DNA from: Bacteroidales bacterium
GTDB taxonomy: Bacteria > Bacteroidota > Bacteroidia > Bacteroidales > ML635J-15
Direction: 5' to 3'
Assembly (NCBI GenBank): GCA_017645925.1
Contig: JAGCNN010000255.1
Span: forward strand, 1 to 50,591
Length of the DNA stretch: 50,591 nt
The translations under genes and the position numbers were made by a program. The notes under the pieces are model-generated. The model was not told the DNA's origin. It searched no databases and saw only the letters and a program-made list of their open reading frames with translations. This document shows, piece by piece, positions 1 through 50,591 of the stretch (the stretch's first letter is position 1; the number at the start of each line of letters is the position of its first letter).

Positions 1-112
1 CAGCATATTTTGCTCTCTTGAGGTCGCGAGCCAAATCAAGCATATACTGAATCTCTTTTGGTGTGAAGTCCAATAACTTCAGGAAACTTCTGTTTCTTAA
101 ATTAAAAGCCAT
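1..112 (-). CDS. arcB: Ornithine carbamoyltransferase (likely catabolic), N-terminal part; runs off the left edge
   Basis: Manual translation from ATG at 112 gives [37 protein letters not shown], the typical OTCase N-terminus. It lies 30 nt downstream of carbamate kinase on the same strand. Not in the ORF track. Confidence 0.9.
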
Positions 113-142
113 AACTAATTTTATTTAAAGTACTTTAAAAAA

Positions 143-1093
143 TTATTTCACGATTCTTGTTCCAGCATCAGGATTTCCAAGCTGACCAGCTTCGGTTATG
201 ATGCACGATTTTCCACCATTTTCCACGAAGTACAATGCAGCACGAATCTTCGGAGCCATGCTACCTTCAGTGAAATGACCTTCTGCGAGGTATTTCTTTG
301 CTTCTTCGACAGTGATGGTGTCAAGCTGCTTCTCTTCTGGAGTGTGGAAGTTGAGGCAAACCTTCGGAACATCGGTGAGAATGTAAAATTCATCGGCACC
401 AATCTGTATTGCAAGCAGCGACGAAGCCAAGTCCTTGTCGATTACTGCGTCTATTCCGTGGTATTCACCCTTGTCGTTTACATATACTGGGATTCCGCCA
501 CCGCCGACGGTTACAACGATGTTACCTTTTTCGGCAAGATCCTTTACTATGTCCTTGTTGTTGATTTCGATAGGCTTGGGCGATGCCACAACTTTTCTCC
601 ATCCTTTGCCTTTCGGGTCTTTTGCGTAGGAGTCCTGCGGATTCTTTGCCTTCAAAGCGTTCATTTCATCTTCGGTGTAGTAAGGACCGATAGGCTTGGT
701 GGGATTTGCAAAACCCTTGTCGTTCTTGTCAACAACAACCTGGGTTACCAAGGTAACGATGTTCTTGTTAAGCTTGTTGCTTGTGAGTACGTTCTTGAAC
801 TGCTGCTCGATGACGTAACCGATGAATCCCTGCGAATATGCACCGCATACTGCCAATGGCATTTCGGGAAGTCCGTAAACCTTTTCGCCGGCATTGTTCT
901 GCAGAAGGATATTTCCTACCTGCGGTCCATTGCCGTGTCCTATAACTATATTGTAATCACGCTTTACGAGGTCGAGAAGGCTCTCGCAAGTCTTGTAAAC
1001 GTTTGATTCCTGTTCTTCTATCGTGCCTTTCTGTCCTGCTCTAAGCAATGCGTTTCCGCCAAAGGCCACAACTGCCAATTTCTTGTTTGACAT
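143..1093 (-). CDS. arcC: Carbamate kinase
   Basis: Motifs VVAFGGNAL, HGNGPQVG, PTKPIGP, GGGGIPV, AVIDKD, GSMAPK. Start moved from 1153 to ATG 1093 (MSNKKLAVV) because a TAGCTTTG promoter box lies at 1124-1131. Confidence 0.95.
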   Translation of the reverse strand: MSNKKLAVVAFGGNALLRAGQKGTIEEQESNVYKTCESLLDLVKRDYNIVIGHGNGPQVGNILLQNNAGEKVYGLPEMPLAVCGAYSQGFIGYVIEQQFKNVLTSNKLNKNIVTLVTQVVVDKNDKGFANPTKPIGPYYTEDEMNALKAKNPQDSYAKDPKGKGWRKVVASPKPIEINNKDIVKDLAEKGNIVVTVGGGGIPVYVNDKGEYHGIDAVIDKDLASSLLAIQIGADEFYILTDVPKVCLNFHTPEEKQLDTITVEEAKKYLAEGHFTEGSMAPKIRAALYFVENGGKSCIITEAGQLGNPDAGTRIVK

Positions 1094-1123
1094 AATGTTT
1101 CTATCTTTTAAAATTTGAAACTG

Positions 1124-1131
1124 CAAAGCTA
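1124..1131 (-). promoter_or_regulatory. Bacteroidota sigma-A -7 element (TAGCTTTG) for arcC-arcB
   Basis: Matches TAnnTTTG about 30 nt upstream of the arcC start. A second match, TAGATTTG, is at 1184-1191. Confidence 0.55.
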
Positions 1132-1212
1132 TACTTTTTTTGCTAATCCTCAATAGTGTTTTTTAGCATGATTTTTTGATGTGCAAATCTAATATTATTT
1201 CACAGGATTTAT

Positions 1213-1220
1213 TATCTTTG
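1213..1220 (+). promoter_or_regulatory. -7 element (TATCTTTG) for the lipoprotein gene at 1246
   Basis: TAnnTTTG match 25 nt upstream of the ATG in an AT-rich divergent intergenic region. Confidence 0.55.
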
Positions 1221-1245
1221 TGCTCGATAAATAGCAATATACAAA

Positions 1246-1713
1246 ATGGAAAAGTACTTGATTGTAAGTATCATTGCAGCAATGTTTGCAATAACAGGAT
1301 GCCAAAAGGAAGGTTGTACAGATTCAAAAGCCTTGAACTATGATTCCGAAGCGAAAAAGGATAATGGCACATGTGTATATCATCTTCCCGAACCCGACCC
1401 TCGCGACCAGTATCTTGGAAATTATCTTGTAACAGATAGCACTTTTATGATGGGGGATTTTTATGAGGTCAAAACATATACTTTGCAAGTAACGACAGGC
1501 ACATCGAACAGTGACACGATATTCCTTAACAATTTATGGAACAGGGGGAGTTCTTTCGTAGCAATAATGTCTGGAAGCAATTTTTCAATTCCATCTCAGC
1601 AAGTGGACGGCCCTTATTATGCTGACGGAAATGGCAAATTTGAAGAGAACACTATTGTTTTTACAACGTTAGGCGATGTTTACATGAATAAGGGAATTGG
1701 CGCAAAGCAGTAA
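1246..1713 (+). CDS. Lipoprotein of unknown function with a GCTD-x-A-x-NY-x-A-x-DNGTC Cys motif
   Basis: Hydrophobic signal ending in lipobox ITGC, followed by a Cys-pair motif and a beta-rich domain. Confidence 0.75.
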   Translation: MEKYLIVSIIAAMFAITGCQKEGCTDSKALNYDSEAKKDNGTCVYHLPEPDPRDQYLGNYLVTDSTFMMGDFYEVKTYTLQVTTGTSNSDTIFLNNLWNRGSSFVAIMSGSNFSIPSQQVDGPYYADGNGKFEENTIVFTTLGDVYMNKGIGAKQ

Positions 1714-1825
1714 GAAGATTTTACGTTTTTTCGCCGTAATCACCACTTCATTCTCTGCACGTTCAACATTTATCTCCCACTGGCAAGCATTGATTTCCAT
1801 TTGTTCAAGATGCAAGTCTCCTACC

Positions 1826-2563
1826 CTATTCCACATCGGGGAGAATACGACCATTGAAACCTTTAAGTTCTCGGTCATACTGGTCTTTCTTACCTCCCGA
1901 CAACTTTTCAAGGAGAGCATGAAATTTTGGTCCATGATTCTTTTCTGCTATATGGCAAAGCTCGTGAAGTATCACAAAATCAGCAAGATAATCAGGTAAC
2001 AGCAACAAACGACATGAGAGAATAATTTCATCATGCGAACTGCAGGTTCCCCAACGAGTAAGAGCCGTGCCAATTGAAACTTTGCGAAATTTCAGTCCTG
2101 TCCTTTGCGAAATCTCATCAACCCGAGGATATAGGATTGACTCTGCTTCCTTTCGCATTGAGGCGAGCAACACCTTCTTTATGAAATTTTGTACCGTATC
2201 AAGCTTAAAATCAACAAGGTCGGGATTATATGTAACAGTCACCGCGTAGTCTTTGATTTTTGCCGAAAGAATGCGTTTTTGAGAATCAGTTGTTTCGTAG
2301 CTAAGCGTAGTACTGCGACACGTAAAATGCGACTGTGGAGTAAATATTCGCGTTGTCCCCTTCTGTTGCTGTGCCTGCAGGGTTTTGTATATCCAGTCGC
2401 GATGTTCAAAAATAAACCTTTCAGCGTCAGCATAACTGACCCTGAAAGGTATTGACATTTGCAAGCCCTTTTCGGGATGTACGGTCAAACGAATCTGCAC
2501 GCAATTGTGTCGCTTTGACACAACAACATTGCCTACACCTTCAACACTTATTATCCGCTGCAT
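1826..2563 (-). CDS. YgjP-like (DUF45/M48-type) zinc metallohydrolase
   Basis: RWGTCS...LLLLPDYLADFVILHELCH...NHGPKFH: HExxH plus downstream NH motif typical of the family. Confidence 0.85.
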   Translation of the reverse strand: MQRIISVEGVGNVVVSKRHNCVQIRLTVHPEKGLQMSIPFRVSYADAERFIFEHRDWIYKTLQAQQQKGTTRIFTPQSHFTCRSTTLSYETTDSQKRILSAKIKDYAVTVTYNPDLVDFKLDTVQNFIKKVLLASMRKEAESILYPRVDEISQRTGLKFRKVSIGTALTRWGTCSSHDEIILSCRLLLLPDYLADFVILHELCHIAEKNHGPKFHALLEKLSGGKKDQYDRELKGFNGRILPDVE

Positions 2564-2850
2564 TACTTGCGCGGCAACTTGCTTAATCTTTCGTAGCCTT
2601 CGTTGATGGTTGTAAGCATTTCGGAAATATAACCCTTGTAGTTTTCCTTTACTGCTTTCTTCTCCATCTTCGAGGTTGGAGTGTTAATCTTTGAAAATAC
2701 TTCCTGCTTCTTAAGCAAAACACCATTGATGATTTCAGTAACAGGCTCTGTCGGCTGTGCCGGATACAAGTCAACATACAATACGCAATCCGACAAAAGT
2801 TCGCTTGTCATGTAATCAATGTCTCTCTTTAATACTTTTCTACTTGCCAT
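2563..2850 (-). CDS. Small helical hypothetical protein (95 aa)
   Basis: Start at ATG 2850 (MASRKVLKRDIDY), with a TATTTTTG box at 2868-2875. Its stop overlaps the next start (TAATG). Confidence 0.75.
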   Translation of the reverse strand: MASRKVLKRDIDYMTSELLSDCVLYVDLYPAQPTEPVTEIINGVLLKKQEVFSKINTPTSKMEKKAVKENYKGYISEMLTTINEGYERLSKLPRK

Positions 2851-2964
2851 AGCTTTAAAATTTTTTGCAAAAATAAATAAAAATACATCATCAATTCTTT
2901 CAAAAAATAAAAACTTTTCAACGCCCAACATTTATTTTTTCTACGAGAAAATATCATAACGAAC

Positions 2965-2989
2965 AAAAAAAAAGGCATCCGAAGATGCC
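2965..2989 (-). terminator. Rho-independent terminator after the deoxynucleoside kinase gene
   Basis: On the minus strand: GGCATC-TTCG-GATGCC followed by a 9-T run. Confidence 0.85.
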
Positions 2990-3012
2990 GTATTATTTGA
3001 ATGTATGTTTTC

Positions 3013-3627
3013 TTAGAAAAGTCCGTGCAGTTCTGCATCAATCTTGTCGATTACTGTGCTAAGGTCTTCGGGCTTGTTAGCAAAGTCGATGTTGTCAACG
3101 TCAATAATCAGGAACTTGCCGCTGTCGTATTCCGATGCCCATGCTTCGTAGCGTTCGTTGAGGCGTGTAAGGTAGTCGATGCGGATTGAAGATTCGTACT
3201 TCCTGCCGCGCTGCTGTATCTGACGGACAAGCGTTGGCACACTAGCACGCAAGTATATAAGCAAATCGGGAGCTTGAACCACCGAAGTCATTAGCTTGAA
3301 AAGGCTAAAATAATTGTCGAAGTCGCGCGACGACATAAGTCCCATCGAATGTAGATTGGGTGCAAATATGTAGGCATCCTCGTATATGGTTCTATCCTGA
3401 ATAATGGTTTTATCCGACTTGCGAATCTCAAGAATCTGGTTGAAGCGGCTGTTCAAGAAATAAATCTGTAGGTTAAACGACCAGCGCTGCATGTCCTCAT
3501 AAAAGTCGTTAAGATAAGGATTGTAGTCAACATCCTCGTAATTCGGAGTCCATCCGTAATGCTTTGCCAGCAATTTTGTAAGAGTAGTCTTGCCGGCTCC
3601 AATATTTCCTGCTACTGCTATATGCAT
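3013..3627 (-). CDS. Deoxynucleoside kinase (dNK family)
   Basis: P-loop GNIGAGKTT, then FNLQIYFL, QDRTIYED, PDLLIYL, RGRKYE. Confidence 0.93.
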   Translation of the reverse strand: MHIAVAGNIGAGKTTLTKLLAKHYGWTPNYEDVDYNPYLNDFYEDMQRWSFNLQIYFLNSRFNQILEIRKSDKTIIQDRTIYEDAYIFAPNLHSMGLMSSRDFDNYFSLFKLMTSVVQAPDLLIYLRASVPTLVRQIQQRGRKYESSIRIDYLTRLNERYEAWASEYDSGKFLIIDVDNIDFANKPEDLSTVIDKIDAELHGLF

Positions 3628-3688
3628 ACCTCTAAAATTTTGCGGTGCTAAATTATAGATTTTTTTGCAAATTTTTGCAAATTATCGT

Positions 3689-4486
3689 TTATTTTTCCAT
3701 CTGCAATTTAACGCAGTCCAAATTATTGTCTATGAGCAAATAAAGAAGGTCGTGCCTAATACGGAACTTGCTGACTTTTTTGCCGTCAGCCGGAATCGGA
3801 ATAGACTTGTCAATGGCAACATCGTATGCAACAATCTCCCCATTGCAACTGTAGTACAGAATATCGTTGTCAATACAAAAATCGGCACATTCGCCATTGG
3901 TTTCAAGTGCACGATAGAAATTACCGAACTTGTCAAGTACCAACACTTTACCATCATCGGTAATCAGGAAAAGATAGTTTATCGACTCGCGCATTGCCAC
4001 CACGTCGGCATCGCCTATCTTGTCGTAGATGTTGGTTCCCTGCTGCGACACTTCAAGGTTTGCATTCACTCTTCTAACGCATGAATTTTGCGCATCAAAC
4101 ACCCAGAAGCCACCAAACGAAGAAGAACATACCACCTTTATATTATATAGACCTGCATCGTCAAGCATAACAGGGCTTAAAAGTTCGGCAAGTTTGCTGT
4201 CAAGATAGATAAGTTTGTTGAATTCGGAATAAAACACGATTACCTTGAAGGGATTGGAAACATCAAGAGACGACATGCTACCTGCCGGATAATTGTCGTA
4301 GGAGCAAAGAAAGTTCATTTCGGCATCGTACTTGGCTACCACGTTGTCCTTCATTAAATAAATGTTTCCAAGCCTATCCACCTCTATCGCACTTGCGTCA
4401 ACGGTCTTGCTCCATGGCACAAAGTCTTGCGCGCCTGCAAAACAGAACATCAACAGCATAACCGATGCAGCAACGAGTTTCTTCAT
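3689..4486 (-). CDS. Secreted hypothetical protein, probably a beta-propeller; last gene of the porV-like/porU-like operon
   Basis: SPI-type signal peptide and repeated short beta-strand blades (VDRLGNIY, LDKFGNF). Only 3 nt separate it from the upstream gene. Confidence 0.7.
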   Translation of the reverse strand: MKKLVAASVMLLMFCFAGAQDFVPWSKTVDASAIEVDRLGNIYLMKDNVVAKYDAEMNFLCSYDNYPAGSMSSLDVSNPFKVIVFYSEFNKLIYLDSKLAELLSPVMLDDAGLYNIKVVCSSSFGGFWVFDAQNSCVRRVNANLEVSQQGTNIYDKIGDADVVAMRESINYLFLITDDGKVLVLDKFGNFYRALETNGECADFCIDNDILYYSCNGEIVAYDVAIDKSIPIPADGKKVSKFRIRHDLLYLLIDNNLDCVKLQMEK

Positions 4487-4489
4487 GGC

Positions 4490-7400
4490 TTATCTTAATA
4501 TGTACATCTTTCCTATTTCGCGCTTAAAATACTTGTCGGTGCCAACATCGCGCTTTTCGATTTCCTCTCCGTTTATCTTGGCCTTCACGGTATAAAAATA
4601 TACACCATTTGCTAGGCGGTCGCCGTATGTGTCGCAACCATCCCAAGCATACTCGGTAATGTTCCTGCCTATGAAAATAGGTCCAAGCTCTTCAAGGTAT
4701 ATCCGTTTGACAACCTTTCCAGTTACTGTAAAAATCTCTATTTCAAGTTCATCGGGAATTTCACTGCCAGTAAGTTCAAATACAAACCTTGTCTGCGAAC
4801 TGAATGGATTAGGATAGTTGAGCAAATTTGTAATTGTAGAACGTGTTATTATATTGAAATCAATGACATAGCAGTTGTCTCCCGAAATGTTTCCAGCAGC
4901 ATCTTTTGCCTGCACCTGCAACCGGTACGTTCCGTCAACGGTAAACACAGGCTTATATATTATCTTGCAGCTGTTGTCGGGCAATTCGGCAGGAACCCAT
5001 TCTATTGACTCCAATGGATTTTCCTGTATTCCAAAATTTATTCGCTTCGCCTGCCCTGCGGTCAAGTTTGTAAGGTGCATTTCGAACAGAGAAGTATCGT
5101 TAAGTGCAAGATATTTGTTTTCATCCTTAAGCGTAATAAGAATTTCGGGTTTTGCCGACACTATCTCACCATTCATTATGTACTTTCCATCGAAACTGAC
5201 TTCAAGCAGAGGATTTGTATTGTCGTTGGTTATGTAAAAATATTTTGCTGCAATGTTGTTGTAGTGGTACTGCTCTGGCTGGTAATAGGTACCTATTGCC
5301 TCGTTTATCGGATTAAATTCAACCCAAATGCTATTCATTCCCGAAAGTTCGAGCGTAGAATAACGTATAGTGTCGGTTATGATGTCGTTTGCAGGATGTG
5401 GACGAAGCGTGCGCACATCTATCACGGTTTCGTTGTTGTGGCTGTCGCGAATCCAATATTTCACCACGAGGCTGTCCATGTCGTAGTTGCTGACGTTTCG
5501 TGTAGCAATGGAGAATACTAGTTCGTCGCCGCGCTCTATTGTGTCCGAATTGAAGAAATATCCCAGCTTTGGATCAATTGCTGTTTCGGGAACACCGTCA
5601 AACCGCAGTTGCCATTTCTTTAGTTGCGGTGGCGTATGACTAAGCGTGTCGCGTGTAAAGAGGTTCAATCGCAAGTTTGGATATGTGCGGTAGTCAATAA
5701 GGTTGCCTAATGCTGATAGCAAAAGGTCGTTAGCACCAAGACTGTCAATTACGAGTTCTTCTTCACCAGACGGGCGGATACCATAAACTTCGAGCTTTAT
5801 TTCATCGCCCTCCTCGCTCTCGTGCTCCCATTGCAACGAACGCCAACGCTTCGATGGACCAACTACAGTGCTTGTCATGTAGCCGTAATTTAGGTCGGTT
5901 ACAAGGTTCAGCGGATCCATATCAATATCATCACCATAAACTTCCCTATATATCGACGGGTCGCCCTTGCGTGTACAGAAAATGTATGCCTTGTTGTTTG
6001 GAACTGAACGAATCTGCATTGCACCAAGGTTTTCCATACTTTGCTTTAGGCTTTCGGGCAAAGACGTGAAAGCAACTGTTCGCCACGAATATATGAGTAT
6101 GTAGTAGCCATCGGGAACATCGTTGAGCAAATTGACCATACCATTGAGGGCATTTGTGTTAATGTCGAATGTGAAATAAGGAGATGGTCCTGATGCCGAG
6201 AAGCAGTGCGGGTAGTTACGTTGTCCGTAGTTGTGTATATTCGACAACCATGCCTGCAAGGTCAAAGGATTGATTACTGCGACAACCATTGCCGAACCTG
6301 TATTGCAATTGCTGTATGCTCCTGTATATAAGCCAACTGTATTGTCTATTGACCAACGGACAACATAAAATGTACTTGTGCCTACACTTGCCCTGTTGTG
6401 GCAGTTGAGCTGCCTATAGCCTTGCGAATATGTGAAAGTCTGTGAGCTTCTGTTGTACTCAATAAGATTAAACTTGTCCTTTTTGAACTGGTAGTAATGA
6501 GCCTGAGACCAACCTTCCTCGCCTTCAATGTATATGAATGAAGATTCCTTCCAAGCATATTCACTGTTTTCCGATTCGGCAGCAACCCTCCAGTAGTAAA
6601 CCATATTTTCAGCAAGCTGCAACGGAACTTTCCAGCTTACTATGCCACCTTCGCTGTTGACAATGGTTTCACGCATATACGGACTGTTGAACGCATCTGT
6701 AGTATCAATCTGGAAACGGTATCTGGCACTTGCAAGGAACGAATCACCAGTGGAAGCAACAAGCGACACGGTATCGTACGGATATATGGCATACTCGTAT
6801 GGATAAATCGGGAAAATATCGCTTGACTTTATGATAAATTCCATTGTCGCATAATTATTAGTTTCCGAAACCTCGTCAATTTCATTCATTCCATCAACAT
6901 ACACACGGATGCTGTTCATGCCTGTTCCGTCGATAATGTTAGTTGGAATCCTAATGCACGTAGTCCTGCGGTACATACATCCATCAACAATGGTTTCGTA
7001 GTGCGACTCGCTGCCATCGGGAAGGGTACGCTCAACAAACAACTGGAAATTACTCAGCACTGCCCTGCCGAAATTCTTAATGTCAACCACAACGTCAAAA
7101 CTGTCCTGCACGGTAGTAATTTCTCTTGGCGACAAACTTATTGACGAATTGTCAATCATCAAGTCAGGCTTAGGTTGCGGACCAATTACAATTGCAGGGT
7201 CTCCATGCAAGGTTATCTGATAGCTTGTAACTTCGGTATTTGTACTCCAATTATCAGTAAGGACATTCTTCAGCGTATTTTTTATCTGTATTCCTATTGG
7301 TCTGCTGTATTTTTTGTAAGCAAAGTTTTTGTAAAGTTCGTCTGTATATACGTGCAGGTAGCTTGTGTTACCCATATCCATCGACGACATAAAGCCAATT

Positions 7401-9430
7401 GCACCCTTCTGCGATTTTATCCATATATCGCTCAGAGTATTGCTGGTGGAATGTATTGCTCCTACATAGCACGAATTTCCAATCATAAACGGGAATTTGC
7501 CGTTGCTGTTGTAAAATTCGGGGCTTTCTATTTCGTGGTCGAAGGTAATTGAGGAGCCGTGTCCGAAAAATGTCATCAAGGCAACTCCTGAATTTATGAG
7601 GTTGTTTATTGAATCGGTGTTTGTGGTTGTAACCGCCGCAGACGAATTTTTAAGAAAAGTATGCACATTACCACCAAAAAGCGTATCCTCAATAATATCC
7701 TTGTACGAATTAAGATAACCTTCGATACGACTTTGTTCCGACGCATTGTTTCCTCCACCAAAATGCATCACTTCTTTGTTCCAAAGCCCTGGCTCTGCCG
7801 ATTCAAATATTCTAACCTTGTTCAAATATGTTGTCAATTGCGAAGCCGATGTTATGGCAAGACGACCAGTTGCAAACAAAGGTTCTACTGTCGTCCCTCC
7901 TATTCCCACAGTAAAAAGCTGATCGCTAGCCGGTTGCCCTGCCGAAGGTACGGTTGTATATGCTGCATTAGAGGCATTGCCACGGAACTGGCTTGCTTCA
8001 AGAGAACGTCCAACCAAGAACAAATACTTTTCAGAAGGAGAAGCATTATACACTGCCAAACAGAACCTGCGTATTGCTGCCGGATTACGGTTTACGCCGT
8101 ATGCATATTGGTCGTAAAGCTGCGACACGTCAGCAACCAAAGCCTTATATCCCTGCGAATTCCTATATGTTGCATATTCGTTGCAAACACTTAGGTATTT
8201 ACTATGTGTAACTATCAGATAGTCGGCATTTGGTACCAACGAGAGATAGTTTATGAACTTGTTGTCGGCAGAAATTCTCTTTATGGCAGCTACCGACTGG
8301 TATCCATCGGACCCTACAAGAATCATCTGCCTTTCGCCATTAGTATTTCCAACAAGAGCCTTTATTGTACTTCCAATGGTAGGAACTATGCGCTCATGAT
8401 TGGTCAGGTCGTACAATATTGCGCCATCACCAAATGCGAAATTGCTTATTTCCAGATAATCCCTTGTATCTAAGCTATTGGCTGGAAGTTGGAATCCAAA
8501 TGCAGTTGCATTCTCGAAATTCCAATTATGAGGATAAACTATGTCTATGTATGACAATGCATTCTTGTCATTATCGCCTCCATCGGCAACAAACCTTATT
8601 GAGGTGGAAGCCGAAATTGTAGAACTAGGCACAATAATCTTCTTGCGAATAAACTCATATCCATTATATGTAGTATCAATTAACGTCTGCCTACCCATTA
8701 CCGCTGTAAGATGATGTAAGGCATTATAATACACCGCATTGCTTGTATTTGTTCCACCTACGGCCATTTCTATTTCCGTATCTGGACCATTGGAATATAC
8801 ACCTGCAGTTGCAATAGTTTTTGTTACCCCCGACGATGATATTTCCGTCGCATCCATCCACCCTTCCGACTGGGTAAACAGACTTCGCGTATTACCCGAA
8901 TAGTACTTTCCTGCATAGTTTGCCCGCTTGTGCCTTATGCAATAGTTCTGACGGTTTGCAATGTGGTCGTCAAAATCAGTCTCTGCCGATTCGCTCATTC
9001 GTAGATGTCCTCCGCCAAAATTCCAAGTCAAGAAATATGCTGAGGTATCATTGAAAAAGCTCAGTTCCGGATTTATCATGTTTTCGGGCGAATCGTAGAA
9101 GTCGTATTCGTCGGTGCCTCGGTTTTTCTTTGCATAGAACTCTATATACCCATTGCTGCCCATTGTGCCGTCGCTGTTTAACCCACTTACGTGGATATAT
9201 TGTTCCTCGCCATGATGGAAAATCTGCAACTGATTGGCATTAATAAGGTTTATTGGCACATCGGCTGAAATAAGTTCATTAGCATAAACCCTGTACATAC
9301 CATCCTTTACAATCTGAATCTTGAAGTACTGCTGGTTATAGTTTATCCAAGAATTTTCCTGCGCAAAAACGCCTGAACACACAAAAAATGCAATCAGTAA
9401 AAAAGATATGTATTTAAGACAAAGGTTCAT
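4490..9430 (-). CDS. Peptidase C25 family, PorU-like (PorU2-type) T9SS sortase paralogue with CARDB-like and C-terminal FlgD/CTD-like domains
   Basis: N-terminal FKIQIVKDGMYRV; C25 core with FFGHG and IGNSCYVG dyad, plus LHGDPA. CARDB-like VDGMNEIDEVSETNN. C-terminus NYPNPFS...WDGCDTYGDRLANGVYFY. Adjacent to a PorV-like gene. Confidence 0.85.
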   Translation of the reverse strand: MNLCLKYISFLLIAFFVCSGVFAQENSWINYNQQYFKIQIVKDGMYRVYANELISADVPINLINANQLQIFHHGEEQYIHVSGLNSDGTMGSNGYIEFYAKKNRGTDEYDFYDSPENMINPELSFFNDTSAYFLTWNFGGGHLRMSESAETDFDDHIANRQNYCIRHKRANYAGKYYSGNTRSLFTQSEGWMDATEISSSGVTKTIATAGVYSNGPDTEIEMAVGGTNTSNAVYYNALHHLTAVMGRQTLIDTTYNGYEFIRKKIIVPSSTISASTSIRFVADGGDNDKNALSYIDIVYPHNWNFENATAFGFQLPANSLDTRDYLEISNFAFGDGAILYDLTNHERIVPTIGSTIKALVGNTNGERQMILVGSDGYQSVAAIKRISADNKFINYLSLVPNADYLIVTHSKYLSVCNEYATYRNSQGYKALVADVSQLYDQYAYGVNRNPAAIRRFCLAVYNASPSEKYLFLVGRSLEASQFRGNASNAAYTTVPSAGQPASDQLFTVGIGGTTVEPLFATGRLAITSASQLTTYLNKVRIFESAEPGLWNKEVMHFGGGNNASEQSRIEGYLNSYKDIIEDTLFGGNVHTFLKNSSAAVTTTNTDSINNLINSGVALMTFFGHGSSITFDHEIESPEFYNSNGKFPFMIGNSCYVGAIHSTSNTLSDIWIKSQKGAIGFMSSMDMGNTSYLHVYTDELYKNFAYKKYSRPIGIQIKNTLKNVLTDNWSTNTEVTSYQITLHGDPAIVIGPQPKPDLMIDNSSISLSPREITTVQDSFDVVVDIKNFGRAVLSNFQLFVERTLPDGSESHYETIVDGCMYRRTTCIRIPTNIIDGTGMNSIRVYVDGMNEIDEVSETNNYATMEFIIKSSDIFPIYPYEYAIYPYDTVSLVASTGDSFLASARYRFQIDTTDAFNSPYMRETIVNSEGGIVSWKVPLQLAENMVYYWRVAAESENSEYAWKESSFIYIEGEEGWSQAHYYQFKKDKFNLIEYNRSSQTFTYSQGYRQLNCHNRASVGTSTFYVVRWSIDNTVGLYTGAYSNCNTGSAMVVAVINPLTLQAWLSNIHNYGQRNYPHCFSASGPSPYFTFDINTNALNGMVNLLNDVPDGYYILIYSWRTVAFTSLPESLKQSMENLGAMQIRSVPNNKAYIFCTRKGDPSIYREVYGDDIDMDPLNLVTDLNYGYMTSTVVGPSKRWRSLQWEHESEEGDEIKLEVYGIRPSGEEELVIDSLGANDLLLSALGNLIDYRTYPNLRLNLFTRDTLSHTPPQLKKWQLRFDGVPETAIDPKLGYFFNSDTIERGDELVFSIATRNVSNYDMDSLVVKYWIRDSHNNETVIDVRTLRPHPANDIITDTIRYSTLELSGMNSIWVEFNPINEAIGTYYQPEQYHYNNIAAKYFYITNDNTNPLLEVSFDGKYIMNGEIVSAKPEILITLKDENKYLALNDTSLFEMHLTNLTAGQAKRINFGIQENPLESIEWVPAELPDNSCKIIYKPVFTVDGTYRLQVQAKDAAGNISGDNCYVIDFNIITRSTITNLLNYPNPFSSQTRFVFELTGSEIPDELEIEIFTVTGKVVKRIYLEELGPIFIGRNITEYAWDGCDTYGDRLANGVYFYTVKAKINGEEIEKRDVGTDKYFKREIGKMYILR

Positions 9431-9433
9431 TTC

Positions 9434-10540
9434 CTACAATCTAGCTCTCGATCCTTTTTCGTTTTTCTTTATATTGAAACTATAGCTAAGAGAAAAAACA
9501 TGCGAATACAATGCAATACTTTGGTTTCCAACATCGGTGAAAGCATAATCGATACGTACACCGTAGAACTTTACGCCAATGCCGAGGTTTGGCTGCCAAT
9601 AAAAAGTTTTCTTACCATCAAAGTCGGGAACTGTCTGGAAATTGTTGAATCCGCAACGCAGGAAAACCAGGTCGCCATAACCGAGTTCCAGTCCGAAAGT
9701 GGGGTCGATACTTAATGCCTTGCTACGGATGAGAGTGCTACGCTTGCCATCGAAAGTCATTGCAAGGTCGATTTCGGGATAAATCGTAAACTTTTCCTTT
9801 ATCGTAAACAAATATCCTGCGCCAAGCATAAGACGAGGTACAGTAACTTCGACGCCATTGACAGGAATTTCGTTGCCAGTTTCTGCATATACATCAGCGA
9901 GTAGCTCGCGATTGTAGTTCCAAGCGTTGAAAGTTCCTATCCCATCGCGCAATACAGCACCGAAACGCCAAGCCTTGTAGTCGTATTTCGCTGCAAAGTC
10001 GAGCCCGAAGCCTACTGCATGTGCAAATTCTCCAACATTACGGTAGATAATCTTCACATTTCCGCCAACACTAAGACCTTCAATGGGAAGCTTACGCGAA
10101 TATGAAGCCATGAATGCATAGTCAGCTATCGAAAAAGAGGTAATATTGTCGTAATTGATATTTCCGTTTGGATCTATCAGGTTAAGGGTATTGGGAATAT
10201 CGTCAACACCGAAGCGAACCATCGACAACGCTATTGTTGATTTTTCATCAATCTTATATCCGGCACCGACAAAGTCGTATTTTGAAATTCCTGCAAAATA
10301 TTCCGAATGCATTGCTCCAATTTCTATTGTCTTGTCAAGGTTTATCAACGAGGCTGGATTCCAATATGTAGCAGAAATGTCATTTGTAGAGGAAATTACC
10401 GATGTTCCCATTCCCAAAGCCCTTGCTCCAACGCCAATTGAGAGGAACTCGTTGCTGTATTTCGACACCCCCTGTGCATTTAAAAAATTTACAGAGGTTG
10501 CCAATAATACAAATAATGCTAATTTTGCAGTCGTTTTCAT
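9434..10540 (-). CDS. PorV/PorQ-family outer-membrane beta-barrel (PorV2-type)
   Basis: Signal peptide followed by KYSNEFLSIGVGARALGMG...ATYWNPASL, the PorV/FadL-like N-terminus. Amphipathic strands end in HVFSLSYSF. Confidence 0.85.
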   Translation of the reverse strand: MKTTAKLALFVLLATSVNFLNAQGVSKYSNEFLSIGVGARALGMGTSVISSTNDISATYWNPASLINLDKTIEIGAMHSEYFAGISKYDFVGAGYKIDEKSTIALSMVRFGVDDIPNTLNLIDPNGNINYDNITSFSIADYAFMASYSRKLPIEGLSVGGNVKIIYRNVGEFAHAVGFGLDFAAKYDYKAWRFGAVLRDGIGTFNAWNYNRELLADVYAETGNEIPVNGVEVTVPRLMLGAGYLFTIKEKFTIYPEIDLAMTFDGKRSTLIRSKALSIDPTFGLELGYGDLVFLRCGFNNFQTVPDFDGKKTFYWQPNLGIGVKFYGVRIDYAFTDVGNQSIALYSHVFSLSYSFNIKKNEKGSRARL

Positions 10541-10609
10541 CTGTCAATTTTTACGATGCAAAGAAAACGATTTTAAACGACAACTTATTATATATTTTTA
10601 AAAAAAGGT

Positions 10610-11371
10610 ATGAAAAAGATAAAAGCGGCATTCCCTTCGTTTGTAACTTCGCTGAATATGGTCTGCGGAGTGTGCGCTTCGGTGCTTGCAATGCAAGGCG
10701 AAACAAGGCTTGCCGTAGTGCTGATAATATTGGCGGCTGTGTTCGATTTCTGCGATGGTTTTGTTGCAAGATTGCTACACTCCGTATCGGAATTCGGCAA
10801 GCAGATGGATTCTCTGTCCGACCTTATCAGCTTTGGTGTTGCTCCGTCTGTCATAATGTACGAATTTGCCGTATCGAACGAACTTTTTTCGCACTATGTG
10901 GCACTTTTCGTTTTGCTGATTGCTGTATTTTCGGGACTTCGCCTAGCAAAATTCAACATCGACCCCGAACAGACGACCGAATTCAAAGGGCTGCCAACTC
11001 CAGCTTCGGCCTTGTTTGTAATTTCGGTGTGCTACTATTGCAAGACAAGCGATTCTGTTTTGGCTCAGGCACTTACATCGCAGGTGGCCGTCATTACTGT
11101 TGTGGCTTTCGTCTGCATAATGATGGTGGTGAATTTGCGTCTGTTCTCAATGAAGATTAAAACATTGAAGATAAAGGCAATAATCTGGCAACTGATACTT
11201 GTGGCATCGTTAATCGCGTTTGTGTGCCTGTTTGGTGTGTTGGGATTGGCATTTACCATTATTTTGTATGTTATCTTATCGATAATCAGGAATATAATAA
11301 ATCGCGATAATAAAGATAATAATGTAAAGACGCAAAATTTTGCGTCTCCACATAAACCCCCAGAATCATAG
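10610..11371 (+). CDS. pssA: CDP-diacylglycerol--serine O-phosphatidyltransferase
   Basis: CDP-alcohol phosphotransferase motif DFCDGFVARLL...FGKQMDSLSDLISFGVAP, plus LRLAKFN and FKGLPTPA. Confidence 0.9.
   Translation: MKKIKAAFPSFVTSLNMVCGVCASVLAMQGETRLAVVLIILAAVFDFCDGFVARLLHSVSEFGKQMDSLSDLISFGVAPSVIMYEFAVSNELFSHYVALFVLLIAVFSGLRLAKFNIDPEQTTEFKGLPTPASALFVISVCYYCKTSDSVLAQALTSQVAVITVVAFVCIMMVVNLRLFSMKIKTLKIKAIIWQLILVASLIAFVCLFGVLGLAFTIILYVILSIIRNIINRDNKDNNVKTQNFASPHKPPES
11323..11352. repeat. REP-like palindrome inside the 3' end of pssA
   Basis: Perfect 20-bp palindrome AGACGCAAAATTTTGCGTCT at 11328-11347. A related copy is at 40601-40629. Confidence 0.8.
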
Positions 11372-11446
11372 AACCCCAGAAACATAGAAACTCAGAAACC
11401 CAGAAACATAGAAACTTGAAACTTAGAAACTTGAAACTTAGAAACT
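11358..11446. repeat. Degenerate 7-8 nt tandem repeat (NNAGAAAC, about 11 units)
   Basis: ccagaatc atagaacc ccagaaac atagaaac tcagaaac ccagaaac atagaaac ttgaaac ttagaaac ttgaaac ttagaaac. Confidence 0.9.
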
Positions 11447-11462
11447 AAAAAAACATATTGTC

Positions 11463-11717
11463 ATGAAATTTTACGCTCAAATCAATGTTATGCCGCTGAA
11501 GGCATTGTTGGATCCACAAGGAAAGGCTGTATTGAACAGCGCAGTTAAGACTGGTTTCGAAACTCTCCGCAATGTCCGCATAGGCAAACACATAGATGTT
11601 GAAATAGAAGCAGATTCTGAAGCTGAGGCAAACAAGAAGATTGACGAATTTTGCAGCAAGGTTCTCGTAAACCCAATAATCGAGTCCTACGAATTTTCCT
11701 TAGCCGAGGCAAAGTAA
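11463..11717 (+). CDS. purS: Phosphoribosylformylglycinamidine synthase subunit PurS
   Basis: 84 aa with LLDPQGKAV, VRIGK and LVNPIIESY signatures. Confidence 0.92.
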   Translation: MKFYAQINVMPLKALLDPQGKAVLNSAVKTGFETLRNVRIGKHIDVEIEADSEAEANKKIDEFCSKVLVNPIIESYEFSLAEAK

Positions 11718-11782
11718 TTGTCGCTTGATGCCGATAAGTTGGAAATGTGGTTCAGCATATTTCCTGATATTTGTGTAGTCTG

Positions 11783-13486
11783 ATGAATAGTCGGATATTC
11801 AGCATATTGATTGCAGTGCTTGCAAGTCTGCTTGTACTTGCCTGCGCCAAGCAGGTTGTGCTTACTGGTGGCGCAAAAGATGTTACTCCGCCAGAACCAA
11901 AGGCAAGTATGCCCGAAAATGGTTCTACTAACTTTTCTACCAAGCACAAATCAAAGTACGTAGTTGTAAAATTCAACGAGTACATAAAGCTGAATGATGT
12001 ATCTTCGAAGTTGATTGTATCGCCACCAATGGAAGAAAAACCCGTGGCTATAGTAAATGGCAAAAAACTGAAAATCAAGATAAAGACTTCGCAGTTAAAA
12101 CCGAACACAACATATTGCCTCAATTTCAACGATGCGATAGCTGACATTAACGAAAACAATGCTCTCAACAGTTTTGTATATGCGTTTTCCACTGGTCAAG
12201 AGATTGATTCCCTGTCGTTTGCAGGAACTGTTTTTGATGCCTTCACTCGCAAACCAGTAAACGATGCATGGGTTACCCTCTACAGCAACTTATCCGACAC
12301 CGCCGTTTCGACAACTATGCCCGACTATATAACAAAAGTTGACAAAAACGGTAATTTCTGCATCAATTTCATTGCCGAAAACGACTACAAGGCATTTGCT
12401 TTGCGCGACAACAATTCCAATTTCAAATTCGACTTGCCCGAAGAAGGCATTGCATTCATTGACACAACTTTCCATCCATCAGTAGAAATCTCATACGATA
12501 CAGTAAAAACAAAGGATACACTCAACGATTCCATTGTTACAAAACTACAATACCAACCCGATGATGTGAAGTTGCTGCTCTTTACTGAAAACAAGACACC
12601 TCAGTATTTCAAATCCACCAAAAGAGTGAAACGCAACTACTTTGAGCTTGTTTTTAATTTCACCCAATACGAAAAATTCAACTTCACAGTTCCAAATGAC
12701 AGTGCTGCTTTTGTGTGGGCTGCCGAAAATCCCGACACCATAAGAATCTGGCTGAAAGATACTGCACTTATTGCATCCGACACTCTGAAAATATTTGCCG
12801 AATACGTTGACCCTGCTTTCCCCGATTCCATACACCATGACACGCTAAAATTCCGCAAGCAGGACAAATTGTTCCCCGACACACTTCTTACAATGAAACT
12901 TTCAAAGGATAAACGTCCCGACTCCGACTATATAATTTCGTTTTCTCAACCAGTAGAAACATTTGACACAAGCAGGTTGAGCTTATTCGGCGCCGTTGAC
13001 ACCTTGTTTGAGAAGATGGAATGCAGCATAGAAAAGGATTCTCTCAACCCATTGAATCTAAGAGTTATAGCCGACATTGCTGAAGGACGCAAATATAGGG
13101 TTGCTGTTGATTCTGCATTTGCCACCTGCATATATGGTTATTCAAACAAAGCTGACTCCATTGAGATTGTGCCAATGCGTGAAACGGATTTCGGAGCACT
13201 GACGGTAAAATTTCAGGACGACAGACCATATTTGGTAGAATTGCTTCAGTCTGATAAGATTAAAGCCCGCAATAAGGTTACAGACAGGCAGGTTACATTT
13301 GTTAATCTGCTTCCTGGCAAGTACGACATCCGTATCATTGACGATGAAAACGGCAACGGCAGATGGGACACAGGCGACTACACCATACATCTTCAACCCG
13401 AAAAGATTTTCTATTATCCACAAACCTACGAAATTCGTAGCAGTTGGGAACATGAAGTGATAATAGAAGGAGAAAAAGTTGAATGA
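11783..13486 (+). CDS. Lipoprotein with N-terminal Ig-like (Big_5-type) domain and C-terminal DUF2141-like segment
   Basis: Lipobox LVLAC followed by LTGGAKDVTPP, FNEYIKL, YAFSTG and DENGNGRWDTGDY...QPE. ATG at 11783 is preferred over the TTG at 11771. Confidence 0.8.
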   Translation: MNSRIFSILIAVLASLLVLACAKQVVLTGGAKDVTPPEPKASMPENGSTNFSTKHKSKYVVVKFNEYIKLNDVSSKLIVSPPMEEKPVAIVNGKKLKIKIKTSQLKPNTTYCLNFNDAIADINENNALNSFVYAFSTGQEIDSLSFAGTVFDAFTRKPVNDAWVTLYSNLSDTAVSTTMPDYITKVDKNGNFCINFIAENDYKAFALRDNNSNFKFDLPEEGIAFIDTTFHPSVEISYDTVKTKDTLNDSIVTKLQYQPDDVKLLLFTENKTPQYFKSTKRVKRNYFELVFNFTQYEKFNFTVPNDSAAFVWAAENPDTIRIWLKDTALIASDTLKIFAEYVDPAFPDSIHHDTLKFRKQDKLFPDTLLTMKLSKDKRPDSDYIISFSQPVETFDTSRLSLFGAVDTLFEKMECSIEKDSLNPLNLRVIADIAEGRKYRVAVDSAFATCIYGYSNKADSIEIVPMRETDFGALTVKFQDDRPYLVELLQSDKIKARNKVTDRQVTFVNLLPGKYDIRIIDDENGNGRWDTGDYTIHLQPEKIFYYPQTYEIRSSWEHEVIIEGEKVE

Positions 13487-13491
13487 TAAAT

Positions 13492-13805
13492 AGGGTGGTG
13501 TCCGCTAAACCCTTTTTGGTCATCCGGAACCTTTAGCTCACGCAGCGAAGCAAGTAAAGTAGAACGAACAGCATAAGGAACGTTGTTTGTGAGTTCACTT
13601 GTCCGGAACGTTGCTTGCAACCTCACGAAGTAATCTATTCTCTAATAATACGTTAAGAGATTTCGGACAGACAGGCTCACACAACACGTTCCTTAATTGG
13701 TTCGCTTTGTCTTCCGTACCTTTAGCTCACGCAGCGAAGTAAGTAACCTTTAGCTCGCGATACGAAGTGAGCAAATGACAGGCTGAGTACGTTACTGGAC
13801 AACAA
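13492..13805. other. Nested palindromic non-coding element (MITE/REP-derived or structured RNA)
   Basis: Three copies of ACCTTTAGCTCRCG...CGAAGYRAGYAA flank a long hairpin (13574-13593 pairs with 13676-13695). Confidence 0.65.
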
Positions 13806-13860
13806 TAGTCATAATTCTATCTTGCACAAATTAGGCTATTCTTTTGAATTTGGCACAAAC

Positions 13861-13889
13861 AAAAAAAGGAGACTCAGCAAAGTCCCCTT
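13861..13889 (-). terminator. Rho-independent terminator of atpD-atpC
   Basis: On the minus strand: AAGGGGACT-TTGCTG-AGTCTCCTT followed by a T-run, about 22 nt after the atpC stop. Confidence 0.8.
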
Positions 13890-13911
13890 CTCTAGATAAT
13901 ATGAAAAATCA

Positions 13912-14151
13912 CTATTCTTCTACGAGAATTACAATCTTATTGTTCTTACATTCTACAAGGCCACCATTGACACTGAACGTCAGTTCATTATCATTCATTT
14001 CCCTGATAACTACTTCGCCTTTATCCAATGTTGATACGATTGGAGCGTGCATGTTCAGAATCTGGAATGAACCCTTCGAACCAGGAACTTTAACCATTGA
14101 GGTTTCGCCTTCAAACAATTTCTTTTCGGGTGTGATAATTTCTACTGTCAT
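13912..14151 (-). CDS. atpC: F1 ATP synthase epsilon subunit (short form)
   Basis: MTVEIITPEK...VPGSKGSFQILNMHAPIVSTL; 79 aa, directly after atpD. Confidence 0.95.
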   Translation of the reverse strand: MTVEIITPEKKLFEGETSMVKVPGSKGSFQILNMHAPIVSTLDKGEVVIREMNDNELTFSVNGGLVECKNNKIVILVEE

Positions 14152-14159
14152 AACTATTA

Positions 14160-15680
<1,521 letters not shown>

Positions 15681-15702
15681 TTACTAATAAAATTTTTGCT
15701 AA

Positions 15703-15710
15703 CAAAGGTA
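15703..15710 (-). promoter_or_regulatory. -7 element (TACCTTTG) for atpDC
   Basis: TAnnTTTG match 25 nt upstream of the atpD ATG. Confidence 0.6.
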
Positions 15711-15880
15711 AAAAAACATATTTAAACCGACAAGAAAAATATTCCGTTTTTTATAAAATATTTTTACTTGCTGAAATACAATATATTATAAGTAATTATG
15801 ATATTTTACCAACAAATAAGATGTACGCTTTGGGACTAAATACCGAAATTTTAACGTTCAAAAAATCTTAAATCCAGAAA

Positions 15881-16858
15881 TCAATAGTTTCGCGACATCA
15901 TTGCATTCACAAAGCTGCGCAGAACTTCTTTTCTTGGTTCAGCAACACTTACTTTGGCTAGATAATCATCAGCCTGAAGGTACAAATCTTCAATTTTTTG
16001 AGAAGTTATTTTCTTGATATTCAAGCTGTCATATATTGACTTTACGGCGTTGTACTTTTCTGTCCTGTCAAAATTTTCTTCTGATAGCCAATGAGCAAGT
16101 TCCGATTTTGCATTTCCTGTTGCAAGGTTCAGTGCATTGATAAGCAGGAAAGTTTTTTTGTTTTCGGCAATGTCGCCTCCAATAGGCTTTCCGAAGACTG
16201 CTGCATCGCCGTATGTGTCGAGCAAATCGTCCTGCAACTGAAAGGCAAGTCCCGCATGACGTCCATACTGGTAGATGTTTTCGCAGTCGGAGTCGGATGC
16301 ACCAGCGATAAGAGCGCCAATTTTTAGGCTTCCTGCAAGCAATACGGCTGTCTTTAGGTTTATCATCTTCATATAGTCATCAACAGTAACGTTGTTGTCG
16401 GTTTCGAAATCCATGTCGTACTGCTGACCTTCGCATATCTCTATTGCCGTCTGAAGGAAAGTGTCGAGCACAGCATCCCGATTTACCTTTGTCTTTGCCG
16501 CGCACCTGCATGCCACAAGCGACATCAGGTCGCCCGAAAGTATTGCTATGTTGTCGGTCCATTTCTTATGTACGGTTGGACGTCCGCGCCGAAGGTCCGA
16601 CTTGTCCATTATGTCGTCGTGCAGCAAGGTGAAATTGTGGAATATTTCAAGTCCGATAGCGGTATCCACTGCCATATCTGTGTTTGCGCCAAACATCTCA
16701 GCCGACATCAGGCACATCACAGGGCGGATACGTTTTCCTCCTGCCGAAAGCGCGTACCTTACAGGTTCGTACAGATATTCTGGTTCTTTGGGGGCTCTAT
16801 TCAAAAAATCGGCAAGACATTTATTAAAATAATCCAGCAAATATTCCTGCGTATTCAT
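15881..16858 (-). CDS. Polyprenyl (FPP/GGPP) diphosphate synthase
   Basis: GGKRIRP, first Asp-rich motif HDDIMD..RRG, GQQYD, KTA, second motif FQLQDDLLD. Confidence 0.93.
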   Translation of the reverse strand: MNTQEYLLDYFNKCLADFLNRAPKEPEYLYEPVRYALSAGGKRIRPVMCLMSAEMFGANTDMAVDTAIGLEIFHNFTLLHDDIMDKSDLRRGRPTVHKKWTDNIAILSGDLMSLVACRCAAKTKVNRDAVLDTFLQTAIEICEGQQYDMDFETDNNVTVDDYMKMINLKTAVLLAGSLKIGALIAGASDSDCENIYQYGRHAGLAFQLQDDLLDTYGDAAVFGKPIGGDIAENKKTFLLINALNLATGNAKSELAHWLSEENFDRTEKYNAVKSIYDSLNIKKITSQKIEDLYLQADDYLAKVSVAEPRKEVLRSFVNAMMSRNY

Positions 16859-16891
16859 AAGACAAAATTACTTTTAATAATAAATAGGTAT

Positions 16892-17887
16892 TTAAAATAT
16901 CGTGTTGAAATACATTATCTGCATCAACTGTGAGACTATAATGCAAACTATCAGCCCATAGAAAACAATCATACGCACGTAATTTTTCTTTGTGTTGATT
17001 ATCACGTTGGAAAGGAGATAGCACAATGGGAAATATATGAGCCATATTGACTCGTTTGATGAAATAGGCAATGCCAAGAATCCGATATAATATAATAATA
17101 GGAAAAGCATCGAGTGATGGAATTTAATTTCTGCAGCCTTGCGGAACACCGTCAGGATAAAAATTGACAGCAAAGAAATAAGCACAGAAAAAATCACCGG
17201 AGTTTGGAAAACATAATTGAGGTAGTTGTATTTCTCCCCGATTACAAACTTCATCGTTTCGGAATGAATTGACTCTATAAGTTCCTGAAAATCGCCAAAA
17301 ATCCAAACAAGGCAGAAAGCTGTAGCAACAACAAACAGGAGCGATATGAAGAACGACAGCAAATCGCGCCAAGTCATAGGTTTTACAATAACCATTATTA
17401 TAATTATTGCAGGCAGAAGCGCTATGTATTTGTAAGCGAAAACAAGGGCTATTCCATAAAGCAGTCCAACATCAAGGCTTTCTTTAAGTGCTTCGTGCTT
17501 ATTGTACATGCAAAACGAGCGCAACACCGCCAGCGACACAAAAATGCTCGATACCATTTCGGGAATGCACCTCTGAGTATTTATTACAGAGCCTGTGAGC
17601 AAGACAAAAAAGATTGTTGGCAACTGATAGCCTGATTCCACCACCTGAAAGCGGAAATTTGCTTTAGATGCATAACAGGCGAAGGCATAGGCCAATACAA
17701 ATGCAAAGGTCGTAAACATATACTGGAAAAGCTGCGACTCATACGAGAACCTGAAAAAATAGGAATGTAATCCACCTGTATCAACCGCCGTAGGCATAGC
17801 AATGAACTTGTATGCCCACAATAAAAGCATAGCAAAAAACGCCAGCAGATAATTTAAAGTATTGTTTGACCTTATCAGTTTGAGCAT
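16892..17887 (-). CDS. Polytopic membrane protein (DUF6427-like)
   Basis: About 9-10 hydrophobic segments. Its position right after purD matches the usual Bacteroidota arrangement. Confidence 0.7.
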   Translation of the reverse strand: MLKLIRSNNTLNYLLAFFAMLLLWAYKFIAMPTAVDTGGLHSYFFRFSYESQLFQYMFTTFAFVLAYAFACYASKANFRFQVVESGYQLPTIFFVLLTGSVINTQRCIPEMVSSIFVSLAVLRSFCMYNKHEALKESLDVGLLYGIALVFAYKYIALLPAIIIIMVIVKPMTWRDLLSFFISLLFVVATAFCLVWIFGDFQELIESIHSETMKFVIGEKYNYLNYVFQTPVIFSVLISLLSIFILTVFRKAAEIKFHHSMLFLLLYYIGFLALPISSNESIWLIYFPLCYLLSNVIINTKKNYVRMIVFYGLIVCIIVSQLMQIMYFNTIF

Positions 17888-17895
17888 ACAATCGC

Positions 17896-19167
17896 CTATT
17901 TCAAGTCAAAGCCAAGGTCGGTGCGGAAATAGCATTTTTCGAAAGAAATATTCCGTATTGATTCGTACGACACCTTCAATGCATCAAATATATTGTCGCC
18001 ATAGCTGCTTACAGCAATAACTCTACCGCCCGAAGTAACAACATCGTTGCCCGAAAGTGCAGTACCGGCATGGAAGCATACGCTCGACTTCACCTTTTCA
18101 AGTCCGGAAATAACTTTGCCTTTTTCGTAGGCTTCGGGATAGCCGCCCGACACCATCATCACTGTTGATGCTGCACGGGAGTCAAATTCCACCGACATTC
18201 CTGCCAACTTGCGTTTTGCAGCCGCTTCGAGCAGTTCCACCAAGTCGGACTTTATGCGAAGCATTACCGATTCGGTTTCGGGATCGCCCATACGCACATT
18301 GTACTCAATAACATAGGGATTTCCATTTACATTCATAAGTCCGAAAAACACAAATCCGCGATAATCCATTCCTTCAGAGTGAATACCATCTATTGTCGGC
18401 TTTACAATCCTTTCTTCCACTTTTTTTGCAAAATCCTTGTCGTAGAACGGCACGGGAGAAACAGAACCCATTCCGCCAGTGTTCAAGCCAGTATTTCCTT
18501 CGCCTATACGTTTGTAGTCCTTTGCTTCGGGCAAAAGCACATACGAACAGCCGTCAGTAATTGCAAAAACAGAACATTCAATTCCGTCAAGATACTGCTC
18601 AAGCACAACCTTGTGACCTGCATTGCCAAACTTTCCGCCAAGCATATTTCTAAGTTCGCTTTTGGCTTCGTCCAAATCATTGATTATCAACACGCCCTTT
18701 CCTGCTGCAAGCCCATCAGCCTTTAGCACATAGGGAGACTCCACCGACTCAAGGAATTTTTCACCCTCAGAAATATTTTCGGCTGTAACCGACAGATATT
18801 TTGCTGTTGGAATACCATATTTCTGCATGAACATCTTTGCAAATTCCTTGCTGCCTTCGAGCTGCGCCGAAACTTTGTCTGGACCTATGACCATAAGATT
18901 CTTGAATTCGGGCTTTGCTGCAAAATAATCAACAATACCCTTTACTAGCGGATCTTCGGGACCAACCACAACCATATCTATCTTCGCCTTGCATACAAAA
19001 TCAGCAACAGCATCAAAATCATCAGCCTTTATAGCTACGTTTTCTGCAATTTCGCGTGTGCCAGCGTTACCTGGTGCCACATACAGCTTTTCAACTTTCG
19101 GACTTGATGCGAGTTTCCATGCAATTGCATGTTCCCTGCCACCCGAACCTAATACCAATATATTCAT
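17896..19167 (-). CDS. purD: Phosphoribosylamine--glycine ligase
   Basis: GSGGREHA, GPEDPL, LEGSKEFAK, KADGLAAGKGV, NTGGMG, EYNVRMGDPET. Confidence 0.98.
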   Translation of the reverse strand: MNILVLGSGGREHAIAWKLASSPKVEKLYVAPGNAGTREIAENVAIKADDFDAVADFVCKAKIDMVVVGPEDPLVKGIVDYFAAKPEFKNLMVIGPDKVSAQLEGSKEFAKMFMQKYGIPTAKYLSVTAENISEGEKFLESVESPYVLKADGLAAGKGVLIINDLDEAKSELRNMLGGKFGNAGHKVVLEQYLDGIECSVFAITDGCSYVLLPEAKDYKRIGEGNTGLNTGGMGSVSPVPFYDKDFAKKVEERIVKPTIDGIHSEGMDYRGFVFFGLMNVNGNPYVIEYNVRMGDPETESVMLRIKSDLVELLEAAAKRKLAGMSVEFDSRAASTVMMVSGGYPEAYEKGKVISGLEKVKSSVCFHAGTALSGNDVVTSGGRVIAVSSYGDNIFDALKVSYESIRNISFEKCYFRTDLGFDLK

Positions 19168-19193
19168 CGTTTTGTTTGTTTTCTATATTTCAC

Positions 19194-19700
19194 TTAAAAA
19201 GTATCGTCAATAGGATGGTTTTCGTGACCGCTACTGCTACTTGTGGTATCCGATTGAACCGAATAGAATTCTTCAGCCGTTATACGTACCAGCTTGTAGT
19301 CGGACTGCACACCGCTGTTGTAAAGCTGCGACATGCTTACCTCGTTTTGGGAAACATTGCGTATGTGCATGAGAGAACGGCTATTGTACTGGTTGTAGCC
19401 TATGTAGTAACCATCAACAGCCTTGGTGTAATATACGTTCATCTGCTTGCGGCGCACTTCCCACTTCATAGTATCGGTATAATTGTACTTGTAGTACTTT
19501 GTTGCTCCGTTTGCATCGTCACCAAAATGATAATATGGAATTGAAGTGCAAAGCTCGCCTGTTTCCTCATTCACAGGTTTCCAATAACCCTTTAGGGTTT
19601 CCTCCCACTCCAAGTCGGTTGCACTCGGTCCGCAGCCTGTCGCTATCGACATTGCTATTAGCATTGCTGCAAGAATAGTTATCAAAAGAAATCGCTTCAT
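19194..19700 (-). CDS. Lipoprotein of unknown function (lipocalin-like beta barrel possible)
   Basis: Lipobox ATGC followed by an LKGYW motif and beta-rich sequence. Confidence 0.7.
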   Translation of the reverse strand: MKRFLLITILAAMLIAMSIATGCGPSATDLEWEETLKGYWKPVNEETGELCTSIPYYHFGDDANGATKYYKYNYTDTMKWEVRRKQMNVYYTKAVDGYYIGYNQYNSRSLMHIRNVSQNEVSMSQLYNSGVQSDYKLVRITAEEFYSVQSDTTSSSSGHENHPIDDTF

Positions 19701-19707
19701 AGTAATA

Positions 19708-21612
19708 TCATTTATGCCAAATTACTCTTCTTTGTTCGTCGTACATGATTTTATGGTTTTCGAACAGCCATTTTATAACGTTGATTGTCTTTTCTTCGTC
19801 CTCGCCAACCTTGTCAATAAGGTCGTTGTACAGATACGGAGAGTCAGACAATAGCCTTTTTATCCTGTCCAGTATAATGTCAAATTCGTACTTGCTAAGC
19901 CCCAAGTCGTTGCGGCGGAGGCAGACATCACATTCACCGCAGCGGTCAACATCAGTTTCGCCGAAATATGCCAACAGCTGCTGACTACGGCACTTGTTGT
20001 CGCTTGTAGCATAACGCAGCATGGCCTCCATCTTGGTAACAACACGTTCCTTGCGAGTTTCGAGCGCCTTGCTATCGAAGTACATGTCCTTTTCACGTCT
20101 CCTTTCCATCAGCAGACGGATAATGGGCTTGTTTATTTTAGGTATGTAATTTATTATCCTCGACTTGGACAGCAACTTGAAATATTCATACACAGACTGT
20201 TCGGTAATACCTGCCTTGCGTGCAATATATTCCTCGCTGACGTTTACAAAATTAGTAAAAACGCCTGTGTACATTCTTAGTATCAACTTTATAAATTCGT
20301 CAAGGTTCTTATTTTCAATCTGGAACTTGTACAGGTCATCGCGATTGACATTAAACATTATCCTCGATACCGTATTTGTATCTTCCACATATTCAAGGAA
20401 TCCTGCGAACTCTAATGTTTTCAAGCAGTTGTGTATTGTAAGAACGTCAATATGCGAATGTGCGGAAAAGTTGAATATATCAAATGGGATATCCTGATTA
20501 GCACCGCCTTCGTAAGGCACTCCAAGATAGCTGCACACTTCGGAATAAACTTCCTTAACTTTTTGCAAATCGGGGAAAGTTGTGGTTATATTTTTCTTTA
20601 CCTGCGCCTTGTCGGTATTGTTGGTAAGCAAAAAAGCGTATGCCTTTTTGCCGTCCCTGCCAGCACGTCCTGCCTCCTGAAAGTAGGCTTCGGGCGAATC
20701 GGGCAAATCGAGGTGGATTACCAAACGCACATCAGGCTTGTCGATTCCCATGCCGAAAGCATTGGTACAAACCATTATTCGTATCTGGTTTTTCTGCCAA
20801 GCCTCCTGCTTTTCCGACCTTTCCTGCGCCGATAGTCCAGCATGGTAATAGTCGGCAGAAATGCCATATTGCTGCAAAAGCATGGCATATTCACGTGTTT
20901 TCTTGCGGTTTCGCACATAAAAAACTCCAGAACCTTGCACCTTGTTCACAATTGAAAGCAGACGTCTTATCTTGTCTTCGGTATTAATGACATAGTAAAC
21001 CAAATTCTTGCGTTCAAAGCTTTTTTGGAAAACGTTGTGTTCGGGAAATTTCAGTCTGTCCTGAATATCATCTACGACCTCTGGCGTAGCCGTTGCCGTA
21101 AGGGCAAGCACGGGAACATTGGGCAAAATCTCACGTATTTCAGCTATTTCGAGGTAAGGCGGACGAAAATCGTAGCCCCACTGCGATATACAATGCGCTT
21201 CATCAACCGTTATCAGATTGACATGCATCGACTTGAGTCTTTCGCGGAAATAAAAGTTTTTCAACCGTTCTGGTGACAGATACAGGAACTTGAAGTCGCC
21301 GTATGTTGCATTATCAACAGCCACCTCAATTTCGTGCTGCGTCATTCCCGAATAGATTGCCAACGCCTTTATCCCTCGTTTCTGCAAATTGGCGACTTGG
21401 TCTTTCATGAGTGCAATCAATGGTGTAATTACCAAGCATATACCGCTGTTTGCCATACTGAACACCTGAAAAGTTATCGACTTCCCACCGCCAGTAGGCA
21501 TAAGTCCAAGAGTATCCTTTCCTTCCGACACCGACTGGATAATCTCCTCCTGCGGATAGCGGAAAGCATCGTACCCCCAGTATTTCAGCAATATTTCACG
21601 AAACTGACTCAT
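19708..21612 (-). CDS. recQ: RecQ-family ATP-dependent DNA helicase
   Basis: MPTGGGKS, DEAHCISQWGYDFRP, ALTATAT, QEAGRAGRDG and Zn motif CR...CGECDVC. Start moved to ATG 21612 (MSQFREIL), supported by a TATCTTTG box at 21626-21633. Confidence 0.93.
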   Translation of the reverse strand: MSQFREILLKYWGYDAFRYPQEEIIQSVSEGKDTLGLMPTGGGKSITFQVFSMANSGICLVITPLIALMKDQVANLQKRGIKALAIYSGMTQHEIEVAVDNATYGDFKFLYLSPERLKNFYFRERLKSMHVNLITVDEAHCISQWGYDFRPPYLEIAEIREILPNVPVLALTATATPEVVDDIQDRLKFPEHNVFQKSFERKNLVYYVINTEDKIRRLLSIVNKVQGSGVFYVRNRKKTREYAMLLQQYGISADYYHAGLSAQERSEKQEAWQKNQIRIMVCTNAFGMGIDKPDVRLVIHLDLPDSPEAYFQEAGRAGRDGKKAYAFLLTNNTDKAQVKKNITTTFPDLQKVKEVYSEVCSYLGVPYEGGANQDIPFDIFNFSAHSHIDVLTIHNCLKTLEFAGFLEYVEDTNTVSRIMFNVNRDDLYKFQIENKNLDEFIKLILRMYTGVFTNFVNVSEEYIARKAGITEQSVYEYFKLLSKSRIINYIPKINKPIIRLLMERRREKDMYFDSKALETRKERVVTKMEAMLRYATSDNKCRSQQLLAYFGETDVDRCGECDVCLRRNDLGLSKYEFDIILDRIKRLLSDSPYLYNDLIDKVGEDEEKTINVIKWLFENHKIMYDEQRRVIWHK

Positions 21613-21701
21613 TATGTAGAAAAGGCAAAGATAAGAAATTTTGTGCTTACTCACACAACTTAATCAAATTACCCAACCACAAAAAAATGACCACTCGCCA
21701 C

Positions 21702-21736
21702 AAAAAAAATGGGCTGCCATGATGACAGCCCATTTT
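21702..21736 (-). terminator. Rho-independent terminator of the giant surface-protein gene
   Basis: On the minus strand: AAAATGGGCTGTCATCATGGCAGCCCATTTTTTTT, 15 nt after the stop. Confidence 0.85.
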
Positions 21737-21751
21737 ATAAAACACATCAAA

Positions 21752-24700
21752 TTAGTATAGTACCGTTACAGTTCCCTTGTATGCCTCGGTCTTCTGATAG
21801 AGGTCAACTATGTAGAGATAAGTTCCAGCAGGAACATGATGTCCACGATAGCTTCCGTCCCAAGGCTCATCATTACCTGTAGCCTTGTACAACATCTGAC
21901 CCCAGCGGTTGAATACATATATTGTTGCATCCGGGAACATTTCAATATTATCAATAATCCAAGTATCGTTTACTCCATCACCATTAGGAGTGAATACATT
22001 CGGGATAGTGATGCAGTCGCCAGCCATATCGGTAAGCATTATAGAAGCCACCTGATATGTACACTTGTTGGCATCCACTACGCTTATCGTATATTGTCCC
22101 TGACGCAGACCAGTAAGCAACGGTACATCGGTGTAATACGAATCCCAGCCGTACATATAAGGCTTGGTACCACCAGTTGCCGAAATCTCTATCGTACCAT
22201 CGTTGTTGCCACTACACGAAGGCATTGTTACATTGTACGACGACAAGAATTCATCAGGTTCGATAAGTTGAATTGTATTTTCGGACTGACAACCCTTTGC
22301 ATCAACAACTTCCATTGTATAAACACCTGCTGGCAAATTAGCCATATAATTACCGGTGAATCTGCTTTCGTTGAGAGTAACATTGAAAGTATAAGGCTGA
22401 TTACCACCTTCTGCTGTCAAGGCAATCGAACCATCGGACTTAGCGAAGCAGGAAATTTGCTTTACATCCGACAATAGCGTGAGCCTATCAGGCTGCGGTA
22501 TCTCAATAGTTTCAACCCTTGTACACATATTTGCATCGGTAACCGTGATTGTGTAAGAACCAGCAAGTATATTCTGCAGCATTGGCGATGACGCTCCATT
22601 ATTCCATTCGTATGTGTAAGGAGGTTCACCACGGAGTGCTACAACAGTAGCGCTAGCATCATTGTAGCCGAAGCAGGATGCACCTGTATTGGTTACTGAT
22701 ATTTCGAGTGTGTTAAGCTGTTCTATGCTTGTAGTAGCATTAGCCGAACATCCCCAGTTATCTGTAATGGTTACATTGTAGGAACCTGGCTGCAAGTTAG
22801 AAGCTATCATCGTAGTTGCACCTGTATTCCAAATATAGGAGAATGGTGATATTCCCGATTCGGCAACAGCCTGCAAGCGACCTGACGAAATATTGGTTCC
22901 GCAACCCGGCAATGCTACAACATCAATCCTTGCCGACAACGAACCGATTGCGCTAACTTGTGCTGATGTTGTTGCAGAACATCCGTTGCCATCGGTAACA
23001 GTAAGGTTGTAGGTACTTGGTGCAACTGAAGAAAGACGAGGACTTGCGTATGTCTGTCCCAGTGTATTAACCCATGAATATACATACTGACCTGCACCGC
23101 CAAATACATTTGCAGTAACAGTTCCACCAACAGAACCACAAGTTGCATCAGAAGCCGTTACCGAAACTTCAAGCAGAGGCGGCTGGCTTATAGTTGCATT
23201 TGCTGTAGCTGTACAACCATGGTCATCAGTAATCGTAACAACGTATGTTCCAGCAGGAACATTTACTATTGTCTGCGTATTCTGAACTGGCGATGTATTC
23301 CACGAATACTGGTATTGTGGAGTACCACCGCTTACTGTAACCGTAGCCGAACCTGTTGACATTCCATTACAAGCCACATTTGTAACATTTGTTGGCAATA
23401 CATTTGGACTCAAAGGTGTACCCTGTCCATTTATCGCTACAGATGAAGTTGCCGTACAACCATGTGCATCGGTAACAGTTACTGTATATCTGCCAGCGGC
23501 AAGGTTAGATACTGCCTGTGTTGTCTGCTGCGGAATTGTGTTCCATGCGTATGTGTAGTCTGGCGAACCACCGCTTACTGTTACAATTGCCGAACCGGTT
23601 GTCTCACCGAAGCAAGGCACGTCAACAGAAGAACCTTCGGCAAACGAAGCTGTAAGTTCGTAAGTCTGTCCCGATATTGTTACCGCTGCCGTTGATGTAC
23701 ATTCGTGACTATCAGTAACAGTTACAACATAGCTGCCTGCAGATAGATTTACTGCCGTCTGCGAATTCTGAACAGGAGATGTACTCCAAGTATATCTATA
23801 GTCTGGCGAACCACCTTCAACATCAACTCTTGCCGAACCAGTTGACTGACCGTAGCAAGCCACATCGGTAATATTGCCAGCAGCAAAGCTTGTTGTCAAC
23901 GGTGAAGACTGGCCTTCGATTACAGCAGTAGCAGTAGCCGTACATCCGTGAGAGTCAGAAACAGTAACCATATATTCTCCTGCAAGCAAACTTGTAGCAG
24001 TTTCGGTATTCTGTTCGGGAGAAGTACTCCAGTGGTATGAATATACAGGTGAACCACCTCGAACTGATACCATTGCCGAACCTGTAGCCTCTCCGTAACA
24101 AGCCACTGGCAATACAGATTCAATTGATGCCACAAGCAGAGCACTCTGACCTTCGATAGTTGCTGCCGAAGTTGCAGAACATCCCTTGGTGTCAGTTACA
24201 GTTACCGTGTATCTGCCAGCAACAAGGTTGGTTGCATTTTGCGTTTCCTGAACAGGAACTGTATTCCATGAATAAGTGTATCCCGGAGTACCACCCGTTA
24301 CAGAAACTGATGCAGAACCAGTACTTTCTCCAAAGCAAGCCACATGAACAACCGATATTGATGGAATTTCAAGTTGTGGAGGCTCTGAGATTGTTATGTT
24401 TACATTCGATGTACATCCATTTGCATCAGAAATTACATAACTATGAGCACCTGCATATTCAACTCTCTCTCCTACTCCAGTATAAGGAACAGTACCACCA
24501 ACACCTGTTATTGTCACGGTAGATGTCTGTCCTGCACACATTATCTCGGTGAACGAAACATTGTGAGTTAAGGTCTGAGGTACTACAGCATGTCCAACTA
24601 TTTGCGCTGTGTTTCCACAAGCATCTGTAACCGTAATTGTAACATCGGTATTGGTACTTATCATATTTGCAGTTCCTGCTTCAAGAGACTGAACTATTGT

Positions 24701-27700
24701 TAGATTATCCCTTGTGGTACAGTTATCCGAAGCCATTGCGCGAACAACTTCAGTAAAGTCTGGAAGCGGATAACGGCAATTTGTTCCGCTTGTAACATTA
24801 ATAGTAGGAGCCAAACCTGTAATCACAGGTGCCACATTATCCATTATTGTTATGGTCTGAGTACATATTGCATGGTTTCCAGGTATATCATCTATCTGAT
24901 ACGTTCTGGTTATTACCTCCGGACATGTATTTCCATCCGATTCCTGACTCAACAAAACGAAACTTGATTCGTCAATACCATTCGGGTCGTATGCAGAACC
25001 ACCGGCAGTAACAAACTGCTCGTATGTCTGATATGCAGGAGGTACATCATTGATACATGTAATATTCTGTATTTCTGGAGGACAGCTTATACCAGGAGCA
25101 ATTATATCCAAAACATTTACCACGAAGGTACATGTATCTGTCAATCCATACATATCTGTTGCCACCCATGTAACAGTAGTTTGTCCAAGATTGAAACGCT
25201 GTCCATTCAAGGTTATAGGTGAACCGTCAACTGATGTCGTTGCTCCACTGAGAGAGTAAGCTATAGATGGAATTCCTGAATTATCATTAGCGGTTACATC
25301 CCACTGAGTACCCTGATGCTGATAATATGTAAGTCCATCCGGAGTATATACAGTTACAATGTCATCACCGCTGGTAATACTTGAACAACTTATACCTGCT
25401 GTAGGATCGAAAGGATTGTCAGGATCATCTGGGTCACAGCCGATAATAGGAGGATCATCATCCGAAACAATTACTACGAAAGTACATTCACTTGTATTTG
25501 GTGGAGTGCTTACATCGGTAACAACCCAAGTTACAACTGTTCTACCAATGTTGAATTGCTGTCCGTTGAGAGTTGTCAAACCTGTTGCGGTTGTTGCTCC
25601 GCTAAGGTTGCAAACAACAGATGCTATACCAACATTATCGTTTGCTGTAATATCCCAGTTGCCATTTTCTCCACTATTATAATGTACATAATAGTTTACA
25701 TATTCCGATGGATTCAAAAAGTCTGATGTTCCAACATTGATGGTCATATTTTCACCATCAGCAAATGCAACTATACTTTCACAGTCTCTTCCATCAGGAT
25801 CGTCATCATCAAACGGATTGTTTGGATCATTCGGATCACAGCCGATGCATGGATCTTCGTCATCAACAACGGTTACTGTGAACGAGCAGGTTACTTCCTG
25901 ATTTACGCCATCGGATACGTGCCAGATAACGGTTGTCTCGCCTACGTTGAAGTGCTGTCCGTTAAGTGTAGTGTTTGCACCCTCTACTACGGTAGTTGCA
26001 CCTTCAAGCGTGTAGTGAGGATCACCTGCTACGATAGCAACGTTGTCGTTTGCATCAACATCCCAGTCAATGCCTGTATGCAAATAGGTATCGGAGTGTT
26101 CATCCGTGCCAACCTCGAAGCTAAGCTCGGTCAAGTCGCCGTTCATCGCGGTAACTATGCTTGCACAGCTGATGCCAGAGTTCGGGTTGAACGGGTCTGG
26201 ATTGTTCGGGTCAGGGTCGCAGCCAATGCATGGCGGCTGGTCGTCAACCACGGTGATGGTGAACGAGCAGGTCACTTCCGTATTTACGCCGTCGGATACG
26301 TGCCAAGTAACAGTCGTAGTTCCTACATTGAAGTGCTGTCCGTTAAGTGTCGTGTTGTCGCCCTCCACTATGGTAGTTGCTCCCGATAGCGTGTAGTGCG
26401 GGTCGCCTGCAACGATGGTCACGTTGTCGTTTGCGTCAACGTCCCAGTCTTCGCCAGTATGCAGGTAGGTGTTGACGTCATCGTCGGTACCGACCTCGAA
26501 GCTGAGCTCTGTTAAGTCACCGCCCATCGCGCTGACTATGCTTGCACAGCTGATGCCCGTGCTCGGATCAAACGGGTCGGGGTTGCTCGGGTCGGGGTCG
26601 CAGCCGATGCATGGCGGCTGGTCGTCAACAACGGTGATGGTGAACGAGCAGGTCACTTCAGTATTTACGCCGTCGGATACGTGCCATGTAACGGTCGTCT
26701 CGCCTACGTTGAAGTGCTGTCCGTTAAGCGTCGTGTTGTCGCCCTCAACTACGGTGGTCGCTCCCGATAGAGTGTAGTGCGGGTCGCCTGCAACGATGGC
26801 AACGTTGTCGTTCGCGTCAACGTCCCATAAATAGTCCAAATGCTGGTAGGTATTGGCGTCTGTGTCGGTGCCGACCTCGAAGCTGAGCTCGCTTACGTCA
26901 CCGCCCATCGCGCTGACTATGCTTGCACAGCTGATGCCCGTGCTCGGATCAAACGGATTAGGATCATCCGGGTCGCAACCAATGCAAGGATTCTCGTCAT
27001 CGGTAACGGTAACATAGAACTCACATGTAGATATATTGTTAGCATAGTCAACAGCCGTCCATACCACTTTTGTTGTTCCTATATTAAAGTTCTGTCCATT
27101 CAATGTAGTATTTGGACTAACAAGTACTGATGGCACCGCACAGTTAACATTATCGAGTTCGTATGTAACTGACATTACTTCAACATTATCTGTTGCTGTA
27201 ACATCCCAAGAATCGTTATTATGGTGATAATAGCTCAGATGTTCGGAAGTAGAAACACTTACTGTATGTTCTGTATTAGGAGCAATGTCATTACAGCTTA
27301 CACCCGGGTCTTCATCTGTTGGGTCGGGGTCACAGCCAATACAAGGAGCCTCGTGGTCGGCAACCGAAACTGTGAACATACATGTTGTCTCATTATCAAA
27401 TCTATCAATAGCATGCCATATAACTGTTGTAAGACCGATATTGAAAATCTGTCCTTCAAGAGTTGTATTGTCACCAGTTACTTCTGAGGTATGTCCTTCT
27501 AATGTATAAAATACCCGCAACCCGTCTGTACCAGTGTTGTCATCAGCATCAACATTCCAGTTTGCAGTCCAGTTTGAAGTCAAAGTCGGGTCTGCAGGGT
27601 CAGTAGGCGCAGTTTCATTATTATGATGTACGTAGTATTCAAGACCTTCGGTACAATCTCTTACTTGGTTTCCTATAGTTGTACAACTTATACCAGTTGG

Positions 27701-30700
27701 ATTCTCAGGATTATATGGATCGGGATCGGTCGGGTCGCAACCAATACAAGGAAGCTCGTTGTCCTCTACATTCACTATGAACGAACAAGGCACGATAAAG
27801 GTTCCATCAGACACATACCATGTAACCAATGTTGCGCCAAGCGAGAATGTAACTCCATCCAAGGTTTCAAAGCCTGGTTCACTAGGAATCTCAATGCCTG
27901 AGCCTATTACCACATAATCACCCAGTACATCGTCATATACGCTAAGTACGCAAGTTCTTGATACAACAGCTACATTGTCGGTTGCTGTTATATCCCAAGC
28001 TGTACCGCTATGTGTATAAGTATCTACGTAGGCTGGAGATGTCGAAACTGTTATTTGGTTTTGTCCACTAATTACTTCTGTAAAGCTTTCACAGCTAATT
28101 CCATTGACATTAGGATCATTCGGATCTGGGTCACAGCCAATGCAAGGCGGCTGGTCATCAGTAACTATCACATCAAACGAACAATCAACTACATGGATAC
28201 CATCAGAAACATACCATGTAACCGTAGTAGTACCAACGTTGAAATGCTGTCCGTTAAGAGTTGTATTTTCACCATCAACAACATCGGTATCACCACTTAA
28301 TGCGTAATACGGATATCCAGCTACTATACCAACATTATCATTGGCATCAATATTCCAATCATTACCACTATGTGTATATGTGTTTTGTCCTGGGTCGGTA
28401 ACAACTCTCACCTCACCAGTATTATCAGTAATGCTTTCACAGCTGATACCATGATTCGGGTTAAACGGATCTGGATTGTCGGGGTCCGGATCATCAGGGT
28501 CACAACCGATGCAAGGTGGCTCGTCATCAGTTACAATTACACTAAACGGACAAGTCTCATCATTGCCACACATATCATATATGGTATATGTAACATCTGT
28601 TTGTCCTAATGGATATGTTCCACTTGCATTAGCCGTATTAGTATGATCATTTATGTAATAATCAATTGTACAGTTGTCAGACATTCCTGTTGGCAACGGC
28701 ACTGTAACATCGGCAGTGTTTACATGCGAATCGGTGCTTACAGAAATTGGAGAAGCCGGACATGTGATTTGTGGATTTTCATCATCAACCGCCGCGAATG
28801 TTACGGAGCTTTCAGCCGTACATCCGTAGTCATCGTTAACCGACAAAGTAATATTATAGGTATGGCATCTGCCATCGCTTGCGATAGTTGCCTGGTCGGG
28901 ATGTCCGTCAACAGCAGTTGCAGTGGTCCACGAATATGTATAAGGTGCTGTTGCTCCCGAAACGAGAGAACCAAACTCATAGTCGCTGCCACTTGCTATT
29001 GGGCAGGTGTTGTTTGTTGGAGTTGTTATCGATGCCGACAATGTCTCGGGTACGTTAACCGTAATTGTTAAATTATCCGTGTGTCCGCATTCATCAGAAA
29101 CTGTTACTACAACATCTTGACTTGGTCTTGCTGTAATTACTGCTCCAGCTGTCTCACTTTGTGTAATTACCAAATCACCTCTTGAACATGCATCGCTTGT
29201 ACTTACCAAAGTCGTAAGATCCGGGAATGTGAACTTACAACCATCTATTGGTACTGCATCCACACTTGCATAACTTGGATCAATCAGACTAATTGTCGGA
29301 ACTGTTTCATCTGCCACGGTTATTACCTTTTCGGCAAGCTCCGACTGGCAGTGGTTTGCATCCTCAACCTGCAACTTCAAAGTGTAGTCGTGCGAACAAT
29401 AGTCGTTTGGAACGCTAACAGTTGCCGTTGTCGATGTAACAGTTGTAGCATCACTTATGCTTGGTTCGGTTGATGCAACGGCAAACGAACCGTCGTTTGT
29501 CCAAGTGTAAGTGTATAAAGGAGCCGGTGTTGCAATAGGATTAGTATAAGTCAACGTAGCTTCTATTTCAATGCTTCCTGCCGAAGGACATACTGGCTGA
29601 GTAACATCACCCAAAGTTACAGTAGGATTCGGATGTACAAGCAATTCAACATAGCCTTCCACCTCACAACCATTTTCGGCAACAATGTGCTGAGTATATC
29701 TGTGAGTTGTGTAATTTGTAGGTCTTACATTAAGTGTTGCTCCATTCGTTCCGCTAGTTATTCCAGCATTTTCTGTCGGGTCAACAGTCCATGAGTACGA
29801 AGCAATATCAACTTCATTGCCAGCATTGACCACTGTAAGAGTGAGCGGCAATTCCGATTCGCAGACTACGGTATTAGTTTCAGCCGTTATGCTCGGAACC
29901 GGACGGTTGCCTATGGAAACTTGAGCCGTCGCTATACAATGATGGTCATCTTCAACCGTAACTGTATAAGTGCCAATAGCAAGTCCTGTTGCAGTTGCTA
30001 AACTCTGTACTGGGTCTGTATTCCATGTGTATGTGTATGGACCTGTACCATCGTGAGCAACTACTGTAGCCTCTCCCACTGCCTGACCTGTACATGAATT
30101 TGTAACATCATTATCGGTATCAATTGTCGCAGTAAGAGTTACAGGCTGAGTAATGTTTACTTCCTCTGTTGCCGTACAGTCGTTGCCATCGCGTACATAT
30201 ATATTATAGGTATGGCTATTTACTGGATGTGCATCGGCAGCAAGACCTGTAAATGTGTATTGTGCATATTGTTCCTCACCACGCGAATCGTACAGAGTTG
30301 CACCATTGTCGCTGCTGAATACATAATAGTAAGGCTGTGAAGCCGGTCCATCGCTGTATGGAGTTGGATTGTCAGTAGATGGAGTTGTTACCAAAACAGT
30401 TATTTTTCCATCGTCTGCACCATAACACGACACATTCTTAGAAGTAACCTCTATAGTAGGATTTACCTTTTCCACGATGGTAACGCTGCTTGTTGCCGTA
30501 CAGCCCGCGCCATCGGTAACAACAACCGAGTAATCACCACCTGTAAGGCCGGATATTGTAGCAGAAGTTGCGGATGTATTCCATTCGTATGTATATGCAA
30601 GAGATGAGCCAGGATTTCCACCAGCAGGAGTTGCTGTGGCAGTACCTATGTTGCCAGTTACGCATGACTGGTGAACACCTGTTATCTCTACTGTAAGCTG

Positions 30701-33700
30701 CGGACGAATGATTATCTCGCCGCTTAATGGAGGATTATCACATGGGGAGATTGCTCCAGTGGTCTGTACTGTATATCTATAAGTTCCAGCTACCGGAGTT
30801 GTGCCTTCCGTGATTGTCAAGGTCTTTGCTGACGGATCTACAGACCACGACAAGCAAGTTGATTCAGGAGCTGTTTCTGTCCACGTAAGGGTTGCGCCAT
30901 CAGCACCGCCACTGTAGGTATATACTATGTCGGTTAGAGTTTCATCGAAGCACAAGGTCTGTGATGGCGCGCCAGATGTATGCGTAAGTATTGCAGTCGG
31001 GTTGACGGTAAGTGAAACTGTTCCCGATACAACGCAGCCGTTCTCAGCCGTTATAACATCGGTATAGACGTAGGTTACTGGTTCTTCGTACGGACTTATT
31101 CCTGTCGGGGTTACTTCGAGCGATTCGGCAGTAAGGTCGGACGGCATGCCTGCACCAGTTGTCGGTGCAACACTCCACGAGTGCGATGCTATATCCACAT
31201 CGTGGTTGTTAAGTATGCTGAACTCGCGAGTCGAAGAAGACAAGCAGACTGCATCGGCAGTAGTGCTGACATTTATGTTCGGTACTGGACGGGGGTCAAT
31301 TGTTACTGCATTTGTACCAATACAACCGTATGAGTCGGTAACTGTTACATTGTAAGTGCCAGCGGCAAGACCACTTATCTCTTGGGTTGTCCTTGGTTCA
31401 TCCCATGGATTCGTGGCTTTGTTCCATGCGTATCTATATTCTGGGTACGGAGCGACACCTATTCTTCCGCCATTGGGCGTTACAGTAGCAACACCAATCG
31501 CCTGACCTGCACAGTCTTCCGTTACTACAGACGGAGTTGCTGTAACTAGTGTCGGTTGCCATACTTCTACCCCACCGCTTACTGATGCCGTACACTCGTG
31601 TGAATCGCTTACAACAACATTGTACGTTTGCGCCAGCAAATCTGTGAATTGAGCCGTAACAGAAGTATTGCTGTTGCTGTAGTACGTGGTGTAGTTGCTT
31701 CCACCATCAATGCTGAACTGGTAATAGTAAGGTGTTGACGGATTTGTACCATTGTCATAGATTGTTCCACCAGTTGCAACAAGTGAGAACCCTCCGTCGT
31801 CGTAGCCGTTACAAGTTGCTTCGGTAACTGTTCCCGAAAGTGCTACTGTAGGAACCGGATATATTGTAAGAGGTACGCTTGCTGTAACTACACAGCCGTT
31901 AGATGCTGTGATAGAAACCGTATAGGTATGTGTGCCTACCGCTGGAGTTACAGTAACAGTTGCGTCATCAGAACCAGCCGGCAAACCTGCATCGGTAGAA
32001 CTTGCGCTCCATGCATAGGTTGAACCTGTTCCGCCATTGCTTACTACAAGTTCGGTTTCATTGTCGTATAAGCACTTGTCTGCACGACCTGTAACATCAA
32101 GTGAGAAGTCTGGTACTGGACGTGGTAAAACTTCCTTCGAAGTTGTTATCGAACAGCCGTTGCCATCGGTAACTACTACCGTGTACATACCAGCAGACAG
32201 CTCGTTGATGCTTGCTGTTGTTGCGCCTGTGTTCCACGAATAGGTGTATTCCGGGTTTGGTGAAGTGCCAGGGGTTCCGTGGTCTGCCGTTACAGTAAGC
32301 GCACCAACCGACTGTCCCTGACAAGTCGGTATGGTATTGGCGTCAGTAATCTCGGCTGTAACATAAGTGTCAGGCTCGGTAACATGAGGCGTAGCGGTTG
32401 CAACACAGTCGTTGCCGTCTCGTACATATATATTATAGGTATTTGCTAAGAGGTTCGGGAAACTATGTACATAATAGTCGTCTCCCGATGACTGCTCTGT
32501 ATTTGAACCGCCGTCCTTGCTGAACAAGTAGAAGTAAGGTTCAGTTGTTGTACCTTCACCGTAAGGATTGCTAGTACCAGCATTTGTTCCGTGGTTGGTT
32601 ACTGTTACCTGTATAGCACCAGTGTTGAATCCATGGCAAAGAACGTTGGTTACGTCAATGCTGATGCTCGGGTTGGTCTTCGACTCTATGGTCACGCTGC
32701 CAGTTGCGGTACATGTGTTGGCGTCGGTAACCACTACATTGTATGTGCCACCTGCAAGTTCATTGATAGACTGAGTGGTACGAGGTGTTGGCGTAGTATT
32801 CCAAGAATACTGGTAGTAGGTATCTGGAGCCGTACCGAATGGCTTGCCTCCTGCTGGATGTGCAGTAACAACACCAATGTTGCCTGATACGCACGACTGG
32901 TGGTCGCCGGTGACAGTTACCGTAAGCTGCGGACGGATGATTATTATTCCTTCATAATAAGGATTGCTACATGGAGATACAGCACCAACAGCATCCACTC
33001 TATATCTGTAGGTGCCTGCTACCGGTTCGCCACCTTCGCTTATAGTAAGCGTATGCGTGGTATTGTCGATTGCATAGCTAAGGCAGGTTGATGCTGGTGC
33101 AGGATCCCCCCATGTAAGGGTTACTCCACTTGCTCCGCCGCTGTACTCGAATACTATCGGGACGAGTGTCTTCTCGAAGCACAAGGTCTGGTCTAGGTCG
33201 CCAGATGTATGGGTTAGAACAACTGTCGGGTTGACGGTAAGTGAAACTGTTCCCGATACAATGCAGCCGTTATCTGCCGTTACAACATCGGTATAGACGT
33301 AGGTTACCGCTTCTTCGTACGGACTTATTCCTATCGGGGCTACTTCGAGCGATGCGGTAGTAAGGTTGGACGGCATGCCTGCACCATCTGTCGGTGCTAC
33401 ACTCCACGAGTGCGATGCTATATCCACTGTGTTGGAGCTGTTGAGTATGCTAAATGAGCTGGTCGATGAAGACAAGCAGACTGCGTCGGCTGTTGTGCTG
33501 GCATTGATGTTCGGTACTGGACGGGCGGTGATTTCCTTCCATGCCGTTGCAGTACAACCTTGTGCATCCGATACCGTTACTTGGTAGCTGCCAACTGGAA
33601 GGTCGGTTATAATCCGTGTATTTCTGTTTGGATCCCAAGTTGGTGTCGGATACGTGTTCCATGCATAATTATAATAGGTATCAGGAGCTGTACCGAACTG

Positions 33701-36700
33701 GGTTCCGCCTGTAACTGTAACCGTTGCAGTTCCTACCGACTGGTCGGTACAAGTTTTGAGTATGTCCTCGTTGCGTATGACAGCAACAAGTTCATCTGGT
33801 TGGGTAATCACCTGCGTAGTTGATACCGTACAGCCGTTGCCATCGCGTACATATATATTATAGGTATAGGACGAGTTGCCATTTGTTGAAACCGGGAAGG
33901 TATATGTTTGGTAGTTGGTGCCAGACGAGTGCTCATAGCTGCTTCCGCCGTTATCGCTGAATTCGTAGTAGTACGGACTTCCAGATGTACCCTCGCCACA
34001 AGGTATGCTTGTGCCTGCACCAGTTACTTCTACCGTGATGGTTCCAGAATCTTCTCCGTTACACTTTACATCGGTATGCGAAACGGAAATTGTCGGATTC
34101 GTATTGGCGACAATGTTTACCGGAGCTGTGACCGTACAGTTGTTGGCATCGGTTACAATTACATTGTAGTCGCCACCTGCGAGCCCATTGATTGTTGCGG
34201 TAGTCTCTCCGTTGTCCCACGAGTAAGTATAGTTAGAAGCGTTTCCGCCATGTGGCGTTGCTGTTGCAATACCAATATTGCCAGTTACACATGAGTGATG
34301 GTCGGCGGTAGCCGTTACTGTAAGCTCGGGATAAATGGTTATTGTGCCTGTTAACGGAGCTTGAGCACATGCATTTCCTGCTGCAGTTGTTGTTACTGCC
34401 CTATAGGTATATGTTGCACCCTCTGTTGGAGCAGTACCAGTTGCGCTTATAGTCATTGTGCCGGCATCGTAGCTCAGACAAGTCGGTGCTGGAGTCGATG
34501 TCCATTCAAAGTTTACACCAGTTGCACCACCGCCGTAGGTAAATATAATATTATTGAAACCACCCGGGAAATCGCTGTAGCACTTTGTCTGGTCCTTTGT
34601 GCCCGAACCCGAAGCTGTGTTTATTGTCGGTACCGGACTGACAGAAAGGCTATAGTTGCTTGTTACAGAACATCCGTTTTCGGCAGCTACTACAACCGAA
34701 TAGGTATAATCGCCAACTGCGGTAGGTGTTACTGTAATTGCATTGAGGTCATCACCAGTTGTCGTTGCAGGCAAACCGGCATCAGCACCCGAAGTGGTTG
34801 ACCACGAATAACTCTCAACATTGATAGTATTTGATGTGCTGAGGTTTACAGAAAGTTCGGTAGCGGGGTATGAGAAGCACTTTGTAAGACCATCGCCACC
34901 AAGTGTATAATCCGGTAGATGGCGGTCGCTAATAGTTACCGATGCTGTAGCTGTACATTCATTAGCATCACTTACTGTTACATTATAGGTACCAACACCA
35001 AGATTTGAAATTGATGCCGTAGTCGAAGATGATGGATCATCCCATGCATATATGTAGTATTGATTGTGTGACGCATCCTCATAAGGAATACCATAGCTTG
35101 CAGTTACAGTTGCAGCACCTACGGTCTGGCCGGTACAAGTTTGCGTAACGTTACTCGGCTCTATTGCTGCTGTTATATGTGCCTGTGTAGGCTGGGTTAT
35201 CGTAACAACATCCCTATCGGTACATCCGTGGCTATCCATTACAACAACATTGTAGCTATTGGCCGGAAGGTTCGAGAATGTAATCTGGGTAAGGTCTCCT
35301 GTAGTAGCATGAGTATAGGTAGAACCATTATCCTTGCTGAACTGGTAGTAATACGGATTTGCAGAAGAGCCATCGCCATAGGGAGTACCGTCTGTTGCCG
35401 AAAGCGTAAATGCACCAGTACTTTCGCCATTACACCGCACATTTGTAACTCCACTATACGACAGAACTGGCGGATCGTAAACCAGAACTTCTACATTATT
35501 CTCAACCAAAGTACACTCCCGACCGTCAGGACGGACATCCTTAACATACACCGTATATGTAGTAGTTTGACTAGGTGTTACCGTATAGTCTCCACTTGTT
35601 GAGAAATGTGCATCATCGCCCCAGCTGTACATTATGGTTCCACCCGACTGCGACTGTGCCGATGCCGTCAATGTAATAGTTGTATTAGGACAAATTGGCC
35701 TATCGGGCACACTGGTAATAGTAAGACCTGTAGGCAGTGGTGCTACATTGAGCACTATAGATTCATTGTCGGCACACTGCAAGGTAGTTCCATCACCCAT
35801 ATCATAGTGTGTGGTTGCAGTTACCGTATAGGTTGTATTTCCTACCGGAGGAGTAACATTGTGCGGATTGGCTTCACCATCGCTCCATATATATTGCTCA
35901 ACCGGCATAGGCGAAGTTGCATTAAGCGGGAACGGCTCGCCTTCGCATATATGCGGGTCGTAACCCGACGATATAGTAATATCAGGCAAGCTGTAGATAG
36001 GAATAGTTTTCTCATTCCAGCATCCACCATGAGCATCATCGGTGGTAAACTTTATGGTTATAGCATCTGGAAGCGCACCTGTAATGGTATAATGTGTTTG
36101 CGAGCCAGAAGGAGGATTAAGTGATGGGCGCATGCTCTCGTCCAAGGTTGACAAGTCTTCTATCTCGGTGCCATCATAATTAACACTCGAAATCGACCAG
36201 GCACCCAAATTCTCGGCAGGGCTTTCTGGTGTCAGACCAAGCTCTATTGTTGAACCCTCGCATATATAGTTGGTTCCATCAAATACAATTTCGGGGATAG
36301 GGGTAACCTCCATAGTAAACGTATTTGATATTGACCTACAGAATTCACTTTCGATATTTGCCTCGTTACCAGCCACAATAAGCCTGTAGTAGTGGTGAGG
36401 CGGAGCAGGGTTGCCGGGTGTTGGGTTTGGTTCGGTTATGGTAATCTCGTTTCCTCCATAACGGCTTTCGTTATTGGTTGAAATCAAACCGTCGCTCGAC
36501 TCACCGCCATCAAACTCAATGGTTTCCCAGTTGATATTATCGTCTGAACGCTGCCAGCCATATACTGGACTGCCGTTAAATACATCATGCTCATCTACAA
36601 GATCCGCCCCCAAAGTAACCTGCGAACCTGTACATATATTGACAGAACTGAATATTTCATCTTCACCAACAATACCAATGGTAACTTCAGGCATACATAC

Positions 36701-39439
36701 CCTTACCTCAATGTCGTCAAGGGCAAAATCATTTCCTTGCCCATGAGGTTGATTGTTCTTAATACCAAAATAAACATCCTCCATTTCTGCAGGCATCTCA
36801 TACACCAACACCACTTGAGTCCAATCGTTTACATCCCACACACAATTGGAATACGGGAACTTGCGTGGTCTAGGAATTTCTCCAGAATGATGATATGCAA
36901 TCCTATTGGCATCTGTGAAATTAGGACTGCTATGCAATTCGAAGGTTAGATTCGGTTTGTAAGTACTAGAATTTCCAGACCCGTTAATATTAGCCATCCA
37001 GAATGAGAATATAAGCTTAACACCATTACAATTGGGCACATGAATTTTCTGACGATAAAAATAAGCTTCTCGATCTAAAGCATCAACCTGTAAAAAATAA
37101 CCCTTGTCCACATTTCCAGGATGGGTATGGTCGTCGAGCGGCACAAATAACTTCCAACACGGACTTCCAAACTTCGGTCTAGCATAACGTCCCTCACTAC
37201 CTATACTACACGGCGTTCCATATTGAGATATCTCATAGTCCATAATATTATATGTGGTTCCTCCTACCGAGAATGTTCCCAGCGATTCTGAGTTCAATAC
37301 TGGATCAGATTCGGAATTTCCACCAAAATCCTCTCTGAATATTACCGTTCCCGTAGAATAGCAATCATCGGGCTTATTCTCGCAGGTAACATCAAACGCG
37401 AACCCATCGCCTGCAATTGTACCATTGGAATAGAAATGTATAGTTATAGCATTGGATTTTGAAACCACATTTATGTCAATTGAAATGAGAGATGGCAGGA
37501 GAGATTCTGGTTGGTCCGGATTAGTAAGCTGATAACCACCTGAGGTTGCCCATGACAAACCATGATTACAACCAGTAGCCTCAGAAGTTGGCTCATATTC
37601 TACAGAATATCCATGTCCGTGATGACCGCCGCCCCACAATACCTCGCCATCGGTACCTGCACCATCAAAAATAGTTATGTAGTCGTGCGCCCAGTCAAAG
37701 GTATATTTTCCACTTATACGTACTATTTTATTTCTATTGGCATCACCAAGGTCGATTACAGCATAACCCGAACTATAGTCAATTGTACCGCCAGTAGAAC
37801 CGCAGTTGTTAGAATATTGACCGTCGGGACCTCCATCATCGTATATCATTTGACCACATATTTCGCTGCCGTAGGTAGCAACACCAGCCTGAGGAACAAA
37901 GTTGAACGAGACACCGCTACATGCAGCAGAAGTTACCGTTGCAGTCCACTCGGCCTCTATTCCGGTAAGGTTGTTATCAAACTTTATGGTAAGGCTGTGT
38001 CCTGTACTCGTGAAATCGGCAGGCGAATCTCCAGCAGCGTATGTAGCTACAGGCGTTGATGACGCATCTGAACCATCATAGATATAAAAATGGTCATCGG
38101 CACCAATGTTGAACGAAGAGAAATGTATTGTAAGCGGTTCGGTTGACGAGAATGTCTTGGTGTAGTATTCCTGGTCAAGAGTTTTGCCTTCTTCGGCAGT
38201 AAAATCAACAGAAGTGCCGCAAGGTACAGCTTCGCCAGGCAAAGTAGCCATACAGTCTATTGCCGACACCGTTGCATCCCAACCTGCACCATTGCCCGCT
38301 TCGTTGCTATATACAGCAACCGTAAGCGTATTACCAGTACTTGTAACCGATGGCGGCAACGTAGTGCCTGTATATCTTCCAACCAACGGAGACGAAATAG
38401 TTGAACCGTCATGTATTTCAATGAAGTCATCATCGGTCATATCAAAGGCGGAGAAACCAATCTGGATACGCGCATAGTTTTGCGACACGAATGTCTGATA
38501 GTAGCTCAAATTGTTGGCATAGTGGGCCACACCATCCGAGAAATCTACAGTTGTAAGACAATTCACCGTAATATCAGGCCACTTTATAAAACAGCCTACA
38601 GACGTTGCACGCGCCATCCATCCCGCACCTTCGCTGCCATCATCGTCGCTCACAAAATGGAAGTACATCGAATTCCCCGAAGATGTAATAACCGAAGGTG
38701 GATTAGAAGCATCGTAAGTATCAATAAGCACCGCATCATAATCATCGGTTGAAGGATTATATACATAATTGTAGGCTTCAAGATAGTCGCCTGTGCCAAG
38801 ATTAAACGAAGTAAAATTCACACGGATATTGGCACCGTCTATAGTGGAATAAGTCTTGGTGAAATTCGAGTTTGCAGCATAATCACCAAAGCCATCGGTA
38901 AACTCGGAACTTTCCTGACAATTCAGATACCTGCTCGGCAACATATCGGGGCAAGCAACACTAACCTTCGCCTTCCATCCCCTATACTTGGTATTACTTG
39001 ACGAACGGTGAACAAAAGTAACCCTACCTGTCGTACTCGTAAAAGTACCGGTTGGTCTTGTTGTACCATAAAGATGTTCAACCCATTCACCAGAACCAGT
39101 AATTGTAGAACCGGATATACTAATTTCACCATCATATATGTTAAGATAATGGTTATTACCCGAACCCGAACCATTACCCGTGGCAGGACCAACGCCGAAG
39201 TTGCCCTCGAAAGTTACCACAATCTGGCTTCCCGGATCACAATAGAACGAGTACCAATAAGTCCAAGTACCAGAATAGTTATTCGCATCGCCTCCTTGGT
39301 CGTAAAAATAGGCATAATCGCCACAATTCAGCTTCGTAGAGCCGTTGGTGTTAGCATTATCAAGCTTTACGGTAACCTGAGCAAATGTGCTAACGGCATA
39401 AAATGCCAAAACCGAGAAAATAACAATAAACTTTTTCAT
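21752..39439 (-). CDS. Giant (5895 aa) T9SS type-B cargo, SprB-like adhesin: signal peptide, about 5 CUB-like domains, a beta-sandwich domain, many SprB/PKD-like repeats, HYR-like repeats and a gliding-motility-associated CTD
   Basis: C-terminus IPNVFTPNGDGVNDTW...IYVFNRWGQ...WDG..GTYLY is a type-B CTD. SprB repeats follow GG..PY.Y.W...L.AG.Y.V.VTD..GC. CUB-like motifs such as DDFIEIHDG..VGRYTG..S.GN.L. The ORF is uninterrupted. Confidence 0.92.
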   Translation of the reverse strand: MKKFIVIFSVLAFYAVSTFAQVTVKLDNANTNGSTKLNCGDYAYFYDQGGDANNYSGTWTYWYSFYCDPGSQIVVTFEGNFGVGPATGNGSGSGNNHYLNIYDGEISISGSTITGSGEWVEHLYGTTRPTGTFTSTTGRVTFVHRSSSNTKYRGWKAKVSVACPDMLPSRYLNCQESSEFTDGFGDYAANSNFTKTYSTIDGANIRVNFTSFNLGTGDYLEAYNYVYNPSTDDYDAVLIDTYDASNPPSVITSSGNSMYFHFVSDDDGSEGAGWMARATSVGCFIKWPDITVNCLTTVDFSDGVAHYANNLSYYQTFVSQNYARIQIGFSAFDMTDDDFIEIHDGSTISSPLVGRYTGTTLPPSVTSTGNTLTVAVYSNEAGNGAGWDATVSAIDCMATLPGEAVPCGTSVDFTAEEGKTLDQEYYTKTFSSTEPLTIHFSSFNIGADDHFYIYDGSDASSTPVATYAAGDSPADFTSTGHSLTIKFDNNLTGIEAEWTATVTSAACSGVSFNFVPQAGVATYGSEICGQMIYDDGGPDGQYSNNCGSTGGTIDYSSGYAVIDLGDANRNKIVRISGKYTFDWAHDYITIFDGAGTDGEVLWGGGHHGHGYSVEYEPTSEATGCNHGLSWATSGGYQLTNPDQPESLLPSLISIDINVVSKSNAITIHFYSNGTIAGDGFAFDVTCENKPDDCYSTGTVIFREDFGGNSESDPVLNSESLGTFSVGGTTYNIMDYEISQYGTPCSIGSEGRYARPKFGSPCWKLFVPLDDHTHPGNVDKGYFLQVDALDREAYFYRQKIHVPNCNGVKLIFSFWMANINGSGNSSTYKPNLTFELHSSPNFTDANRIAYHHSGEIPRPRKFPYSNCVWDVNDWTQVVLVYEMPAEMEDVYFGIKNNQPHGQGNDFALDDIEVRVCMPEVTIGIVGEDEIFSSVNICTGSQVTLGADLVDEHDVFNGSPVYGWQRSDDNINWETIEFDGGESSDGLISTNNESRYGGNEITITEPNPTPGNPAPPHHYYRLIVAGNEANIESEFCRSISNTFTMEVTPIPEIVFDGTNYICEGSTIELGLTPESPAENLGAWSISSVNYDGTEIEDLSTLDESMRPSLNPPSGSQTHYTITGALPDAITIKFTTDDAHGGCWNEKTIPIYSLPDITISSGYDPHICEGEPFPLNATSPMPVEQYIWSDGEANPHNVTPPVGNTTYTVTATTHYDMGDGTTLQCADNESIVLNVAPLPTGLTITSVPDRPICPNTTITLTASAQSQSGGTIMYSWGDDAHFSTSGDYTVTPSQTTTYTVYVKDVRPDGRECTLVENNVEVLVYDPPVLSYSGVTNVRCNGESTGAFTLSATDGTPYGDGSSANPYYYQFSKDNGSTYTHATTGDLTQITFSNLPANSYNVVVMDSHGCTDRDVVTITQPTQAHITAAIEPSNVTQTCTGQTVGAATVTASYGIPYEDASHNQYYIYAWDDPSSSTTASISNLGVGTYNVTVSDANECTATASVTISDRHLPDYTLGGDGLTKCFSYPATELSVNLSTSNTINVESYSWSTTSGADAGLPATTTGDDLNAITVTPTAVGDYTYSVVVAAENGCSVTSNYSLSVSPVPTINTASGSGTKDQTKCYSDFPGGFNNIIFTYGGGATGVNFEWTSTPAPTCLSYDAGTMTISATGTAPTEGATYTYRAVTTTAAGNACAQAPLTGTITIYPELTVTATADHHSCVTGNIGIATATPHGGNASNYTYSWDNGETTATINGLAGGDYNVIVTDANNCTVTAPVNIVANTNPTISVSHTDVKCNGEDSGTITVEVTGAGTSIPCGEGTSGSPYYYEFSDNGGSSYEHSSGTNYQTYTFPVSTNGNSSYTYNIYVRDGNGCTVSTTQVITQPDELVAVIRNEDILKTCTDQSVGTATVTVTGGTQFGTAPDTYYNYAWNTYPTPTWDPNRNTRIITDLPVGSYQVTVSDAQGCTATAWKEITARPVPNINASTTADAVCLSSSTSSFSILNSSNTVDIASHSWSVAPTDGAGMPSNLTTASLEVAPIGISPYEEAVTYVYTDVVTADNGCIVSGTVSLTVNPTVVLTHTSGDLDQTLCFEKTLVPIVFEYSGGASGVTLTWGDPAPASTCLSYAIDNTTHTLTISEGGEPVAGTYRYRVDAVGAVSPCSNPYYEGIIIIRPQLTVTVTGDHQSCVSGNIGVVTAHPAGGKPFGTAPDTYYQYSWNTTPTPRTTQSINELAGGTYNVVVTDANTCTATGSVTIESKTNPSISIDVTNVLCHGFNTGAIQVTVTNHGTNAGTSNPYGEGTTTEPYFYLFSKDGGSNTEQSSGDDYYVHSFPNLLANTYNIYVRDGNDCVATATPHVTEPDTYVTAEITDANTIPTCQGQSVGALTVTADHGTPGTSPNPEYTYSWNTGATTASINELSAGMYTVVVTDGNGCSITTSKEVLPRPVPDFSLDVTGRADKCLYDNETELVVSNGGTGSTYAWSASSTDAGLPAGSDDATVTVTPAVGTHTYTVSITASNGCVVTASVPLTIYPVPTVALSGTVTEATCNGYDDGGFSLVATGGTIYDNGTNPSTPYYYQFSIDGGSNYTTYYSNSNTSVTAQFTDLLAQTYNVVVSDSHECTASVSGGVEVWQPTLVTATPSVVTEDCAGQAIGVATVTPNGGRIGVAPYPEYRYAWNKATNPWDEPRTTQEISGLAAGTYNVTVTDSYGCIGTNAVTIDPRPVPNINVSTTADAVCLSSSTREFSILNNHDVDIASHSWSVAPTTGAGMPSDLTAESLEVTPTGISPYEEPVTYVYTDVITAENGCVVSGTVSLTVNPTAILTHTSGAPSQTLCFDETLTDIVYTYSGGADGATLTWTETAPESTCLSWSVDPSAKTLTITEGTTPVAGTYRYTVQTTGAISPCDNPPLSGEIIIRPQLTVEITGVHQSCVTGNIGTATATPAGGNPGSSLAYTYEWNTSATSATISGLTGGDYSVVVTDGAGCTATSSVTIVEKVNPTIEVTSKNVSCYGADDGKITVLVTTPSTDNPTPYSDGPASQPYYYVFSSDNGATLYDSRGEEQYAQYTFTGLAADAHPVNSHTYNIYVRDGNDCTATEEVNITQPVTLTATIDTDNDVTNSCTGQAVGEATVVAHDGTGPYTYTWNTDPVQSLATATGLAIGTYTVTVEDDHHCIATAQVSIGNRPVPSITAETNTVVCESELPLTLTVVNAGNEVDIASYSWTVDPTENAGITSGTNGATLNVRPTNYTTHRYTQHIVAENGCEVEGYVELLVHPNPTVTLGDVTQPVCPSAGSIEIEATLTYTNPIATPAPLYTYTWTNDGSFAVASTEPSISDATTVTSTTATVSVPNDYCSHDYTLKLQVEDANHCQSELAEKVITVADETVPTISLIDPSYASVDAVPIDGCKFTFPDLTTLVSTSDACSRGDLVITQSETAGAVITARPSQDVVVTVSDECGHTDNLTITVNVPETLSASITTPTNNTCPIASGSDYEFGSLVSGATAPYTYSWTTATAVDGHPDQATIASDGRCHTYNITLSVNDDYGCTAESSVTFAAVDDENPQITCPASPISVSTDSHVNTADVTVPLPTGMSDNCTIDYYINDHTNTANASGTYPLGQTDVTYTIYDMCGNDETCPFSVIVTDDEPPCIGCDPDDPDPDNPDPFNPNHGISCESITDNTGEVRVVTDPGQNTYTHSGNDWNIDANDNVGIVAGYPYYALSGDTDVVDGENTTLNGQHFNVGTTTVTWYVSDGIHVVDCSFDVIVTDDQPPCIGCDPDPNDPNVNGISCESFTEVISGQNQITVSTSPAYVDTYTHSGTAWDITATDNVAVVSRTCVLSVYDDVLGDYVVIGSGIEIPSEPGFETLDGVTFSLGATLVTWYVSDGTFIVPCSFIVNVEDNELPCIGCDPTDPDPYNPENPTGISCTTIGNQVRDCTEGLEYYVHHNNETAPTDPADPTLTSNWTANWNVDADDNTGTDGLRVFYTLEGHTSEVTGDNTTLEGQIFNIGLTTVIWHAIDRFDNETTCMFTVSVADHEAPCIGCDPDPTDEDPGVSCNDIAPNTEHTVSVSTSEHLSYYHHNNDSWDVTATDNVEVMSVTYELDNVNCAVPSVLVSPNTTLNGQNFNIGTTKVVWTAVDYANNISTCEFYVTVTDDENPCIGCDPDDPNPFDPSTGISCASIVSAMGGDVSELSFEVGTDTDANTYQHLDYLWDVDANDNVAIVAGDPHYTLSGATTVVEGDNTTLNGQHFNVGETTVTWHVSDGVNTEVTCSFTITVVDDQPPCIGCDPDPSNPDPFDPSTGISCASIVSAMGGDLTELSFEVGTDDDVNTYLHTGEDWDVDANDNVTIVAGDPHYTLSGATTIVEGDNTTLNGQHFNVGTTTVTWHVSDGVNTEVTCSFTITVVDDQPPCIGCDPDPNNPDPFNPNSGISCASIVTAMNGDLTELSFEVGTDEHSDTYLHTGIDWDVDANDNVAIVAGDPHYTLEGATTVVEGANTTLNGQHFNVGETTVIWHVSDGVNQEVTCSFTVTVVDDEDPCIGCDPNDPNNPFDDDDPDGRDCESIVAFADGENMTINVGTSDFLNPSEYVNYYVHYNSGENGNWDITANDNVGIASVVCNLSGATTATGLTTLNGQQFNIGRTVVTWVVTDVSTPPNTSECTFVVIVSDDDPPIIGCDPDDPDNPFDPTAGISCSSITSGDDIVTVYTPDGLTYYQHQGTQWDVTANDNSGIPSIAYSLSGATTSVDGSPITLNGQRFNLGQTTVTWVATDMYGLTDTCTFVVNVLDIIAPGISCPPEIQNITCINDVPPAYQTYEQFVTAGGSAYDPNGIDESSFVLLSQESDGNTCPEVITRTYQIDDIPGNHAICTQTITIMDNVAPVITGLAPTINVTSGTNCRYPLPDFTEVVRAMASDNCTTRDNLTIVQSLEAGTANMISTNTDVTITVTDACGNTAQIVGHAVVPQTLTHNVSFTEIMCAGQTSTVTITGVGGTVPYTGVGERVEYAGAHSYVISDANGCTSNVNITISEPPQLEIPSISVVHVACFGESTGSASVSVTGGTPGYTYSWNTVPVQETQNATNLVAGRYTVTVTDTKGCSATSAATIEGQSALLVASIESVLPVACYGEATGSAMVSVRGGSPVYSYHWSTSPEQNTETATSLLAGEYMVTVSDSHGCTATATAVIEGQSSPLTTSFAAGNITDVACYGQSTGSARVDVEGGSPDYRYTWSTSPVQNSQTAVNLSAGSYVVTVTDSHECTSTAAVTISGQTYELTASFAEGSSVDVPCFGETTGSAIVTVSGGSPDYTYAWNTIPQQTTQAVSNLAAGRYTVTVTDAHGCTATSSVAINGQGTPLSPNVLPTNVTNVACNGMSTGSATVTVSGGTPQYQYSWNTSPVQNTQTIVNVPAGTYVVTITDDHGCTATANATISQPPLLEVSVTASDATCGSVGGTVTANVFGGAGQYVYSWVNTLGQTYASPRLSSVAPSTYNLTVTDGNGCSATTSAQVSAIGSLSARIDVVALPGCGTNISSGRLQAVAESGISPFSYIWNTGATTMIASNLQPGSYNVTITDNWGCSANATTSIEQLNTLEISVTNTGASCFGYNDASATVVALRGEPPYTYEWNNGASSPMLQNILAGSYTITVTDANMCTRVETIEIPQPDRLTLLSDVKQISCFAKSDGSIALTAEGGNQPYTFNVTLNESRFTGNYMANLPAGVYTMEVVDAKGCQSENTIQLIEPDEFLSSYNVTMPSCSGNNDGTIEISATGGTKPYMYGWDSYYTDVPLLTGLRQGQYTISVVDANKCTYQVASIMLTDMAGDCITIPNVFTPNGDGVNDTWIIDNIEMFPDATIYVFNRWGQMLYKATGNDEPWDGSYRGHHVPAGTYLYIVDLYQKTEAYKGTVTVLY
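25864..27001 (-). repeat. Three near-identical tandem ~381-bp HYR-like coding units
   Basis: The anchor GAACGAGCAGG recurs at about 25880, 26261 and 26642 (period 381 nt = 127 aa). Confidence 0.9.
30946..33526 (-). repeat. Long-range internal duplication in the giant gene (about 30946-31295 vs 33175-33526)
   Basis: Shared nucleotide blocks such as GTCGGGTTGACGGTAAGTGAAACTGTTCCCGATAC at an offset of about 2229 nt. Confidence 0.85.
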
Positions 39440-39594
39440 ATCTCAACACTCATTAAATTCAACAAAATGTTAGATTCCGAAATGGAACAAATGGCATACT
39501 TGCCCATTCTTACACACGCGCGCGATGACTTTACGCTCCCCAAAGCGGATAAAGCCAAAGCTATATCATTTATTTTCAATGTATTACTACACAT
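39436..39594 (-). CDS. Putative 52-aa upstream ORF overlapping the giant gene start (ATGA)
   Basis: Manual translation MCSNTLKINDIALALSALGSVKSSRACVRMGKYAICSISESNILLNLMSVEI*. No homology recognised. Confidence 0.3.
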   Translation of the reverse strand: MCSNTLKINDIALALSALGSVKSSRACVRMGKYAICSISESNILLNLMSVEI

Positions 39595-39807
39595 AACTAA
39601 CTAAAAATATTTTTTTGCAATATAGTAACTTTTTCTCCATTTGCCTAATTTTACAAAAGTTTTTTTGCTCAAAAGCCTGATTATTGGACAAAAAACAATA
39701 TTTTCTTTGCAAAATACGCGCCAAAGCATATAAATTACAAATAAATTTTAGAACTTTTAACAAAGAGCCAAATGCTCAAAGGATTAGGGGCGGGAAAGGG
39801 GGTGAGA

Positions 39808-40012
39808 AGGCTAACAGGCTAACGGGCTAAAAGGCGAAAAGGCTAGTCTGGGGACAGATGAATTTGAAAATTTGATGATTTGATTATTTGATTTGATGAT
39901 TTGAAAATTATAGCGAGCGCAAAGCATTGCGCCGCTACAGATTATTGGTTCAATCGTCAATCGAAAATCGTAAATCAATTTGCATCTTGTCAGCTCAATC
40001 GTAAATCGTAAA
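39808..40012. repeat. Mosaic of short tandem repeats (GGCTAANN, ATTTGANN, AATCGTN) around a GTAG REP-like hairpin, downstream of tmRNA
   Basis: ggctaaca ggctaacg ggctaaaa ggcgaaaa ggcta; tttgaaaa tttgatga tttgatta tttga...; hairpin at 39910-39938; aatcgtc aatcgaa aatcgta aatc. Confidence 0.85.
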
Positions 40013-40018
40013 TTCCCT

Positions 40019-40421
40019 TGGTGGAGCTGCCGGGAATCGAACCCGGGTCCAAACAAGAAACGAGGGTGATTTCTACATGCTTATTTTGCCTTTGATTGTC
40101 GGGGTAAGCACGGGGGTAAACGCCCAAACTCATCCTTATCTCCTAAAATCTTGCCGCCCCACAGGAGAATAGAAGCGACCAGTCCGGTATTTTTTGCCAC
40201 CGCTTTACCGAAACGGAACCAGACCGTCCAATCGAGCGATGTTTCGTTCCAGCACCTTGTGCCGGAATTAAGGTAAGCCTACTAATCTTCGACTACGCAG
40301 CGAAAGCATAATTATTTTCTGCGCCAATTATTGTTCTGCAAGACACTTTTACGGGATAACTTGCATTGCCCGGCATGCTTACACGATCATTTACCTTGCT
40401 GTCAAAACCAAGGTCAGCCCC
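40019..40421 (-). ncRNA. ssrA: tmRNA
   Basis: 5' end GGGGCTGACCTTGGTTTTGACAGC and 3' end GGACCCGGGTTCGATTCCCGGCAGCTCCACCA (T-arm, acceptor stem, CCA). Internal tag ORF reads (G)AENNYAFAA*. Confidence 0.97.
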
Positions 40422-40439
40422 ATAAACAATCGGAAATCG

Positions 40440-40447
40440 CAAAGATA
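40440..40447 (-). promoter_or_regulatory. -7 element (TATCTTTG) for ssrA
   Basis: TAnnTTTG match 18 nt upstream of the mature 5' end. Confidence 0.65.
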
Positions 40448-40536
40448 GACAATTCACAAACACGAAAATTGTCTTTTTTAACACATCAGATAATATTATA
40501 CAAAAATAAATAATTAACAATTCATAATGGATAATT

Positions 40537-40662
40537 TGTAGATACGCACCATGGCGCGTATCTACAGATTATCAAATCATTCAAATATATTTATTCCTAT
40601 TGTACGGACGCAAAATTTTGCATCGCACAAAATACAGAAAACGTTGCACGCAACGTTTCTAC
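40537..40662. repeat. Cluster of three GTAG-type REP-like palindromes
   Basis: TGTAGATACGCACCATGGCGCGTATCTACA (40537-40566), TGTACGGACGCAAAATTTTGCATCGCACA (40601-40629), and on the minus strand GTAGAAACGTTGCGTGCAACGTTTTCT (40636-40662). Confidence 0.8.
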
Positions 40663-43600
40663 ATTATTTCCAATTTCTTCATCAATCTGCCACCAGCACA
40701 ATCTACGATAACAACATACAATCCTGCCTGCATTCCTTCCAACGGCAATGAAACCCTGTCGGAATCGGCATTCATCTCCAGAACCTTACGGCCAAGCACA
40801 TCGTACAATGCAACCAATTTCATGCCTGCACAAGCAACCTCCACCCTATCCGATGCGGGATTAGGATAAATTTCCAACTGCGACAAAACCTCATCGGCAA
40901 CACCAGTAAGGCAATATGTTTCCGACCTGACATCACCGTCATTGCAATGGGCAACAACCTCGAAACAGTCGCCTGCCGAATACGAACCAGCAAGCTCGTA
41001 TGTATTATTATCTGTATCGGCAAGCAAAACACCGTTTTTATACAAACTGTAAGTTTCTGCATTTCCAGTCCATGTCAAATTTGGGGATTCAGAACCAATA
41101 CCTACGAACGAAATCTGCGGAACTACGCATCCACCAACCTCAATTCTAATATCATCAATACCTATTCCGAAACCATAGTTGAGGTCGGCATAGAAGGCAA
41201 TATAGTAGTTTTGCGACAAATTTGGAAGCTCAATTTCCGCAGACGACCACGATTCGTATGCCCTATCATACCTAGTTAGCAACTGCCACTCGCCTGCATC
41301 GGTATTCTTATAGTACACCGACAAAACATCGTTGTCGCCATCCCATTCCTTCTGCACATGGCGGAACGACAAGGTTGCCGAAACTCCTTCCTCAAAAGCA
41401 AATTTTGCCGACTCAAGCATATTAGACATATCAGTCCACGAATAATTCTTTATAAACAAGAACTTATCGCCGTTCTGCGAAATATAATCGTATGGGTCGG
41501 ACTCTACAACATTCCACAATTCAGCAGTCTCTATGTTTGGAACCTGCGACCAGCACTCGGGAATCTCACCGCTTGCAAAATCCTCGACAAACGGGAAATC
41601 GCGAATTGCAGCATTGCACGACCAGAACCTAATATAAGCCGTATCAACGACCGCCATATTTGTATTTGCCATTTGCACTACAACAGGAATCACATCGCCA
41701 TACTGCACATCGGCATCGGCATACATCGGAAATTCGCGTGTAATGATAGCATCGCGGCTGACATTTCCGTAAAACCTAGTAAAGTCATCGATGTGCAAAT
41801 GTTCATTCGTACTTATCAAAGCCACCTCAACTGGTTCTGTAAGAGTACCGCTGTTTGTAACACTTACCGACAACGAGAAGTTTCCATCGGGCATAGCATC
41901 GCCTACAACCGAATAGCTTTGCATCTCGATTTTGCCCCTTATGACAGACACTTCCAAATATGCCACATAAGCCTCGTTGTTTACAGTATCGTCAATTGTA
42001 AGCGTAAAAGGCAGCTCATAACCATCATCAAGAGTGCGCGATGGCAAAAACGAAAATACAGGTCCTAACTCAACAGTCTCGCCCACTACAATCGGAGAAC
42101 AAGAAGCTGAATTTTCAAGTATTTCCACATTCGAATCACTGCTACTCAAAGCCATAGGCAGCCAAGCATCGGAATTGACCTGTCCTACATTCTTCAACTG
42201 CAATGTCAGCGAATAGCCACTCATCATATCTTCGAGAGCGTAAGGCACCACATCGGGCGAATATCCGACAAGCGAAATATACGCACCTTCGGGAGCAACT
42301 ACAGGAATATACTCGATATGAGGAAAGCGTTGCTGGCGTGTAACCACAAGCAGAACGCTATCGGAAGTAGCAGTTGCAACAAGCGGAACATTCACCATCC
42401 CATTTGTACCGACAAGACCAGTACCTATTATAGTATTGCCATCGGTAAGCGCCACATACGAACCGGGGTTGGCGGAAACCAAGAAGGAAGAACTGCCGTT
42501 AACAATGTTAGCCTCGTGAGAAACAACATTGGCACTCGGAATCGAATAATAAGGCATAACCGAGCCATCGCCAAGCACATTGTAGGCTTCCCAGTAATAT
42601 TTCACCATACCGCCAGAATTTGTAACGGCAAGATTTCCGGCATACATTATCGACGAAACGGTATTGAACATATCTTCGTTAAACATCATATCGAATGCAC
42701 CAGTCTCCGTTTCCGACAACTGCGGGGTACGCCCAAACACGCTCGTTGCGCCCAATGCCCAGTAGTAGTCAGGCCCCCAGTAAGTCACCGGCGACGAACC
42801 GATGTAGGCAAAAGCGCCCTTCTTCTGGCTACGAATCATCTTCTCGCCATAGCATGGTTCCGAATAGCCGAACTTTCCGCTAAGGCAGCAGTTGCCGATT
42901 GCGAGGAAATACTTGTCGGCATTTGTAAGACCGTCAATGTCATCGTTTGTGAAACGAGGTCCGCACCACTCGGTCTCGCCACCGTGGGCAGTGTAATGTG
43001 CATAGCCAACGCCAGTGCTGAGGTTGTCGTAGCAACCATCGTATGAATCAAGATATGCATATACATTATTATATCCATGAGCTGCATTGAAATAGTTCTG
43101 CGTAGCATAGTTTATGGTAGGCTGTCCGATGTAAGTATTATTGGAGTCGTCGGAACCGGCAATAAGCAAGGCATTGCCAAGGTACGACGGGTCGGGCATA
43201 GTGTATTTTTCGTACATAAGCGTCTTTCCAACGACAATGTTCAGTTCATCAGGCGATGCCACCGAAATACGGCTACAGTACATATCGGGGAAATAGTCGC
43301 CATCGACCGAAGCATAGTAGAGGTCGGTCTGCTGCTCGCTAGCTTCGCCAACAGCACTTGCGGGAATCCTATCGACATCGCCGACAAGCACCAGGAAAAC
43401 AGGAGCGTTGCCAGCCTCTGCCCCTTGCGCATAGCGTGCCGACACCCAACTGCTTATATTTTCGGATGTAGCACTAGCACTGCCAACATAGTCAACATCG
43501 ACGTAGAACCCTTTCTGGGTTTTCCACTCAAGCCAAGGCTGAAGCTGCTCTGTAAAATCCTCGTGCGCAACTACCAGCATCTTCACTGGAGTATGGTAAA

Positions 43601-44297
43601 GATCAGCATACGAATCAAAAATATCCTTGTTGACAAGCGAAGAATACGTGGAAGCGAAGAACGGCGAATATCCGCTACGGATTTCCCTCTCGGTCTTGGC
43701 ATAGTCAACCGACTCGAACACAACTTCCAATTCAATATCGTTGTAAACATAGAGAATGTTTGTTACCGGATTGTACGACAGCGGAGAAACGCAGAGTTCG
43801 CCTAATTGTACGCCGCGCATTGTTCCAACCGGAGAAATCCAAGCCAAACCATTTTCGCCGCCGATGAATGCATCGGTTTCGTAGGCTTTGGCATTGTAGT
43901 CAAACTGCGGATTTTTCTCCGACTTGCTTATCGGATGCTGCTGCGGAACTATATTCTTGCCATACTGCGACAAGTCGAACTCGCGAAGTGTGAACTTCTT
44001 TACAACAACCTTGTAGTTGCCGCATTGAGGAATAGCCATAGGCTTACGCATTACAGGCAGGGAGGGGAAGCCGATTTTTCCAGACGGATAAGTCCCGTCA
44101 AGCGAAACCGACAGGAAATCACCAGCATTTGACATATTCAACTTGTCGTAGGAAAGCCTGATTTCAAATCCCGACATAGATACATTTTCAATGGAAAATT
44201 CGTGCTTGGATCCAAGATTCAAACCATCAGAACCATCATTTGCAAGCATCACAAAAGACAATGCAATGCCTATCAGAAGAAAAGCAAATCGTTTCAT
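40659..44297 (-). CDS. Lys-gingipain (Kgp)-like C25 cysteine protease: signal, propeptide, catalytic domain, Ig-like domains, adhesin/MAM-like domain, T9SS type-A CTD
   Basis: YTAHG and IGNCC catalytic motifs. Kgp-like strings DLYY..VDGDYFP, KGAFAYIGSSP.TYWGPDYYW, YYWEAYNVLGDGSVMPY. C-terminus IYPNPAS...YDVLGR...GLYVV...KKLEIM. Start at ATG 44297 (MKRFAF). Confidence 0.9.
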   Translation of the reverse strand: MKRFAFLLIGIALSFVMLANDGSDGLNLGSKHEFSIENVSMSGFEIRLSYDKLNMSNAGDFLSVSLDGTYPSGKIGFPSLPVMRKPMAIPQCGNYKVVVKKFTLREFDLSQYGKNIVPQQHPISKSEKNPQFDYNAKAYETDAFIGGENGLAWISPVGTMRGVQLGELCVSPLSYNPVTNILYVYNDIELEVVFESVDYAKTEREIRSGYSPFFASTYSSLVNKDIFDSYADLYHTPVKMLVVAHEDFTEQLQPWLEWKTQKGFYVDVDYVGSASATSENISSWVSARYAQGAEAGNAPVFLVLVGDVDRIPASAVGEASEQQTDLYYASVDGDYFPDMYCSRISVASPDELNIVVGKTLMYEKYTMPDPSYLGNALLIAGSDDSNNTYIGQPTINYATQNYFNAAHGYNNVYAYLDSYDGCYDNLSTGVGYAHYTAHGGETEWCGPRFTNDDIDGLTNADKYFLAIGNCCLSGKFGYSEPCYGEKMIRSQKKGAFAYIGSSPVTYWGPDYYWALGATSVFGRTPQLSETETGAFDMMFNEDMFNTVSSIMYAGNLAVTNSGGMVKYYWEAYNVLGDGSVMPYYSIPSANVVSHEANIVNGSSSFLVSANPGSYVALTDGNTIIGTGLVGTNGMVNVPLVATATSDSVLLVVTRQQRFPHIEYIPVVAPEGAYISLVGYSPDVVPYALEDMMSGYSLTLQLKNVGQVNSDAWLPMALSSSDSNVEILENSASCSPIVVGETVELGPVFSFLPSRTLDDGYELPFTLTIDDTVNNEAYVAYLEVSVIRGKIEMQSYSVVGDAMPDGNFSLSVSVTNSGTLTEPVEVALISTNEHLHIDDFTRFYGNVSRDAIITREFPMYADADVQYGDVIPVVVQMANTNMAVVDTAYIRFWSCNAAIRDFPFVEDFASGEIPECWSQVPNIETAELWNVVESDPYDYISQNGDKFLFIKNYSWTDMSNMLESAKFAFEEGVSATLSFRHVQKEWDGDNDVLSVYYKNTDAGEWQLLTRYDRAYESWSSAEIELPNLSQNYYIAFYADLNYGFGIGIDDIRIEVGGCVVPQISFVGIGSESPNLTWTGNAETYSLYKNGVLLADTDNNTYELAGSYSAGDCFEVVAHCNDGDVRSETYCLTGVADEVLSQLEIYPNPASDRVEVACAGMKLVALYDVLGRKVLEMNADSDRVSLPLEGMQAGLYVVIVDCAGGRLMKKLEIM

Positions 44298-44313
44298 AAA
44301 CAATAATTTTATG

Positions 44314-44361
44314 CAAAATTAAAAAAAGTTGCAGAAACAATTAAAAAAAAATGTAGTTTTG
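44314..44361. promoter_or_regulatory. Back-to-back divergent -7 elements (minus TAATTTTG 44314-44321; plus TAGTTTTG 44354-44361)
   Basis: Two TAnnTTTG matches pointing at the protease gene and the TPR gene. Confidence 0.6.
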
Positions 44362-44420
44362 CAATTTGCATATTTTATGCGTAGGTGTTTTTTAATTTAT
44401 TACAAATAAGGTAATTAAAA

Positions 44421-45548
44421 ATGAAGAAACTTTTAGTTTTTAGTCTGTTTGCCACACTTTTCATTGGAGTATCCTATTCGCAGGAAATTAAGGACAGCAG
44501 CCAATACGATTCTGGAATGGACCAGATTATCGTTCCGACACAAATCCTGACCAGCCCGACAGACGGAGACACTATCAACACACTCGTTACAGCCGAAGGT
44601 CAGGAAGCCAACATTGCCTACAACAGTGGCGTATTATTATGCAACGAAGGAAGTTTTAGCGAAGCAATAGGAGAATTCTCCAGAGCCATAGGCATAAACC
44701 CCGAACTAGCTCAGGCCTACTACGGACGTGGAACCTGCTACGTACAACAGAAAAAATACACCGAGGCAATAGCCGACCTTACGCAATATACCTCGCGCAA
44801 AAGAGACAGCTATGCCACATACCTGATTGGCTACTGCTACTTCCACAAATCGGACATGGAAAATGCAACAAAGGCGTTCCAGAACGCTATCGAACAGGGA
44901 TGTGCCAATGCCGACCTGTTCTACCACCTTGGTGTAATAAACTTCAATGACGCCAAGTACGACAAGGCTATAGAATATTACACAAAAGCCATCGACATCG
45001 ACAACAAACACGCATTCTCGTACAACGACAGAGGCTCATCTTACAGAATGCAAGGCAAGTACGACAAGGCTATCACCGACTATCGTAGGGCAGCGGAACT
45101 GAACACAAAGATGGATATTTTCAAGGCAAATCTCGGCAGCGCATATAGGCTCAACAAAGACTACGAGAATGCAGTAGCAACATACGACATGGTTCTGCAA
45201 GAAAATCCTAAGAACTATATCACACTCAACAACAAGGGCATAGCTCTCTACGAAATGAAAGACTACGACAATGCCATTGAAATGTTCAACGAATGTCTCA
45301 CGCAAAACAAAGATTATGCATACGCATACAACAATCTGGGTCTTTGCTATTACAGGAAAAAAGAATACAACCTTGCAATTGAAGCTTTCACAAAAGCAAT
45401 AGTCTTAAATCCAAAATACGGCGAAGCATACGTTAACCGTGGCGCCGCAAAGGAAATGATAAGAGACGCAGCAGGTGCTTGCAACGACTGGAACGCTGCC
45501 AAAGCATTAGGTATCGATGTAAACACTTCCGAATCATTTTGCGACTGA
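44421..45548 (+). CDS. Secreted tetratricopeptide-repeat protein
   Basis: Signal peptide and about 9 TPRs (AY..RG....G.Y..AI.DY..A), ending in ACNDWNAAKALG. Confidence 0.9.
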   Translation: MKKLLVFSLFATLFIGVSYSQEIKDSSQYDSGMDQIIVPTQILTSPTDGDTINTLVTAEGQEANIAYNSGVLLCNEGSFSEAIGEFSRAIGINPELAQAYYGRGTCYVQQKKYTEAIADLTQYTSRKRDSYATYLIGYCYFHKSDMENATKAFQNAIEQGCANADLFYHLGVINFNDAKYDKAIEYYTKAIDIDNKHAFSYNDRGSSYRMQGKYDKAITDYRRAAELNTKMDIFKANLGSAYRLNKDYENAVATYDMVLQENPKNYITLNNKGIALYEMKDYDNAIEMFNECLTQNKDYAYAYNNLGLCYYRKKEYNLAIEAFTKAIVLNPKYGEAYVNRGAAKEMIRDAAGACNDWNAAKALGIDVNTSESFCD

Positions 45549-45579
45549 AAGTAATAAACCTCTATAAAACAAACAGAAG

Positions 45580-47691
45580 ATGAAAAGGACTTTTATAAAT
45601 ATATTAACTGCAACATTGGCACTTCTACTTGTTGCCAGCATTTCATACTCGCAGATAAACATCGAAATAAACAAATCCGAATTTAAAACCGCCGAGAAAA
45701 ACGGCTATAAGGAAGCTCTGACCTCAATCCGTATTGGAGACGAATACTTTGCAAGCAACTCGGTGGGCGGATACAGCAAAGCTCTGGACGAATACCTTTC
45801 TGCAAGCACGTACAATAACAACAACGCCGAACTGAACTACAAAATCGGAATATGCTACATATATTCTACACAAAAGAACAAGGCTATATCCTATCTGGAA
45901 AAGGCATATAAGCTCAACAAGGAAGTGTGCTTCGACATAAAATATTTAATCGGACGTGCTTACCAAATTACAAACCGCTTCGAAGAAGCAATAAAGCACT
46001 ATACAGACTTCAAGAATACCGACTACGAAGCACAAGCCAAAAAACTGAAAATAGACAAGAACAAATACGATGTTGATGCAAGGATTAGCGAATGTAGAAA
46101 CGCCGAAAAATTCAACGAAACTCCAACTAGAGTTTTTATTGACAACCTTGGGGCAAACATCAACTCGCGCTACGCCGACTATGGTCCAGTTATCTCTACC
46201 GATGAATCGATGATGATATTCACATCGCGCCGCGAAGGTTCCACCGGTGGTGAAATGGACTACGACAACCAATATTTTGAAGACCTGTACATTTCATACA
46301 ACGAAGGCGACAACAAATGGGCTCCCGCTATGAACATGAAGTCAATCAACACCGATAACCACGATGCTTCGGTAGGTCTGTCGCCCGATGGCTCTATCCT
46401 ATATACTTTCAACGGTACCCCGGACGGCAACCTCTACGAAAGTAAACTGAAAGGTGAAAACTGGAGTAAACCAAAGGCTCTCGGCAAAACCATTAATACC
46501 AAATACCACGAAACCTCAATATCAATTTCGTCAGATGGAAAAACCCTTTACTTTGTCAGCGAAAGGCCGAAAGACGAATTTGGAACACCATCAAAAGGTG
46601 GAAAGGATATTTTCGTCAGCGAAAAAACAACAAAGGGCGAATGGGGTCCTGCAAGAAACATAGGTGCTCCTATTAATACCGAATTTGACGAAGAAGGTAT
46701 TTTCATTCACCCCGACAACAGAACAATGTATTTCAGTTCGAAAAGAGAAGGCACAATAGGAGGCTACGATATATTCTACAGCGAACTCGATGACGATGGC
46801 AACTGGAGCGAACCCGTAAACATGGGTATTCCTATCAATACACCTGAAGACGATGTATTTTTCATCGTTACCGGTAACGGCCGCTACGCATACATTTCAA
46901 GCGACAGGGAAGGCAGCATAGGCATGCAGGACATCTGGAGAATAACATTCCTCGCTCCCGAAAAACCAATGCTCACAGGTACAGAAGACAACCTAATAGC
47001 TTGCTCCAACTCTTCAATACAGACAATTGTAAAGCAAGAAATTGTAGAGGTAAAGAAAGTCAGACTTACAATTATGAAAGGTACTATCACCGATGCCGAA
47101 ACAGGAGATCCTCTCGAATCGTCAATCGAAATAGTTGACCTCGAAAAGGACGAGATTTATGCAACATTATCATCAAACGCCTCAACTGGAAAATACCTGA
47201 TTAGCTTGCCATCTGGAAAGAACTACGGTATCACAGCAAGAACCGAAGGCTACCTGTTCCACAGTGAAAACGTAAACGTACCGGCAACATCATCGTATCA
47301 GGAAATCATAAAGGACATAAAGCTTAAGGCTATCAATGTTGGTGCTACAATAATCTTGTCAAACATCTTCTTCGACTTCAACAAATATACCCTGCGAGAC
47401 ATATCCAAGGCAGAACTTGACAACCTTGTAAGACTTCTTACTGTTGATTACCCGAAGATGGTAATTGAAATCGGAGGTCATACCGATAATGTCGGCTCGC
47501 TTGAATCCAACACCAGACTTTCGGCAAACAGAGCAAAAGCCGTTGTTGACTACCTGATTTCACACGGTGTAGAAAAAGAACGCCTGTCGTATAAGGGATA
47601 TGCTTACCAGCAGCCTATCGACACCAACGATACCGAAGAAGGCCGTCAAAAGAACAGACGTGTTGAATTCAAAGTTATCAGCTTAAAGTAA
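45580..47691 (+). CDS. PorE-like protein: TPR, PD40 propeller, carboxypeptidase-regulatory-like domain and OmpA_C peptidoglycan-binding domain
   Basis: Repeated INT..E..P.(S/H).DG..(L/M)YF.S PD40 units, followed by IEIGGHTD..GS...N..LS..RA..V and NRRVEF. Confidence 0.88.
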   Translation: MKRTFINILTATLALLLVASISYSQINIEINKSEFKTAEKNGYKEALTSIRIGDEYFASNSVGGYSKALDEYLSASTYNNNNAELNYKIGICYIYSTQKNKAISYLEKAYKLNKEVCFDIKYLIGRAYQITNRFEEAIKHYTDFKNTDYEAQAKKLKIDKNKYDVDARISECRNAEKFNETPTRVFIDNLGANINSRYADYGPVISTDESMMIFTSRREGSTGGEMDYDNQYFEDLYISYNEGDNKWAPAMNMKSINTDNHDASVGLSPDGSILYTFNGTPDGNLYESKLKGENWSKPKALGKTINTKYHETSISISSDGKTLYFVSERPKDEFGTPSKGGKDIFVSEKTTKGEWGPARNIGAPINTEFDEEGIFIHPDNRTMYFSSKREGTIGGYDIFYSELDDDGNWSEPVNMGIPINTPEDDVFFIVTGNGRYAYISSDREGSIGMQDIWRITFLAPEKPMLTGTEDNLIACSNSSIQTIVKQEIVEVKKVRLTIMKGTITDAETGDPLESSIEIVDLEKDEIYATLSSNASTGKYLISLPSGKNYGITARTEGYLFHSENVNVPATSSYQEIIKDIKLKAINVGATIILSNIFFDFNKYTLRDISKAELDNLVRLLTVDYPKMVIEIGGHTDNVGSLESNTRLSANRAKAVVDYLISHGVEKERLSYKGYAYQQPIDTNDTEEGRQKNRRVEFKVISLK

Positions 47692-47709
47692 TATAAACCC
47701 TTTATAATG

Positions 47710-47739
47710 AAATCCCATAGTCCCACTATGGGATTTTTT
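47710..47739 (+). terminator. Terminator-like hairpin after the PorE-like gene
   Basis: AAATCCCATAGT-CCC-ACTATGGGATTT followed by TTT. Confidence 0.7.
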
Positions 47740-47751
47740 CATAACCCGACC

Positions 47752-48771
47752 ATGCAGAAAAAAGAATACAGCACTTCCAGAAGCACAAGTACTGCAATAT
47801 ATATCAACCACGACTACAAACTATATAAGGAACTCGTTGCAAACAAAAAACTCGCGGTCATCAGCAGCCAAAATTTAATCAAAAGCTACCCCGAAATATC
47901 AAACGAGAAAAACCTTATCGTAATCGATGACACCGAGCGCAACAAAAACCTGAAGTCGGTTGAAAAAATCATAGAACAACTGCTTGAATTGGGAATCGAC
48001 AGGTCATCATATATAATAGGTATAGGTGGTGGCATAGTCTGCGACATAACAGGTTTCGTTGCCCACATATTTATGCGCGGTGTCAGATTCGGACTTATAC
48101 CGACTACCCTGCTTGCCATGTCGGACGCAGCCATCGGCGGGAAAAATGGGGTAAACTTCCGCGAAAGCAAAAATATGATTGGCAGTTTCGACAATCCCGA
48201 CTTCATTATTGCCGACAGCAAATTCGTACAGACACTGCCCGAATCACAGTACATGAGTGGTCTCGGAGAAATAATCAAGTACGCACTTATCGGCAACGAA
48301 AAAATATTCAGTCTGCTGAAAAACAATACTCGCGAAATTCTAAACAGGGACAGCACACTACTTGATGAAATTATTCGCGACGCAATTATTACCAAAACGG
48401 AAATCGTTGAAAAAGATCCGGACGACAAGTCTATCAGGCATATTCTTAACTTTGGTCACACAATTGGTCATAGCATCGAAATCATTGAAAACATTCCGCA
48501 TGGCATGGCAGTAGTAAAAGGTATTGTCGCAGCAACCGAAATTTCTGTAAAAATGCAAATGCTGGACAACAATATTGCCGAACAGATAAAGCAACTGATA
48601 GCATCATTCGGCTACGACATTTCGTACAGACTTGGAGAAAAGCACTTGCAGCTACTTTGCAACGACAAGAAAAAGGAAGATTCAGACATCCGTTTTGTTC
48701 TGCTTGAAGACATTGGCAGACCGATAATAAAGAAAATGCCCATCAACGAAATTATCAAGATGTTGATATGA
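47752..48771 (+). CDS. aroB: 3-dehydroquinate synthase
   Basis: GGGIVCD, PTTLLAMSDAAIGGKNGVN, LNFGHTIGHSIE, HG.AV, DKK. ATG 47752 is preferred because the extension from 47707 runs through the hairpin. Confidence 0.92.
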   Translation: MQKKEYSTSRSTSTAIYINHDYKLYKELVANKKLAVISSQNLIKSYPEISNEKNLIVIDDTERNKNLKSVEKIIEQLLELGIDRSSYIIGIGGGIVCDITGFVAHIFMRGVRFGLIPTTLLAMSDAAIGGKNGVNFRESKNMIGSFDNPDFIIADSKFVQTLPESQYMSGLGEIIKYALIGNEKIFSLLKNNTREILNRDSTLLDEIIRDAIITKTEIVEKDPDDKSIRHILNFGHTIGHSIEIIENIPHGMAVVKGIVAATEISVKMQMLDNNIAEQIKQLIASFGYDISYRLGEKHLQLLCNDKKKEDSDIRFVLLEDIGRPIIKKMPINEIIKMLI

Positions 48772-49991
48772 ATGTAGAACTCAGGAAATCGGAACTTTGC
48801 GGCGAGATTAAAATATGCCCATCAAAAAGCTACGAGCAAAGAGCATGGGCAATGTCAACTCTACCCGGACTGAACATCAAAATATATGGCAGAGGAAATT
48901 CCGCCGATGCAAATGCAAGCAAGAATATAGCGACCAAACTTAGGAACCAACGACGACGCGACAACGTGTTCGACTGCGGAGAATCGGCATTATGCGCACG
49001 AATGTTTCCTCCAATCATTGCTCTGCATACCGACACTTTCGTAATAGACGGACATGGCTCCCTGCTGAACCGAAACATTAGATACGACCTCGAATTCTAC
49101 GAACAAAATCTCGGGTGGAAAATTCATAATTACCAATTTCCGTTCATAATCAGCAACGCAAGAATTCTGCCTGGCAAGTACCACATCAACGGAAGCCACA
49201 CTTCGCAGGTCGTGTCCGGACTTATGCTCGCCCTTTCTGCATTGGACGACGACAGCTCTATTTCGGTATGGAATCCCAAAAGCGCAGGTTACATGTTCAT
49301 GACAGCAGGTCTCGCCGATGAAGCTGGTGCAAAGATAAGTGCCACCCGCTACGAAAGTTTTATGGATATAAAGATTTACGGAAACGCATCATTCCACAAA
49401 AAAAGCCTTACCATAGAAGGCGACTGGAGCAATGCCGCCTTCCTTATCGCGGCAGGATTGACGAATGGCAACATCAAAATTTCGGGACTTAAATATGAAT
49501 CACTGCAACCAGATAGGGCAATCATTGAAGCCTTGTATAGCTGCGGAGCAAAGTTCGACGTGAAAAGGAACAAACTTATAATTTACAAATCCAACATCCA
49601 CGGATTCGAATTTAATGCCGAACAATGTCCCGACCTTATTCCCCCACTCTGCGCAATGGCTCTCCATGCCGACAGCGAATGTAAGATTATAGGTGCAAAC
49701 AGACTTATCGGCAAGGAAAGCAATCGCCTCGAAACGATAATAGAGGAACTTGGAAAACTCGGAGTGTCGGTTACAACCGCCGACAATTGCCTTACAATAC
49801 AACCATGCAAAAAAATAAAGTCGGCAACTGTAAATGCACACAACGACCACAGGATAGCAATGATGCTTGCAACTATAGGATTGTCATCTGAATATATGAA
49901 AATTGAAGGTTGCGAATGTATCAACAAGTCCTACCCCGACTTTTTCCAGTCGCTCAAACAACTAGGCGCAAATGTTATGGTTTCCGATTAA
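48768..49991 (+). CDS. aroA: 3-phosphoshikimate 1-carboxyvinyltransferase (EPSP synthase), divergent
   Basis: PSKS, CGES, SQ..SGL, EGDWS, PDL, KESNR, DHRIAM, KSYPDF. ATGA overlap with aroB. Confidence 0.9.
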   Translation: MNVELRKSELCGEIKICPSKSYEQRAWAMSTLPGLNIKIYGRGNSADANASKNIATKLRNQRRRDNVFDCGESALCARMFPPIIALHTDTFVIDGHGSLLNRNIRYDLEFYEQNLGWKIHNYQFPFIISNARILPGKYHINGSHTSQVVSGLMLALSALDDDSSISVWNPKSAGYMFMTAGLADEAGAKISATRYESFMDIKIYGNASFHKKSLTIEGDWSNAAFLIAAGLTNGNIKISGLKYESLQPDRAIIEALYSCGAKFDVKRNKLIIYKSNIHGFEFNAEQCPDLIPPLCAMALHADSECKIIGANRLIGKESNRLETIIEELGKLGVSVTTADNCLTIQPCKKIKSATVNAHNDHRIAMMLATIGLSSEYMKIEGCECINKSYPDFFQSLKQLGANVMVSD

Positions 49992-50087
49992 AAGTAATCA
50001 TTAGTTTGGGATAGCGGAAAAAGTTGGTGAAGATTTATGCTGGTAATGCTAAGAAACGGAATCTCTCGAAGACGGATTTGTTTTTTT

Positions 50088-50360
50088 AACCATCGCCTTC
50101 GGCGATACCTTGATTGCCGCATTGGCTGATGAGCGTTAAGAAAATCAATGGAACGAAGCGTAAAAAGTCAGGCTGTTTGAAGCCGTTTTGCGGGTTAGCG
50201 TCTTAAACGCAACTGGCAAAAACGGCAAGTTTCTGACTTTTAGCAAAGTGTAACTGATTTTTAGCGAAGCAGACGTAGCGGACATGGTTTTTTGTTTACT
50301 TTTTTGCCAACAAAAAAGTGAAAGCCTCCGCGGCTTGAGCGGAATGCAAAAAAACTGATA
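50088..50360. other. Highly structured non-coding element between convergent aroA and PBP1A genes
   Basis: Nested inverted repeats AAAAGTCAG/CTGACTTTT, GCCGTTTTGC/GCAAAAACGGC and ACTTTTTTG/CAAAAAAGT, plus small GC hairpins. Confidence 0.6.
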
Positions 50361-50428
50361 ATCAATTCTTTTTTGTAAAGAAAGAATACTCTTATCGTAA
50401 AAATCCATCCAACCTGTCGGCTGCCCCC

Positions 50429-50591
50429 TTAGTTCTCGTTGAAATCACAGTCGGTTTCGTGACCATACTCATGGCAGTCAATCAAATCTTTGATTCCTTC
50501 TGGCATCGGGAACTTATCATCCGGACTATACTTCTTGTTAAGCTTACGGTCTGCATACACCTTCTGCATATACAACGCCCATATTGGCAAA
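50429..50591 (-). CDS. C-terminus of a class A penicillin-binding protein (PBP1A-like); enters from the right edge
   Basis: Manual translation LPIWALYMQKVYADRKLNKKYSPDDKFPMPEGIKDLIDCHEYGHETDCDFNEN*. LPIW..(Y/F)M.KVY.D is the typical end of Bacteroidota PBP1A. Confidence 0.75.
   Translation of the reverse strand, partial: LPIWALYMQKVYADRKLNKKYSPDDKFPMPEGIKDLIDCHEYGHETDCDFNEN

What the first reader, a model, noticed from the sequence alone, without database searches (positions are those of the whole stretch)
40659..44297. Lys-gingipain (Kgp) homologue outside Porphyromonas with a Lys at its own maturation site
Seen: the catalytic domain follows P. gingivalis Kgp motif by motif as I recall it. 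It has His in YTAHG (about 42984), the CC pair in IGNCC (about 42885-42890), the S1 Asp in YWGPDYYW (about 42768), the third-residue Asp in IAGSD, and the propeptide inhibitory Lys in PISKS. Kgp matures at NR/DVY and depends on Arg-gingipains, but here the junction is NK/DIF (about 43626). The Kgp haemagglutinin array is replaced by Ig-like domains plus one adhesin-like domain. Inference: a self-activating, Lys-specific, T9SS-secreted gingipain in a probably non-pathogenic lineage, relevant to the origin of this virulence factor.
Basis: partly seen in the sequence, partly recalled or inferred. Interest (0 to 1): 0.7.

Follow-up and report, generated by a model that had tools for sequence, protein, structure and literature searches.

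The report
Rumen bacterium's lysine-type gingipain protease
A cattle-gut bacterium carries a close relative of the gum-disease protease Kgp that likely cuts proteins after lysine and is likely switched on by a cut at a lysine; such relatives are common in gut Bacteroidales, so this gene is not unique, but it suggests that the enzyme predates its role in gum disease.

Summary
The 1212-aa ORF (44297-40659, minus strand) is a gingipain whose catalytic domain is 54% identical to P. gingivalis Kgp. It keeps the catalytic triad, 6 of 7 S1-pocket residues and the propeptide Lys, and groups with Kgp (100/99). It ends in a T9SS signal and has one adhesin-like domain instead of Kgp's array. K224 is the only basic residue near the junction, so a Lys-specific enzyme likely matures it.

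The trait is not special. Kgp-like domains occur in 215 of 401 genomes of the order. Lys is the commonest junction residue in this family (85 of 112 Kgp-type proteins), and 10 of 33 orthologues have Arg. The genome also encodes two more Kgp-type and two Rgp-type enzymes, so self-activation is unproven. The protein is not shown to be Kgp's sister.

The more novel lead: 33 of 50 Arg-type gingipains in the family also have a Lys junction. This suggests that Kgp-type enzymes mature Rgp-type enzymes there, the reverse of P. gingivalis. The scan held no earlier look-alike.

The parts
40659..44297 (-). CDS of the Kgp-type gingipain zymogen, 1212 aa (P0001); an in-frame TTG lies at 44303
   Evidence: orthologues are 1190-1216 aa
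44238..44297 (-). Likely Sec signal peptide, aa 1 to about 20
   Evidence: read by eye from the sequence (basic start, hydrophobic core, Ala); no predictor was run
43626..44237 (-). Inhibitory propeptide, aa about 21-224
   Evidence: Pfam Propeptide_C25 aa 59-197; 5mun E 5e-33; TM 0.86 to 5mun
43923..43925 (-). Lys125, the propeptide inhibitory-loop Lys (Kgp K129; K110 in propeptide numbering)
   Evidence: K in 33 of 33 orthologues and R in 31 of 31 Rgp-type proteins; role in Kgp from PMC3677877 passages
43623..43628 (-). Predicted maturation site K224/D225, aligned to Kgp R228/D229
   Evidence: only basic residue between R207 and K239; always basic in 33 orthologues, K 23 and R 10
42528..43625 (-). 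C25 catalytic domain, aa 225 to about 590
   Evidence: Pfam Peptidase_C25 E 5e-54; 54% identical to Kgp 229-603; Foldseek 4rbm E 1.8e-60, TM 0.90 by target length
43149..43151 (-). Asp383, third catalytic residue (Kgp D388)
   Evidence: triad from PMC6426963 results section
42984..42986 (-). His438, catalytic (Kgp H444)
42885..42890 (-). Cys470-Cys471 (Kgp C476 and nucleophile C477)
42768..42779 (-). W507-G508-P509-D510: S1 lid Trp and S1 Asp (Kgp W513, D516); Pro509 replaces Kgp E515 in 1 of 33 orthologues, this protein only
42306..42539 (-). IgSF domain following the catalytic domain, aa 587-664
   Evidence: Pfam Peptidase_C25_C
41628..42278 (-). Two predicted Ig-like beta-sandwich domains, aa about 674-890
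   Evidence: AlphaFold model; the second matches Ig-like domains at Z about 12; the first was barely tested
41133..41600 (-). Single cleaved-adhesin/MAM-type jelly-roll domain, aa about 900-1055
   Evidence: 4itc (Kgp K1) Z 16.4, tied with MAM domains; BLASTP to Kgp 1160-1339, 22% identity, E 2e-6; Pfam MAM below cut-off
40926..41117 (-). Small predicted beta domain, aa about 1061-1124
   Evidence: not searched on its own
40671..40871 (-). T9SS type A C-terminal sorting domain, aa 1143-1209
   Evidence: PF18962 and TIGR04183, both over cut-off
40638..40659 (-). Terminator-like hairpin directly behind the stop codon
   Evidence: consensus match only (2 found, shuffles give 5.4)

Best explanation
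This gene encodes a Kgp-clade gingipain zymogen with a T9SS signal that likely cuts after lysine and is likely matured by a trans cut at K224 made by a Lys-specific gingipain, either another copy of itself or one of two sister Kgp-type enzymes in the same genome. Proposed course: (1) Sec export and folding with propeptide Lys125 plugging the S1 pocket (inferred from Kgp). (2) T9SS export and CTD removal, perhaps by the PorU2-type sortase encoded in the window (inferred). (3) Cuts at K125 and K224 free a catalytic domain starting at D225; no Arg lies near the junction, so the genome's Rgp-type enzymes could not make this cut (sequence shown, cleavage inferred). (4) The surface enzyme digests protein to Lys-ended peptides for nutrition in the ruminant foregut, with one adhesin-like domain for substrate or surface binding (inferred). 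The Lys junction is the commonest state in the family and not a peculiarity of this gene (shown).
For: Catalytic triad and 6 of 7 S1 residues named for Kgp in PMC6426963 (D516, N475, T442, W513, C476, Y517) are identical; the seventh, A451, varies among homologues. Propeptide Lys in 33 of 33 orthologues against Arg in 31 of 31 Rgp-type proteins. Clade with Kgp at 100/99. The junction column is basic in 33 of 33 orthologues and is the only one of 36 K/R positions examined that is always basic yet mixes K and R freely (23/10; the next is 1/32), as expected of a cleavage site. K224 is the only basic residue from 208 to 238 and sits just after a short loop between two helices in the model. SprA and GldM/PorM are over cut-off in the genome. 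Lys is at the junction in 85 of 112 Kgp-type proteins of the family.
Against: No activity or N-terminus was measured. Arg replaces the junction Lys in 10 of 33 orthologues, including one 89% identical over the catalytic region (P0015), so Lys itself is not required. At least 8 K/R changes fall on the tree among 34 labelled rows. Arg junctions concentrate in a GC-richer subclade (GC3 0.47 against 0.28), so drift contributes. A review says PorU takes part in propeptide removal in P. gingivalis (PMC10202324, passage). Pro509 next to the S1 Asp is unique to this protein and could impair the pocket. Several Kgp-type homologues in other families lack a basic residue at the aligned position.
Confidence: 0.62

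Rival explanations
1. The junction only needs to be loose and basic. Activation starts elsewhere (the K125 loop, upstream Arg204/Arg207 cut by Rgp-type enzymes, or the sortase), and K versus R at 224 reflects drift and base composition with no meaning for which enzyme activates which.
For: K and R exchange repeatedly. Arg junctions follow higher GC within the genus. All 15 genomes with an orthologue also have an Rgp-type C156 match, one of them partial. Some homologues have no basic residue at the junction. PorU involvement is reported for P. gingivalis.
Against: The column is never non-basic in 33 orthologues. Genus g3 genomes with GC3 up to 0.44 keep K in every paralogue examined, and this protein keeps K at GC3 0.49 while its paralogues have R.
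Confidence: 0.25
2. It is a Kgp-derived enzyme with weakened or shifted specificity, or a mainly adhesive surface protein, because Cys445 and Pro509 alter the S1 pocket.
For: P509 occurs in 1 of 33 orthologues and 0 of 129 other Kgp-like proteins; C445 replaces A451, which lines S1 in Kgp.
Against: All polar S1 contacts and the triad are intact. Position 451 is highly variable in homologues (S, A, G, Y, H, Q), and C is the majority state in orthologues (25 of 33). Pro occurs at about this position in 15 of 31 Rgp-type proteins, where the alignment is gapped.
Confidence: 0.08
3. The lineage is the direct donor or sister of Porphyromonas Kgp, so this gene stands for its immediate ancestor.
For: Same starred clade; same linker length and an adhesin-like domain related to Kgp's; a sister relation is not rejected (p-AU 0.165). 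Most Porphyromonas species lack gingipains (PMC4700951, passages).
Against: The best tree puts Kgp among 21 other homologues, apart from this protein's group (91/86, unstarred). P0030 and P0037 are closer to Kgp, at 61%.
Confidence: 0.12

Closest known systems
Lys-gingipain Kgp of Porphyromonas gingivalis (family C25; PDB 4RBM, 4TKX, 6I9A, 5MUN)
   Same: Propeptide, catalytic domain and IgSF, 46% identical over 651 columns and 54% in the catalytic domain; triad, S1 residues, propeptide Lys, T9SS CTD; same clade.
   Different: Lys instead of Arg at the maturation site; one adhesin-like domain and two Ig-like domains instead of 3-5 haemagglutinin-adhesin domains; no DUF2436 hit; 1212 aa against about 1725 aa; A451 to C and E515 to P; host is an uncultured ruminant-gut Bacteroidales with five gingipain-type genes.
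Arg-gingipains RgpA/RgpB of P. gingivalis (PDB 1CVR, 4IEF)
   Same: Same fold and zymogen design (TM 0.80).
   Different: 22% identity; this protein has the Kgp S1 set and a propeptide Lys. The genome's C156 and C129 genes are the Rgp-like ones (E 2e-93 and 2e-51 to RgpB).
PorU sortase (C25 family)
   Same: C25-type domain and T9SS association.
   Different: No PorU or PorU2 NCBIfam match for this protein; the PorU2-type gene lies elsewhere in the window (9430-4490).
Uncharacterised database homologues annotated 'C25 family cysteine peptidase' or 'gingipain K' (for example MDR2085444.1)
   Same: Kgp-type signature; this one also has a Lys junction (P0029/L064).
   Different: Automatic annotation only; no functional study of them was found in my searches.

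Membership tests
Peptidase family C25 (gingipains) | Peptidase_C25 domain with propeptide and IgSF domain | tested here: met
   PF01364, PF08126 and PF03785 all over cut-off; fold match
Peptidase family C25 (gingipains) | His/Cys catalytic pair of the caspase-like fold | tested here: met
   H438 and C471 align to Kgp H444 and C477
Kgp-type (Lys) gingipain, catalytic unit | Triad C477/H444/D388 and S1 residues D516, N475, T442, W513, C476, Y517, A451 | tested here: met
   Triad and 6 of 7 S1 residues identical; A451 is C, a variable position
Kgp-type (Lys) gingipain, catalytic unit | Inhibitory Lys in the propeptide loop | tested here: met
   K125 aligns to Kgp K129
Kgp-type (Lys) gingipain, catalytic unit | Groups with Kgp to the exclusion of Rgp-type enzymes | tested here: met
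   34-row clade at 100/99 in a 56-row tree rooted on 7 Rgp-like proteins; P. gingivalis RgpB itself was not in the tree
Kgp-type (Lys) gingipain, catalytic unit | Hydrolyses Lys-Xaa bonds | not testable with these tools
   needs an enzyme assay
P. gingivalis Kgp in the strict sense (virulence protease-adhesin) | Array of 3-5 haemagglutinin-adhesin domains | tested here: not met
   One adhesin-like domain; no PF07675 or PF10365 hit; not filed under this name
P. gingivalis Kgp in the strict sense (virulence protease-adhesin) | Arg228/Asp229 maturation site served by Rgp | tested here: not met
   K224/D225, with no Arg from 208 to 238
T9SS type A cargo | C-terminal sorting domain, and a T9SS in the genome | tested here: met
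   SprA and GldM over cut-off; canonical PorU not found over cut-off in the 75% complete genome
Arg-gingipain (Rgp) | Propeptide Arg and Rgp-type active-site motifs | tested here: not met
   Lys at the propeptide site and GNCC instead of VAC
Self-activating zymogen | Matures without another protease | not testable with these tools
   The sequence allows it; sister Kgp-type enzymes could equally make the cut

The most novel reading that the evidence does not exclude
Gut and rumen Bacteroidales carry complete Lys-plus-Arg gingipain systems whose activation hierarchy is the reverse of P. gingivalis. Kgp-type enzymes would be the master maturases that activate themselves and the Arg-specific enzymes, because 33 of 50 Rgp-type proteins of this family, and 12 of 27 from other families, have Lys at the position of the RgpB maturation Arg while keeping Arg-type signatures. 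Tandem Kgp-Rgp gene pairs in at least 32 genomes of other families would be the older arrangement, and the Rgp dependence of Porphyromonas Kgp a later rewiring of a commensal protein-foraging system.
Probability: 0.35. Interest if true: 0.65.

Novelty: new variant of a known kind. Interest (0 to 1): 0.42.

Why it matters
Two comparative papers I read in passages treat Kgp as confined to P. gingivalis within Porphyromonas (PMC4700951, PMC10394638). Finding 50-60% identical Kgp-type enzymes, with Rgp partners, across gut Bacteroidales recasts gingipains as a widespread protein-foraging system that one pathogen has elaborated with a haemagglutinin array. It supplies natural variants for a question a review calls not well understood (PMC5445135, section on gingipains): which protease activates which gingipain. 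It also names candidate enzymes for rumen protein breakdown and possible commensal off-targets of Kgp inhibitors (both inferred). This single gene is one example among hundreds, which caps its own interest.

Tried and rejected
1. 'No Rgp in the genome, hence self-activation': rejected. C156 and C129 are RgpB-like, and 54 of 57 family genomes match C156.
2. 'The Lys junction is unique to this protein': rejected.
3. Assembly artefact: rejected.
4. Transcription: RNA-library contigs of two studies cover parts of the gene at depth 2-5, against 600 or more for the neighbouring tmRNA. Contigs cannot separate this from DNA background, so expression is not shown.
5. Foldseek on the whole C-terminal model gave only generic multi-Ig matches. 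The domain call comes from the wider search, which barely tested the first Ig-like domain and the small beta domain.
6. The promoter scan found no more sites than shuffles.
7. The search of the 50%-cluster protein library never ran because the queue was full, so breadth outside the order rests on single hits such as a Cloacimonadota locus.
8. The primary papers on Kgp structure and zymogen activation (de Diego 2014, Pomowski 2017, Veillard 2013 and 2019, Guo 2010) were not held. They may already describe Rgp-independent Kgp processing.
9. Literature searches listed 16, 3, 3 and 2 papers. I read passages of five: PMC10394638, 10.1101/2021.07.07.447795, PMC4700951, PMC10266427 and PMC11776324. 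None described Kgp orthologues in rumen bacteria; PMC10266427 mentions transcribed gingipain genes in unclassified cockroach-gut Bacteroidales. No supplements were read.
10. Earlier scan notes held no look-alike.
11. No complex prediction was run, since a propeptide-enzyme pair would pass by likeness to solved structures.
Full report
OBSERVATION. The window holds an ORF at 44297-40659 (minus strand) of 1212 aa. Pfam gives Propeptide_C25 (59-197), Peptidase_C25 (240-581), Peptidase_C25_C (587-664), a sub-threshold MAM match (940-1057) and a T9SS sorting domain (1143-1209). Against solved structures it matches Kgp at E 3e-143, the Kgp propeptide at 5e-33 and RgpB at 3e-30. Identity to P. gingivalis Kgp (P0095) is 46% over 651 columns and 54% over the catalytic domain. 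The zymogen model (pLDDT 84.6, pTM 0.83) matches 4rbm with TM 0.90 by target length; Kgp was among the alignment rows, so this is not independent. A contig from another study spans 40500-43842 without gaps, and RNA-library contigs cross the junction unchanged.

SPECIFICITY. PMC6426963 (I read the abstract, introduction, results and conclusions) names the Kgp triad C477/H444/D388 and the S1 residues D516, N475, T442, W513, C476, Y517 and A451. The protein keeps the triad and six of the seven; A451 is Cys, a position that varies widely among homologues. The propeptide loop residue modelled into the Kgp pocket (K110 in PMC3677877, passages; K129 in full-length numbering) is K125 here. It is Lys in 33 of 33 orthologues and 128 of 129 other Kgp-like proteins (one gap), but Arg in 31 of 31 Rgp-like ones. 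Lys specificity is therefore a strong prediction, not a measurement. One oddity is Pro509 for Kgp E515, seen in 1 of 33 orthologues.

C-TERMINUS. The model of aa 669-1212 shows two Ig-like domains, a jelly roll, a small beta domain and the CTD. The jelly roll matches the Kgp K1 cleaved adhesin at Z 16.4, tied with MAM domains, and aligns weakly by sequence to Kgp 1160-1339 (E 2e-6). So one adhesin-type domain replaces the array. The genome has SprA and GldM over cut-off, and a PorU2/PorV2 pair lies in the window. Canonical PorU was not found over cut-off in this 75% complete assembly.

GENOME CONTEXT. Six C25 genes are present: this one, two more Kgp-type (C177, C180), two RgpB-like (C156, E 2e-93; C129, E 2e-51) and PorU2. 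The lineage therefore does not lack Rgp. The neighbours are a tmRNA, a 5895-aa adhesin-like protein and a divergent TPR/PorE-like pair; I did not test whether this neighbourhood is conserved. The eight closest titled loci (74-87% identical) carry rumen, reticulum, omasum, red-deer or RUG isolate names (reading RUG as rumen is recalled). Runs holding the DNA are gut or bovine gut metagenomes. Harmlessness is inferred from habitat.

DISTRIBUTION. All 57 of 57 family genomes have a match at E 1e-20 or better, and 15 have an orthologue at 60% identity or more. All 15 also match the Rgp-type C156, one only partly. In a sample drawn evenly across the order, 215 of 401 genomes match the catalytic domain at E 1e-40 or better. 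The 25 best loci outside the family, from 12 families, all carry the nine-residue Lys-type signature; the remaining matches were not inspected. The protein search scored 2484 relatives among 7997 candidates, and one is already auto-named 'gingipain K'.

PHYLOGENY. In a 56-row IQ-TREE tree (LG+G4, propeptide plus catalytic region, rooted on 7 Rgp-like proteins; rows thinned from 193 non-redundant sequences plus 8 added), this protein and Kgp fall in a 34-row clade at 100/99 (a 67-row quick tree agrees). Its own group of 11 rows is sister to 23 rows that contain Kgp (91/86, unstarred). A forced sister relation with Kgp is not rejected (p-AU 0.165). P0030 and P0037 are closer to Kgp (61%) than this protein is (54.5%). 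It is a Kgp-clade enzyme but not demonstrably Kgp's nearest relative.

THE JUNCTION. Here K224 is the only basic residue between R207 and K239. In 33 non-redundant but related orthologues the column is always basic, K 23 and R 10. It is the only one of 36 K/R positions examined with that pattern. This supports a real cleavage site that either enzyme type can serve. In this protein only a Lys-specific enzyme could serve it, and three candidates exist, itself included.

FAMILY PATTERN. Across the family I fetched 100 further regions. Of 112 Kgp-type proteins, 85 have K and 27 have R at the junction, called as the nearest basic residue at least 7 residues before the first catalytic strand. Not every listed match was fetched. 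Of 50 C156-type Rgp-like proteins, 33 have K and 17 have R directly before the conserved mature start that aligns with RgpB's N-terminus. All keep the propeptide Arg and the Asp aligned to RgpB's S1 Asp, apart from two truncated rows (the role of that Asp is recalled). Among 27 Rgp-type loci of other families: K 12, R 9, D 3, Q 1, unparsed 2. An Arg-specific enzyme could not cut its own Lys junction, which points to cross-activation by Kgp-type enzymes. Two cautions apply. Kin are not independent, with at least 8 changes among 34 labelled Kgp-type rows. And Arg junctions cluster in a GC-richer subclade (GC3 0.47 against 0.28), although genus g3 keeps Lys at GC3 up to 0.44.

MECHANISM AND RIVALS. 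Best reading (0.62): a T9SS-exported, Lys-specific gingipain matured at K224 by a Lys-specific gingipain in trans, serving protein nutrition. I put strict self-sufficiency at about even odds within that reading. Rivals: the junction is merely basic and activation starts elsewhere, including by the sortase as reported for P. gingivalis (PMC10202324, passage) (0.25); altered or weak activity from P509/C445 (0.08). On the separate question of origin, direct sister or donor of Kgp gets 0.12.

KNOWN VERSUS NEW. It is a member of family C25 and works like Kgp. It is not filed as P. gingivalis Kgp in the strict sense, because the haemagglutinin array and the Arg site are absent. Passages of PMC4700951 and PMC10394638 restrict Kgp to P. 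gingivalis among Porphyromonas. My searches surfaced no description of rumen Kgp orthologues or of Lys-junction Rgp enzymes. The library lacks most subscription papers and the key primary papers, and no supplements were read.

VERDICT. A real, well-supported Kgp-type protease, but one of hundreds; self-activation is plausible and unproven. The broader lead, commensal Kgp+Rgp systems with a possibly reversed activation order, is more interesting than the gene itself. Interest 0.42.

Noticed in passing
loci L102-L117, L120-L137 (Rgp-type genes of the same family): Arg-type gingipains with Lys at the position of the RgpB maturation Arg in 33 of 50 family proteins; suggests maturation by Kgp-type enzymes.
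   Followed up: partly
genomes of other families in the order, for example G279:C17, G157:C62, G077:C133: Kgp-type and Rgp-type catalytic domains lie on one strand under 5 kb apart in at least 32 genomes, Kgp first in 28 (from rows listed; 102 of 251 genomes had an Rgp-type match). In the own genome the five gingipain-type genes are on five contigs.
   Followed up: partly
G000 contigs C177, C180, C156, C129 (L005, L001, L003, L006): Four further gingipain-type genes. C177, C180 and C156 have Arg junctions; C129 has no clearly aligned junction residue.
   Followed up: partly
G058 and G194 (L067, L068): Kgp-type enzymes with an Arg junction. No Rgp-type match at E 1e-60 was found with this query in G058, and the family tally was 0 of 3; how they mature is unexplained.
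   Followed up: no
window 4490-10540 (minus strand): PorU2/PorV2 gene pair over NCBIfam cut-off, while canonical PorU was not found over cut-off in the 75% complete genome.
   Followed up: partly
window 21752-39439 (minus strand): 5895-aa protein with CUB, SprB and HYR repeats and a type B T9SS signal; likely a giant adhesin.
   Followed up: partly
window 40019-40421 (minus strand): tmRNA gene just downstream of the protease, very deeply covered in three RNA libraries.
   Followed up: partly
window 44421-47691 (plus strand): Divergently transcribed TPR protein and a PorE-like TPR/PD40/OmpA protein, below the PorE cut-off.
   Followed up: no
window 42771-42773: Pro509 beside the S1 Asp is unique to this protein among 162 Kgp-like sequences aligned; no variant was listed there in run X7, whose contig covers it (table cut).
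   Followed up: partly
L116 (G004) and L165 (G035): One Rgp-type and one Kgp-type gene in relatives contain an in-frame stop.
   Followed up: no
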